Below, one piece after another: positions 1 to 64,000 of a stretch of DNA of 64,000 nt; within the stretch, counting starts at the first letter, position 1; each line of letters starts with the position of its first letter. Both the position numbers and the translations under genes were made by a program. The notes under the pieces are model-generated. The model searched no databases. It was given only the letters and a program-made list of their open reading frames with translations, and had not been told where the DNA came from. This DNA comes from Hormiphora californensis (taxonomy: Eukaryota > Animalia > Ctenophora): NCBI GenBank assembly GCA_020137815.1, contig CM035353.1, forward strand, positions 5,394,001 to 5,458,000. The letters are read 5' to 3'.

Positions 1-464
1 GCAGTGGACTGTACAGCAGAGATCTCTTCATCTCTTTTCTCCAGCAGCTGACACTGTAGCTTCACAAGTCTGTCCTGGGCCTCCACTAATGATCTCTGTG
101 CTGTGATGAGCTCCTCTTGACACTGTATAATTCTCCTCTCGTACTCCTCAACATCAACACTAAGGTGATCCAATAGTGGGTAGCACCTTTCAACCAGCAG
201 ATGACAAGCCTTCTCTGCAAAATCAGCCAATTCCTTCTTATTCGCAGATGTAGTAATCCTATCTTTGCTCGGACACTTCAAGTTGTCCCATACACCAGGT
301 GCTAAATTCTTCGGAAAAACGCCCAATGAACCACAATGCCTGTATAATTCTCCTACAAGGCCAAATATCTCACTCCTCACATCTTCAATAACTCTCCTGG
401 ACAATTTCTCATCACTATTCACACGTAGTCTGTCCTTGAAGCTGTTGCTAGAAGCTGTGCTCAT
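1..464 (-). mobile_element. Probable non-LTR retrotransposon ORF1 (coiled-coil), 5' part, running off the window edge
   Basis: Intronless minus-strand ORF from ATG at 464, open to position 1: MSTASSNSFKDRLRVNSDEKLSRRVIEDVRSEIFG...EEYERRIIQCQEELITAQRSLVEAQDRLVKLQCQLLEKRDEEISAVQST. It has a heptad-like coiled coil. It lacks a stop in the window, so it is absent from the ORF track. The ORF1 assignment is inference. Confidence 0.5.
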
Positions 465-818
465 GGCGAGGTGAGCACAGGGTGAGATAGATATCCCACA
501 GTTAGAGAGATCAGGTCACAATTCAGAGATAAGAGAGAAGCAAAACTGTAACGTAAGCTGGAACAAAGCGACACTTCAAAACTTTCACTCTCAAATTAAT
601 TTGTTTAAAGTAGTGTTGAAAAGTTTGAAATAAACCTGGGTTTATTTGTATAAAGCGGGATTGTTCGAACTCCGTAACTCATCCATTTCCCAAATATAAC
701 AACATCCAGGAATAGTTTAAACCAAATTAGGAACAACCACAAACAAAACATACAATTAGTGGATTACAAATGAAATACAAATGGTTTACATAACTGTTTA
801 AACCTACTATGCATTCAG

Positions 819-3800
819 GGTAAGAAAAGAAGGGTAAACCGAGTCCTTGATGCTCCTGTTGTACTCGAGGTAGAAGATCCCCGACCTAAATTCCCCTCCC
901 CTTCCTCGCCATTCTACCGCCCCTCCTCCCGTGGTGTAAGTGTATGCATTCTGTTTCTGTATAATCGAGAAAAACAATTATATACAACTCCAAATAGTTT
1001 GATACAGTCGGACCCCGATTTACCGGGAGGATAAACTTCTCCCAAATAGGAAATTAGGAAATAGAAAACAGTTTTTGACCCCGATAATCGACCCCCTAAT
1101 TATCAATTAGGGCCATCATCATCATACCTCATCCGTTGAGTACGAGGATATGTACAGTGCAAGTGAAGAAGATGATGACACTACCGACCTTCGTGGATAC
1201 AAACTTAGCCCATCTTCCCTGTGAGTACCTATAATCTATATAATGTGTCTACATATATAATAGCGCCTAGCACAATCTTGGTCGCGCACGGTGTCTATGT
1301 CACCAACTACAAACCCGATCTGAGTTCAACTCAGAATCCCATTCTTTTTATTCCTGCTCGTCGCCTCCTGATCTACCTATTTGGGAGCGCCGGTGAATTC
1401 CTTCCTAGCCTCTCTATCTCATCAAACTTCTTTTTTTCATTTTTTTGGGATCAGCGCTTTTCTAACTTATTTAGTTGTGCGTAATACTATGTTCTACCGT
1501 CAAGACATGCAGCAGGAACGGCAAATTTATGCCATGTCCAGCTGCGACAGACCCCATTTTGAATTCCGGGGCGCCAGACAGACTATTCTGAATATTAAAC
1601 GGTGCATTAAGGAGGTGTACAATCGTTCGATTTCCGCAATTTTAACTTGTCTACAAAATAATGATCATTATGATCATTATGAAGATCAACTACAAGCTGC
1701 AGTTGCACGACCTGTCATATTTACTGTCTACATATACTCTCTACATATACGATATATCTCTCTGCAGAGCATTGCAGCTTGGCCCTATACAGTCGGACCC
1801 CGATTTACCGGGCCCCGATTTGCCGAGAGGATAAACTTTGCCCAAATATCCCGTTAAATCGGGGTCCGACTGACTATATGTGCACGAGAACCGCGGTCAG
1901 AGAACTGGCCTGAGTCATGTCAGCCTGACAGATATATACATATCTACATTTGTCTACTTTGTTACATTTGTCTACATATACGGGATAGTATCCACATGCC
2001 ACTGGATATACCCTGTTTTTACATTTAACGTTGAGCTTTTCACCGATTTTATCATTTTAGTTGTCCGCCACGTAGGGACAGTCTGGACAGTGATCTGGAT
2101 TCCACTTTGAAACGGGACTGCAGCCTTACCGGTAAGTGTATTGAACAACTCATATGCATTATGCACTCATTTGACATTACCTGGACCTATTAATTTCCTT
2201 CTTTTGGGAGTGTCGGTTTTGGGGAAACCCTATCGATTTATCACGACTTTCGTCGATGCGATATGGTCGACACAATGGTCACTTAGAGTGCTCGTGAGTG
2301 ACATGGCCTTTTCCACGTGTAAGTATTTCCAGAGCACATGAGCGGTCATCATGATTGGCCCACGCCAGATGTTGATCCCTCAATGGCTAAACTGAATGAA
2401 GACTTTGATATGGCCCTTCCTAACCCTCTGGAGTTTAGTTTTCCTTCACGACCTGTTCCTGGTGTTAACACTACCCAAGGTACATGCAATAATCATTAAA
2501 GTGGGGGGTTGTGACTGAACCTCAGGTTCAAGTGGCGACTCTTATTATACCGAATGTTACATTGCTTGAAAATTTCCCTGAAATTTAGGAATTAGACGAC
2601 AGACGTCGAGACGCGTCCCTGAACCCCGCAATAGCTCTATGTAGATTGTAGGGCTAGATAATCACGACCAGAAACTGAGGTTCAGGCACGACTATTTTCC
2701 TTCGTACTAGGTTATGCAGTAGGTCATGTGTTATCATGTTTTTTTTCAGAAGAGGCACAGCCAAGTAAGAATGCAGCCATTAACTTGGTTAACAGTGCTC
2801 ATATTGTCAGCAACAAGACAGCCGGTACCAACTTCGGTAACCAGGGTAGTACTCAAGGTAACCATGGTAACCAGGGCAGTACTCAAGGTAACCATGGTAA
2901 CCAGGGTCACTCCATATTTTCTGCTGTAAACGGGGTTATGAGACAGCAACGTTCTTCTGTGACTTTTGCTCCTGATCCTTTAAAGAAAAAGGTAAAATAT
3001 TCTCAAATAAGTTTACCAAAATCTTGATCATTCGTTATTGAATGCATACATATATATATATATATTCAAGTAGCGATAAAAAGCAAATAATCAATAAATA
3101 ATTGACAATTAATAATTAATTAAATTCACCTCAGTTGTCGTTGCCCACCACCCCCGAGGAATCTTCTGGATCGGTTGACACTCTTGACACAGTCCGCTCA
3201 GGAGGGGGGAAGAATCTCATCTCTTTCAAAGCGCTTGTTAATGTTGCCAGGTATAATAATGGTGCTATAATAGGTTGAACTAGGTAATGGTGCTATAGGT
3301 TGAACTAGGTAATGTTGCTACTAGGTTACTAGGTAATGTTGCTATGTAATGTTGTCATAGATATGTCATGTTATGATTTACAGATTACAGTTTTATCTAC
3401 TATTATACTGTCTAACATTATACAGGTTTCTAGTGACACCTGCAGGTGCACCTACGGGCATGTACGACAACAAGAAGCGAGCCTCTAGCTGGAAATACAA
3501 GTGAGCATTATTTCTAGAACTATACCTTTTGAATATGTCATTGTTCTAAAATATCTCATGTGTACAGATTTAGAATTTAGATCAGTATTTGAATAACCAC
3601 TATAACCTTAAGTTCTAAATTTTCTTGATAGGCCACACAACTGATCATATGATACACACAATATAATTGTTACTCTTTCAGTGGCAAGCATTATCCACGG
3701 GACGCTTTCCAGCGGCGAATGCAGGGTGCAAGGTTTCTGGTGAATTCTCATGGCAGGAAATATTTGGTGGTAAACAAGGCTAAGAGGGACACATCCTTCA

Positions 3801-3835
3801 AACCATACCACAAGTGCAGCAACTACCTTGACTGG
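819..3835 (+). CDS. Orphan multi-exon gene, partial (Ser/Pro-rich N-terminal part, basic/aromatic C-terminal part)
   Basis: Eight GT-AG exons with consistent phases: 819-935, 1111-1220, 2061-2131, 2333-2479, 2750-2991, 3135-3250, 3426-3500, 3682-3835. The joined frame is open: GKKRRVNRVLDAPVV...GHHHHTSSVEYEDMYSASEEDDD...FLVTPAGAPTGMYDNKKRASSWKYNGKHYPRDAFQRRMQGARFLVNSHGRKYLVVNKAKRDTSFKPYHKCSNYLDW. Start and stop not located; no family recognised. Confidence 0.75.
1790..1872. mobile_element. Small CAGTCGGACCC-TIR MITE (Tc1/mariner-pogo type)
   Basis: TA-CAGTCGGACCCCGATTTA...TAAATCGGGGTCCGACTG. Related pieces at about 1005, 12365-12432, 17338, 25108, 31244-31415, 43735 and 48110-48165. Confidence 0.75.
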
Positions 3836-3854
3836 GTAAGAATGGGGGAGGGGT

Positions 3855-4205
3855 AGGGGCAGGGGCAGGGGCAGGGGCAGGGGCAGGGGCAGGGGCAGGG
3901 GCAGGGGCAGGGGCAGGGGCAGGGGCAGGGGCAGGGCAGGGGCAGGGGCAGGGGCAGGGGCAGGGGCAGGGGCAGGGGCAGGGGCAGGGGCAGGGGCAGG
4001 GGCAGGGGCAGGGGCAGGGGCAGGGGCAGGGGCAGGGGCAGGGGCAGGGGCAGGGGCAGGGGCAGGGGCAGGGGCAGGGGCAGGGGCAGGGGCAGGGGCA
4101 GGGGCAGGGGCAGGGGCAGGGGCAGGGGCAGGGGCAGGGGCAGGGGCAGGGGCAGGGGCAGGGGCAGGGGCAGGGGCAGGGGCAGGGGCAGGGGCAGGGG
4201 CAGGG
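3855..4205 (+). repeat. (GGGGCA)n microsatellite, about 58 units, G-quadruplex-forming potential
   Basis: Near-perfect hexamer array starting about 20 nt after the donor at 3836. Confidence 0.97.
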
Positions 4206-5835
4206 GGAGGAGGGGGATATTGTGTAGCTATCATACCGCATTTTATATCATATAAAGGAGCCAAGCACGCTCTGTGAGGGTTCGGTAGATCCAGTATTAT
4301 AATATTTAACTCACGGGGAAACTAGCCTGGCCATAGTAATTTACCACACCGGTGTGGTAAATTACTATGGTTTAGAAATACCCCCCCGATGTGGGAAACT
4401 ATAGCAGCTGTGTCGAGGTCTTGCTTTATATCATTTTCATCTTCAGTAGGTATACTGCATTACATGTGGTGATTTGAGAACCAACATTTTCCGTTATTGA
4501 GATCGCTTGGTTAAATAGTTTAGGTTTACACCTCTTGCACTTTCATTGTATGCAGAGTTAGTGCTGGGTTTTTATTGACGGGCTATGACTGTAGCTTTTT
4601 CAGTGTTCATACCGTATTTTATTTCATAAATCAAGTAGTTATCTATCTATAAAACACGAGTCAGTCAAGGATGGCCCGATGGCAGTATTTTGATGCCTGT
4701 TGAAGCTGAATGTGCCAGTTCTATTTACTTTAATTAGTCTGGTCCTCTATGTCAGTCACATGTGAATTCAAGTTAATAATTCGAATTATGAGTTGTGTGA
4801 AACTATGATATTTACAACCATGCATCTTTACACAACCATAAAGAATTGCTGATAACACTAGTGCTGCTTGTAGTCGCATTACCGTAATGGAAATACAGTA
4901 ATGAGACGCACACTTTGCATAACACGCGGCAAAAAGTGCATGTTTTCAGCATGTACTAGCACCCTGATTGGCCACGGCTGCGCGTCGTCTTACTGTATCT
5001 CCGTTTTCCATTACCGTTTTCCCACTACAAGCGACCGTGTAAACTTAAAAGATGCACTATCAGATTACCAATAGAGCGTACGGTACATTCTTTATGAGCT
5101 AGACTATTGTCCAGTGTTGTATGAACTACACATGGTTTCATGTGATATTGGAGCGAGTATTAAGTCAGACCCGTTGTACTATAATACTCAGTTATCATAC
5201 TTACAATAATTCACAAATCAGTAATTACAAAACTCATAATTCGAATAATTAACTATAGAATTCACATATTTCGATTCTCGAATGATTATAACATAAATCA
5301 TCTAAACAGCTAAATTAGATTGTGATTGTTTGCAAAAGCTATGATCTGTCCAGTGCGTAGTTTTACACGTGTGCACATTGTTTGTGTATTATGATTGAAA
5401 ATATGTTGTCCTTTGTTCATCGCGTCTGCCAACACTGCAAAAATCGTGCGGGAAAGTGGGAAGTGTCCTAGCGCTACAAATGACAGACCTGAATACCTTA
5501 GTGAGCTATGCTCAAGACAATGACCCCGATGACAGACGGTACCACTTGAGCCAGGCGCCTTCGGGGCGCAGTACAGTCGAACAAAACCAAACAAAACATC
5601 GTTCATTGAGAATATTTTGTCCTTTGTTCATCCCCGATCTGATTCAAACATAAAGCCCACGTGTTTGCGTGTACACATAAATCGAACTTGATAATACATG
5701 GTATAATCCAACGTATGATTTATTATACCATCTCGAAATATCTGCATTTATCCATTATCATTTGATTTTGTGCTCGTGTGGTTTTGTTCGAGCTAATCCA
5801 CACACGTTATGTTCAATCGCTGCTATAGCACTGAC

Positions 5836-5842
5836 TATATAA
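5836..5842 (+). promoter_or_regulatory. Candidate TATA box upstream of a putative anoctamin first exon
   Basis: CTATATAAGGGG lies about 40 nt before ATG 5878. That exon ends in a strong donor, AAG|GTAAGT, at 5919. Confidence 0.4.
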
Positions 5843-6461
5843 GGGGTGCCAGGGAGACATCAGCTGAGGAATGTAATATGGGACTGGAGCCAAGGGTTTT
5901 ATACCATCCAAATCCAAAGGTAAGTGTCATGCCTCAAAAACTGCTTATTTTCAATAAATATATAGCGTCTGCTTAAATCAATGAAGCAAAAAATGTTTTC
6001 CGTCTGGTATAATATGATATTGGAGCTAGTCGATTGGGAGGGGCTTCTATGGACCATATAGTTTCACGTGGATTGTTCTTTGTTCATCGTTGCAGCTAAA
6101 CCAATCACTGCACTGGCAAGTGTCCCGTGGGGAGTCTGGGTGCACAGCCTCCAGCATTAAAAAACATCCCCAGTTTTATTATCATGATACCATCAATGGG
6201 ATGACCATCCAGGGTTCAAATCCCTGTCAGAGCATTGGCCTGACAGTCAAATCAAGTCTCTCTTTTCTGTATTCTTTTGGTCTTTTGATCTTATAGCTAG
6301 TTCCGTCGGAGCTGCAATAGCATGTATACATATTATGCAAGCCATTGGCCATCAAACTATTAATTTCATTTGATACCATGGCATTTCTTGTGAATGTCGA
6401 TAGGTTGAGTATTGGAGAGTCAGCGAGAGAATTGGACAGAGAGGGAGAGATTTAAGAAGTT

Positions 6462-6525
<64 letters not shown>

Positions 6526-7211
6526 AGTGAGAGATAAAGGGAGATCAAGAGAGGGAGAGAGAGTGCAGACTGCTGCAGAGATCTTCATTTCCGGATAAAT
6601 AGGTTTGATGCAATGGGGCATGTGTTATAATATCCACTCATGAGAATTGTTTTGTACGACTGTCTACGTGTTTCAATACACACACATCAAGCATAGTTGT
6701 CTCCTTCTATGTGTCTTTTCTCTCTCTATCTCTCTTTCTCTCCCCTATCTCTATCTCTATCACTATCTCTATCGCTATCTCTATCTCTATCTCTAACTCT
6801 ATCTCTGTCTATCTCACTCTCACTCTCACTCTCTCACTCTATCGTTATATCGCTCTGCGTGGGTTTACTCGTCTCTGGAGCGTAAGCATATCACCCGCTT
6901 TCTAGATGCAAGCCTCTCTCTCTTTACGTTCGATTTGTGTGAAACAGGCCATCACCTAGTGGTGGCTATATATCAGTTCTTATTCCATGAATTGATTTGA
7001 TTGGTTTGTATTTTGTCATATTGAACTGAATTGGGTTGTCAGATTGAAATTATGTTTTCTTGTCGATGATCTAGAGCTTAGCAAAATGTCTTATTACTCA
7101 ATGGTTTCGAAGCAATTTGAACAATTTTCTAATACAGCTCTAACTGTTAAGTAGTAACTGTAGTGTATAGGATTTCCATTGGGCCCGTCGGATAAGGGTG
7201 CTATTTAATTG

Positions 7212-8292
7212 ATGGGTGACTCAGGGGATGCCGGGTCTGCCGCCGGTAGCGGTGGTCCTCCCATGGACGATCCTGATTTGGCTGATGCTGGTCATCTGCC
7301 CGGTTTTACCCCCTCCATTCAGTCGGTAGGTATATTGATTCTAGAATGTGCAGCAGTCATCGTCAAGTGCATTATCATTAGATTGAAAAAAGTAGATTGG
7401 TGTGTTCAGAAAGCAAGGCTACATAAATTATATACTTGACAGGTTGTAACAGTTCTTTTATACTTGCATACACAATTAACATAATCTTAGGTGGGGTGGG
7501 TATAAAAACTTTTGATGGAGTAGGACGTTCTTCATTTAAATACTCCAAAACTATTTTGTAATAATACTTGATTTTAACTTATTTCATCTTTCGCAGGAAC
7601 AAGAACCGCCTCCAGATGTAAGTAAACTCTAAATTGAGCACTGCTTAGTGAGTAGTCAAGACCACTGTATTTCACTATTTCAGTTGACTGTATAATAGTA
7701 AAGACCAATGTTTGTCTGTTTGTTCGTCTATTTGTTTGTCTGTTCGTTCGTTTCATTGAATTTATAGTTCACCTGCTATTGTGTAAAGCCTGTTTAATGA
7801 ATATAGTTTTCGACCCAATTATACATATTGATGCAGGTCATTTGTATGCTAATCAATATTATACATAGCCACTCTGGATCAGAGTAATCTCTGATCCATC
7901 TTTCTCTCTCTCCCTCACTCTCTAGAGAGAGAGAGAGAGAGAGAGAGAGATCTCCCCCTCTCTCTCTATTTAGCACAAGTCCCATGCGGTACAAACACTC
8001 ACCATTCCTTTACGACCTACAAAACATTAATTCATCTGCATATTTTGATCATCCTATCGATATGAACCAAAACCCACTTTATATTTCTGATATACCGAAG
8101 CTCATATCTTACCTATATTTTGTGTAATAATAATGCTGTCAATGCTATGTCAAAATGACGTCACGTGTAATATTAAGACCCTCTCTTAGAGGGGCACAGG
8201 TGTGAGTGAAGGCGGACAAAAGTTGTGAAAAGAATGGAGGCAATTGTGAGGGAGATCAGGACTCATGGGGAAGAGAGGGAGCCTGAGAGAGT

Positions 8293-8378
<86 letters not shown>

Positions 8379-11300
8379 GTGAGTGAGTGAGTGAGTGAGA
8401 GATCAGGGGCCGAGAGAGATCAGAGAAATAGATACAAGAAAAGAGAGGGCAAGAAAATAAGAACACGAACTTACTAACCATAAAACTTTGGCATTAAAAT
8501 TATATTTTAACCTTTGAATTGACGCATAAAATAGAGATATTTTCAGCCCGCCCCGCCCTTCGTTTGTGTAGGTATAGTGCAGATCTTACACGAGGAGCCG
8601 CCGCTTCATGTGATCGAGCTAAATGTAGTGCTTTCTCTTTCTCTATTTTTACTCTCACTCTATCTTTAATTTTCCTCGCTTTCTTTTCACTTCTTTGAAG
8701 GGACTTGTTTTTTCATCAATTGTGGGCTTTGTTTAAAGTGTGAAGCAGAGGAATGAACTCAAAAACCATAACGTGTTTGTTACAAAAGAGTTTGGCAGTT
8801 CATTGTAGTTGTTCATTGATTTCCTGCGTATTCCGCACCCCTTCATACGACGTGTAATTCAAAAGATAAAGCACTGCGCAGCCCATTGTATCACGCAGTG
8901 TTCGCTTTTGTTTACCATTTGACTTTGAGATGTCACACAATGCTTTCTTTCTTCCTCACACTAAATTTTCCCTCTGGCCCTAACTTTCCTTTGAACCGTA
9001 ATATATAAAGTTCATGTGTTGCCACGCTTGATATGAGTCTCATCTTCAATAGTTGATAGAAGTTTATGGACAACTGAGACAATTATTTATTGTGTGATTT
9101 ATTTCCTGGAATAAAATAATTGTCTCAGTTGTCCATAAACTTCTATCAACTACCGTAATATATTATGCCACAATATTCTACTACAGCTCAGCACAAATAT
9201 ATGTTTGTACTTTGAGTTAAATCCGTTTCCGCTCATTCAAATAGTGTTCAACCTCTTTTGCATATCAGAGTTCATCGTCATGTAGTTGAAACCAAAGCAT
9301 ATTTAAATGATATCACTTTCACCATAAACTAGCTCTTTCTTGATTTAAAAATTAATTTTCTACCTTTTAAATTTCTCATACTCCCCCACTGATAAAGCAT
9401 CCCAAGATCCTCATCATCCGTGTAAAATGGCTGGCTAGTGGCTAATAGCTCCACGTGATATGTCAATTGTTATTAAGGGCGGGTCACCCGCCCAAGTCGT
9501 CATGAACGATGCATACTATCCTCGCATGGAGGCCCCCATAAACCCACAATCCTGTTTTGAAAAGGTTTTCGGGGATGAACCTGTAAGTCAGTTTGTTTGT
9601 TGTTGGGGTTGCTTACTCAACAACTTGATTATGAAGTGTAGTGGTCTGTCACGTACGTTTTCTGGTTTTGTATGTACATATTGTAGCGTCAATAAAACTA
9701 TTTAGTTGTGTTAATAAAACTATTAATTAAATATCATCTATTGCAGGAGGGATACGACTACTCCTTACACTACTTCAGAGGGGATCCCGAAAAAAGGATC
9801 GGTAAGTTATGAATTCGGCCATATCATGATTGTACTAGTTGCAGAAACATAAGTACTATTACAATATCAATTTTACAGATTTTGTCCTTGTGTATCGTGA
9901 GGTCATCGAGGATATAGAGAGTTGTGGAGAGAACACCCCTATCCAGCGAACGGGCAAGGAGTTGGATGCCAAAAAGCGAAGGAGGATCTTTGAAGAAAAT
10001 CTCGAAAGAAAAGGACTTGAAATTGAACGAGTACGTAGTATGCCTTTAGAAAATTGTTGAGGTATATAGAATAAAGTTTGCTAGTCGAATAGGTCAATAT
10101 ATTTTTCTGAATTTCAACGTTTTTCAGGAAACCTATGACAAGAATGATGGTCCCGATGTCAAGCGAGTGGTGTACGTTAAGATCAACGCTAGTCGGAGGT
10201 GTCTGTTTGAGTATGCTGAGCACCTCCAGATCAAAAAGTTGTTGAAGATCGACCCTATGAAGATATTCCGTGATGAATACAAGGAGGATAGAACTTGGAG
10301 CGAGTGGAAGATCTTCTCTGGATTACACAGGTAAATCACCAATTTATTGTATCAGGCTGGAGACAGCTCCTCTCCTAGAATTGTGAAACTCAAATGTTAC
10401 ACTAGTTGTCGCCATACACAAATTTTCAAAATGTATGTTTTCAGCGGTGAAAAGTTTTACAAAGACGAAGTGTGGGACGAAATGCGTAACCACCGGATCA
10501 GCGCGAGATTTGAAGAACGAAAAGCGGACCGCTTCATAAACCACGATGAGCCTGGGTTTTTCACGACCAGCGAGCGGTCTCTCATTGTATCCTACATTTT
10601 ACAAGAGACACCATTTGAGGAGGACGGGGCACGTGGTCCAGGGGCGTCCAAGGGGGAGGTTGGAATAGAGCATCTTCTCAAGGATGACGTCTATCTATCT
10701 TGGTACCCTCTACACGATGTAAGATATGAGTTTGAAAATAAAGAATGTTTTTGCTTTGATATATTGAAGAATGAAGATGGCTTATTAAATCTTTTCTCAA
10801 TTCTCAGGGTCCTTTCCAGCTACCGTCTATCGAGGATAAACCTCCCGAGGAGAAAGTCTTCCTGAATGATCGACAAGTTTTGGGGTTATTTTGGGCCAAC
10901 TGGGGTCGGTGGGCAAAATACCAACCGCTAAACAGAGTCAGAATCTACTTTGGGGATACTATTGCCATGTACTTTGCTTGGCTTGGTAAGTTAAATAATA
11001 AGTATTCACAAAACAGTATGGTCTTGTGATCTTGGACAATAGCTATACTTTTAGAAATTCTAATCGATGGCATCTTAGGTTTTTACACTAAGCTGCTCAT
11101 TGTGCCGGCAATTGTGGGAACGCTTGTCTTCCTTTTCGACATCTGGTCTATAATCAACAATGAAGTTGTGTAAGTATTACCCTTGGATCTTCTATCATAT
11201 CTGTATAGATCCCCGCCCCCCAATATGACTCACACAAACCCACTCAACTCCAGTGGTGGTGTGTGTAAGGAGAAAACCCGTGAGGTTATCATGTGTTCAG

Positions 11301-12720
11301 CTTGTGATGGCTGTGAAGAAGATCCTTTGTGGGTTTATTGTTTTTCCACCTATGTGAGTGTCTGCACCAACATATTACATTTTAATGGACATCATGATCT
11401 GTTTAACATATCACGATAATCCATTCAGGCATCTTGTAAAATCGTTTCATATTTTTACACAAAATCCACGTTTTTTCATATTTTACGCTCACGCGGTAAC
11501 GAATAATTCCACTTTTTGGCAATTGTGTACAGCATATTTCACATGATGTGTTATTCTGTCTGTCCGTCTGTACGTTTTTCACACAGACACTAGTTCTCAA
11601 CTTTAGCCGGAGCCTTTGTGTAAGCGTTAAACATCTGTCTACACAGCACACTCACAAATGCTTACACCATAGAGCACATTGTGCGTGTACTATAAAGGCA
11701 TTGTGCGTATACATAAAGTCATTGCCCAAACAATGAGCGTTCGTCTAATGTCCAGTAAGTAAAGTATAAGTATTGTCTACTAAGTAAAATCAAATTAGAC
11801 AGCTCGGTCTGAACCTTAGTTTTCAGCGACTGTGGTTCCCCAAAGGTTTAAGGGCTAAATTGCTCCAACCTGACCTTCGAACGACTGTTTTCCCACAGTC
11901 CGTAAAGGAGGTTTAGAACCGTACATGGCTATGTTATAACAATGAAACATGTCTCAGTGATTCAGTGTGCCAGGAGGAGGTCGAACACAGCAGGGCCACA
12001 GCCCAGATGTGCAAAGAGTGTAAAGACTGTGCCACATACACTCTCAATGACATTTGCCTCTTGTTTACAGTAAGAATAGAGCTTGTGTGGAATGTATAAC
12101 ACTATGCTGAACTTGTGTGGAATGTATAACACTATGCTGAACTTGTGTGGAATGTATAACACTATGCTGAACTTGTGTGGAATGTATAACACTATGCTGA
12201 ACTTGTGTACACTAGGAGTTCTTCGTGCGAATTCTCGATGATTAAATGGAAATTCTGAGAGCTTCTAAATCAATTACTTAATACCTCGCATGGCTAATGC
12301 ATATCCTTTGATTAACAACTTCTTTTTTTTGTATAGCCTGCTGCTGAAGCATCCTAAGTATATACAGTCGGACCCTTATAATTTACCAGGCAAATCTCTT
12401 TCCTCCGATCCTGGTAAATCAGGGTCCGACTGTTATAATACATGTGCACATTGCTATAATACACCTCTAGACACTAAACAATTACTAACCTACTAATCCC
12501 CTTCAGATATCCAATGCCTTCAATAATGGAGCGTCTGTCTTTTACGCAGTGTTCATCTCCTTCTGGTGTGAGTAAATTTAATAAGCCATGGCATAATAGT
12601 AAAAACAGCATAAGAAATCTATGGCCTTAATTGCTCCAAAATCTGAAACCTAAGTTGTAATATTGCTCTCCTATTCTAGCGGCATTCTTCCTTGAGTTTT
12701 CTGGAAGATCGTAAACAGTT
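7212..12720 (+). CDS. ANO: Anoctamin (TMEM16) family gene, N-terminal half (cytosolic domain, TM1, TM2)
   Basis: Core exons 9747-9801, 9879-10030, 10128-10330, 10445-10718, 10808-10985, 11079-11169, [11254-11353 or 11958-12069], 12507-12567, 12680-~12720. Family motifs: [108 protein letters not shown](WKRKQ, frameshifted). Candidate first exons: 5878-5919, 7212-7325 (+7597-7617), 9460-9582. Confidence 0.95.
11254..11353 (+). CDS. ANO: Anoctamin extracellular TM1-TM2 loop exon, variant A
   Basis: ctccag|...|gtgagt, 100 nt, phase 2 in and phase 0 out; encodes GGVCKEKTREVIMCSACDGCEEDPLWVYCFSTY. Confidence 0.85.
11958..12069 (+). CDS. ANO: Anoctamin extracellular TM1-TM2 loop exon, variant B
   Basis: tctcag|...|gtaaga, 112 nt, phase 2 in and phase 0 out; encodes DSVCQEEVEHSRATAQMCKECKDCATYTLNDICLLFT. 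Same five-Cys pattern as variant A. Confidence 0.85.
12082..12208 (+). repeat. 30-bp tandem repeat, about 4 copies (CTTGTGTGGAATGTATAACACTATGCTGAA)
   Basis: Identical head-to-tail units with no spacers, starting about 12 nt after the exon-B donor. Confidence 0.95.
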
Positions 12721-12759
12721 TAGACATTTCGCCATTTTACCAGTTCCTGAACAAACCGG

Positions 12760-14824
12760 CATTTCTCAACCAATTTCAAAATCTGGGCCATTAGAAAGTA
12801 ATATCACTTCTTTTCCAAAGAGCTATATCCCCCAATCCTAAAAACCTTACACACGCACGTGCACGCCTAAACCCCACCAACACCCCTAACAACATGCCAA
12901 TTTTCCACGTGCAAGCCGACCTGCCATGACCATGACCATGACCATGACCATGACCATTGACCATGACCATGACCATGACCATGACATGACCATGACCATG
13001 ACCATGACCATGACCATGACCATGACCATGACCATGACCAATGACCATGACCATGGACCATGCACCATGACCATGACCATGACCATGGACCATGACCATG
13101 ACCATGACCATGACCATGACCATGACCATGACCATGACCATGACCATGACCATGACCATGACCATGGGACCATGACCATGACCATGACCATGACCATGAC
13201 CATGACCATGACCATGACCATGACCATGACCCCATGTGACCATGACCATTGACCATGACCATGAACCATGACCATCCATGACCATGACCATGACCATGAC
13301 CATGACCATGAGACCATGACCGACCATGACCATGACCATGACCATGGATTTGCTATAAATCTTGTGGTGCATTTCTTTTTTGTTTCTACATTCTGAAAGT
13401 ATTACAGTTAACTTACTATAGTACACACATTTACTAAATACTGATCATATAACTCGTTATCTATAATGTTACCCCATGTCATTATAATGCCGGTCTCAAG
13501 GCTTTTGTTTTTTCTCATTCTGTACAGCCAATGTTTAAAACATATATCACGTCCTTTACGCTACACCGCCAATCTTATATCGTCTCCACATGCACTTAAT
13601 AAACGCGACCCTTCTTCTACTTTCCTTCATTATTAGTAGGGCCTTGTTGTGGTATTGATTCTTCTTGACTTGTATTATACCTGTTATAAGGAGATGCTAA
13701 AATAATCACATGACCTGGTAAGTAAGCGATTCAATTTTTATTTTAAAACCACCGACCACCGAAAAGCAAAACAATATCACATATATATGTGTATGACTTT
13801 ACACGAAAGCATGTTTATACGGAGCTAATTTGTCTATATAAACTCGACAGTAATAATCCTGACAGCAAATATCCCGGTGACTGGTGAGAATTGTAAATTA
13901 TACTATGACAAGCAATCGCAATATAGCTACAGCCGCGTATATATGTGATTTATCCGGTCCTTCAAGCAAAATTACAATTCATACATGATGTTGACTATAA
14001 TACTAGGTCGTCAGACAATACTATATCGTCTAAGAAGTAAGAATGACAGTTCTGCTTGAAATAATAGGATAATCAAAATGATAATTGATTCTCATGATAG
14101 TATATTTATCATGACTTTAATCCATGCTCAGACCCGTCATCGTCTCAGTTTTTTGCATCTTAACAAGCAAGTTATATCGATACAGCGCATCGTTTAAAAT
14201 CATCATGTTGAGTGATCCTACAAGCCTATAATGCTAATGTCACACTTGATTTACCTAGCTCTAGATTAGAAATGCAGGCTTCCTATAGTTTTTCATTTTT
14301 CATGGCCTATAGAAGGTTCTGTCAGCCGACTATCGTGATATGTCGTTGTTAGGCAAAGGGAGATTCTATATATAGTTGCTATTGGTTATTGGTACTGTTA
14401 ATTACAGAGGGCTATCAGGCATGTTTGATTGTTTGCTGAAGATATGTTTACCACAAAGTTGCTATAGATAATTGTGTGCATAGTCTTGATATTGCCGTCC
14501 AATTGAAAGATCTTGTTCATCATTTGTTCTGCCTGACAAGTTGGTAAACCTGATGATGACGCTATGTATGATTCCACGTAATATGACTGGTGTGTAGATG
14601 ATGTTATATATGGTCGATGAAAGATGATTGGTGGACGCGGTGATTCTTGATGACTTGTAGATATATACTGATGCTTATGAACTGTGGGCACCATTGAACA
14701 CGTCCATTTGTAGCGCATCAATAAAAACCACCATCAAAAAATTATTTTGCATGCAGCCAGAGAGAAGAAAAAAAGAGAAGGAATGAGAGAAAGAGAGACA
14801 TAGAGAAGAGATAGAAATAGAGAG

Positions 14825-14856
<32 letters not shown>

Positions 14857-17800
14857 ATCAGAGAGAGAGATACAAAATAAAAGAGTCGAATCGAGAGGAG
14901 AGAATCGTGATGAGTTAATATTCATTCAATACGCGCGGTCTTTGTTTATTCGCGTGGGAGCTATATCACTCCACAGAGGGTGTTTGTTATCATCTGAGAG
15001 ATCAATACAGCTAGATAATCATCCTTCAAAAGGTAAACCCAAATAGGATGATTGGTTTCCCGTCAGGGATTCCATAAAAACATGTGTTGCGTCCTAAATA
15101 CAGCTTTATTATTTCGTTGAAATCCATGGTATAGATCTGTGTTGTTTGGTGCCAGTATAATAGCAGCTGGTAACAAGGAAATTGAAGTTGTGATGGAGTT
15201 TCAATTAAAATAGTGGTCAAAGACCGAATTGTTATAGCCAAGTTGTAATCACCAATTATTGAACAATTATAATGATTGTGATAGTGAGAAAGTTTTGTTT
15301 TCCGGCTGGACAAAATGAGTAGACGGGGTTTTTATGGCCTGGTTCTCTACAATAAAAAAGATCCTTATTATCTGATTGTGATAGTATATTACAGTGTTTA
15401 TGGTACTTTACGGCTTTTCCGTAACCCACCTTCCCAAATAAAAGGTCAAAGAGTGTCATACTCATGTAAGTATATAACAACAATATAGTTTTATATGTAC
15501 ATGATTATATAACATAATAAGCATAGCCAATAATTAATATTAATTCATTCGAACGTCCGGGCGAGTGCTTTTGCAAAGGGCATAAGGGTTTAAATGCAAT
15601 AGGTGGCAGATAGACCTATTAATTGCCATAAAACCTACTCCAACACCTGATAGTAGACCTCTGAATCATTGAGATAAGGATCCTTATCTTTCACTACTGT
15701 AAATCAGACACTGAGTTTGATTTACAGTAGTGACAGATATTTTAAATTTGAATGTTTGTGTTGCTAACTTGCACAGTTTGTTCACAGGAGCTTAAATCAA
15801 GGTGTTTTGGTTCGTCCTTATCGGGCCATTTTACCCCTCAAAGATCACATTTGCATCGTGTAGAGCGTAGACGCTGGAAATGTGACCTTTGAGGCAACAA
15901 ATTACCTATTATGGTGAATTAGTAACTCATATAAAGCATATAAGACATTCAAATCGCTTATCTGTCTCCCCTGAAAAATCTCCAATTCAAATGAATGAAA
16001 TTGGATAGAAGTCGGACAAAACTACACTTGATCCCCATTGAAACAACTAACACATTTTAACTGACACAATATATAGATTGCTCTCACACTCATTTCTCCT
16101 CACGTGATAACTGAGCTGCACTTAAACCGCATTGTAAAACGTGCTTGTAATGGAGAATTGGCTGAATTCTGACCTCTGTGAAGCCCCTCTTTCTTTTTAA
16201 CAGCAGCGATTTGACCACTGAAATCTACACGCTACTCCATCTTTCTGATTCCTTTCACTTCATTTCTCTCTAGGCAAATTTGTAATAACTGCATAGCAAA
16301 TATTTCACATGATTTAATCCATGATTCCTATAATGTAGTCTTCAAAGTAACTTTTATCGAAGACTGGACCAGCTATAGGCGATACATATCACATCGTCAC
16401 AGTTTTTAATATCTTCCCACTGAGCTCTGTGATGATCGCACTTTTATGTTCATCTTTTTATCTTTTTCTACCTCCTTTCGATTTGTTCCGTTCGCTACAC
16501 TGTACGCATGTAGAAATACGGTAGTATGCACCAGCTCTGACTCTTCACCATATAATTCATGAATCAATATATCATTATTTGTTAATTTGGTATAGCTAGC
16601 TGAATATTTCCCATCATAAATCACCATCCCAATTGCTAAGTAGTATGGTAGTGTTTGTCACCACGTGACCATGCCAGAATCTGTAATATTGCCTCCCATT
16701 TCCGCGAGGGAGTAGTCGCACGCAAGTAAGTCGCGTTAGTATGGTAGGAGTGTGAAATGTAAGGAGTGTGAAATATGAGGAGTGTAAATGTAAGGAGTGT
16801 GAAATGTAAGGAGTGTGAAATATGAGGAGTGTAAATGTAAGAGAGTGTAAAATGTAAGGAGTGTGAAATGTGAGGAGTGCGAAATTTGAGGAGTGCGAAA
16901 TGTAGGAGTGGTAAATGTTAGGAGTTTGAAATATGAGGAGTGTAAAATGTAAGGATTGTGAAATGTGATGATTGCGAAATTGAGGAGTTTGAAATGTAAG
17001 GAGGGTAAAATGTAAGGATTGTGAAATGTATAAAGGTGTGTAAAATGTAAGGAGTGTGAATGTGAGAAGTTTGAAATATGAGAAGGCTGTAAAAGTTGGG
17101 TATAGGTCATCAATTACACACATTCCTATGATAGCTCGGTTCACCTGAACTCAACCCACTCAGGAAAGAAGCGGAGGGATGTTGGAGATCTCGAGACCAC
17201 ACGGGAACCACAATGCGCAAAAAGAAGAGGCTGAAAAGCGGAAGAAAGCGAAGTTGTTGAAGAAATTGAAAGAACAGGAAGCCTAGTGAATGCCAACAAC
17301 AGGTTAGGAAGTAACCTGGTAAAATTTTGATAATAAAGTCGAACCCCGATTTACCGGAGGATAAACTATCCCCGATATAGAAAATGAACAGTGTTTCACC
17401 CCGATATAACCGGGCACCCTTAGTAAACACGTCGAGTCGGTAAGTTGCATTTACAAATTTTTAAATGCAACTTACCGACTCGACGTGACTAGGGACAGGA
17501 CGGGATGCGAATTGCTCAGCGTTTAGCTAAGTAACAAAAAGAAGGTATGCAGCAGCTGCATACTATGTCACCATATACTTCCGGCTATTTGAAACGTGAT
17601 TCGTGGTTTGGCTTCTTTCAGCTAATCTTTAGGCAGCATGTTTTTGACTAGTTGCGGTTGCTTGAGAGCGTGATCACAATGTTTAAAAACTTGTAACACC
17701 AGCAAAAGTGTAAACTTGTAAAACTCTCTCTGAAGAGAGATAGACTGTATATAGAGGCGTATCATTATATCACGAAAGTTTGAGAAGTAAGATAGTGAGG

Positions 17801-18296
17801 GGGAGTAGAGTACGAAAAGCATCATGCTTTCGATCTATACGAACACTCTCAGCTGCTACGCGTATCAGTTTCATCGTATCGTTAGACTTTAGTCCTGACT
17901 AACTGTCCTAGGTAAATTGTGTTTGATTTAAATAATTCAGTTGTGACTTATTACCAACTAGAGAGCCCAGGCAAAAGAACAAAAAACTCTCACACCCTAT
18001 TGACTCCTCTCAATCCCGATTCCTGGCACCTCCGGTCGCGAGATCATACTCCACGCCCCTTTCCCCTGTTGACTCCCCTCAGTCTCCTCACCCCTCTATC
18101 CTCCTCGGCCCTCTTATCCCTATTGACTCCCCTCGGCCCCTATGAATCATATAGTCCCCTATTCACTATCTCACCCTCTATCACTCCCCTATAACGCCAT
18201 AAGGAACACTCCCTAACCCCTCTCTCAATCTGTGATCTGAAGCAGTTCAGAACCCCACATTTTCCCTCATTTTTCACCATTTCCCCCATAACTCAG
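12760..18296 (+). repeat. Error-rich duplicate of 20543-26243, occupying the middle of the anoctamin gene
   Basis: 13346-18296 is colinear with 21081-26076. 12760-12920 matches 26078-26243. The (GACCAT)n tract at 12925-13345 is noisy, whereas the one at 20543-21080 is perfect. Coding exons in this copy are frameshifted. Confidence 0.93.
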
Positions 18297-18399
18297 GTCA
18301 TTATCTAAGACTGTATATGTCGGGAAAAACGAAGACTTTCAAAACTACACATTACATTTGATTTAAATCATGTTCTTGACTCTAAATACGGATTTTCAG

Positions 18400-19044
18400 C
18401 ACTTTGTGTTCACTGTTGTTCGATGTATTGACTTGCTGATACCGGATGTGCCTGAAAAAGCTGGAAGCCCTCATACACCTTGAGGACAGCTTCGCTAGGG
18501 AAATGATGAAAGAGGTCATCGAGGTATGTGACATGATATGTTTCTCATCATATCAGCTTCACTAGCTCAGTTTACTGGTAATATCATTCTTCACATTTCA
18601 TCAACTGTGCAGCTGTCTTTATCTTTACAGGAAGGCGCAGTTAATATTCGACCAAAACCAAAGAAACGATTGCCATTTGTAGTCCCACCTACAAAGCGCA
18701 AACACAAATGAATTAGACTTGATCATGTAGGGATCAATTCACAGCTTAAATTATCATAGCATATATATCACGTTTCATTGAAAGATTCTCAACATGAACT
18801 CACGCCATAAAACTTTTAATTTTAATAAGCATGCAATCTTAATAGTATTTATTATAAACATTTGTATACCCGAAAATTCACATGCATTTATTCATATTCC
18901 CATCGGAAAGTTCAGCGCATGTACTGTTTTTTACCGTTGACATCATATGAACATCAACATTACTTTCAGGTCGATCTAGAGCAACTAGAGGACATGCGAC
19001 ATCGAATTGAAGTGAAGAGAAAACAACGGAATAAATATGCTTAG
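18400..19044 (+). CDS. ANO: Anoctamin C-terminal exons with two candidate alternative last exons
   Basis: 18400-18523 encodes HFVFTVVRCIDLLIPDVPEKLEALIHLEDSFAREMMKEVIE (post-TM10 IPDVP motif; one extra A in a homopolymer run). Phase-0 terminal exons: 18631-18711 (EGAVNIRPKPKKRLPFVVPPTKRKHK*) and 18970-19044 (VDLEQLEDMRHRIEVKRKQRNKYA*). Confidence 0.85.
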
Positions 19045-20542
19045 ATAAAGTGGAAATAATTGAATAATCAAGAACTGAAGTCGATCCTTGGCATCCTACT
19101 CATAGTTTTCATAATTTCATCTTAAATACACCTATACGAATAGTAATGGATGACTTGTCGGTATATTGGAAATATTTTATCAATTTGGTAATAATTATAA
19201 AATGTAAGCTAACTACATATACATTATAATTATGTATATGTTACTGGGTTTGTAGACTTCTGAAATTCCTCTTTACAGTTTTACTTTGAGTAGACATTTC
19301 ATCTTAAATGCATGGACCTTTGTAAAAACCTGTGAAGTTAGCTGAATAAAATGATGTGTTTCTTCGAGAGAGTTTTTTGTGAATGTACCATCTTTGCCCA
19401 GGGCTGGCCCAAAACCGACCATATAATATGGTATGTTATATCAATGTTGGAAAATGTATAAATTCTCTTTAACATAAATTTAGAATTTGGAAATTTGAAT
19501 CAGTTTGCAGAAATTAAGAGTTTTGTAGTTTGCATTGTTGTTTTAGTGTGTATGTTTTGTTTTTAATTCAATACACCCCAAACATGCGGAATATTTTATT
19601 GATTAACATTTAAATCTAAATTCAAACCTCGATTTACCAAAACCAGAACCTCGATTTCCCCATTCCTCGAACAGAGGAATTTCCCCAATCCCCATTGTAT
19701 ATAGTATTTAACACTAATATCGGTACACATCGGTCGAGGTACGGTTGGAGCTCGACTTACCGTGTAAAACCCTTCCAGAAGGAGCCTGATGGATGGTGGC
19801 TTAAGGCTTAACTCTCTCAAAATATATCCACATGGCTCTCAAGTCCTCAAGTATATTACACATAGGACTTGTTTTGAAAAGTCAAGTTTGATCAACATGC
19901 ATATTGAATATAGTGGCCAGTGAACGTTGCTGATTCTACATTCGAGAAACCGTTTACCGTGCCTCAAAATATACTCTTGTGGTCCACAAGAATATATTTC
20001 GAAGCTCGGCTCAATGTGCAGCTGCTAACCTCATACCGTTCTACAACTCATCTCTAGGAGCTAAGTTTTCCGCGAGCTTAATAACCTTATATATTCCCCC
20101 TCCATAGCTTAATCCTTGATCGGCGAGAGTGTTACACGGCAAAAACCTTTTATTAAACGCTGATATCCGATAATGTGTAGTTGATTGATCAATATAGATC
20201 GATATATGCTGCACATTTAAACGATATATCGCATTATATGGTGCATTGATGCAAGTGAAAAAAGTCGCGGCAAATCTCGATAGAGAAAGTGGTGTTATAA
20301 ATTGGTTTATAACATTGCATGGTATAGTATGCAGTACGTTATAAAAATTACATAGCGGCTGAAGTGGTTTATAAATTTAATGTTATTCTTCCGAATAATA
20401 GTTATATAGAGCTTAATATAATTGTACACACATATATATCCAGATTCTGTCTGGCGCCGCGACCCCGTCTTAGCGCACTGTCGATTTGAATCAAAAGGGG
20501 GTCTGGCGCCGCCAGACAGCCATCATTAGTGAAGATGGTCTC

Positions 20543-21080
20543 CATGACCATGACCATGACCATGACCATGACCATGACCATGACCATGACCATGACCATG
20601 ACCATGACCATGACCATGACCATGACCATGACCATGACCATGACCATGACCATGACCATGACCATGACCATGACCATGACCATGACCATGACCATGACCA
20701 TGACCATGACCATGACCATGACCATGACCATGACCATGACCATGACCATGACCATGACCATGACCATGACCATGACCATGACCATGACCATGACCATGAC
20801 CATGACCATGACCATGACCATGACCATGACCATGACCATGACCATGACCATGACCATGACCATGACCATGACCATGACCATGACCATGACCATGACCATG
20901 ACCATGACCATGACCATGACCATGACCATGACCATGACCATGACCATGACCATGACCATGACCATGACCATGACCATGACCATGACCATGACCATGACCA
21001 TGACCATGACCATGACCATGACCATGACCATGACCATGACCATGACCATGACCATGACCATGACCATGACCATGACCATG
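20543..21080 (+). repeat. (GACCAT)n microsatellite, about 90 perfect units
   Basis: Directly visible; source of the MT/DH/WS/VM pseudo-ORFs. Confidence 0.98.
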
Positions 21081-22532
21081 GATTTGCTATAAATCTGTGG
21101 TGCATTTCTTTTTTTGTTTCTACATTCTGAAAGTATTACAGTTAACTTACTATAGTACACACATTTACTAAATACTGATCATATAACTCGTTTTATCTAT
21201 AATGTTACCCCATGTCATTATAATGCCGGTCTCAAGGCTTTTGTTTTTTCTCATTCTGTACAGCCAATGTTTAAAACATATATCACGTCCTTTACGCTAC
21301 ACCGCCAATCTATATATCGTCTCCACATGCACTTAATAAACGCGACCCTTCTTCTACTTTCCTTCACTTATTAGTAGGGCCTTGTTTGTGGTATTGATTC
21401 TTCTTGACTTGTATTATACCTGTTATAATGGAGATGCTAAAATAATCACATGACCTGGTAAGTAAGCGATTCAATTTTTATTTTAAAACCACCGACCACC
21501 GAAAAGCAAAACAATATCACATATATATGTGTATGACTTTATCACGAAAGCATGTTTATACGGAGCTAATTTGTCTATATAAACTCGACAGTAATAATCC
21601 TGACCAGCAACTATCACGGTGACTGGTGAGAATTGTAAATTATACTATGACAAGCAATCGCAATATAGCTACAGCCGTATATATATGTGATTTATCGGGT
21701 CCTTCAAGCAAAATTACAATTCATACATGATGTTGACTACTAGGTCGTCAGGCAATACTATATCGTCTAAGAAGTAAGAATGACAGTTCTGCTTGAAATG
21801 ATAGGATAATCAAAATAATAATTGATTCTCATGATAGTATATTTATCATGACTTTAATCCATGCTCAGACCCGTCATAGTCAGTTTTTATGCATCTTAAC
21901 AAGCAAGTTATATCGATACAGCGCATCGTTTAAAATCATCATGTTGAGTGATCCTACAAGCCTATAATGCTAATGTCACACTTGATTTACCTAGCTCTAG
22001 ATTAGAAATGCAGGCTTTCTATAGTTTTTCATTTTTCATGGCCTATAGAAGGTACAGCTGTCAGCCGACTATCGTGATATGTCGTTGTTAGGCAAAGGGA
22101 GATTCTATGGTTACTATTGGTTATTGGTACAATTAATTACAGAGCGCTATCAGGCATGTTTGATTGTTTGCTGAAGACATGTTTACCCCAAAGTTGCTAT
22201 AGATAATTGTGCGTATAGTCTTGATATTGTCGTACAATTGAAAGATCTTGTTCATCATTTGTTCTGCCTGACAAGTTGGTAAACCTCCATCATGATGACG
22301 CTATATATGATTCCACGTAATATGAATGGCTGGTGTGTAGATGATGTTATAGGTGGTCGATGAAAGATGATTGGTGGACGCGGTGATTCTTGATGACTTG
22401 TAGATATATACTGATGCTTATGAACTGTGGGCACCATTGAACACGTCCATTTGTAGCGCATCAAATAAAAACCATCCATCAAAAAATTATTTTTGCATGC
22501 AGCCAGAGAGAGAAGAAAAAAAGAGAAGGAAT

Positions 22533-22606
<74 letters not shown>

Positions 22607-24426
22607 AGAGAGAGAGATACAAAATAAAAGAGTCGAATCGAGAAGGAGAGAATCGTGATGAGTTAATTATTCATTCAATACGCTGCGGTCTTTGTTTATT
22701 CGCGTGGGAGCTATATCACTCCACAAGAGGTGTTTGTTATCATCTGAGAGATCAATACAGCTAGATAATCATCCTTCAAAAGGTAAACCCAAATTAGGAT
22801 GATTGGTTTCCCGTCAGGGATTCCATAAAACATGTGTTGCGTCCTAAATACAGCTTTATTATTTCGTTGTAAATCCATGGTATAGATCTGTGTTGTTTGG
22901 TGTCCAGTATAATAGCAGCTGGTAACAAGGAATATTGAAGTTGTGATGGAGTTTCAATATAAAATAGTGGTCAAAGACAGAATTGTTATAGCCAAGCTTG
23001 TAATCACCAATTATTGATACAATTATAATGATTGTGATAGTGAGAAAGTTTTGTTTTCCGGCTGGACAAAATGAGTAGACGGGGTTTTTATGGCCTGGTT
23101 CTTCTACAATAAAAAAGATCCTTATTATCTGATTGTGATAGTATTATACAGTGTTTATGGTACTTTACGGCTTTTCCGTAACCCACCTTCCCAAAATAAA
23201 AGGTCAAAGACGTGTCATACTCATGTAAGTATATAACAACAATATAGTTTTATATGTACATGATTATATATACATAATAAGCATAGCCAATAATTAATAT
23301 TAATTCATTCGAACGTCCGGGCGAGTGCTTTTGCAAAAGGGCATAAGGGTTTAAATAGCAATAGGTGGCAGATAGACCTATTTAATTGCCATAAAACCTA
23401 CTCCAACACTGATAGTAGACCTCTGAACTCATTTGAGATAAGGATCCTTATCTTTCACTACTGTAAATCAGAACTCGAGTTCTGATTTACAGTAGTGACA
23501 GATATTTTAAATTTGAATGTTTTGTGTTGCTAACTTGCACAGTTTGTTCACAGGATCGTTAAATCAAGGTGTTTTGATTCGTCCTTATTGGGCCATTTTA
23601 CCCCTCAAAGATCACATTTGCATCGTGTAGAGCGTAGACGCTGGAAATGTGACCTTTGAGGCAACAAATTACCTAATTATGGTGAATTAGTAACTCATAT
23701 AAAGCATATAAGACATTCAAAATCGTCTTATCTGTCTCCCCTGAAAAATCTCCAATTCAAATGAATGAAATTGGATAGAAGTCGGACAAAACTACACTTG
23801 ATCCCCATTGAAACAACTAACACATTTTAACTGACACAATATATAGATTGCTCTCACACTCATTTCTCCTCACGTGATAACTGAGCTGCACTTAAACCGC
23901 ATTGTAACGTGCTTGTAATGGAGAATTGGCTGAATTCTGACCTCTGTGAAGCCCTTCTTTTTTAACAGCAGCGATTTGACCACTGAAATCTACACGCTAC
24001 TCCATCTTTCTGATTCCTTTCACTTCATTTCTCTCTAGGCAAATTTGTAATAACTGCATAGCAAATATTTCACATGATTCCTATAATGTAGTCTTCAAAG
24101 TAACTTTTATCGAAGACTGGACCAGCTATAGGCGATACATATCACATCGTCACAGTTTTTAATATCTTCCCACTGAAGCTCTGTGATGCATCGCACTTTT
24201 ATTGTTCATCTTTTTATCTTTTTCTACCTCCTTTCGATTTGTTCCGTTCGCTACACTGTTACGCATGTAGAAATACGGTAGTATGCACCAGCTCTGACTC
24301 TTCACCATATAATTCATGAATCAATATATCATTATTTGTTAATTTGGTATAGCTAGCTGAATATTTCCCATCATAAATCACCATCCCAATTGCTAAGTAG
24401 TATGGTAGTGTTGTCACCACGTGACC

Positions 24427-27400
24427 ATGCCAGAATCTGTAATATTGCCTCCCATTTCCCGCGAGGGAGTAGTCGCACGCAAGTAAGTCGCGTAGTCATG
24501 GTAGGAGTGTGAAATGTAAGGAGTGTGAAATATGAGGAGTGTAAAATGTAAGGAGTGTGAAATGTAAGGAGTGTGAAATATGAGGAGTGTAAAATGTAAG
24601 GAGTGTAAAATGTAAGGAGTGTGAAATGTGAGGAGTGCGAAATTTGAGGAGTGCGAAATGTAAGGAGTGTAAAATGTTAGGAGTTTGAAATATGAGGAGT
24701 GTAAAATGTAAGGATTGTGAAATGTGATGATTGCGAAATGTGAGGAGTTTGAAATGTAAGGAGTGTAAAATGTAAGGATTGTGAAATGTATAAAGGTGTG
24801 TAAAATGTAAGGAGTGTGAAATGTGAGAAGTTTGAAATATGAGAAGGCTGTAAAAGTTGGGTATAGGTCATCAATTACACACATTCCTATGATAGCTCGG
24901 TGTCACCTGAACTCAACCCACCTCAGGAAAGAAGGCGGAGGGATGTTGGAGATCTCCGAGAACACCACCGGGAACCACAATGCGCAAAAAGAAGAGGCTG
25001 AAAAGCGGAAGAAAGCGAAGTTGTTGAAGAAATTGAAAGAACAGGAAGGCCTAGTGAATGCCAACAAACAGGTTAGGAAGTACACCTGGTAAAATTTTGA
25101 TAATAAAGTCGAACCCCGATTTACCGGGAGGATAAACTATCCCCGATATAGAAAATGAACAGTGTTTCACCCCGATATACCGGGCACCCTTAGTAAACAC
25201 GTCGAGTCGGTAAGTTGCATTTACAAATTTTTAAATGCAACTTACCGACTCGACGTGACTAGGGACAGGACGGGATGCGAATTGCTCAGCGTTTAGCTAA
25301 GTAACAAAAAAGAAGGTATGCAGCAGCTGCATACATAGTCACCATATCACTTCCGGCTATTTGAAACGTGATTCGTGGTTTGGCTTCTTTCAGCTAATCT
25401 TTAGGCAGCATGTTTTGACTAGTTGCGGTTGCTTGAGAGCGTGATCACAATGTTTAAAAACTTGTACACCAGCAAAAGTGTAAACTTGTAAAACTCTCTC
25501 TGAAGAGAGATAGACTGTATATAGAGGCGTATCATTATATCACGAAAGTTTGAGAAAGTAAGATAGTGAGGGGGAGTAGAGTACGGAAAAGCATCATGCT
25601 TTCGATCTTATACGGAACACTCTCAGCTGCTACGCGTATCAGTTTCATCTGTATCGTTAGACTTTAGTCCTGACTAACTGTCCTAGGTAAATTGTGTTTG
25701 ATTTAAATAATTCAGTTGTGACTTATTACCAACTAGAGAGCCCAGGCAAAAGAACAAAAAACTCTCACACCCTATTGACTCCTCTCAATCCCGATTCCTG
25801 GCACCTCCGGTCGCGAGATCATACTCCACGCCCCTTTCCCCCTGTTGACTCCCCTCAGTCCTCACCCCTCTTATCCTCCTCGGCCCTCTTATCCCTATTG
25901 ACTCCCCTCGGCCCCTATTGAATCATATAGTCCCCTATTCACTCCATCTCACCCTCTATTCACTCCCCTATAACGCCATAAGGAACACTTCCCTAACCCC
26001 TCTCTCAATCTGTGATCTGAAGCAGTTCAGAACCCCACATTTTCCCTCATTTTTCACCATTTCCCCCATAACTCAGTCATTTCTCAACCAATTTCAAAAT
26101 ACCAAGGCTCATTGGAAAGATAATCTCAACCTCTTTCCAAAGAGCTATAATCCCCCAAATTTATAAAACCTTTACACACGCACGTGCACTCCCCAAGCCC
26201 CACCAACCACCCCTAACAACATGTCAATTTTCCACGTGCAAGCCCTAAAAACCCCCTCCCCCAAATTTTGTCTTGCAAGGTTCTCTGCTTTATAATATAG
26301 ATACGCGGCTCTTTTTTCAGGTTATGGTGAGAGACCGAAGAAGACCTAGGAAGAATATTAAAGAGATGAGCGTACTAAATAAGCGTCGGCGTGTCATCAA
26401 AAACACCGCTAGAAAAGAGATAGCCCAACAGAGAGCCACTCTGGAGAGTATGCGGCACATTGGTGAGTAACTAAACGTTTCTTTTCGGGCCACAGTCCTC
26501 ACATTGCTGATTTCATTGTCCTTACATTTCACTTTCCACTTCTGACATTTCATTTCACACTCCTTACATTTCACGCTCCTCACATTTCACACTCCTCACA
26601 TTTCACACTCCTCACATTTCACACTCCTTACATTTCACACTCCTTACATTTCACACTCCTTACATTTCACAATCCTTACATTTCACACTCCTCACATTTC
26701 ACACTCCTTGCACATTTTACACTCCTCACATTTCACACTCCTCACACATCATATCCTTGATATTTCATTAAGTTTCTTCAGATTTCTCATATTCCACCAT
26801 CCCCATTCCTCGTATCTACCACCATATTCCTCAGAAATGAAGAGTCACTCCTCACATTTATCCATTTCATATTCCTCAGAAATGAAGCGTCACTCCCTGG
26901 AAGCGAGAGAGTTGGAAGTGTTTGTCGAACGGATCAGGAAGGTGAAGCAGAATAAGCGTCTATCCATGCTCTTTGCCAAGTTCCAATTTAGCCCCGTGTC
27001 TGAGGAAGAGGATGAGGGGTATAGCGATCACCATGGAGACCAGGGAGAGGAAGAACAGGACGTATGTAAACATGTTCATAGTACAAAGAATACAAATTGC
27101 CTAGGTGCATATTCTGTCTCTGTCACGTTCTAAACTTTCGTGAACCAGCTCACATTTTCAGGATGGGAACGACGGGGCGACTGTGACTTCCACCAGCACC
27201 CTAGGCACGGATAAGAATAACAAATCAGAGAGCATGAACAGGTGAAATAAAATGCAGCCAAATCTGGTAGGATGTGTCATTGTTGTTGTATTTCTTGGCC
27301 CTGGGGCGCTGTGATAAAAATTCTGCTTCCTAATTTTGATTCCTTCAGGCTGATCACGGAGTTGAACAGCATGTCCCTGATCATAGACTACGATTCCAAC

Positions 27401-30400
27401 CCTCAGTGGAGGTTCATTATGGGCCAAAAGGAGCCCAAAACTGCCGAACCAGAGGAAGTTGCAGAAGAGCCTGACACAGCTCCGCCAACTGGATTTGGGA
27501 ATAGACAGCCAGGGTTGAGGAAGTTAGGAGGGGCGATAGAAGCTCCAGCAGCTCTACAATCAGCCAGGATGCTCCCATCAATAGACCCATTAAAAGGTAA
27601 ATATCTTATGAGACAATTAAAGTGGTAAATAGATTCTCCAAATGATAATAAATGACATTTACTAATCGATCAGTATACTACAGAGCCCATGATTGACACT
27701 CTTTTTGTAGCCATAACGCAAACTGCTAAAGACGACTTCAAGGTGTCCTATCGAGAACCGGGACAGCTGCGTCGGTGTATCAGCCAGCCTAACAGTACCA
27801 CAGCTGGGCTTGGTGAACGAATCAGGAACCTTACTTCTGGCGATATCAATACTTCGAATACCAGGTTTGTGCATGGGTATTATATCGCTCGAGTATAACT
27901 ATTACTTTTATAGGGTATTAAGGGTACGCTAACCAAAAATTTTTTTCGAGTGCAGGGAAATCTCTCACCGTAGGGTTGTAGGCCATGCCAAGGAGACCTC
28001 AAATATGTAATTTTAGCCCTTAAGTCGAATTCATATTTTTGCTACAGCTGTTTAAAAAATGTCCTGTAAATTCGTTTTTGGCATCTCAAAAATACATTTG
28101 TAAAGATAGGAGCATGAAAATTTGGGGATTTGAAGAAGACATGAAGGTGAATGACCACAAAAAATGTTTTTGCAATCCGAGCTGATTTCCGGTCCTGAGA
28201 TGGATTTCTTTTTTTCCACTTTAACGCCCTATTTGGCAAAGTTCCGAAAACATGTGAAAGCTGTAAATTGGTGAAAAGTTGCGTCTAACGATTATCTAAG
28301 TGGCCATAAATTTTGGGCGTGTCCTTATTTGAGATAAGCTGTACATAGTTTTTTTTTGTGAAAGCCGTCCGTTCAGAAATAAATAAATTCCCTGTATCTC
28401 AAAAACGGCTGATCGTAGGGACCTGAGACTATGCTTAAACGATTCAGAAGGTCCGATTTTGGGGGGGTCTTCTGAGAGACATTTTGCTCCTACTTCAACC
28501 GTTTTTGCTGTAATTGCGAAAAACAAATTCTATGAAAAGGGCAAAAGCTAAAGTCCAATATCCTGTAATTAGGGAATTTTGGCTAAGAAAGGACCGAAAC
28601 TATGGAAAAATGTGTAACAAGCTAATTCCTTCACTATTTGGTCCATATGGGTCCCTATAATCACCAAAAACAAAATCACAAAAAATCCACGATGGCGAAG
28701 ATGGGTTTTTGTTTTTCGCAATTACAGCAAAAACGGTTGAAGTAGGAGCAAAATGTCTCTCAGAAGACCCCCCCAAAATCGGACCTTCTGAATCGTTTAA
28801 GCATAGTCTCAGGTCTCTACGATCAGCCGTTTTTGAGATACAGGGAATTTATTTATTTCTGAAATGACGGCTTTCACAAAAAAAACTCTGTACAGCGTAT
28901 CTCAAATAAGGACACGCCCAAAATTTATGGCCACTTAGATAATCGTTAGACGCAACTTTTCACCAATTTACAGCTTTCACATGTTTTCGGAACTTTGCCA
29001 AATAGGGCGTTAAAGTGGAAAAAAAGAAATCCATCTCAGGACCGGAAATCAGCTCGGATTGCAAAAAATTTTTTTGTGGTTATTCACCTTCATGTCCTCT
29101 TCAAATCCCCAAATTTTCATGCTCCTATCTTTAAAATAAATTTTTTGAGATGCCAAAAACGTATTTACAGGACATTTTTTAAGCAGCTGTAGCAAAAATA
29201 TGAATTCGACTTGAGAGCTCAAATTGCATATTTGAGGTCTCCTTGGTATGGCCTACAACCCTACGGTGAGAGATTTCCCTGCACTCGAAAAAAATTTTTG
29301 GTTAGCGTACCCTTAAGGGTACGCGTACGCCGACCGAAATTTTTTTTCGAGTGCAGGGAAATCTCTCACTGTAGGGTTGTAGGCCATACCAAGGAGACCT
29401 CAAATATGCAATTTTAGCCCTTAAGTCGAATTCATATTTTTGCTACAGCTGTTTAAAAAATGTCCTGTAAATACGTTTTTGGCATCTCAAAATTTTTTTT
29501 CTAAAGATAGGAGCATGAAAATTTGGAGATTTGAAGAGGACATGAAGGTGAATAACCACAAAAAATTTTTTTGCAATCCGAGCTGATTTCCGGTCCTGAG
29601 ATGGATTTCTTTTTTTCCATTTTAACGCCCTATTTGGCAAAGTTCCGAAAACATGTGAAAGCTGTAAATTGGTGAAAAGTTGCGTCTAACGATTATCTAA
29701 GTGGCCATAAATTTTGGGCGTGTCCTTATTTGAGATAAGCTGTACAGAGTTTTTTTTTGTGAAAGCCGTCATTTCAGAAATAAATAAATTCCCTGTATCT
29801 CAAAAACGACTGATCGTAGAGACCTGAGACTATGCTTAAACGATTCAGAAGGTCCGACTTTGGGGGGGTCTTCTGAGAGACATTTTGCTCCTACTTCAAC
29901 CGTTTTTGCTGTAATTGCGAAAAACAAATTCCATGAAAAGGGCAAAAGCTAAACTCCAATATCCTGTAATTAGGGAATTTTAGCTAAGAAAGGACCGAAA
30001 CTATGGAAAAGTGTGTAACAAGCTAATTCCTTCACTATTTGGTCCATATGGGTCCCTATAATCACCAAAAACAAAATCACAAAAAATCCACGATGGCGAA
30101 GATGGGTTTTTGTTTTTCGCAATTACAGCAAAAACGGTTGAAGTAGGAGCAAAATGTCTCTCAGAAGACCCCCCCAAAATCGGACCTTCTGAATCGTTTA
30201 AGCATAGTTTCAAGTCTCTACGATCAGCCGTTTTTGAGATACAGGAAATTTATTTATTTCTGAAATGACGGCTTTCACAAAAAAAACTCTGTACAGCTTA
30301 TCTCAAATAAGGACACGCCCAAAATTTATGGCCACTTAGATAATCGTTAGACGCAACTTTTCACCAATTTACAGCTTTCACATGTTTTCGGAACTTTGCC

Positions 30401-32844
30401 AAATAGGGCGTTAAAGTGGAAAAAAAGAAATCCATCTCAGGAATTTTTGTGGTTATTCACCTTCATGTCCTCTTCAAATCCCCAAATTTTCATGCTCCTA
30501 TCTTTAGAAAAAAAATTTTGAGATGCCAAAAACGTATTTACAGGACATTTTTTAAACAGCTGTAGCAAAAATATGAATTCGACTTAAGGGCTAAAATTGC
30601 ATATTTGAGGTCTCCTTGGTATGGCCTACAACCCTACGGTGAGAGATTTCCCTGCACTCGAAAAAAAATTTCGGTCGGCGTACCCTTAACTGACCAAACA
30701 AGAGTTTTCAACAATCTGTATCACTGGAAACTTTTTCAATTTACGTTATTTATCCTAAACCTGTCAGGCCAATATGCTCTGACAGTCCTAAACAGCTTCT
30801 TTGCAGTATGTCAGTTTTGGACGAGAGAATTACAACGATCAAAGATAGTCGACCTATTTCAGAAAGCTCAATTGTCAAGAAGGTATATAATGTTGCCTAG
30901 CTAGACTGTCTGGGTTTGAACTAAACAATACAATGCACTAAGTAATGGACCATTGACATTCCCGATGATTATAACAATTTTTTCGTTAACTAATAATTAT
31001 TTTTCCTGACAGTATGCAGGTTCCAGCGTACCACTCAAATTGGCGGGAAAGGGAGAAGCGAGGTGATGCACTGTATTCACCCGTCGCCCTAAGCCCAATT
31101 CAAAGTGGCCTGTTTAGTCCAGATTTTGTGATGGAGGAGGATGAACTGACCTGCCACATATAGAAAACAACTCAACCCTGACAGGTTACTATAGATGCAC
31201 ATGCATAGATACATAATATAGATGCACATGTAGATACATAATACAGTCGGACCCCGATTTAACGGCACCCTCGGGGGAAAGGGTTTTGTCCGTTAAATCG
31301 GGGTGTCCGCTAAATCGGGGTCAAATACTGTTGATTTTCTATATCGGGGGAAGATTATGCTGCCGTTAAATCGGGGTGCCGCTAAATCGGGGGCCGTTAA
31401 ATCGGGGTCCGACTGTATATATTTATCATATTTAGTGTGTGTAATAACATTTGATCATGGTTGCAGTTAATTAGATCGCGTTATGAGGACATGGCCATAC
31501 ATCGTATACCAGTACCAGCTTGTCTAAAAAACCAGTTTATGTCAATCAGATATTGTGGGGAAACAGTCGTGCCAGAACCTCAAGTTCAGGCCACGGATAT
31601 TTCCCCCAGTGTGTTTAGTATCTGTAAGAGCTCACAATATTTAACAGGTTTAAGAAGATGGTTGAGGAGTCGGGAGGAGATATGGAATTCCGACAGGCCA
31701 TGAGCAAGATCCCCGCCGAGAAAAAGAAGAAAGTGGGATATACTGGCAAGCAATCTGTTATTGGTAGGTACAATATGGGGACTCACATACATGTATAATC
31801 CACCCCTATTATAGGTTGTCTTATTTTTGATCAAATCATGTGTGTGATTGAATACCATGTCGAAAGGGTAGATCGACTAAGTTGAGGCAAATATCATGTG
31901 TGTGTGAACTGTGTGATTGAACATCGAATGGTTTTTGTTGTTATGTGTGCCTCCCACTTCCAAACCCACGGCTGCTTCTTGGTCCAGTGAATGGTGCCAT
32001 GATACTACATTAACCTTTCGCCCAATGTAGAGATGCAACTGAATACCAAGACCAGGAACATCAGCGAAAAGGTAGCCAAGGTTCGGGAGGAAACGAATTA
32101 TAGGCCGAAATCAGAAGAAGACTCAGAGTACGAAAAATATTGCACAGATCATTCACAAGTCTGGTGAGGGGAACAAGTTTCTTGAGGAGGTTTGTACTTA
32201 AATAAGTTTATTAAATCTAGCACACTTTGTTGATGTATTAAATAAACGCATCACATTTAACACACTACTTTACTGTTTTTTATAGGTTCGAGCACTGCGT
32301 CAATTTGCCTCGCTGTGTAACTGCAAGTATCTGAGAACAGACCCTGAGCGGCTACAAGAACGGAAAGATGGGTACATGGACGAACTTATGGGAAATGTCA
32401 CCCGTAGGATAAAAATTAGGTAATTCTGGGTAATGGGACCAATAGATTACATTTGACTGAGAACTAGTCGCTATAATCTAGGAGAGCTCATTCAGTTGGA
32501 CCAACAACAACAATATGATATCTCTTTTGTAATAACCCGGTGAGAATTGTGGGTTGATTTCTTTACACTGATGAGATCGCAAGATCGAAACATTTGTTTG
32601 TAAACCAGCGTGTTTCTATTTGTTGTACTATCTGCTCTCGGTTCCACGCCGATAGAGCTCTCTTGTGGCCTACTGAAACAACCATATTGGGTTGATTTCT
32701 TACCAAGATCTTAGAAAATGTTGTAACCCGAATATATTGACCTACAGGAAACGATGGGAGGCAGGATTGAGCAAGATGAGTTTTCTGGGTGCCAGTAATA
32801 CTACTCTCAATCTACCTATAATAACACAGGCTACTGCAGAGTAG
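24427..32844 (+). CDS. Orphan multi-exon gene, charged/low-complexity protein of unknown function
   Basis: Phase-consistent exons 24427-24482 (MPESVILPPISREGVVAR), 24867-25071, 26321-26462, 26880-27061, 27162-27241, 27349-27596, 27711-27864, 30768-30882. Less certain exons near 31013, 31123, 31467, 31649 and 32031 (a few apparent indels). Then 32286-32419 and 32748-32844 (RKRWEAGLSKMSFLG...ATAE*). Confidence 0.75.
24500..24845 (+). repeat. 16-17-bp minisatellite (GTGAAATGTAAGGAGT)n in intron 1
   Basis: About 20 degenerate units. Duplicate at 16745-17085; reverse-complement array at about 26520-26745. Confidence 0.92.
27922..29312. mobile_element. Non-autonomous foldback DNA transposon, Kolobok-like (TTAA target site, GG...CC ends)
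   Basis: TTAA|GGGTACGCTAACC...GGTTAGCGTACCC|TTAA with ~600-bp inverted arms and a ~190-bp spacer. TTAA targets with RR..YY termini are the Kolobok signature; piggyBac would begin with CCC. Confidence 0.85.
29317..30685. mobile_element. Second copy of the Kolobok-like foldback element, in tandem and sharing a TTAA
   Basis: TTAA|GGGTACGC(GTACGC)CGACCGAAAT...ATTTCGGTCGGCGTACCC|TTAA. The right arm has a ~30-bp deletion near 30440. Confidence 0.85.
31244..31415. mobile_element. Complete CAGTCGGACCC MITE with TA target duplication
   Basis: TA|CAGTCGGACCCCGATTTAACGG...CCGTTAAATCGGGGTCCGACTG|TA, with internal repeats of TAAATCGGGG. Confidence 0.88.
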
Positions 32845-34034
32845 ATCATGGTGGTCGTGTGATGTTGATGTTCTAGTGGTCCCCAGTTCCGCCGTTCCAG
32901 AGGAAGGATGTATCAACGAGTGGGGTCTGGTTGTGGCTTCCTTTCTTCTTTTCTCCTCATCTAACCTGCCACATATATAAAAAAGAATGAAGATGTTGAT
33001 GGCGGTTGGGTCGCTCACGCGCTGAGCATTGCTCAGTGAGCAGTGTACAATGCTGGAAATTGCTATTCCAGTTATAATATATTAGGTTGTTATAAGTCTT
33101 GCTTGAAAAAGATTACAACAATGTTTCAATTTTGGGAATAATCCTGCGGTTCTGAAGTGATCGCGTGATTCGGAGCTATAAAGAGTGTAAATTTGAACCT
33201 GCTGATATAATGTACGAGTAAAACGTTGTGTTTTTCAAACTAAAGCTCTTTAATTTAGATTCAATTTTTAAAAGACAATGTGTTGTGAAAGCTTTTTTAA
33301 AAACCGAAGTCCGAACCACAAAATCAAATGAGAAGGATTATCCGGCGGAACAGAGTTAATTTGTCATCTCCCCAAGCTGGAGACACACCCGGTAGGTTAT
33401 ATACTGGGTACTGGGTACGCTAGTCTATTATTAACCTGCTAGATGAGATAGAGACTTAATTCCAGCACCTACCCCGGACCCCCACTAATCCGAGAGCGCT
33501 TCACACTTTGGCCGGTACCCTCTTCTTCGTTTCGTCCTAGAAATACATTGCTTCGGGAGCGACAGTTTTTCTTGGTGGTTCTAGGGATTATAGTGATTTG
33601 CTGGAGTGGTTGTTAAGGGAGAGAGAGAGATAGAGGGGGAGGGAGAGATACAGAGATGCCAGATCAGAGGTATATCTAGGAGACGTTTAGGAATAAGCAC
33701 TCTTTTTTTCCCCAGATGCTCTTTGCCTGAATTATGATTTTCATGTAAGATCAAAGCTGTAATTGCGATGATTTCTCAAGGCTGCGGTACATGTTCTATA
33801 GATTTGTATTCTGTATAGTATCAGTTTCATAGTTGCTTTACACTCGACCTGTTATAGAGTTGCACACACAGCTCCAAGTGCTGTACACAGATCGTGATAA
33901 CACTATTGTCATCTCGCGTGGGAGATCTCTGATCAGAACTCCCTCTCTCTCTCTCTCTCTCTCTCCACCCCTCTATCTCCACTGTGCAGAGACCTTTTTA
34001 CACTTTTCTTTTAGTTTATACTGTTTTCATTTTG

Positions 34035-35170
34035 ATTACTCGTTCGTTACGTTGCAGTTCGTTTCACTTTTGCTTGTCTCAGACACCAATAAGGGCTCTT
34101 CCTCTCACTAAAATGCAACTTAAATCCGTCTCAAATACCCATTTCTAGCACACATGAACTCCCAGTTACCACTGAACTGTCTCTCGGACCTGGCCTAGTC
34201 TCATCACTAAATTACAGCTACATTCTTGGCCAATATTGACCAAAACTTTGGAATTTCGCATTTAATTCAAATTGGGAAACTTTGTACTTTGCCATTACGT
34301 GTTTGATAAAGGAGCACTAACAAGTCACAGAGCAGAATTCTATTCATTACTCGTTCGTTACGTTGCAGTTCGTTTCACTTTTGCTTGTCTCAGACACCAA
34401 TAAGGGCTCTTCCTCTCACTAAAATGTAACTTAAATCCGTCTCAAATACCCATTTCTAGCACACATGAACTCCCAGTTACCACTGAACTGTCTCTCGGAC
34501 CTGGCCTAGTCTCATCACTAAATTACAGCTACATTCTTGGCCAATATTGACCAAAACTTTGGAATTTCGCATTTAATTCAAATTGGGAAACTTTGTACTT
34601 TGCCATTACGTGTTTGATAAAGGAGCACTAACAAGTCACAGAGCAGAATTCTATTCATTACTCGTTCGTTACGTTGCAGTTCGTTTCACTTTTGCTTGTC
34701 TCAGACACCAATAAGGGCTCTTCCTCTCACTAAAATGCAACTTAAATCCGTCTCAAATACCCATTTCTAGCACACATGAACTCCCAGTTACCACTGAACT
34801 GTCTCTCGGACCTGGCCTAGTCTCATCACTAAATTACAGCTACATTCTTGGCCAATATTGACCAAAACTTTGGAATTTCGCATTTAATTCAAATTGGGAA
34901 ACTTTGTACTTTGCCATTACGTGTTTGATAAAGGAGCACTAACAAGTCACAGAGCAGAATTCTATTCATTACTCGTTCGTTACGTTGCAGTTCGTTTCAC
35001 TTTTGCTTGTCTCAGACACCAATAAGGGCTCTTCCTCTCACTAAAATGCAACTTAAATCCGTCTCAAATACCCATTTCTAGCACACATGAACTCCCAGTT
35101 AACACTGAACTGTCTCTCGGACCTGGCCTAGTCTCATCACTAAATTACAGCTACATTCTTGGCCAATATT
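34035..35170 (+). repeat. 311-bp tandem repeat, about 3.6 near-identical copies
   Basis: Unit starts (ATTACTCGTTCGTTACGTTGCAG) at 34035, 34346, 34657 and 34968. Confidence 0.96.
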
Positions 35171-35587
35171 ACCCACCGCCCCACCCCCACCCGCCCTCCC
35201 CCACCCACCTCTCCCAATATAGCGGACATTGCTATACACCACACTACAGAGACAATCCTGGTGTTTTGGTGCACTAAGTCGCTTATCGCGTGTAACAACT
35301 AACAAATGTTCTTATCTGTCCCATCCGCATAGTATTCTAGAACATTTTACAGTATATTGGTGCTACATTCAGTCCTACCCCTTATCTGTGTTCAATCGTG
35401 TTTGTTTATCTTCATCTCCGATCCACTGGAAATGCATATACCTCTCATCTCATCATCAACAACATCACGGTACCAATCATCCATCAAAATTCTGTAAGTT
35501 CACCTGTCCGTATTGTCTGTTCACAGATTGTGTAAAGTTTATATTGTGAATGTAATTTACTATTCAAAACACGGTAAACATCGGGAT

Positions 35588-35745
35588 TCCAGACCCAAAC
35601 TCAAGAAATTCTCAAAGGCAAAACGTTACCGTGTTCCAGACCAAACTAAACTCAAGACACTCTCAAAGGCAAAACGTTACCTTGATCCAGACTAAACCAA
35701 ACTCAAGACTCTCTCAAAGGCAAAACGTTACCTTGTTCCAGACTC
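35588..35745 (+). repeat. About 50-bp tandem repeat x3
   Basis: Recurring AAACTCAAGA..CTCAAAGGCAAAACGTTACC..TCCAGAC. Confidence 0.85.
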
Positions 35746-37620
35746 AGAAGCTGACAGGACATAAAGCTTGCGTGAGAGTGCCCGAATACAGACCACAAAC
35801 AGTTAGAATATCAGAGAAATTTTGTTTGATTTTGGTGTAATTTTGAGCGTGATATTTTAGCTACTATCTTTCATACAGACCACAGACTTTATGACAGGTT
35901 GCAACACCGTTCTGTCGTGCGGCAGAGTTTGGTACGCTATAACCTAGAGCCACACACACACACACACACTGTTTTCATTTGGCCCCGATTCAAATGAACT
36001 TTGAAATTCTTTAAAATGAATCCTATAAACAGTTCACAGAATTGAGAGATCATGGATAAATTTGATTTACAGAGACTCTTTATTCCTTTATACCTTAATT
36101 ACATGGGCATTCGTCATTTAATTTGCTCGACGCTTCATGAAGCTTAACATCCTTTCTTTTACCCTTGCAGCGACTCTGCAATTCATCCCTCATTTGGTCG
36201 TGTAACGTTGTGTGTGTGTGTGTGTGTACGTGTGTGTGTGTGGCTCTAGGTTATATAGCGTACCAAGAGCCACATACACAACATGACCATATTGTTCTGT
36301 TTGAAATGTTTTTGTTTGTTATTTTGTTATTAATGGAGTGGATTATGGTGTGAGACAAGAAGCTAGTTGTGAAGCAGTATTAGGAAATTAGGTCATGATG
36401 AACTATATTATGAAACCATGCACATTACACAATTAATGATACGTCAGAGCAGTTTCCTGACATATCAGATCCTGCTTCCTGATTCTTGAACTGTAATCCG
36501 CTGTGTTATATTCCCACGGTAAAACAGACATTGGAACATACCCCCAATCTATTGCTAGGAAGATATATGGCTTCAAAAAGCTATGGAGGAGGAGGAGCTA
36601 GAGGTGGATCAGGAAGAATCAAAAAGGAAAAGTTATCAAAGGTAGGATTCAATCCTTGATTTACACTTTCCATTTGGGCAGCCTGTCTATATCCTGTGTT
36701 GACTCCCCTGGGAAGAGTAATGTGTGTTTTAAACCAATATTTACTCACTCGATAAAAATGTTCGTAACCAAAAGACTTGTGTCCATTCAATTAATCAATG
36801 CAATACCATGGTATCTTTTTCATTTCTTCAGTATTTCTGGAATCCGATAGCTGTTGTATAGCGCTGAAAAAGAGACAAATTTTGCACTAAATCGGCTTTC
36901 TGGCCAGTGCCACATATAGATATTAGATACGATTCCAAACTAAAACATTTGTTGTAGTTGCAGTTATTATCTGTCAGGCCAATGCTCTGACTACAGTTCT
37001 CGCGCGAATGGGTCAGGCCAATGCTCTGGGTCATATAAAAATGTGTATGACGGACAGGTTAATATACGAACTGTGCATGATATCTTTCTTGCCAAATAAC
37101 GCCATACGAGTGCATTGGTATTTTATTTCTAGCAAATATAAAATACTCATATTAATAATACAGGGCGTGAAATTAAGTGTCGTTCCTGAATGTATAATTT
37201 CCTGAATTCTGCAACTAAATTATCCATTTTCAAAGGCCGCAGTTGCATTGTTTCAAACTTTATTATTCATCATGTCCAATATTATATTCCTCCTTTTCCC
37301 GATCCAGAAACTCATCTACCATGCAGCTCACCGTGAAAGATCGATCTTGTCTGGCGTCGCCCGAACCCGTTTTTATTCTCGAACGGTGTGCACACTGCAC
37401 AGTTCGGGTCAACTAGGCCACCAGACAATGTATGCAGATTTCCCGTGACCGCACTAAAGACAATTAGCAGTATGCCCTCTGACTGTCCATTGTTCCATAG
37501 ATCAGGGATAAGATTCTCTGGGTATTATTATACTCAGCTGCATGCTATACAAGAGCTATATGCATAACACAATAAGTTGACGTCTAGATCCCATACACAG
37601 GAAATCTTTCTCTCGTCTCA

Positions 37621-37693
<73 letters not shown>

Positions 37694-37852
37694 AACTCTC
37701 TCTACCGGCTCATCTCTAGCTGTCCACCATTTGCTCCACATGTATAATTACTTCCCCCTCCTTCAACAGCAGCAGCTCTACTCTCCGTGCTAATAGCTGT
37801 TCAGCACGAGATCTAGAGTTTGGAAACTGCATATACGTTACATCACACTTAA

Positions 37853-39162
37853 GGGTACACCTGGCGTTTTTCATCATCGAGTGCCCAACCAAATGACTTC
37901 ACCAGGGTTTAGGCCATACAAAATGAACCTCAAATATGCAATTTTAGCCCTAAATTCGAATTCATATTTTTGCTACAGCCTATTTTCAAAGTGGCGTTTT
38001 TTCAATTTTTTTGGAATTTTTAACCTCAGGACCACTTTTTTTGAGATAGAAACATTTAATTCTTGGAATTTGAAGAGAATATAAAGGTGAATAAGCCCAA
38101 AGAAGGATTTTTGAAATGGAGCTTATTTCTGGCCATGAGAACGGTTTACTTTTTTGCTTCTTTGACACGCTGGCTGAGAATGTTCCCATGCTTCATTAGA
38201 GATGAAAATCTGGAAATAGTTGCTCCAAACGATTATCTATGTGGCCCAAAAATTTTGGAACTTTCCCGCCAAAGATGCGGTGTACAGAGCTTGTTTTGTG
38301 AAACCCGTCTTTTTGAAAAAGAGGGAAATTCCCTGTATCTCAAAAACGGATGATCGTAGAGACCTGCAGGGACCAAGCTTAATCGATTCAGAAGGTCCGA
38401 TTTTGGGGGGTCTTCTGAGAGACATTTTGCTCCTACTCCAACCGTTTTTGCTCTAATTGCAAAAACCCATTTCTATGAAAAGGGGGAACAACTCTATTCC
38501 AGTAGCCTGCTTCGGGCTGATTTCCCCCTTACTTGCTGATACCCTTTTCGCAATTACAGCAAAAACGGTTGGAGTAGGAGCAAAATGTCTCTCAGAAGAC
38601 CCCCCCCCCCCAAAATCGGACCTTCTGAATCGATTAAGCTTGGTCCCAGGTCTCTACGATCATCCGTTTTTGAGATACAGGGAATTTCCCTCTTTTTCAA
38701 AAAGACAGGTTTCACAAAAAAAACTCTGTACACCACATCTTTGGCGGGAAAGTTCCAAAATTTTTGGGCCACATAGATAATCGTTTTGAGCAACTATTTC
38801 CAGATTTTCATCTCTAATGAAGCATGGGAACATTCTCAGCCAGCGTGTCAAAGAAGCAAAAAAGTAAACCGTTCTCATGGCCAGAAATAAGCTCCATTTC
38901 AAAAATCCTTCTTTGGGCTTATTCACCTTTATATTCTCTTCAAATTCCAAGAATTTAATGTTTCTATCTCAAAAAAAAGTGGTCCTGAGGTTAAAAATTT
39001 CAACAAAAATTGAAAAAACGCCACTTTGAAAATAGGCTGTAGCAAAAATATGAATTCGACTTTAGGGCTAAAATTGCATATTTGAGGTCCATTTTGTATG
39101 GCCTAAACCCTGGTGAAGTCATTTGGTTGGGCACTCGATGATGAAAAACGCCAGGTGTACCC
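37853..39162. mobile_element. Related Kolobok-like foldback element (different subfamily)
   Basis: TTAA|GGGTACACCTGGCG...CGCCAGGTGTACCC|TTAA with ~610-bp arms. Shares blocks with 27922-30685 (CCTCAAATATGCAATTTTAGCCCT; GATTCAGAAGGTCCGATTTTGGGGGG). Confidence 0.87.
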
Positions 39163-41734
39163 TTAATATACATGATGGAAGTTCGGTTCCTTTCTATATG
39201 AAGTGTTCAGGAAGTCTGCTAGTACATTTACAAGGCTATTGATGTGACGTGTTATAGTATATACGTGGGAAAGCCGGAACTATGGGCAGAAGCTTTTGTA
39301 ATTGTATTTTGCCATACTGAAGATTCGCAGCTATGTTTTCCTTGAACTGCTTTCCTTGATCTGTCTACGGTAATTTTGATATATCACCAATGACAAGTTT
39401 CATTTCATCAACGCGACATGCTATAGTTTGCTCCGTTAATTAGCCGTAATTTAGTATCTCTCAGAAATAGTTTAGATCATGCCATAATTCGGAAGACTGA
39501 AAAATTGAGTCTAATAAATCTAAATGTATACCAAACATTCTCTAAAATCAGTTTATCTGCAAGATTATGTACCCGAGAATTCAGAATTAGTATAATTATT
39601 GTTACTTTGCGTGCTTCTCTCTTCTTGCTTACATTAATATCATCATAATTACCATGATCATAATATATGAAACACATATGCACCGTCGCTCAACCGCACG
39701 GCCGATGCTTGTAGTATATAATTTGCTAGGATTGATTTCCTGCTTATGCAGCCTCGGACTTGATCGATATTATTATCAGAGCACCAATGAGATATTAGAC
39801 ATAAACTTAGATGAAATTAAACTTTTATAATGTTGCTACCGGCACTCGAATTATACCTTTATTCACCTCGATCATTCGATTTTGAGGAGATTTTGTTTTC
39901 CAAATCCCCTTTAAGATTAAAGGGTTTAAAAACCGCTTAAATGACGTTTATAAGGGTGAATAAAGGGGCCGTGAAAAAGTCACACGTTAAAAAAAATAGA
40001 GTTTTGGGAGATATGAAAGGGAGAGACTGAGAGAAAGAACAGGAGAGAAAAGAGAAAGAAGAAGGGAAGACAAGAGAGATGAGAGAGCGGAGAGGAGAGA
40101 AGATAGAGAATTATAGTGAGCAGTACTTCTAAATGCGCTCCCGTATTACCTCCTCATTTTGCTTTATTAAGAGTCTCTAGACTCGAGACGCATCTCTCAT
40201 CCTCTACTCTATCCACCGTCGCTCGTTATTCTTTGGATGCAATTCATTCGCCGAGAAATTAGATTAGGGACAGAGAGAAGAAGAGAGGGCAGAACAGAGA
40301 CCAGGAGTATAAAGAAGTATCATGATTGGGAGTTAGAGTAGAGAGAGTAGAAAGGTAGCGAGATAAAAGACTGAGAAAAACGTTGATCCGATGCTTTTGG
40401 GTTAATGATGCAGGTAAAGGGGAAAGACCATGTCGACCCTATTGCACCTGGTTCACGCTCAGCTAATAAGCTAAGGAAATCTCTGAATCCTGTTTCTGCA
40501 GATCAGAGAAGGGAGAATGTCGATTCCTATTCGCACCGGGACCCAGCTCAGAGGATGAGGTTAATATAATGTAAAAATTTCCCTCCAAGAGATGATAAGA
40601 TCTGTTACATTAATCTAAGCTCATAAATTTTAATAGATTAATTGAGTCAATTATCATAAATTTTAAATATCATGTGTCAAATTGAACTTATAATATTGGT
40701 CAAATATAGAATTTAAAAATACATGTTGTCATTGAAAAAGATATAGCGATATATGTTAGCATTTATTGCTTTATAAAATAAAGCTTTCATGTATCGCCTA
40801 CATTAAGTTACAATACTGATCTCTTCTCAAATCAAAAACTGGCCTAATTAAAGAACGCCTTATAGGGGCTTGTTTTCAGGTTTTATATAATGGCCCCATT
40901 TGGCACCATTGTACAGTGGAACAAGGCGAATGCAGGTTTATTATGCATGGAATATGCACATTTTCCAGAGAGACTACATTATGAAATAGAGGGAAAATAT
41001 CGGAAAAAAGAAGGGATGAGAAGAGAAGGGATACATCGCCCTAGAGCTGGGAGAGAGCCCTCTCTACTCGCTTCTCTCCGCTCCTCTCGCTCCTCTCTCC
41101 TCCTCGACTCTCTCTCTTCTTCTCTCTCTCTCCTGCTCTTCTGAGGTCGCGGCGCCGGCTCTTCGCCGCGGCATGGCTCCGCGGCCTCTCCGAGCCTCGC
41201 GCGCGCGGGGTTTCTATGGTTGGCCCAGACTCCAATCAGTCGCCTCTTTGATCGTACAGCGTTCCTTTGATCCTGCTCTCTCTTATCTCTCTTCGGCTGC
41301 TCTCCCCTCTCACTTTCAAATCTCTCCTTTTTTAGCTCTTCCCTGACGCAATCTAGCAGTGTGGTGGAGCGAATAGAGAAAGAGAGACTTGGCCTGGCTT
41401 CTCTCATACTTATAAGCTTGTCCTTGGTCCTCTCCTCCTCCCTAGAATAGCTCCCATTTGAACCACAAGATGTGTAGTCTTCGCAGATGGAGCTTGCTGC
41501 AGTTGGTACTTGGTGCACTCGTCCCTATCCTCCAATGCAGTTCGCTCATGGGGCTGCAATTTTGCAGTTGGAGCATAGGATTTAAGCAGCCAGTACTATT
41601 ACCCCTTTCCTTGCTGTATTATACTAGGAACGTATACATATATATAATACAGGAAACGCATCTGATCCTCCCCATGTTTTATAGTTTGTCACCTGTACCA
41701 TTTTAATTTACAAGCTGGGTACTTTTTAGGAACT

Positions 41735-41810
<76 letters not shown>

Positions 41811-43949
41811 ACCTCCATCACAACCTTTCCCAATATCCGTCTCCCCTTTGTTGTATTAATAAAATACGTAGGGTGAAATCAGAAATCTGAAACAATTCAA
41901 CTCGAGCTTGATATGAAGCAGAGCGGCATCACACATGCTGTTTCTTGGATTCCTTCCATGTCTACTTTAGATGTGGCAGTCAGCTATTATAATAACCCTG
42001 TGATGCGTAACTGTATATGTTATCATAGCGCTGGCAAGCGCCCGGGGCCCAATCCTCCCTCCCCTCAACCATCCTTCCATTTTCCAAGCATTCTTGCTTC
42101 CATTGAATGGAAAATCGAAATTGCGAAAAAAAAAATTTTTGAATTTTTTGAAAATTTTTGAAAATTTTGACAGCGCTACTATACTTATTGTCTGAAATCG
42201 GCAATTTCAACTTTGTTTTAGACAACCTTCCCGTTGTCCTACGAACTTGTCGCTTGGTAGTTCGTGTTGCCTTGACACATAGAGCACACGTTCAAAATTT
42301 CATGCAAATCGGAGTTACGGTTTTTACGTTACAGAGGGTCGTATTTTAGACAAAATGTCCGTTTTTCGCGTCACGAACGACCGTAAAATAACCACTTTTT
42401 TGCGTACACAATAGAGGCCACAGTTTTAAAGCTATCACCATGAAACTTTGGGAGTCGGTAGGTCTACTGGTGTACCTTGTATTAAAGCTTGGACAGAGAA
42501 AACGGACAGTCATAACAAAAGTTATGACTGTCTTAAGTTTTCTTTGGCGTTTAAGACGGCCTTCCCGTCGTTCTACCAATACGCCGCTTGGTACGCGGTG
42601 TTGCCTTGACATCTTGAACACACGTTCAAGCAAATCCGAGTTGCGGTTCGTCAGTTACGGGTATCTGACTGTATTAAGATTTAAGACGATTTTCAAAAAA
42701 ACCTCGAAAAGAGCAAATTAAACTACAAATCATGATTTTATCATATATATTTTGCCAAAGTATGCCAACTGCTGTATTTTCAGGTATAATTGGTAGTCAT
42801 ATCTAGATTTATGACTGTCTTAAATTTAAGACGATTTTAAAAAAACCTAGAAAGAAGCGATTCAGAGTCTAAATTAACATTGAATCAGATTTATTTTATA
42901 AAATTAGGTTTATTGCCGCATTTTCAGTTACAATTGGTAGTCATATCTAGAGTTATGACTGTCTTAAATATACGACGATTTTAAAAATCACTGAGAAAAG
43001 AGCGAATTAGCACCTAGAACCTGATTATATCAGATATATCTGATTATCAATGCTTATCCGTGCGATAATTATCCGTGACTAATAATCAAAATCATAGAAC
43101 AATCGCGGAGAACCAATCGCGAATATATCAAATGCTGCCCTGCCAGAAATAGATGGTCCATATAGGTCAATATTAGCTCAATTAACGGGGCTATATCGTG
43201 CAAAATTACATTGTGGATTGGGCGATTTATTGATCAATACAGGTCCGTATTGTGCCCAATATATTGGCCAAATTGAGCAATATACCGTGGAATATATTGA
43301 ACAAATGTGGTCCAAATGCGCGCGCATCCGTGGTGCTGAAACGTTGTACTCTCAACATCTCAAATACTGTGCGCGCTCCCGTACCATGAGGAGCGGCGTC
43401 CCAAAATACGCTGGCCGACTGCTGCACCCAATAACGATTTGAAACCAACGTTATACTTGTTACTTTCGTAACCCTCGCTCACGCAAGCCGGCTCAGCGTT
43501 TACAAAAGAGGGTCGCGCAATCTGACAACGTTATACGAACCAATTGTCGTATGCACTTACCGAGTGTAGGAAAACTTCCACTTACTGAAAATTGTACTTG
43601 CCATGTTCGAACCTCTCTTCCCCTAATGGAATAAAAGTTTTTATTTGGATGTAGTTCTTGTTTAATTGGTTGCTGTGTGTTTGTTAGAAATGTGGTAAAG
43701 AAGCACATAATATGATATATAATATATACATATACAGTCGGACCACGATTTAACGGCACCTTGGGGAACATTTTTGTCCGTGTTAAATCATACTTTGGGA
43801 TGACTGCGAGAGTAATGGGGGATCCAAGCGTAAGAACTGCACATCTCATGAGTTTCCCCAAAACAACATACACTATAGAATTGTTTTGGTTCACACCACG
43901 AGCTTTATTGGTCGTCTGCAAAAACAACATGACGTACAAACGTACGTAC

Positions 43950-45638
43950 CCTTTGCTGATGTTCTAATGGTCATTGCCTGTCTGTACCCCGATAATACTG
44001 AAGAATCCACAATCTCTCCCAGAATAGTCTGGAGCAGTGACCACCGTGACATTCAATATCTTGGAGATAACTTTGTTTTAATTTCAGACAACTGACAACA
44101 AGTCATAAGATCTGTATTGGTAGGTCACGTGACTGGTTCTATCAACCATGCAGGGAAGTATTTCCTGTAACCAGGCAGCTCCTTTAGCTTAAGCCTGTCT
44201 CGAATGATGTTATCAAGTTCTTGGTGAAAGACACGATCTAGCTCCAAACCGCATTACCCAGTGATGAGAAGATCTGAGAGGCTACGCCAGACAGACACGG
44301 ACATCTAGCAGTTGGTTGGGCCTGAAATCGCTGGATGGAGTGGATAATTAGCTAACCATGGTAACCTGGACCCGCGCAACATTAGCACTTGTTTGGGCTG
44401 GAGGGGAGTGGGAAGTGGCTAGTTGAGTGTCTACATCCATGGTACGTCAAATGTGTAACACCATGAGATCACATTGTTGATAATCCAATGGTATAACAAT
44501 GTACCACACAATGGTCAACACACAGGGTAAACAATGGATACACAATGCGTAACACATGTTAAACAACCTGCACCTGTGTAACACCAATAATTACCTCAGG
44601 TGTAAAAAGTAGTACAATACGTCATTGCCCCTCCAGGTTCAACTCCCCGAAAACACATAATCAGAACAACTTAGGGTGAGCAGTTGACGAGAAATATACA
44701 ACCTGAATAGAGAGATAGAAGTAAACAACCCACAATCACTCGTTATTTAGGTCACCACTCGTCATCAGCCATCCCAGTCCCAGACGCGCTTAGAAAGCTG
44801 ACTTATACTTTTCAGAGTGTTGCGATACCCCGGGCAATGCACACGAAGATGGTAACCCCATGCAATAACGAGGACAGTTATAACAAGGGTCGGGTTAAAG
44901 TCCCTATTCCGATAGTTTGTTTTTTTATGCCGAAGTCCATTGAGTACCTCCACAAAACGAGCTGGGTAGTGCGATGACCTAGACGTGACCCACACAGTAA
45001 CCAAGCAAACATTCCGAATCTTATTTACGGTCCGGTATTTTTTGTCACCCAACATGGACCAATATTTCTTCTACTCTCTCACCAGTAAAAACTGTGTCCT
45101 GTCTGTATCTCATCAGAGCAGGTATGGTTGGCTCAGGGGGTCAGCCACGGTAATGGATCAACAAATGACTCAATAAGATCGTCAGGAGATATCGGATTTA
45201 ATAACACACCCATCGGAACTTGTATTTTAGGTCACGTGAATGGTTTATCACCCAATCAGGGTCCGTATTTCATGGCACATACCTTATGATCCACATTATT
45301 ATCATAGTTGTAGTAGAGCAACATAAAGCACACACTGCCATAGTACACCCCCACAGTCCACACCAACCAACGCCTGTGGATGTGCATGCGAGAAGGGGAG
45401 GATTAGAGTCAGGCACGCGACCGAAACAAGTAAACGAACCAATCAGACTCGTTTATTAAGGTCACGTGACTGGTTATCAGCCAATCAGGGACCAGTATCG
45501 GGGTACACAGATATAGTCATATGTACCTTCATAGAGCCAGTTCACCTCTATTAAAGTGGTTCTCAATGGCCAGTTCTAAACAGAAGAGAGGTAGTCCCTC
45601 TACCAGTACCATCACGATGTATGGAACAGGAAGGCGCG
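43950..45638 (-). pseudogene. SLC6: Captured SLC6 (neurotransmitter:sodium symporter) gene fragment, TM2-TM7, with introns
   Basis: Exons in correct order: 45638-45527 AFL/PYIVMVLVEGLPLFCLELAI (TM2); 45373-45283 CFMLLYYN/MIIMWII (TM3); ~45185-45030 LIESFVDPLPWLT (EL2); ~44979-44808 FNPTLVITVLVIAW/TIFVCIARGIAT (TM4); 44702-44595 VVYFSST...LEGAM...FTPE (TM5); ~44330-44195 (TM6); ~44070-43950 (TM7). Many indels; no TM1 or TM8-12 seen. Confidence 0.88.
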
Positions 45639-46399
45639 CTGATAAAATGAAAGGGAGTACATGGATGTTCTAGGTTGGTTAAATATCAAAAAACTGGTAA
45701 AAATTACAGACTTTATTAAATAAGGGTGACAAAAGCCAACAACCCGCACACCTAAAGTGAAAATGGTGAGCACGCCACTGTTACCTTCAATAGTAACCTC
45801 TGTTCGTTAAAACGGTGAAACTAGCCCCTGAGGGTTGAGATAAATTGCCCATAGTATCTGGTGTTATCTACAACTGCTTTGTTGTTACTGATATCGTCCA
45901 CTATGATAACATGTGCTATAGAGATTACATAGGACGAATTAGGAAAGGGAAATTTTTTAATTGGTGTTTTGAAGGATGTCATATATGTACAATTATAACA
46001 CCACGGATATTGTTAAAAAATGATTGTGTTCATAGGAAAATGTGTTTTGAGACTCTTGAGACCAGAACAAAAGCTCCAGAGACTGAGCACGCAGATTATA
46101 CTTCATAGAAATATATATATTGTAGAAAAAAAACAAGGACTATGCAAAAACACTTCCAGTTCAACAGTGCACAAATCCTCTCCAACACTCAATTTACCAC
46201 TGGTAACGTAAACCCAGTAATACAATACAACTTATAATTATAGCTAGATAGTAGATTATTATATTCGTTATACATATTCGTTATACATCATATAATAAAC
46301 AACCGGCAACCATTAACCATTTAACAGCTTAATGGTCAAGCATATTAACACGACGGAATATGCAACTGTTCAAATTGGAAAGCAGGGAGCAAAGCTCCC

Positions 46400-47540
46400 A
46401 ACCTTACTGTAATCTCCAGGTGAAAACCTCTTGGTTACAACATAGCTCATAAGCCCATGAGGCACAAAAGGCTCGCCTTTAACTTTCAAACAAACCAGGA
46501 AGAGTTTGTCAAGCTTTAAAAATATTCCGATAACCTTTCAAAACATTGTCTTTGTGGCTATAAATGAAGCTATCGCATTCTTTTTCCACAGATAGCGGAA
46601 ATTTCCGACTTCTACCTCTTGAAGTGGAGTAGATGTGGAATAGCCAAGCTGATTCAGCAGGGGAGTTGTTGGGATTATTTTGCCCCCTTTGAATCTGGCG
46701 GTGGAGAGGCTCGGAGGGCAGGTGACAGCGGGTTGATTGCTCTCACAAACCTCTCCAGTTTTTCAGTTGCCTCCAAACGGTTGAGCCCCATGGCAATTTG
46801 GGCCCACATCATTCGTTCCTGAAGAAAAGATATTTTTATCTCAAGTTAGCTACGTGTTCGTTCCACCATTAAAATAGCGAAATGAATCATATAATCCCGT
46901 AGATCATCAAATAGGCGAAAAAGTCAGATCAAACCCGGATTTTCCATTGCAGTGATCTGAACATATATTATATAATAATCATACCATGGAAGAGAGATAT
47001 TAAGACCTGTTTCTTGATTCAAAAGGGCCATTGTAGTATATGCCTGGGAACCACTTTCTCTAACTGGAGTCCGGAATGTGAACCTGAAAGGGAATGGATT
47101 CGTTAAAAAGATTTCGTAGAATTTCCTGGTAATGGTGATAACTATAGTTATTATAGCCCCTAATTTTTGGGGCAATTATACCATTATACCATTTGGTGGA
47201 GGTTAAAAGTGCATACTTTTCAGTGTAGATGTTTGGTACACTGTCACAAACTCGTGCAAGTATTTCGCCCTGTCTAATCCCTTCTGTCCACAGTATCCCT
47301 GAAACGATTCTTTCGGGTGACATACGTCTCTCTTTCTCTCTATCTGGTATATCGCGCGACTGGCAAGAGTTTATAGCCCATTATATTATCTTTTCATACT
47401 TACATCGACAACAGCACCAGTGATTAACCAGCAGCAAGCCAATGCCTTCCAACCGAAATGGAAACCTTCACGGATCTGTTTCTTGAGCTTCATCAGTGAG
47501 GCCGGGATAACGTAGAAGATGAATTGACACCATTCACGGG
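46400..47540 (-). pseudogene. Degenerate, spliced C-terminal half of a CACTA/EnSpm transposase
   Basis: Exon 47540-47404 encodes AREWCQFIFYVIPASLMKL (cf. the KAxEWxxFLLYxxPxxL motif). Exon ~47298-47217: LDRAKYL/EFV/SVPNIYTEK. Exon ~47083-46985: VRESGSQAYTTM/PFESRNR/ISLFHG. Exon from 46819: GTNDV/QIAMGLNRL (cf. FPFESxNxxLxxLFHGTxxxxxQIA). Several frameshifts. Confidence 0.75.
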
Positions 47541-47604
47541 CTGAAATAAAAACGTGTTTTCTAAAATATAAAAGACTATGCCTAAATTTTTGTTAACTGG
47601 TCAT

Positions 47605-47955
47605 CGGCCAGCTAGGTACCCACGTGTCTGGTCTGCGGCAGCCTCTCAGATCTTCTACTCACTGGGTATCGGGTTTGGAGCTAGATCGTGTCTTTCACCA
47701 AGAACTGGTGATACATCATTCGAGACAGGTTAGCAAAGGAGCTGCCGGATTCAGGAAATACTTGTCCCTGATTGGTTGATAACCAGTCACGTGACCTAAA
47801 TACAGATTTCTGATTGGTTGTCAGTTTCTGAAATTAAAACAAGTTCCTCCCTATCATTATCACGGTGGTCAACTGCTCCACGACTATTCTGGAGGACTTG
47901 TGATTTTCAGTATTATCGGGTACAGACAGGCAATGACACATGTAGAAATCAGCAA
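47605..47955 (+). pseudogene. SLC6: Inverted second copy of the SLC6 TM6 and TM7 exons inside the right arm
   Basis: 47626-47679 reads VWSAAASQIFYSLGIGFG (SLC6 TM6 signature). About 47850-47955 reads IIITVVNCSTTIL/GLVIFSIIGYRQAMTHVEISK, followed by a GT donor. Confidence 0.9.
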
Positions 47956-49060
47956 GGTACGTACGTTGTACGTCATGTTTTGCCTAGATCGACCCAATAA
48001 AGCTCGTGGTTTGACACAAACAATCTATAGTTTATTGTTTTCTGGGGAACTCATAGATTTGCAGTTCTTAACTCTTGCATCCCCATTACTCTCCAGTCTC
48101 CCCCAATTATGATTTAACGGACAAAACCCTTTTCCCCAAGGGTGCCGTTAAATCGTGGTCCGACTTATATGTATATATTATATATCATATTATGTGCTTC
48201 TTTACCACATTTCTACAAAAACCCACAGCAACCAATTAAACAAGAACACATCCAAATAAAAACTTTTATCCATTAGGGGAAGAGAGGTTCGAACATGGCA
48301 AGTACAATTTTCAGTAAGTGGAAGTTTTCCTACACTCGGTAATGCATACGACAATTGGTTCGTATAACGTTGTCAGATTGCGCGACCCTCTTTTGTAAAC
48401 GCTGAGCCGGCTTGCGTGAGCGAGGGTTACGAAAGTAACAAGTATAACGTTGGTTTCAAATCGTTATTGGGTGCACAGTCGGCCAGCGTATTTTGGGACG
48501 CCGCTCCTCATGGTACGGGAGCGCGCACACAGTATTTGAGAGTTGAGAGTACAACGTTTCAGCACCACGGATGCGCCGCGCATTTGGACCACATTTGTTC
48601 AATATATTCCACGGTATATTGCTCAATTTGGCCATATATTGGGCCAAATACGACCTGTATTGATCAATAAATCGCCCAATCCACAATGTAATTTGTGCAC
48701 GATATATGCCCCGTTAATTGAGCTAATATTGACCTATATGGACCACCTATTTCTGGCAGGGTGATAACTAATCAATAATAGTAATCGCGGATAACTAACC
48801 ACGATAACTTATCGCGAATAGCTAATCGCGATAGCTTATAATACTTATAACGGATTCGTGATCAGCTATCCGCGATTGGTTATCAGTGATTACTATAATA
48901 TATTAGATATTCGCAATTGATATCCGAAATTGGATTTCTGCGATTATTATGAGGCAACCTACGATTGAAAAAGTCCGTGAATCCCCAATCGTTTAATCGC
49001 GTTTATTAAATACAGCTAGTATTACAAAATGCATGTCGTAGTATAACAAAATGCCTGATA

Positions 49061-49511
49061 CTAGATCCAAAAACCAAACAAGTTTGGTGGATAGCCGGGG
49101 CCGCATAAATTAAAAAACGTGCGAAAGTTTTGATACATGAACTTTCGGGGCCTGGGGTGCTGTTAAATTCGTGTTTCCATGATATAATAGTCAGCCGTTC
49201 ATTCAAAGCATACTATTATTCTGTAAAACAGACTCTGGAACGACCCAATGGCCACTGTGCGCAGTACATTATATGTGACATGTGTTGATCTGTATGTTTG
49301 ATTATGCGGAATAAAAAATAATGATAATTTGATCATTGCGAAAGTTTCCTAATTCCTAGCGTATAGTTTGAAAATGTTGCTGGTTATAATCATGGAAACG
49401 CGAATTTAACAGCACCCCAGGCCCCGAAAGTTCATGTATCAAAACTTTCGCACGTTTTTTAATTTATGCGGCCCCGGCTATCCACCAAACTTGTTTGGTT
49501 TTTGGATCTAG
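49061..49511. mobile_element. MITE with ~125-bp TIRs and TA target duplication
   Basis: TA|CTAGATCCAAAAACCAAACAAGTTTGG...CCAAACTTGTTTGGTTTTTGGATCTAG|TA. Confidence 0.85.
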
Positions 49512-51492
49512 TACTGTCTTTCATAAACGCCACAAAATGGTGATCAGCTCCTCTTTCGGTGTAACACCTTTGCATTCAAATGATGCTCTAATCGATCCGT
49601 ATCCCTTCCGTTCGATTGATTAACGATTGATATCAATTGTTAATCAATCGTAAATCAATCGAACGTCGAACTAAATTTTAGTAGGGTACCTGTCCATATC
49701 CATGCCTGTTCTCTACCACGACTGAATTATTGATCTTTCCCTTTTTCAAGCGATTTTTTTCAAGAGAAAAATTGTTTGACTATCAATCTTCCACTGTCTT
49801 CACCACAACTTGCTTAGAAAACCGCAAAATATGATGTGAGGTTTCCCCTGAGATCTTTACTTTGTCTGCCGCGGATTGTGGCTAAACCGAGAACAGATAA
49901 TTTTAAGATTTTTAGGATACGAACATCGTTTTCGACTTTTCGGCTCCGTCGTTAAGTTACGTCTAACCATGAAGAACTCATTCCTGTCTGTGTTCCTCGG
50001 ATCTAAATCATATTGATATTTTTTGACAGGGTGTAATAAGTTTCTGTGTACTCCGCCATGGATAGTAATGACCGTGTGTGTATATTTAATTGACTCTCCC
50101 CCCCCCCCCACCTTCATTGTGTACGCTGGCCTCTCTCCACCTGCTATAATAGCTGTCTAATATCAGGGTAGATCGATCTCCAGAGAGAGAGAGAGAGTGG
50201 AAGTTAGCACATGTGCCATCATTTGTTGCAGTGTCTTATCTCTCGGTATTATAGTAACTGGTGGTAGTTGCGTAGAGCATCGCTATATCATTAGTCTTAT
50301 GTACTACTTTTGAAATTTTACAAAAGATTAAAATCAATTTTATAGAAGTTTGTTTATCTTCCATTCTACTGTGCAACAATTGTGTGTATACAATTCAGAT
50401 TACCTAAGGTCCACTTACTAAATTACAAAATTGCTCTCATGTACACACCAATTGTTGCAAACCACACACATGGCTGCGATCTAATTTCGCCATGGCAAAT
50501 TAAACATTTATTGCAGTATCTTAGCAGCTTTGTGTAGCATCTCACCACTGTTATAGTACATAATATCTTATTGAGGTACTAGTAGTAGGTATATCTTATG
50601 TTTATTTGTAGGTGATACATTAAACTTCTTACATCAACTTGATGAAACTTCATGGTCCTCGATAAGCAATTTTTGGTGACATGTTGACACCTGTGTGCGT
50701 GCTGCACTGAGATCCAGCTCTCGCCTCTCACATATGTTAATAAAAAAGTAGTAGTAGGCATGGTGCCATCATGATCATGAAGGTACATTATTTTGGGCAA
50801 ATGATTCTGAAATATGTTCATAAGGTTTGAACGACTGCAAGGTTTTTGATTAACTGTTTTCTCTTTAGATTTTTCATCTGGATTTTTATAGTCTGTGTAA
50901 ACAGCAACAATTTGATGTTATAGTCATTGATCCAAACACCTGTTCTAGTATCGAGCAACGATTTGAGAGAGAGGCGGCTCATGAGCGAGTGTATACACTT
51001 CCTTTAGGGGTGGTAGATACTATTATTAGAGATTTGTTACATACCGTCTATGAGCCAGAGTTGTATGCCAGCCTACAACTCTGACTCATGGATTCTATGA
51101 GCCAGAGTTGCATGAGCCAGAGTTGTAGGTAATCATTTGTGCATACCATTTTTCAACTTCATACTATATAAGTATTGATTGATACGCTTCGACCCTATAT
51201 TCTTTGTGCATCATTATACACAACAATACAAAGTATTGAGCGATTCTATTTCTGTCCAGAGATCTGTAGTTGCTCTCTTTTCCCCAACGTTCACAGTGTG
51301 ACACACACGAATAGAGAGAGGGAGAGCTATTGTACACTTTGTTGGGCACCCTCTATAAACAGTTTCTTCACAGACGCTTTAGAGAACCTTTGATAGCTAG
51401 ATCATCCTTGTACTTTGTGTCTGTATAATCATCCTTATATTTTGTGTCTGTATAATCATTCGTTTGAATTTGAAGTAAAAAGGAGCGTGAAG

Positions 51493-54400
51493 ATGGCGAG
51501 ATCAAACGCCAATAAGAACCTTTCAAAGGTAAGTTCACCGAACTGAATACTATACTATATTTTATGGGTAGTATCTAGTATTATATCTATCTTTCTTGGG
51601 CACGTCGCGCTATCCCCTGTACGTGGCGCTGCCAACTTAAATATCTTTCCAATAATCCACTAAACTCGCTATTATAATACTTAGTTGTACAAAGAACTGT
51701 CAGGTATATTACTTGATATGCATATAACGGGATAAGCGATCATATACTGACAGTTTAATCTGCGTTATATAGTACGTTAAACCAGGCTTTAATCTCTTTT
51801 AGTACACTATATATATGTAGTTATATTTATAGATATATATTTTTTGTTATGTTGCTTTGACGCTAATTCCATAAACTACCCATGCTTTATCGACCAGATG
51901 CCCGCAGGGTATCATTTTATGTGCTTGCAGTCCCATTATAACGGTGATGAAAAACCGTTTTGGTTTTTCATTACATACAGTAAGAAGACGCGCAAGCGCG
52001 GCCAATCAACACGCTATATGACGTGCTGAACGAATTGAACTTTTTGACAAAATCGCTCGATCGTTACGCAAATTCCGCGCAATTACGGTATCCGTACCAT
52101 TACGGTAATGGCACTACAAGCACCACTGTAACGAGACTCCCACGTTATACTGTGCATTTTTCTTTTTCAATCTTTCAGAAATGGAATTCAAATGAGAAGT
52201 AATTCTGAACTTAATTATTAATTAGTCCAATGTGGATCAGCTCCAATTAGATGTTGTATCCTAAAACACAAGCTTTGCTTCCTTTCTCAGACCTTCTAAT
52301 TCAAATGATCTTCTTTAATTATCTCTAAGAATTTATAGTTCAGATCTCTCTATCTATAATCTCTATAATACCTCGATCAATCTCTCTACCTATAGTCTCT
52401 GTTTTATTCCTCTCCCTTTTATGTTTGTCGAGCTCCAAGCTCTTACTTAACTTTGCTCAATTAAAAGTAGCTTGTTCTTTTTTCTACGAAATTTTTACTG
52501 CTGCGAGAGCTTCATTGCGGGTGTTATAAGTTACGTAACACATTGATAAGTAACCGCTGGTATAATTATGGTGGCGATGGGTCATTCTGCCCGGTATTTG
52601 TCCACCAACCCCCCTGGATTTGGCAGCCTGCCAGGCAGGAAGCATCGCATTTCGGTTACTTGTGGGACAGAGTTCAGTGTCATTAAGGTACACACAATAG
52701 TAGAGTCGATACAATTTGTATTTGGCAGACAGTAGACACCGATTTACCAATCTGATCTCGGGAAGAGTAATTCCCCGGCTGCCTGGCCAAAGCTCTGACA
52801 GATCCTGCAGTAAATCCGGCTGTATGTAATTGTTTAGGGGGAAACACTGTTTAATTACACAGCACTTTATAGCCTTACTTCCGATCACCCAACTGTCTGC
52901 ACTTTATAGCTATAGAATTATTAAGATCAATTGCTAATCACAATATTCGAGCTGAGTAAAGTAAATTCTAAAATTACTGAAAAATGCTCCACTTAAGAAT
53001 TCTGAAATTTAAGTTTTTAAATTATAAAATTTAAGGTACACCAATTATTTTATAGTTGAGACTCTCGAGTGTTATGTTCCACAATATAGCACACTAACTA
53101 AGTTCTAACGTGTATTTTCTGTTTCAGTTCATGCATCCCTACTGTATGAAGGGATTTGCTGGAGTTGTCAGTCCATACCCTTACTTCAATGCAAAATCGG
53201 ACGCAGAAGCGATTGAGAATGCCCTCATCCTACGAAGAGGCTCTATCACTAGTCGGATGAAACAGTTTTTTGGAATTGAAAGTAAGGTTCTACATACTAT
53301 TTGATTATTTTTAGCTATGGATGTTCAAGTCACACACCTTGCACTATGACTTTATAGCGCTAAATTTCCCTGCTTTAATCTGAGGTATGACGGTTTAAAA
53401 AAGGTGATCTGGCCAATTTATTGATAAATAGGAATAAAATTCTGGGTTTGAACGGGAATTGAACCATGGACCTTTAGAGTGACATGCTCGAAGCTATACC
53501 ACTAAGCTAAGGGCGTGTGTGCATGAATCAAAACTAGAAGGAGATAGTATCAAAGTTATTTCCTGGATGACTTAAACTTTCAACGGCAAAATAACTTTGC
53601 AGTGCGGTTACTATGTCGCTGCCGTGCCAAACTACCATTTTTGACCATGCGATCCGAATGACCCCTGAGAATACAATATTTTTAAACCCTGTATGATATT
53701 TTTAGCACATGTGCTAAAACGATCATCTGGGTGGATGCCTTCGGTATTCTAAAACTCACCCAGGCAGTGAAAAATATATCTCCCTGTATATCATACACAC
53801 ATATCGGCCATGACGACATCTTGTGGAATGTACATATTAGTTGTTTTCATTATTTCAGTGGAAAGTAACACTGTCTTGCGTTGGGTGTTGTCCCTTGTCA
53901 AGAGTATGAAACCCACTATTGAGAATGAGAAGACCGGCTACTGCTGGCCCTACTGTAATTCTGATCATGGTAATACTTGAAGCAATATTTTATTAGCCAT
54001 GCATTTAGTTTACACATTGTATATTATATGGGTGGATTATGTTTTTTTGCTGGAATCTGAGCAAGCTAAATTAAGTCATGATCATTTGTATCCAGTGACA
54101 AATCGGGAAACGGCTGAGCAGTGAGCACTGAGGACAGTGATCTCAAAACAATGTACATTGTACATGGAGCCGGGTGGTGGAGGGGCGGGTGGGTGCTTGG
54201 AGGGGCGGGTGGATGGGGATAGGTGCTTTGAGGGGCGGGTGGGTTCTTGGAGGGGCGGATGGATGGGAATAGGTGCTTGGAGGGGCGGGTGGGTGCTTGG
54301 AGGGGCGGGTGGATGGGGATAGGTGCTTGGAGGGGCGGGTGGGTGCTTGGAGGGGCGGATGGATGGGGATAGGTGCTTGGCGGGGCTGGTGGGTGCTTGG

Positions 54401-56855
54401 AGGGGCTGGTGGGTGCTTGGAGGGGCGGGTGGGTGCTTGGAGGGGCGGGTGGATGGGGTGGGTACTTGGAGGGGCGGGTGGATGGGGTGGGTGCTTGGAT
54501 GGGGCGGGTGGGTGCTTGGAGGGGGCGGGGTAAATGAGGGTGGGAACTTGAAGGGGGTGAGGTAGGTGCTTGGAGGGGCGGGTAGATGGGGGGGGGGGGG
54601 TGCTTGAAGTGGAAAGGGTTGTATGTAAGTGACTCAATAAGGCGAGAGAAAGTTCTCCCTTTGACCAAATCGCTGTGTTGTTGCATATTTATGGATGTTT
54701 CTTTTGTGTTCAAATGCTACAAGCCATTTGTAAGATGTTTAAAATCTGTCAGCCTTTTTCTTTCGTCCATTTCTATTGGATTACAATTCCTCTTTTCACC
54801 ATTACATAAAACTAAACGCCGCTTTCAGACTATGAGGAGAAGGAACGTTTTGAGAGATCGGTTATTGAAACCCTGGCACACCGGTCAAACGTTCAGCGAC
54901 AACAAATCGCCATCACGTACAAGAAGATTTACCAAAAGGTATATAACTTACTAATTTAGGGTTTGAAAATTACATCCAGCCCAAATTTAGTCGATTCCTC
55001 ATTATCCTTCTATTATCATATTCATATTCATACATAAAACATGATTATACCAACAACACTATCTTTCTCTAATCATTCTCTAATTATAGGACATGCTTGA
55101 GGAGCTCAAAATTTGTCTGAATGGAGACTTCCAAGATGCGGTGGAGGCCCTTATCACTGATCCTGTTCTGTACGATGTCAAACTTCTTCACAGATCGCTC
55201 TTTGAGGTGGGTGTTTACAGTGTAACCCTAGGGTAGAGACAATTACCAGATTAAATTTAATAATTCCATATCCATTAGATTATTTTTATGTTCGTGTTTT
55301 TCTCCCGATAATATAATGTATACAATGTTTAATTTCCACACTCTCCACTTCTCCAATTCACTCTCCACATCTCCAATTCACTATTCACATCTCCACACCC
55401 AGATGCTGACAATTGATGGAGAACTGCTGGCGGAAATATTGTGTTCTAGGACAAACGTTCAACTCATGGCCATCCAGGAGAAATATGCCCAAGGTACAAT
55501 CTGAACGACCAAAAACTATTATGATATGGTTGAAAGTTGCTCATTGCTCAAACCTCTTTCCGTGCGGTCTTTAAAGGGGGGTTCGAACATAAAAATTTGA
55601 AAGTGTATTGAATTATTTATTTTAGAGTACGGTAACCCAGAGGACAAAGCAGATAATGGGCAGCCGATGTCTCTGCTAAACGACATTGTAAAGATATTTA
55701 CTGAATCCCGTTTGATGTCGGACAGGGAGTGTGCTATTGAGTTTGTTAAGAAGGTCCTCTTGGATGCATACCATCGAGAGTGGAGCCCAAAAATGAGCCC
55801 TGCAGACAGGTATAATAATACTTTGCCATTTTCGATTATAACAGCTCACCATTACTGCTCACCATTACCTCTCAAATATACCACTTATATAATTGATAAT
55901 TTGAGAACAATCCAAACCAAAACTGGTTTTTAGGGATGAAAAAAGCCAGTGGGACGAGAGATTAGCAAGGACGGACGCTGGTGAGCTCTACGGGGCAGGG
56001 GAGTTTAAATGGGGCACAGATGAGGGAGGATTCATAAACGTACTCTTTCAAGAAAGTGTGACTTTTGCACAACTTAGGGCAACTTTTGATGCCTATGAGA
56101 GGGTAAGCTTCCATTTTCCATTTCGAGCTAAAACGAATGATATTATCGAATCACAGCTTTATAATCAATACAGAAAATATTTAACGTCAACCATTCAACC
56201 TTATCAGATGTACGGGAAGAAGGTAGTGGATGTGGTCAATGAGGAGTTTAGTGGTGTTTTGAAGGAACTGGTGTCAACCTATGTTGGTATGTTAACTTAA
56301 ACCAAACGCCCAAATTCGTGTTGTCATTTCCTTGCCAATTTCTCCAATCATTTTCAGAATTCACATGTTTAAATATGACCGATATGTAATTCCATTTTCA
56401 GAATGCATTGAGTCTCGCCAAGAGTTCTTTGCAAACCAAATGTATGAAGCAATGCGAGGACTTGGTACGGACGATGATAGACTGATAAGAACCATCGTAT
56501 CCCGTTGTGAGGTATGCACATTTCATTAACCATGATTACTAATAGATTATGATGATTACTAATAGATTATTATCATTATGTGAGGTATGTACATTTCATT
56601 AACTAATTAGATATATTTTGGGGGATATATCCTTCGCTCAGTTTATCTTTCTCCATATAACAGCCCAACAATAGTCAATCAATTAATCAATTAAATGATC
56701 AATTAAAAAAATTAACAATCTTGCAGGTGGATATGGTGCAGATAAAGATCTGTTACAAAGATTTATTCAAGAAGACCTGCAAAGAGGCTATAGATGACGA
56801 TACGTCTGGGACATACGGAGATCTCCTTCTGGCACTAGTTGGAGCGGGCCCTTAG
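51493..56855 (+). CDS. ANX: Annexin (four-repeat core, repeats 1 and 2 divergent)
   Basis: Exons 51493-51528, 53128-53281, 54829-54938, 55090-55206, 55403-55493, 55626-55809, 55934-56102, 56208-56286, 56402-56511, 56727-56855; all phases agree. Motifs: FNAKSDAEAI, LAHRSNVQRQQIAITY, EILCSRTNVQL, GEFKWGTDEGGF, QLRATFDAY, AMRGLGTDDDRLIRTIVSRCEVDM, DDTSGTYGDLLLALVG. Confidence 0.95.
53440..53515 (-). mobile_element. tRNA-derived SINE head or tRNA pseudogene in annexin intron 2
   Basis: The minus strand has the Pol III A box TAGCTTAGTGG and B box GGTTCAATTCC at tRNA-like spacing, but no pairing acceptor stem. Confidence 0.6.
54170..54610 (+). repeat. G-rich minisatellite (GGGTGCTTGGAGGGGCGGGT)n
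   Basis: Interleaved 20- and 30-bp variants in an annexin intron; source of the Pro-rich and Gly-rich pseudo-ORFs. Confidence 0.93.
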
Positions 56856-57849
56856 GAACATGCAGGCATAACAGTTGTAAGTGAGAGAGAGAGAAGAAAA
56901 TATCAATATCACGATTAATTTATATTTATTATGTGAAAAGAAGCTGTATAACTGAAGCTGTGCAACAAAGTGATTTTCGAGTTTTTTTCCCAAAATTAAT
57001 GACAATCATATACCACGTAGTCTTTTTGAAAAGTTAAATGACAATAAAGGCCTTGTTTCATGAAATATCGTATTCATTCTCGAGCTATACTGTATATAGT
57101 TTTTAGTTTGTTCAAATATATTGAGATACAGTTGTATTACTTTGTTGAGATCTAGATATTGTTATCCTATTCTTACTCCGCATAACGAATATCATTACTT
57201 TATTTGATTATTGAGTTTATTTAAATATTTATTTTGAATACAGTGGTACAATTACTTATTTTAATATTTATGAATAAAGATGTACTTATTGCAAATTATA
57301 CTGATGTGGAAGTGTTAATTTGTTTCAACTTCGTAGTGCTTTACCCACTTATGAATATTTGATTTAATGGAAAAAACGATTTTATGACATTTTTTGAGCC
57401 AAAATTATCAAATCCAAAGTTTGAATACAGTGGTACAAATTTCATCTAACGGAATTATACATAACATTTTTTCAAGCATTTCATGTTCATCGTTCCACGC
57501 GAATTAAGGTGCAAGTCAGGAAATAAGGAGGAGCCGCTTGTATGGTTCGGCGTGTTGGGATTGTACCTATATTGATCGGGAGGTTTTCGATTTTATGCAT
57601 GCCTATAGGATCGAGAGTTTTTATCCAGATATTCAACAAAAACTAAAATTTTATGACGTGGCTTGTTGAGTAAGGGGTCAACAAGACGTGGCGATTTGCA
57701 TTACTTCTCTCGTTTTATGTGTCGCGATAATTGGCTTATACTAAACATAATAAAAGCAATATGCATTAAGTAAAGCAAGCTAGAAAAAGCAGGAAATGGG
57801 GCCGGTCGGCTTGTTGGCTTCACATGGGCTTTTTCTGCGCTCGGCCGGG

Positions 57850-58101
57850 CCGGGTTTCTATGGCAAGCCCACGAACAGAGTCAAGGTAAAGCATCTCTAC
57901 ACAGTAACGGGTGAGGACACACGGAAGTTTGGACCAGAAATGGATCAAATACCATTCGACCATGGCGAAGGCATCCAACCAGGTGACCACCCTGATAAGT
58001 GCTGTGAGTGGGACGCGAGGGATGGCGAGCTGGGTAGCAAGTGGTGGCTTGGAAACTGTAACGAAAAACAGGTGTATTTCTGTGAAGCTTTCGATGGCTA
58101 A
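57850..58101 (+). pseudogene. Isolated C-type-lectin-like domain C-terminal fragment
   Basis: ...GEGIQPGDHPDKCCEWDARDGELGSKWWLGNCNEKQVYFCEAFDG* fits the xP..C...W...C....F.CE ending of CTLDs. No upstream exons identified. Confidence 0.5.
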
Positions 58102-58674
58102 AAGAAGTGATTTCCTTTTCAATTTATTATTATTTTTCGTCGAAACGTTACAAACAATGTGTTTTCCCTGAATATTTTTCAGCCTCATCAAATCAAGGAT
58201 GAGATCTTAAATCCACCCCCACCCCCCAAAACAGAAAACTCTGTGTGGGGATAGATTATCGAAATCGAGTTAGTTACCCATACCCGGGCGGTATGCGGTT
58301 TGTTCAGCATTTTTCATGGGAGTTCAATAATCAATATGAGATCCGTAGGGGAAACTCTAGCTGAATGAAGCTCCATAATCACCATTCCACTCAAGATGCT
58401 CCTAAAATTAAAAGGCTATAACATAAACACAGGCCTGATCACGCGCTGGACCTCCTGTAGAGTTTTGGTGATGATTGTGCTTCTCCTCCATTCAGCTTGC
58501 CGGCAAGCCCAATATGGCAACTAGAGTTTTCCCGAATCCAAAGCCTTAGATCATCGAGTTTTATGTTGAAAAAATATCCTCTCTTTGCCAACACCCCGCC
58601 CTTGGCCTTCAATGGAAATTCTACACTGACGGTGTTTCATGAGTGTACTACAGTGCAGATGAAGGACAATAAAA

Positions 58675-58737
<63 letters not shown>

Positions 58738-59262
58738 AGATAGGGAGAGAGAGATAGAGGGAAGATAGGGAGAGAGAGAGAGGGAGAGAGAGATAGAGAG
58801 AGAGGGGAGATAGGGAGAGATGGAGAGATGGAGAGATAGAGTTTGATTAACAATTCTATTCAGTTCGTTCGTGTAGTGATCTCGCGAGGTCGTGTGCTGA
58901 TATCAGGGCGGTGTCTGTCAATTCAATAATTTGTACTTCACAGATACTTGTACTTCTGTTCACATATACTTGACTTTTCACGACTATACAATTGCAGTAT
59001 ATACATAAATTTAACATAAATTTTATGAATTATAATCCAAGTTATATAGGCGGTGTGATGTGACACCATTATGCTGAATGAAGACACATGTGGTGCACTC
59101 TCAGCTGTGTTTTTTTGTTTTGGACTCTCGCCTTCTCTCTATCTCTCTACCGCTCTCTCTCGCTCGCGAGAGACGGGCGAGATTTGCTCGCTCTTACTCT
59201 CGGGAGAGAGAGGCCGCTTCGCTTCGGAGTCTCTCTCTCTCTCTCTATATCCTCTCTCTACT

Positions 59263-59370
<108 letters not shown>

Positions 59371-60158
59371 CTCTCAGTCCTACACACACGGCACGTGTAA
59401 CTTAAGGGACAATGGGCTAAACTGGCTTTGTTTTAGACCTCGGCCTCATGCTAGCTTGTACCGCGTAAAGCTTTACTATATGACACGCCGTTTTCTTATA
59501 TTTAGCTTTTTATACTTACCTTTTTATTTTATATTGCTAATTAGATCTTTAAACCATTCCAAAGTTGTGCAATTGCACGTTGAGCTAAGTTTTTAGTCTA
59601 TAATGGTCGATAAAATATCATTAACTAGGCGACTGTATGCATACTATCTTGTACATACTAAAAGAGATGGGGAGAAAGATGATGCAACCATGTGTTGATA
59701 GAGGGAGAGCTAAATGAAGCAGTTCTTCATCTTGTCTAGTCTAATCATGAGCACTGGGCACGGTCTACTTATTATACCGATACGTCGCGTCTACTTATAA
59801 TAGGTGTCGAAATCCAAAATAATTGCTGCGTATTCTGACAAGTTGTAGAATTTAGAACTTGCTTTTGCAGTTTTCACTCATGCACCTGTAATCCAAGAAC
59901 CTGTATGGTTTTATTTCCTGCTATAGTGCTATCTTGCCCCTAAGCTTGAAATTCAAGTCAAATCTTGCACTGGTTTTTATCTTATCTCCCATGTCACATA
60001 ATTGCTTAGCTTCCGGCACTACTTTATCGGTCCCCAGTGAACTCAAACACCGTTGCGGCGTTGCATTCCAATTTCCATGATCTAATAACTCTTTAGCTTT
60101 TTTCTGCCTGTTTTTTGGAACTCTCTTTCTTTCTTTCTCTGTAACTCCCAGCTCTTTT

Positions 60159-60232
<74 letters not shown>

Positions 60233-60425
60233 CTATATCTCTCTCGATTCTCTCCTTCTTTATCTTTCCCATAAAACCCTATATAGGTCCGACACCTCGC
60301 ATTTCAAATATTTCAACCTGAGTCCTCTATCACTGATCGGATACATTTGTTTTTGCCACCGTCCACCATCCAGTAAAGAAGTCACAGATCAGGGATCAGA
60401 CCACATTCAGAGTAGCTACGGAACT

Positions 60426-63406
60426 ATGGGCAATACCAACGGTGAGTTAAAAAAATGATGCTGTCGTAGTCCCTTGTTGAGTAGGGGTCCCACCCCTTAC
60501 TCAACACCCCTTACTACACCCTTACTTTACCCTAATTATTACACCCCTTACTCAACAAGTAGTCCCTTGAATCGCTTGAAATTGCAACCGTTCGAAAATC
60601 AGTATGAATAAATCTCCATCATCCGCCACCTACTATGCAAAAGAAAGCACTGCTCGGCTATGGGGTACCCGCATTACTATACTGTCAGAACACAGGATAA
60701 TATACTTTCAGACTGGTTACTTTCCTGCCAAGCTAATAGGTTATTTGTAATCTATTATTTGATCGCATAGCCCATTTTTTAATTTAGTAAGCACTGATCA
60801 TACCGCACTACAGCACTGCAATTGGGTACATGCTGTGTGCACATTGCTAATTCATCCCAGGCAAGAAAAAGGAAGATTCGATCGAGGAGGAGGTATCTGT
60901 GAAAGATGACGATGTATTTGAAAAAGGGCCGGATAATGTTTCCAGTGAGCCAGCTCCCACGGCAGAGGGTGGTGACATGAGTGATCAGGAGGTGGTCGCC
61001 ATGGGTGGTGACATGGGTGAGCAGGAAGTGGTCGCCATGGAAACTTCTGAAGAGTCCCCTAAAGAAGCGGCTGAAGAGGACACTAAGCAAGATGATCCGG
61101 TTGATCCTGTAACAGAAGATGCAGAGTCGGTGAACCAGTCAGTGGGGGAAGAGGAATCCGATGGTACGGCTTTGGAACTGCCAGGCCAATGCAATCTAGC
61201 AGGACCGGGAACAATCTTTATAAACAAAGATATTTTATTTGATCATATCAATTATAATATTGCATGTGCTAACGGCTTATGTTTTGCACGATCTGCACGT
61301 ATAACGCGGGTGCTAATAGTGCAAAAATAACCTTGTTTCTGTAGATAAAATAATCTCCTTTTAGGAGTCCTAATATCGGCCCATATTTCAGAGAAACTAC
61401 AAGAACTAGATGGTTCCTCAGCCTTTGCAGTGACCGAGACTGCCGATGACAACAAGCTTGCTTCTTCAGACGGGGTAAATATACTCAATACTGATACAGA
61501 ACAGCTGCAATTTACTCAATGACTTACTCAATGAGTAACTTATTACAGTACACAGTACAAACAGTACACGGACAGTCGCGGACTCTAAGTCTAACAGACT
61601 CTAAGTTTAACGGACTCCAGGTCTAATCCCTAAGCCCTATCCCCTAACCTCAAACACAAATATCGGCCCTAACACTTCTAAATGAGTATAGAGGCACAGC
61701 AAACTCTCGTTTCCGCGGAAACGGCCGATCAAATCTCGAGCTCGATGCAAATGATTTTAGCGTCCGGCAGCCGGACGCTAAAATCATTTGCATCGAGCTC
61801 GAGATTTGATCGGACTCCGGCTCCCCAATATTCATATGTATCATTTAGGATAACAGCGCTGAAAACGAATCAGTGGAAGCTGAAGACGTTCTCCGGGAGG
61901 ACAAGAAAAGCGAAACAGTTCTTCGAGTGGTCATTCATTCTGTTGATGGAATAACACGTGAAACTGATACGGTGTCTGCAGTAGACCCCTTTGTAGAGGT
62001 GAGTAAACCTTATAACCTTAACCTTAACCTTAACCTTAACCTTAACCTTAACCTTAACCTTAACCTTAACCTTAACCTTAACCTTAACCTTAACCTTAAC
62101 ATTAACCTTAACCTTAACCTTAACCTTAACCTTAACCTTAACCTTAACCTTAACCTTAACCTTAACCAATAACCTTAACCTTAACCTTAACCTTAACCTT
62201 AACCTGGCCTTAACCTTAACCTGGCCTTAACCTTAACCTTCATCTCTCCTAGGTACTTGCTAATTCGGTATTACTTGGTGCAACCAAACCTCGACAAGAT
62301 ACGACATCTTGTGTCATTGAAGAGGCATTCTTTATCAAGACCGCTCAAAGTCCGGACAAACTAAAACTCAAGTTTCAATTGAAGGACCAGGACCACATGA
62401 GCGAACATGATCTTTTAGGACATGTAAGTAGGGTAGAAAGGGGTAAAATGGCACACGGGGTAAAATGGCACATGTATGGGGTAAAATGGTCCTAGTTATT
62501 ACATGTAGTCACGTGACTTTTTCTCCAGCGGAGACCTGCTCGTTCTGTTCCGAATTTTTGCTTTAAAACTGCTGTAATTTCTGTTTGAGTTGGCCGATTT
62601 TAATTTTGCAAAAACTGCCAGTTAGGGTTTTTATCCTTCTAAAACTTGGTATAAAAATTTTTCAAAAAACCCACTATTAAGTTGATTAAATTGTCAAATT
62701 AGTCAAACTGGGGTAAAATGGTTCACCCTCGCTGGGGTAAAATGGTTCACCCTGGGACCAATGAAATCGAGCCTCCAATACCACGTGATACCAACTGGGG
62801 TAAAATGGTCCAGCACACTGGGGTAAAATGGTCCAGCAGAACAGAAATTACTGAAGATAACATGGACCATTTTACCCCAGTGCTCTAACAACACCAGGCA
62901 CGTGATAAAAATCGAGCAATGCTATTGGCTGGACCATTTTACCCCAGTGCAAAATTTCCAAAAAAAGCCCTACCAAACTTTTTGAATTGATTAATTAAGC
63001 TATTAAATAAAACTTTCAGATTTTAAAATTTAGCTCGTCTGAAAGGAAAACGTTTCATTGGATAGCCTATATAATTTTTTTTCTTCTTGCTGTATAAATT
63101 GAGTATTTTAGAACCTAAAACGTTAGAAAGTGTGCCATTTTACCCCTTTCTACCCTATAAAAGAAAAGTGTGTTAATGCAAGTGTCGCAAGTGAGTTTTA
63201 TTATATTTTCATTATCCAATTTAAATATCCAATCGTGTACTTATATAACTATTAACTAATCCTTCCTTTTATCTCTCTCCTAGGGCTATTTTGATTTGAG
63301 CGAAGAAGATATGACAGAGAAACAAACCGTCCACCTGAAGTGGAAGGGAAGTGAGATCGGACAACTTTTAATCAGTGTTGATTTTCAAAATATAACAATT
63401 GTATAA
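60426..63406 (+). CDS. Predicted N-myristoylated acidic protein with a C-terminal Ca2+-binding C2 domain
   Basis: Exons 60426-60441, 60861-61163, 61392-61474, 61849-61998, 62253-62423, 63284-63406; phases agree. Starts MGNTNGKKKED, followed by an E/D-rich linker. C2 domain: LRVVIHSVDGITRETDTVSAVDPFVEV...LKFQLKDQDHMSEHDLLGHGYFDL...GQLLISVDF. Confidence 0.88.
62012..62240 (+). repeat. (AACCTT)n microsatellite filling almost a whole intron
   Basis: Runs from just after the donor at 61999 to just before the acceptor at 62252. Confidence 0.97.
62431..63155. mobile_element. TA-flanked non-autonomous element (Tc1/pogo type) with GGGGTAAAATGG sub-repeats
   Basis: TA|GGGTAGAAAGGGGTAAAATGGCACAC...GTGTGCCATTTTACCCCTTTCTACCC|TA. 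About 10 copies of the sub-repeat in both orientations. Inserted at +7 of a splice donor. Confidence 0.85.
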
Positions 63407-64000
63407 AAACTGTACCCTGGGACATTTTGTTGAGTAAGGGAAATTGATTTTAATTATCTAAATACGTTGCTTAGGAAACTAAATATGTGGTACACAATTA
63501 AGAAACAATATTATTTTTTGATACAATTTAGTTGAACGTAAAAATTAGCCCATTCTTCGTTTAGATGCTGTCTGCCGACCCGATTTCCGGATTTCAATCT
63601 GATCGCTAAAACGGGTCTCATGTTGCCACCAGACAAACTTCAGATGGGGCTCCGGCTAAATCAAGAAAGAGACCTAAATCTGACATTTCCATCCCCACGA
63701 AAATCTTGGTGACATATAGACACCTGGCGCGACCCCCGCACACAGGTGTCGGCTCCGCCCCCTAAAAAAGGGTCGTGTCTTTCAAGGCTTTTTGCACGCG
63801 ATCCACTGGACCGATTTGCATCCGGTTTGTCGCAAAAGACTACAAATTGATCCTAGTTTACTGGAAAATACCCGAGAAGTTTGTCTGTCAACAGGAAGTG
63901 GGTCAAAATTGACACTGAAGTCAAATCTATAATCTGGCTTCCGAGCCTTTTTGTACCACTCCCTGCTCCCAGACGGTTTAGAATGAATCTGAGGGTATCA

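What the first reader, a model, noticed from the sequence alone, without database searches (positions are those of the whole stretch)
11254..12069. Mutually exclusive duplicated exons encode the anoctamin Cys-rich extracellular loop
Seen: two exons between TM1 and TM2 with identical phases (2 in, 0 out) and lengths of 100 and 112 nt (both 3n+1). Both keep VC...MCxxCxxC-x8-C with almost no other identity. Splicing A to B gives an immediate TGA, and skipping both shifts the frame, so exactly one must be used. Established: this loop carries the conserved disulfide-forming cysteines of TMEM16 proteins. Inference: old, selectively maintained swappable ectodomains. I do not recall this splicing mode at this position in described anoctamins.
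Basis: partly seen in the sequence, partly recalled or inferred. Interest (0 to 1): 0.85.

Follow-up and report, generated by a model that had tools for sequence, protein, structure and literature searches.

The report
Swappable cysteine-loop exons, comb-jelly anoctamin
A comb-jelly gene for a TMEM16/anoctamin membrane protein has two old, intact, interchangeable exons for its disulfide-stapled outer loop, and transcripts of related comb jellies carry one or the other, so one gene makes two versions of the protein's outside face.

Summary
Exons A (11254-11353, 100 nt) and B (11958-12069, 112 nt) lie between the TM1 and TM2 exons of an anoctamin gene on the + strand. Both have AG/GT sites, enter in phase 2 and leave in phase 0, and keep five cysteines in register. 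A joined to B opens with TGA, and skipping both shifts the frame.

- **This species:** one metatranscriptome contig shows the joint 12069>12507 (B to the TM2 exon). Exon A had no coverage.
- **Mnemiopsis:** two transcripts are 100% identical over about 830 residues except for this cassette, one A-type and one B-type.
- **Other relatives:** three more ctenophore mRNAs carry A-type (one) or B-type (two).
- **Selection:** synonymous sites are saturated, while pN is 0.24 (A), 0.43-0.45 (B) and 0.13 (flanks).
- **Structure:** the five cysteines fall on family-invariant columns and align to mouse TMEM16A C370, C379, C382, C386 and C395.

Caveat: this assembly lacks the exons for residues ~418-831 of the gene.

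No paper describes this exon pair. The scan has not met it on other DNA, but its unchecked notes list other mutually exclusive exon (MXE) pairs in this genome (CNG, BK, PKA). I class it as a new member of a known kind.

The parts
7224..7331 (+). Early coding exon (N-terminal region, ...GHLPGFTPS...), one of the alternative 5' ends seen in relatives
   Evidence: Pleurobrachia model P0025, residues 47-83, 89% identity; N-termini compared
9747..9800 (+). Coding exon (EGYDYSLHYF...)
   Evidence: tblastn of the L015 ORF
9878..10030 (+). Coding exon, Anoct_dimer domain
   Evidence: RNA joint 10030>10128 in runs X1 and X2; Pfam PF16178
10128..10327 (+). Coding exon, Anoct_dimer domain (3' end ambiguous by 3 nt)
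   Evidence: Joints 10030>10128 and 10327>10442
10442..10718 (+). Coding exon, Anoct_dimer domain (92 codons)
   Evidence: Joints; PF16178 at 63.5 bits
10808..10985 (+). Coding exon: end of the dimer domain and start of the Anoctamin domain (...YFAWLG)
   Evidence: Joints 10718>10808 and 10984/5>11078/9
11079..11169 (+). TM1 exon, ends in phase 2 (GT|)
11254..11353 (+). Cassette exon A (33 aa + 1 nt). The conserved type, 58-76% identical to the A-type of L015 and Mnemiopsis
   Evidence: No RNA coverage in this species
11958..12069 (+). Cassette exon B (37 aa + 1 nt). The fast-evolving type; begins TGA in A's outgoing frame
   Evidence: joint 12069>12507 in one X1 contig
12079..12228 (.). 30-nt unit repeated about 4.5 times, starting 10 nt after exon B's donor; role unknown
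   Evidence: family D1
12507..12567 (+). TM2 exon ([20 protein letters not shown])
   Evidence: Joints 12069>12507 and 12567>12680
12680..12700 (+). Start of the next exon (SAFFLEF...). The genome departs from the transcript after 12700
   Evidence: loose end of 164 nt reading WKRYQITLAF...
12707..12917 (.). Copy of a high-copy interspersed repeat of about 230 bp that abuts the cut exon
   Evidence: 148 candidates, 80-88% identity, all chromosomes
12918..18306 (.). 5.4-kb segment duplicated locally at 20660-26084 (96% identity); holds no anoctamin exon
18394..18526 (+). C-terminal coding exons (TM10 end ...LIPDVPEK / KLEALIHLEDSFAREMMKEVIE)
18967..19041 (+). Last coding exon (...KRKQRNKYA)

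Best explanation
Exons A and B are a tandem-duplicated, mutually exclusive pair in a ctenophore anoctamin gene that RefSeq labels 'anoctamin-7-like' in Bolinopsis. Each exon encodes a complete version of the extracellular TM1-TM2 loop.

By homology with mouse TMEM16A, the loop is a small module held by two internal disulfides (Cys1-Cys5 and Cys3-Cys4). A third disulfide ties it from Cys2 to the conserved cysteine of the TM9-TM10 loop.

Splicing joins the TM1 exon to A or to B, and then to the TM2 exon. Because both exons are 3n+1 long, mRNAs with both (immediate TGA) or neither (frameshift) cannot encode the protein. Only single-cassette mRNAs are productive.

The result is two proteins with the same membrane core and cytosolic parts but a different outer face of about 24-28 residues. 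A-type is short and well conserved. B-type is four to five residues longer, evolves fast, and in three of four species carries an N-glycosylation sequon.

- **Shown:** the exon anatomy; use of B's donor; A-only and B-only transcripts of one gene in Mnemiopsis; conservation of both types.
- **Inferred:** use of A in this species; the disulfide pattern; any functional difference; nonsense-mediated decay of the wrong combinations.
For: - Anatomy, phases and the stop codon.
- Joint 12069>12507 (GT..AG) in metatranscriptome X1. Four other contigs of X1/X2 match the gene's upstream exons at 99-100% with correct joints.
- Each cassette occurs once in the genome, so there is no paralogue with either loop.
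- Mnemiopsis: P0095 (A-type) and P0094 (B-type, same loop and flanking sequence as KAL5252618.1) are identical at 840 of 868 aligned positions. All 28 differences lie inside the cassette, whose limits coincide with the window's exon limits.
- L015 mRNA carries A-type. L013 (whose loop is identical to Bolinopsis microptera XP_063678304) and L014 carry B-type.
- A-type identity between species is 19-25 of 33. B-type is 9-14 of about 36.
- pN is 0.24 (A) and 0.43-0.45 (B), against pS of 0.84-1.08, which is saturated. Flanks have pN 0.13.
- In a 25-protein animal alignment all five cassette cysteines, and the TM9-10 partner, are invariant columns in both isoforms.
- The cysteines align to mTMEM16A C370/C379/C382/C386/C395 and C836. 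Disulfide pairs are from PMC12067253.
- AlphaFold models of both Mnemiopsis isoforms give the same helix-loop-helix layout around the cassette. Block pLDDT is 67-78 for A and 58-77 for B.
Against: - No read or contig covers exon A in the window's species. The only RNA evidence for B is one contig with 33 nt on the B side, from an environmental sample.
- Relatives were available as transcripts or proteins only, so the tandem A-B arrangement is shown for this genome alone.
- RefSeq's three Bolinopsis isoforms all carry B-type.
- B-type cassettes are so divergent that their orthology rests on position, length and cysteine spacing.
- The assembly's copy of the gene lacks residues ~418-831. As assembled, this locus cannot encode a channel.
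Confidence: 0.85

Rival explanations
1. In the window's species only B is used. A would be an inherited exon that is no longer spliced in: still intact, but silent.
For: One search shows zero coverage of 11198-11946. The only cassette joint seen is B's. The Bolinopsis RefSeq isoforms are all B-type.
Against: - Coverage was a handful of low-depth contigs, and the TM1-exon contig stops 24 nt before the exon's end, so absence means little.
- A has an open frame, good AG/GT sites and all five cysteines.
- A has the lower non-synonymous divergence of the two (pN 0.24 against a saturated pS). A long-silent exon should have decayed.
- A-type is expressed in Mnemiopsis and in the L015 species.
Confidence: 0.08
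2. The locus as assembled is a truncated, non-functional allele or partial copy. The cassette pair would then be an ancestral feature preserved in a gene that is broken here, between the exon at 12680 and the C-terminal exons at 18394.
For: - tblastn of the L015 ORF finds residues 41-409 and 832-898 in the window but nothing for 410-831.
- Whole-genome searches with L015's middle part and with Pleurobrachia P0025 find only paralogues at 51% identity or less.
- The transcript's continuation is absent from the window and the genome.
- A high-copy repeat abuts the cut exon at about 12707, followed by a local 5.4-kb duplication.
Against: - The upstream exons are intact, and RNA contigs match them at 99-100% with correct splicing.
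- One contig runs from B through the TM2 exon into the missing part, so an intact copy exists in the population or the individual.
- A collapse or misjoin in a repeat-rich stretch of the assembly explains the gap equally well.
- Either way the MXE anatomy stands.
Confidence: 0.2
3. The A-type and B-type transcripts of relatives come from two paralogous genes, or from chimeric transcript assemblies, rather than from alternative splicing.
For: Relatives were seen only as assembled transcripts or proteins. P0095 and P0094 also differ in their first ~40 residues.
Against: - P0095 and P0094 are 100% identical over about 830 residues outside the cassette. Paralogues old enough to differ by 70% in the loop would not be.
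- The N-terminal difference matches the alternative first exons annotated for one Bolinopsis gene (isoforms X2 and X3).
- In this genome both cassettes sit 604 nt apart in one gene, and neither occurs elsewhere.
- The A-type segments of three species are mutually orthologous.
Confidence: 0.02

Closest known systems
Mutually exclusive tandem-duplicated exons in ion-channel genes (for example CaV1.2 exons 8/8a; Tang et al. 2011, cited in PMC12592175)
   Same: Adjacent homologous exons with the same phase. One is chosen per transcript, which swaps a defined structural module while the rest of the protein stays constant.
   Different: A different gene family and a different module: here an extracellular disulfide-stapled loop, not a transmembrane segment. 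Here the frame alone (3n+1 lengths, immediate TGA) makes double inclusion or double skipping unproductive. No regulator is known.
Amphioxus 'anoctamin-4-like' RefSeq isoforms with alternative TM1 exons (for example XP_035662313 vs XP_035662314)
   Same: Same protein family. An equal-length (44 aa) swap of one exon-sized segment directly upstream of the cysteine loop, seen in three Branchiostoma annotations.
   Different: The segment swapped is TM1 and the end of the pre-TM1 helix, not the cysteine loop. The loop is single in all listed amphioxus isoforms. These are predicted models only, in a different lineage, so this is an independent event.
Vertebrate ANO1/TMEM16A alternative segments a, b, c and d (from my own knowledge, not tested here)
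   Same: Alternative splicing is used to diversify one anoctamin gene.
   Different: Those are an alternative start and skipped or included cassette exons on the cytosolic side, which alter Ca2+ and voltage sensitivity. None replaces the extracellular TM1-TM2 loop, and none is a mutually exclusive pair.
Other MXE pairs that this scan noted in the same genome (CNG channel s1-874580, BK channel s1-870257, PKA s1-870263)
   Same: Same genome and same architecture of two tandem, intact, same-phase exons. Several are in channel genes.
   Different: Different genes and modules. Those notes are AI notes that I did not check.

Membership tests
Anoctamin / TMEM16 | N-terminal Anoct_dimer domain (PF16178) followed by the Anoctamin domain (PF04547) | tested here: met
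   Window exons hit PF16178 positions 10-48, 53-98, 114-187 and 194-221 in genomic order (up to 63.5 bits). They then hit PF04547 positions 1-16 and 18-38, at 17 bits each, below the cut-off because the exons are short. Orthologue L015: PF04547 at 468 bits and PF16178 at 162 bits; E 2e-128 to solved Anoctamin-6 and Anoctamin-1.
Anoctamin / TMEM16 | A complete ten-helix membrane core encoded at the locus | tested here: not met
   In this assembly residues ~418-831 (TM3 to most of TM10) are missing from the window and from the whole genome. Orthologues in other ctenophores have the core. A transcript contig continues into it.
Anoctamin / TMEM16 | Five conserved cysteines of the TM1-TM2 loop, plus the partner cysteine in the TM9-TM10 loop | tested here: met
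   Both cassette types place their five cysteines on invariant columns of a 25-protein animal alignment. They align to mTMEM16A C370/C379/C382/C386/C395. The partner aligns to C836. Formation of the disulfides themselves is not testable here.
Mutually exclusive exons (tandem duplicates) | Adjacent exons that are homologous to each other | tested here: met
   The exons are 604 nt apart. The protein alignment score is about 4.4 sd above shuffles, and DNA is 51% identical with 0 of 1000 shuffles reaching it. In a short tree the ctenophore A and B loops group apart from other animals' loops (88/94, weak).
Mutually exclusive exons (tandem duplicates) | Same entry and exit phase; including both or neither destroys the frame | tested here: met
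   100 and 112 nt, phase 2 in and 0 out. A followed by B reads TGA at once. Skipping both gives a frameshift.
Mutually exclusive exons (tandem duplicates) | Transcripts carry one or the other, otherwise identical | tested here: met
   Shown for Mnemiopsis: P0095 and P0094 are identical except in the cassette. For the window's species it is inconclusive, since only the B-to-TM2 joint was seen in one contig.
Mutually exclusive exons (tandem duplicates) | Both copies kept under selection in related species | tested here: met
   A-type occurs in three taxa and B-type in four. pN is 0.24 and 0.43-0.45 against saturated pS. Frames, lengths and cysteines are kept.
Mutually exclusive exons (tandem duplicates) | A known mechanism that enforces exclusivity before translation (steric hindrance, U2/U12 incompatibility, or docking/selector RNA pairing) | tested here: inconclusive
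   The A-B intron is 604 nt, so there is no steric hindrance. All sites are GT-AG of the U2 type. No convincing long-range pairing was found, and no relatives' introns were available to test for conservation. The frame rule is the only safeguard shown.

The most novel reading that the evidence does not exclude
The two cassettes define two physiologically distinct anoctamins made from one gene since before the split of the pleurobrachiid and lobate comb jellies. One is a conserved, unglycosylated A form. The other is a fast-evolving, usually N-glycosylated B form, whose outer face may be under diversifying pressure from a partner, the matrix or a pathogen. Cassette choice may be coupled to the alternative first exons and to cell type. 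This would be one instance of a genome-wide ctenophore habit of diversifying channels by exon duplication rather than by gene duplication.
Probability: 0.3. Interest if true: 0.7.

Novelty: new member of a known kind. Interest (0 to 1): 0.55.

Why it matters
The extracellular domain of TMEM16 proteins is the least understood part of the family. Here evolution has run a clean loop-swap experiment and kept both outcomes across deep ctenophore divergences. All five structural cysteines are fixed while almost everything between them is free to differ.

Expressing the two Mnemiopsis isoforms would test directly whether the TM1-TM2 loop affects gating, permeation, scrambling, trafficking or partner binding.

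The finding also adds a well-supported case to the sparse record of mutually exclusive splicing in ctenophores. It bears on how an early-branching animal lineage with compact genomes diversifies its channels.

Tried and rejected
- **Single cassettes against the PDB:** nothing meaningful.
- **Own-genome search for A- or B-like loops:** only self matches, so no paralogue has either loop.
- **The search for homologous proteins with the open frames around A and B:** no candidates, because of the length window.
- **The search of protein representatives with the 92-aa exon:** only 15 hits, mostly short fragments. Useful only as a lead that marine metagenomes hold ctenophore DNA.
- **The look-up of encoding contigs:** I therefore could not fetch genomic loci of Bolinopsis, Mnemiopsis or the metagenome fragments, and the tandem arrangement in relatives stays untested.
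- **JGI scan with exon A:** the exon alone was too short for the tool. Its open frame found no relative. The scan with the conserved upstream exon succeeded.
- **Distant anoctamins and paralogues as probes for downstream exons:** found only one C-terminal exon. The close orthologue then showed that the core is truly absent.
- **The 30 nt with which the transcript continues:** not in the window or the genome.
- **Docking/selector RNA pairing:** no convincing pair.
- **A third cassette:** none in the window.
- **Bacterial promoter/terminator scan:** irrelevant to this eukaryotic locus.
- **MXE at this loop in other phyla:** not seen in the listed isoforms of amphioxus, Patiria, Lineus, Ciona, Clavelina or Acropora. 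At most 15 members per cluster were listed.
- Exons were searched one by one, by reference. The only concatenation was of three in-frame flanking exons inside a local script, to count substitutions.
Full report
**What is in the sequence**

The window is G000:C4:5394001-5458000 of a 110.7-Mb, 45-contig assembly.

My own results agree with that. The window's exons are 85-94% identical to a Pleurobrachia bachei (EukProt) anoctamin model. The assembly's size fits the published Hormiphora californensis assembly, which is 110 Mb in 44 scaffolds (PMC8527503). The species name is my inference and was not tested.

An anoctamin gene runs on the + strand. RNA contigs from two marine metatranscriptomes (X1, X2) match it at 99-100% and confirm the joints 10030>10128, 10327>10442, 10718>10808 and 10984>11078. 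The exons hit Pfam Anoct_dimer positions 10-221 in order, and then the first 38 positions of the Anoctamin model.

**The two exons**

The TM1 exon ends at 11169 with two bases of a valine codon.

- Exon A (11254-11353, 100 nt) and exon B (11958-12069, 112 nt) both start with the T that completes that codon, and both end on a codon boundary.
- Both have AG acceptors and GT donors. Each is open in one frame only.
- A encodes 33 residues and B encodes 37.
- Both have cysteines spaced C-x9/13-C-x2-C-x2-C-x8-C.
- B begins TGA in the frame that A leaves, so A+B stops at once. Skipping both frameshifts the 61-nt TM2 exon (12507-12567).

The two exons are clearly related but old. Only 9 of 33 residues are identical, yet the alignment score lies about 4.4 sd above shuffles. 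DNA is 51% identical, with 0 of 1000 shuffles as good.

On the + strand the cysteine pattern occurs nowhere else in the window; the scan's only other hit is one unrelated match on the - strand. Each cassette occurs only once in the genome.

**RNA evidence in this species**

The reads tools allowed one search and one laying. Only three runs were offered, all held as contigs.

One X1 contig (281 nt) joins exon B to the TM2 exon exactly at 12069>12507 (GT..AG, 33 nt on the B side). It then joins 12567>12680 and runs on for 164 nt that read WKRYQITLAF..., the expected anoctamin continuation.

Exon A has no coverage at all. However, coverage is a handful of short contigs, and the TM1-exon contig ends 24 nt before the exon's end. 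This says nothing against A. In this species B is shown to be spliced, and A is untested.

**Evidence from relatives**

A scan of JGI metagenome contigs with the conserved exon 10808-10984 returned three contigs of about 3 kb (L013, L014, L015). These are spliced, near full-length mRNAs of orthologues from three different ctenophores, 76-78% identical in that exon.

- L015 carries an A-type cassette of 33 aa, with 19 of 33 residues identical to the window's A.
- L013 and L014 carry B-type cassettes of 38 and 37 aa.

A protein search seeded with L015 found the RefSeq 'anoctamin-7-like' isoforms of Bolinopsis microptera. All three are B-type, and their loop is identical to that of L013. It also found a cluster of Mnemiopsis sequences.

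Within that cluster, P0094 is B-type and has the same loop and flanking sequence as M. leidyi KAL5252618.1. P0095 is A-type, from a transcript assembled from a public run. The two are identical at 840 of 868 aligned positions, and all 28 differences fall inside the cassette. The cassette's edges are exactly the window's exon edges.

That is the signature of mutually exclusive splicing of one gene in a second, distantly related ctenophore. The two transcripts also differ in their first ~40 residues. These match the alternative first exons annotated for the Bolinopsis gene.

**Selection**

Between the window and the three mRNAs, synonymous sites are saturated (pS 0.79-1.08). The proportion of non-synonymous differences is as follows:

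| Segment | pN |
|---|---|
| Flanking constitutive exons | 0.13 |
| Cassette A | 0.24 |
| Cassette B | 0.43-0.45 |

An unused exon would have drifted towards about 0.75 and lost its frame. Both cassettes are therefore maintained, A more strictly than B.

A-types are 58-76% identical between species. B-types are only 25-40% identical, and are recognisable by position, length and the longer Cys1-Cys2 spacer.

A tree of the 31-38-residue loops is weak. It does group the three A-types together (93/100). It also groups all the ctenophore loops apart from other animals' loops (88/94). This fits a duplication within the ctenophore stem, before the sampled species diverged.

**What the cassette is in the protein**

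Segments of L015 (A-type) and L014 (B-type) align to mouse Anoctamin-1 structures with E about 1e-32. Their five cysteines sit on C370, C379, C382, C386 and C395.

In mouse TMEM16A the disulfides are C370-C395, C382-C386 and C379-C836 (PMC12067253). The C836 partner in the TM9-TM10 loop is conserved in the ctenophore proteins.

In a 25-protein alignment across animals, all five cassette cysteines and the partner are invariant columns, whichever isoform leads the alignment.

AlphaFold models of both Mnemiopsis isoforms (mean pLDDT 70-71) show the same layout. TM1 extends as a helix to Cys1, followed by an irregular stretch, and then a helix from about Cys5 into TM2. Confidence is somewhat lower for B than for A.

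By inference, each cassette is a self-contained, doubly stapled module pinned to the TM9-10 loop. Swapping it changes the exposed residues while keeping the scaffold.

Read directly from the sequences, three of the four B-types (not the window's own) have an N-x-S/T sequon between Cys1 and Cys2, as mouse TMEM16A does. None of the three A-types has one.

**How exclusivity works**

The frame rule is shown. The other known mechanisms are not supported:

- The A-B intron is 604 nt, which is too long for steric hindrance.
- All splice sites are GT-AG of the U2 type.
- I found no convincing long-range RNA pairing.

Both cassettes have purine- or A/C-rich acceptor regions that are weaker than those of the constitutive neighbours, as regulated exons often do. 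A 30-nt unit repeated about 4.5 times starts 10 nt after B's donor. Its role is unknown.

**A caveat that goes beyond the finding**

After the short exon piece at 12680-12700, the genome departs from the transcript. Three lines of evidence show that the middle of the gene is missing from the assembly:

- The close orthologue's ORF finds residues 41-409 and 832-898 in the window, and nothing for 410-831 on either strand.
- Whole-genome searches with that middle part, and with the Pleurobrachia model, hit only paralogues at 51% identity or less.
- The transcript's next 30 nt occur nowhere in the assembly.

The layout of the gap is as follows.

- A copy of a high-copy repeat of about 230 bp begins at about 12707.
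- After it come microsatellites and a 5.4-kb segment (12918-18306).
- That segment is repeated at 20660-26084 at 96% identity.
- The C-terminal exons (18394-18526 and 18967-19041) lie between the two copies.

Either the assembly is collapsed here, or the sequenced haplotype carries a deletion allele. The RNA contig shows that an intact copy exists. This does not touch the anatomy of the cassette pair. It does mean that the locus as assembled cannot encode a working protein.

**Comparison with what is known**

Five full-text searches found no description of mutually exclusive exons in any anoctamin, and nothing on ctenophore anoctamins.

Among the listed RefSeq and other isoforms of amphioxus, a starfish, a nemertean, two tunicates and corals, the loop is single. 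Amphioxus 'anoctamin-4-like' models do show an equal-length swap of the neighbouring TM1 exon. MXE-type splicing in the family is therefore not unique to ctenophores, though at this position it appears to be.

The scan's own unchecked notes list other MXE pairs in this genome, in CNG, BK and PKA genes.

**Limits of this work**

**Verdict**

The pair is real, old, selectively maintained and mutually exclusive. It is a new member of a known kind.

Noticed in passing
window 12700-26244: The anoctamin gene is interrupted in this assembly. The exon at 12680 is cut at about 12700. A high-copy repeat of about 230 bp follows (12707-12917), and a diverged copy of it lies at 26078-26244. A 5.4-kb segment (12918-18306) is duplicated at 20660-26084 (96% identity). 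The exons for residues ~418-831 are absent from the whole assembly, although a transcript contig contains their start. This is either a misassembly or a deletion allele.
   Followed up: partly
window 12079-12228: A 30-nt unit (GAACTTGTGTGGAATGTATAACACTATGCT) is repeated about 4.5 times head to tail, starting 10 nt downstream of exon B's donor. It is a possible intronic splicing element or simply a minisatellite. Conservation could not be tested.
   Followed up: no
P0094/P0095 (Mnemiopsis); P0020/P0091/P0093 (Bolinopsis); window 7224-7331: The orthologues have at least two or three alternative first coding exons (MSDSDVF...GHLSGFTPS... versus MSVRGSPEQ...). In the two Mnemiopsis transcripts the A-type cassette goes with the first kind and the B-type with the second. 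With one transcript each, no coupling can be claimed.
   Followed up: partly
P0104 vs P0107, P0100 vs P0112, P0115 vs P0117 (Branchiostoma RefSeq): Amphioxus 'anoctamin-4-like' isoforms differ by an equal-length 44-aa swap covering the end of the pre-TM1 helix and TM1. This is an MXE-like pair next to, but not at, the cysteine loop.
   Followed up: partly
window 12364-12433, also 774-1031 and 1646-1831: A short inverted-repeat element (arms ACAGTCGGACCC.../...GGGTCCGACTGT, 94% complementary) lies in the intron after exon B. The same motif recurs elsewhere in the window, so it is probably a MITE-like repeat.
   Followed up: no
window 15048-15120: A stretch of about 72 nt inside the 5.4-kb duplicated segment matches dozens of places on all chromosomes at 89-97% identity. 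It is a short interspersed repeat of unknown kind.
   Followed up: no
G000:C1:6892817-6894247, C7:1954589-1956058, C6:937869-939122: Several other anoctamin-family genes in this genome have long intron-free open frames of 650-771 aa covering the whole Pfam domain. The window's gene, by contrast, is split into many short exons.
   Followed up: no

What the first reader, a model, noticed from the sequence alone, without database searches (positions are those of the whole stretch)
43138..48761. Pack-CACTA-like transposon carrying a multi-exon SLC6 transporter fragment
Seen: CCC...GGG ends, a TG target duplication, and a decayed transposase on the minus strand. Downstream of it on the same strand lie seven SLC6 exons (TM2 to TM7) in correct order with introns retained, which indicates DNA-level capture. 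Established: 2-bp TSDs with CCC or CAC ends typify animal EnSpm/CACTA elements; Pack-type gene capture is best known in plants; VWxxAAxQIFxSLGxGFG and YYNxIxxW are SLC6 signatures. Inference: this is an animal CACTA element mobilising part of an amino-acid/neurotransmitter transporter gene. None of it appears in the ORF track because of frameshifts.
Basis: partly seen in the sequence, partly recalled or inferred. Interest (0 to 1): 0.9.

Follow-up and report, generated by a model that had tools for sequence, protein, structure and literature searches.

The report
Gene-carrying cut-and-paste transposon, ctenophore genome
This 5.6-kb stretch is a real, precisely inserted, non-autonomous DNA transposon of the CACTA/Mirage group that carries seven exons, with their introns, of a neurotransmitter-type transporter gene; this kind of gene capture is well known in plants and rare but documented in animals.

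Summary
Window 43138-48761 starts CCCTGCCAG, ends CTGGCAGGG and is flanked by TG/TG. Two uninterrupted paralogues of the surrounding host repeat carry a single TG, so this is a precise insertion with a 2-bp target duplication.

The genome holds exactly eight such termini, forming four elements flanked by TG, TT, GA and TA. Only the 34-kb copy on contig C10 encodes a transposase. It is a DDE enzyme nearest Pfam DUF1258 (Mirage) and Transposase_21 (CACTA).

The window copy keeps only the frameshifted C-terminal half of that gene (46295-47623, minus strand). Downstream on the same strand lie seven SLC6 exon blocks (TM2 to TM7) with splice sites and spacers retained. No TM1 or TM8-12 exon occurs anywhere in the window. 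The closest complete SLC6 gene lies on C10.

- The ends are 1.16-kb inverted arms, not short repeats. The right arm repeats the TM6-TM7 exons.
- The cargo also sits in both 2.5-kb near-identical inverted segments next to the termini of the transposase-bearing master.
- The termini are not CAC.
- The cargo segment is a diverged mosaic.

Verdict: a new member of a known kind. Long-read support and expression could not be tested.

The parts
42990..43137 (.). Left flank: part of a high-copy host repeat into which the element inserted. The last two bases (43136-43137, TG) are one copy of the target duplication.
   Evidence: At least 40 genomic matches at 89-96% identity. The uninterrupted paralogues L009 and L010 run straight on into the right flank.
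43138..44299 (.). Left inverted arm. It begins CCCTGCCAG.
   Evidence: Inverted match to 47623-48761, 90.4% over 1185 columns. The terminal 54 nt are 98% complementary (I7).
43138..43737 (.). Terminal 600 bp, 99-100% identical to the termini of the C10, C12 and C2 copies. It holds AATATATTG-type subterminal repeats and is the probable transposase-binding end.
   Evidence: identity. (three direct copies of a 16-nt motif plus inverted copies; weak evidence).
43946..44047 (-). SLC6 exon block 7 (TM7).
   Evidence: 79% DNA identity to L006 3831-3930. The copy in the right arm hits Pfam SNF 299-324.
44204..44321 (-). SLC6 exon block 6 (TM6, QIF.SLG motif), frameshifted here.
   Evidence: 77% to L006 4246-4371. 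Six-frame pieces.
44578..44713 (-). SLC6 exon block 5 (TM5).
   Evidence: 76% to L006 4542-4678. tblastn match at 44586-44705.
44796..44907 (-). SLC6 exon block 4.
   Evidence: 81% to L006 5036-5142. tblastn match at 44806-44949.
45077..45186 (-). SLC6 exon block 3.
   Evidence: 78% to L006 5366-5474. tblastn match at 45082-45177.
45263..45406 (-). SLC6 exon block 2 (TM3, YYN motif), frameshifted.
   Evidence: 73% to L006 5709-5845. tblastn match at 45282-45377.
45410..45498 (.). Copy of an 87-89-bp, very high-copy, partly palindromic repeat (CACGTG core) in a cargo spacer. Partial copies lie at about 44122-44138, 45229-45261 and 47758-47802.
   Evidence: Dozens of 90-96% matches across all large contigs. 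Very high contig depth. Local map. None in the host gene L006.
45524..45651 (-). SLC6 exon block 1 (TM2).
   Evidence: Pfam SNF 41-70, E 2e-4. 79% to L006 5986-6111.
46295..47623 (-). Decayed C-terminal half of the CMC/Mirage-like transposase gene (about residues 390-715 of full-length relatives, through the natural C-terminus). It is frameshifted, including a 1-bp indel just before the conserved FES motif that holds the catalytic E.
   Evidence: 96.8% identical by blastn (about 98% in the aligned bins) to C10:3842325-3843677. The C10 pieces align colinearly with the C-terminal halves of homologous transposases. P0152 residues 599-670 match 46349-46564 at E 2e-6.
47624..48761 (.). Right inverted arm. 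It ends CTGGCAGGG and is joined directly to the transposase remnant inside the TM6 exon.
   Evidence: Junction sequence compared with both C10 partners (clean junction, 1-2 nt of microhomology).
47624..47734 (+). Second copy of the TM6 exon. Judging from the splice acceptor visible in the C10 arm, about its first 25-40 nt are missing.
   Evidence: Pfam SNF 247-269, E 1.8e-5. 20 of 20 residues identical to the host exon..
47832..47960 (+). Second copy of the TM7 exon, with its GTACGT donor site.
   Evidence: 84% to L006 3831-3962. tblastn match at 47891-47983. Sequence.
48762..48910 (.). Right flank: continuation of the same host repeat. The first two bases (TG) are the second copy of the target duplication.

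Best explanation
Window 43138-48761 is one of four copies of a low-copy, recently mobile cut-and-paste DNA transposon of the CMC (CACTA/EnSpm-Mirage-Chapaev) group. The host is a ctenophore; I infer Hormiphora californensis from assembly size and protein clusters.

The family's only transposase gene lies in a 34-kb, roughly palindromic master copy at C10:3813975-3847919. On that copy's right side the order is transposase, then a seven-exon SLC6 fragment with introns on the same strand, then a 600-bp terminal region. The left side repeats the cargo and terminus in inverted orientation but has lost the transposase C-terminal half. The gene fragment therefore lies inside the element's long inverted repeats.

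The window copy is a non-autonomous internal-deletion derivative. A single junction at 47623/47624 joins position 1162 of one arm to the middle of the transposase gene. This removes the catalytic N-terminal half. I infer that the copy would have to be moved in trans by the master's enzyme, acting on the shared termini and making a 2-bp staggered cut at the target.

Shown: the precise insertion, the 2-bp duplication, the copy structure, the type of transposase, the DNA-level nature of the cargo, and the absence of the rest of the SLC6 gene.

Inferred: trans-mobilisation, origin by abortive gap repair or fold-back, and that the cargo is currently non-functional.
For: 1. Termini and duplications. 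Exactly eight termini exist in the genome, and six are 100% identical over 123 bp. They pair into four elements flanked by TG/TG, TT/TT, GA/GA and TA/TA.
2. Empty sites. Paralogues of the host repeat carry a single TG. Short-read contigs of two samples show the same 5626-bp skip with 2 shared letters, most likely from those same paralogues.
3. Recent activity. The C10, C12 and C2 copies are 99.4-100% identical over 1.25 kb of arm.
4. Transposase exon 1 (405 aa, open). Pfam DUF1258 at 2e-5. 476 homologues at E<=1e-3, several of which hit Transposase_21 or DUF4218. D178, D265, C284-x2-C287 and H350 are conserved, and the FES glutamate lies in a downstream piece. PMC3985635 equates DUF1258 with Mirage and groups it with Transposase_21.
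5. Window remnant. It equals the C-terminal half of that gene.
6. Cargo. Seven colinear exon blocks have spacers between them. TM1 and TM8-12 are absent from the 64-kb window and from the 36.5-kb C10 locus.
7. Second species. Contigs of a related organism hold the same terminus running into the TM7 exon, and the transposase half at about 97%. A Pleurobrachia bachei gene model (P0151) joins the transposase exon to the TM2 cargo exon.
Against: - The termini are CCC...GGG, whereas CMC-clade elements mostly end CA...TG (PMC12730594).
- The Pfam hits of the transposase are below the curated cut-offs (24.6 and 25.7 bits against 33.1).
- The first H of the H(3-4)H motif is replaced in this family.
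- The 34-kb C10 locus is complex, with a nested insertion, satellites and tandem 100% duplicates of exon 1. It could be two damaged elements rather than one unit, and its TA/TA flanks alone are weak evidence.
- The cargo segment 43738-46230 is only about 87% identical to the master, although both of its sides are 98-100% identical. That mosaic is not explained by simple deletion.
- No long reads, no RNA and no allele-level empty site were available; all runs were served as contigs.
- Contigs of run X1 give no depth on 43950-44549.
Confidence: 0.85

Rival explanations
1. The element belongs to another 2-bp-duplicating group (for example ISL2EU/PHIS) or to an unknown one. On this view the CMC transposase in the C10 locus is an unrelated passenger or neighbour.
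For: The termini are not CAC. The transposase occurs only inside a messy 34-kb locus. Its Pfam scores are below threshold.
Against: The transposase C-terminal half is directly contiguous with the cargo and terminus in two separate loci, the window and C10. In the second species, a gene model links transposase exon 1 to the cargo exon. No PHIS-type or other transposase lies between any pair of termini. A 2-bp duplication is within the CMC range (PMC12730594, PMC6004678).
Confidence: 0.06
2. The structure is two events rather than one element. Either a truncated copy had a second partial copy land beside it in inverted orientation, or a local inverted duplication arose after insertion.
For: The two arms are only 90% identical. 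They resemble different lineages: the right arm is 97% identical to the other copies, while the inner part of the left arm is 80-92% identical.
Against: Empty-site paralogues show one TG and the outer ends carry matching TG copies, so the 5624-bp unit behaves as a single insertion. The C12 and C2 copies, and the C10 master, have the same two-identical-ends design. The inner junction is a single clean breakpoint. Mosaicism is better explained by conversion or template switching between copies.
Confidence: 0.05
3. It is a resident SLC6 pseudogene with a local inverted duplication, or an assembly artefact, and is not mobile.
For: Palindromic structures are a known assembly hazard. No long-read check was possible.
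Against: Identical termini lie at four unlinked loci with different flanks and matching 2-bp duplications. There are precise empty-site paralogues. No TM1 or TM8-12 exon occurs in the window. Arms that differ by 10% are not what collapsed or chimeric assembly produces.
Confidence: 0.02

Closest known systems
Turmoil-1 of Caenorhabditis elegans (PMC2572040)
   Same: An autonomous cut-and-paste element with unusually long inverted terminal repeats (760 bp). The repeats contain captured host gene fragments, including two exons and an intron of rsp-2. It is low copy, with one full-length copy plus fragments. The cargo is present at both ends.
   Different: Turmoil-1 is a Harbinger element with 3-bp duplications. 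Its cargo is 131-205 bp. Here the transposase is CMC/Mirage-like, the duplication is 2 bp, the cargo spans seven exons (about 1.7 kb), and the host is a ctenophore.
Pack-TIR elements of animals, including Ssk-FB4 of Drosophila (PMC8277862); Pack-MULE and Pack-CACTA of plants
   Same: A TIR-bounded, duplication-flanked, non-autonomous element whose interior holds a host gene fragment with introns. A related host gene lies elsewhere and is not flanked by the element. Multiple copies arise by transposition. Like FB4, the ends are long inverted arms.
   Different: The same cargo also sits in the transposase-bearing master, and the window copy still holds half a transposase gene. It is therefore a deletion derivative of a cargo-bearing master rather than a cargo-only shell. 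Only one cargo is seen in the family. That paper does not mention ctenophores or CMC/EnSpm.
Mirage and CACTA/EnSpm transposons (CMC superfamily; Pfam DUF1258 and Transposase_21; PMC3985635, PMC12730594, PMC6004678)
   Same: A DDE transposase with conserved D, D, C-x2-C, H and E positions. A 2-bp target duplication, as reported for animal CACTA-type elements. A multi-exon transposase gene.
   Different: The termini are CCC...GGG instead of CAC/CA...TG. The inverted repeats range from about 100 bp to 2.5 kb instead of tens of bp. The first H of the H(3-4)H motif is not conserved.

Membership tests
CMC (CACTA/EnSpm-Mirage-Chapaev) DNA transposons | Encodes, or derives from an element that encodes, a DDE transposase homologous to Transposase_21 or DUF1258. 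| tested here: met
   The master copy's exon 1 hits DUF1258 at 2e-5 and 1e-5 (below the cut-off). Its homologues hit Transposase_21 (one above the cut-off), DUF1258 and DUF4218. The window holds only the C-terminal half and no N-terminal catalytic part.
CMC (CACTA/EnSpm-Mirage-Chapaev) DNA transposons | [quoted passage not shown] | tested here: inconclusive
   C284-x2-C287 and H350 are conserved in the 13-sequence alignment. The first H of the H-x3-H pair is N in this family. The E lies in the FES motif of a downstream piece of the master. In the window copy a frameshift precedes that motif.
CMC (CACTA/EnSpm-Mirage-Chapaev) DNA transposons | Target-site duplication of 2-5 bp (2 bp in Mirage and many animal CACTA elements). 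| tested here: met
   TG, TT, GA and TA flank the four elements. Empty-site paralogues carry a single TG.
CMC (CACTA/EnSpm-Mirage-Chapaev) DNA transposons | Termini 5'-CAC(TA/TG) or at least CA...TG. | tested here: not met
   All eight termini read CCCTGCCAG...CTGGCAGGG. PMC12730594 says 'in most cases', so this feature is typical rather than absolute.
Pack-type (transduplicating) TIR element | TIRs and a duplication bound an internal host-gene fragment. A related host gene exists elsewhere and is not flanked by the element. | tested here: met
   The host gene at C10:5960136-5964802 has SNF matches from profile position 8 to 493 and no element termini near it. Donor status is unproven because only the exons align.
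Pack-type (transduplicating) TIR element | Capture at DNA level (introns retained). | tested here: met
   Seven exon blocks are separated by 76-256-bp spacers at the positions of host introns. GT donor sites are retained.
Pack-type (transduplicating) TIR element | Non-autonomous shell without transposase sequence. | tested here: not met
   1.3 kb of transposase gene remains (46295-47623). The same cargo lies in the transposase-bearing master.
Resident SLC6 (SNF) transporter gene | Full set of TM1-TM12 exons at one locus. | tested here: not met
   Only the TM2-TM7 blocks are present. tblastn of all host-gene exon pieces finds nothing credible outside the element in 64 kb. The whole-genome SNF scan lists no hit in this window.
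ISL2EU/PHIS elements (the other 2-bp duplicating group) | PIF/Harbinger-type DDE transposase. | tested here: not met
   The only transposase between the termini is CMC-type.

The most novel reading that the evidence does not exclude
The SLC6 exons may be kept in the element's inverted arms because they act at the RNA level. One route is a hairpin or antisense transcript that yields small RNAs against host SLC6 mRNA. Another is exonised cargo spliced to the transposase transcript, as in the Pleurobrachia model P0151.

One observation fits this reading. Between the two diverged cargo versions, the exon blocks are 91.6% identical and the spacers 80.9% (p = 2.5e-10), while frameshifts are tolerated in both. 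That pattern fits nucleotide-level constraint, not protein-level constraint.

Against it: the window copy shares only one exact match of 21 nt or more with the host gene, whereas the master shares five. No RNA data were available.
Probability: 0.07. Interest if true: 0.75.

Novelty: new member of a known kind. Interest (0 to 1): 0.45.

Why it matters
Capture of multi-exon gene pieces by cut-and-paste transposons is a main route of exon shuffling in plants. In animals it is documented only sparsely (Turmoil-1, Pack-TIRs, Ssk-FB4).

This is a clean case with base-pair-exact boundaries in a ctenophore, an early-branching animal lineage. The putative master, three deletion derivatives and a related host gene are all visible in one genome, and the same element-cargo pairing occurs in a second species.

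It offers three things:
- Material for studying how long inverted arms and fold-back derivatives form.
- A candidate active CMC transposase from a ctenophore.
- A caution for annotation: SLC6 'gene fragments' and chimeric transposase-SLC6 gene models in these genomes are transposon cargo.

Tried and rejected
- Pfam on ten stop-free pieces of the supposed transposase region gave nothing. The region was identified only through the C10 master and its homologues.
- tblastn of 150 homologous transposases against the window at E<=1e-3 gave no hit. This shows the catalytic half is absent.
- I looked for a hypermutation signature in the diverged cargo. 35% of the 287 differences are transitions and there is no strand bias, so this was rejected.
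- I tested whether the window's cargo is nearer to the host gene than the master's. It is the reverse, so recent conversion of the window copy by that host gene is rejected.
- I searched for TM1 and TM8-12 exons in the window and in the C10 locus. None were found.
- Reads: every run is served only as short contigs. Long-read spanning, allele-level empty sites, strand and expression could therefore not be judged. The one run guessed to be RNA laid nothing meaningful.
- Pfam on eight long ORFs at 40-62 kb found no neighbouring gene.
All searches were exon by exon or piece by piece, by reference.
- The only joined sequence was a 118-nt in-script concatenation of the two flanks, used to compare with empty-site paralogues.

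Full report
**Observation**

The stretch begins CCCTGCCAG at 43138 and ends CTGGCAGGG at 48761, with TG on each side. The ends are not short repeats. 43138-44299 and 47624-48761 are inverted arms that are 90.4% identical.

Both flanks belong to one high-copy host repeat. Two uninterrupted paralogues of that repeat, at C5 near 14836 and C13 near 1010270, read straight through the insertion point with a single TG. The element is therefore a precise insertion with a 2-bp target duplication. Short-read contigs from two samples show the same 5626-bp skip with two shared letters. Because the flanks are repetitive, these contigs most likely come from the same paralogues and not from an empty allele.

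**Copies in the genome**

The window is G000:C4:5394001-5458000. A 123-bp terminal probe finds exactly eight termini in the genome, six of them 100% identical. They pair into four elements:

| Element | Size | Flanks |
|---|---|---|
| This one, C4:5437138-5442761 | 5.6 kb | TG/TG |
| C12:5468529-5471671, near-perfect palindrome | 3.1 kb | TT/TT |
| C2:9286956-9288699, 98-bp left end | 1.7 kb | GA/GA |
| C10:3813975-3847919 | 33.9 kb | TA/TA |

Four matching dinucleotides out of four, with unrelated flanks, is what a 2-bp-duplicating transposon gives. The C10, C12 and C2 arms are 99.4-100% identical, so activity was recent.

**The transposase**

Only the C10 copy has one.

- *Exon 1.* It lies at C10:3840004-3841218 and is 405 codons with no stop. 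It hits Pfam DUF1258 at 2e-5, below the cut-off. It has 476 homologues at E<=1e-3, mostly 600-900 aa proteins. Several of these hit Transposase_21, DUF1258 and DUF4218. PMC3985635 states that DUF1258 is the Mirage group and a close relative of Transposase_21 (CACTA).
- *Catalytic residues.* In an alignment of 13 sequences, D178, D265, C284-x2-C287 and H350 are conserved. The first H of the H(3-4)H motif described in PMC12730594 is replaced.
- *C-terminal half.* Downstream pieces at C10:3842373-3843640 align colinearly with residues of about 390-715 of the homologues. They include the FES motif that carries the catalytic E.

Every search was piece by piece.

**What the window keeps of it**

46295-47623 on the minus strand is 97-98% identical to that C-terminal half. 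It is broken by frameshifts; one shifts the frame just before the FES motif. A full-length Pleurobrachia paralogue (P0152) matches 46349-46564 at E 2e-6.

Nothing in the window matches the N-terminal catalytic half, and Pfam alone sees nothing.

**The cargo**

Downstream on the same strand lie seven blocks colinear with exons of the SLC6 gene at C10:5960136-5964802. That gene has SNF matches from profile position 8 to 493.

- The blocks cover TM2 to TM7. Pfam SNF matches positions 41-70, 247-269 and 299-324.
- Spacers of 76-256 bp separate them, and donor sites such as AAG|GTACGT are kept. Capture was therefore at the DNA level.
- No TM1 or TM8-12 exon occurs in the 64-kb window or in 36.5 kb of the C10 locus.
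- The right arm repeats the TM6 exon (lacking its first 25-40 nt) and the TM7 exon on the plus strand.

**Architecture of the family**

In the C10 copy, the 2.5 kb next to each terminus, cargo included, is an inverted repeat at 99.96% identity. Transposase exon 1 also occurs in inverted copies there. The master is thus a degenerate giant palindrome. It carries a nested insertion, satellites and 100%-identical tandem duplicates.

The three short elements are internal deletions of such a palindrome, and all have two copies of the same end. In the window, the deletion junction is a single clean breakpoint at 47623/47624 with 1-2 nt of microhomology. This fits abortive gap repair or template switching; that step is inferred.

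**Unexplained features**

1. *Mosaic identity.* The window copy is 100% identical to the master over 43138-43737 and about 98% over 46238-47623. It is only about 87% identical over the cargo, 43738-46230. The master also has an extra 1126 bp at 46293/46295.
2. *Distance from the host gene.* The window's cargo is further from the host gene than the master's is; one exon is 77.6% against 94.5%. There is no hypermutation signature.
3. *Exons against spacers.* Between the two cargo versions, exon blocks are 91.6% identical and spacers 80.9% (p = 2.5e-10). Yet both versions have frameshifts in exons. Possible causes are segment replacement in spacers, conversion from an unseen paralogue, or nucleotide-level constraint.
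4. *Donor uncertain.* Host-gene introns do not align with the cargo spacers, and the 87-bp repeats in the spacers are absent from the host gene. The C10 gene is the closest relative, not a proven donor.

**Other species**

The genome is 110.7 Mb in 45 contigs. That fits the Hormiphora californensis assembly described in PMC8527503 (110 Mb, 44 scaffolds, 13 chromosomes). Cluster mates of the transposase are Pleurobrachia bachei proteins. The species assignment is my inference.

- Contigs from a second, related organism hold the same terminus running into the TM7 exon, and the transposase half at about 97%.
- The P. bachei model P0151 joins transposase exon 1 (93-94% identical) to the TM2 cargo exon.

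The element-cargo pairing therefore predates the separation of these two lineages of the element, or else the element moved between the species.

**Comparison with known systems**

It works like Turmoil-1 of C. elegans, where gene fragments lie inside long inverted terminal repeats of a low-copy autonomous element (PMC2572040). It also works like animal Pack-TIRs, including the fold-back-borne Ssk-FB4 (PMC8277862).

By transposase and duplication length it belongs to the CMC group (PMC12730594, PMC6004678). It departs in its CCC termini and very long inverted repeats. It is not a Pack shell in the strict sense, because transposase sequence remains and the master carries the same cargo.

**Limits**

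All sequencing runs were available only as short contigs. Long-read support, allele-level empty sites and expression could therefore not be tested. Run X1 gave no depth on 43950-44549, while X5 covered much of the window-type cargo.

**Verdict**

It is a new member of a known kind, of moderate interest.

Noticed in passing
window 45410-45498; partial copies at 44122-44138, 45229-45261, 47758-47802; L003/L001 cargo spacers: An 87-89-bp, partly palindromic repeat with a CACGTG core and CCAAT-like flanks occurs at very high copy number on every large contig. In the master copy it sits in five cargo spacers, all in one orientation. It is absent from the introns of the related host SLC6 gene.
   Followed up: partly
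window 42990-43137 and 48762-48910: The element is inserted into a copy of another high-copy repeat, with more than 100 first-look candidates genome-wide. That repeat supplied the paralogous empty sites.
   Followed up: partly
P0151 (Pleurobrachia bachei gene model, 514 aa): This predicted protein fuses the transposase's first exon, 20 residues of an unrelated repeat, and the SLC6 TM2 cargo exon, then reads on into the spacer. It is either a chimeric transcript or an annotation artefact caused by transposon cargo. The 20-residue repeat also occurs six times in window 27982-39102.
   Followed up: partly
G000:C10:3813975-3847919 (L001, L002, L007, L008, L003): The 34-kb master locus contains a 3.7-kb nested insertion with 409-bp inverted ends in its left arm, two satellite arrays, and 100%-identical tandem duplicates of the transposase exon-1 region. 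A further SLC6 TM6-like piece (SNF 239-265) lies beside those duplicates. An ion-channel ORF (Ion_trans) abuts the right terminus.
   Followed up: partly
G000:C2:8522004-8523575 (minus): An uninterrupted 562-codon frame matches the whole SNF profile (1-522, E 1e-169). This is an intronless SLC6 gene in a genome where the other SLC6 genes are split into many exons. It could be a retrogene or an acquired gene.
   Followed up: no
window 42691-42978: Two tandem 144-bp units, 76% identical, with related 22-33-nt motifs repeated upstream.
   Followed up: no
window 49059-49183 and 49389-49513: A 125-nt inverted repeat, 99% complementary, with 205 nt between the arms. It looks like a small hairpin-forming or MITE-like element just downstream of the transposon.
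   Followed up: no
window 41733-41819: A (CT)n microsatellite of about 85 bp, with related CT-rich tracts at 41061-41139.
   Followed up: no
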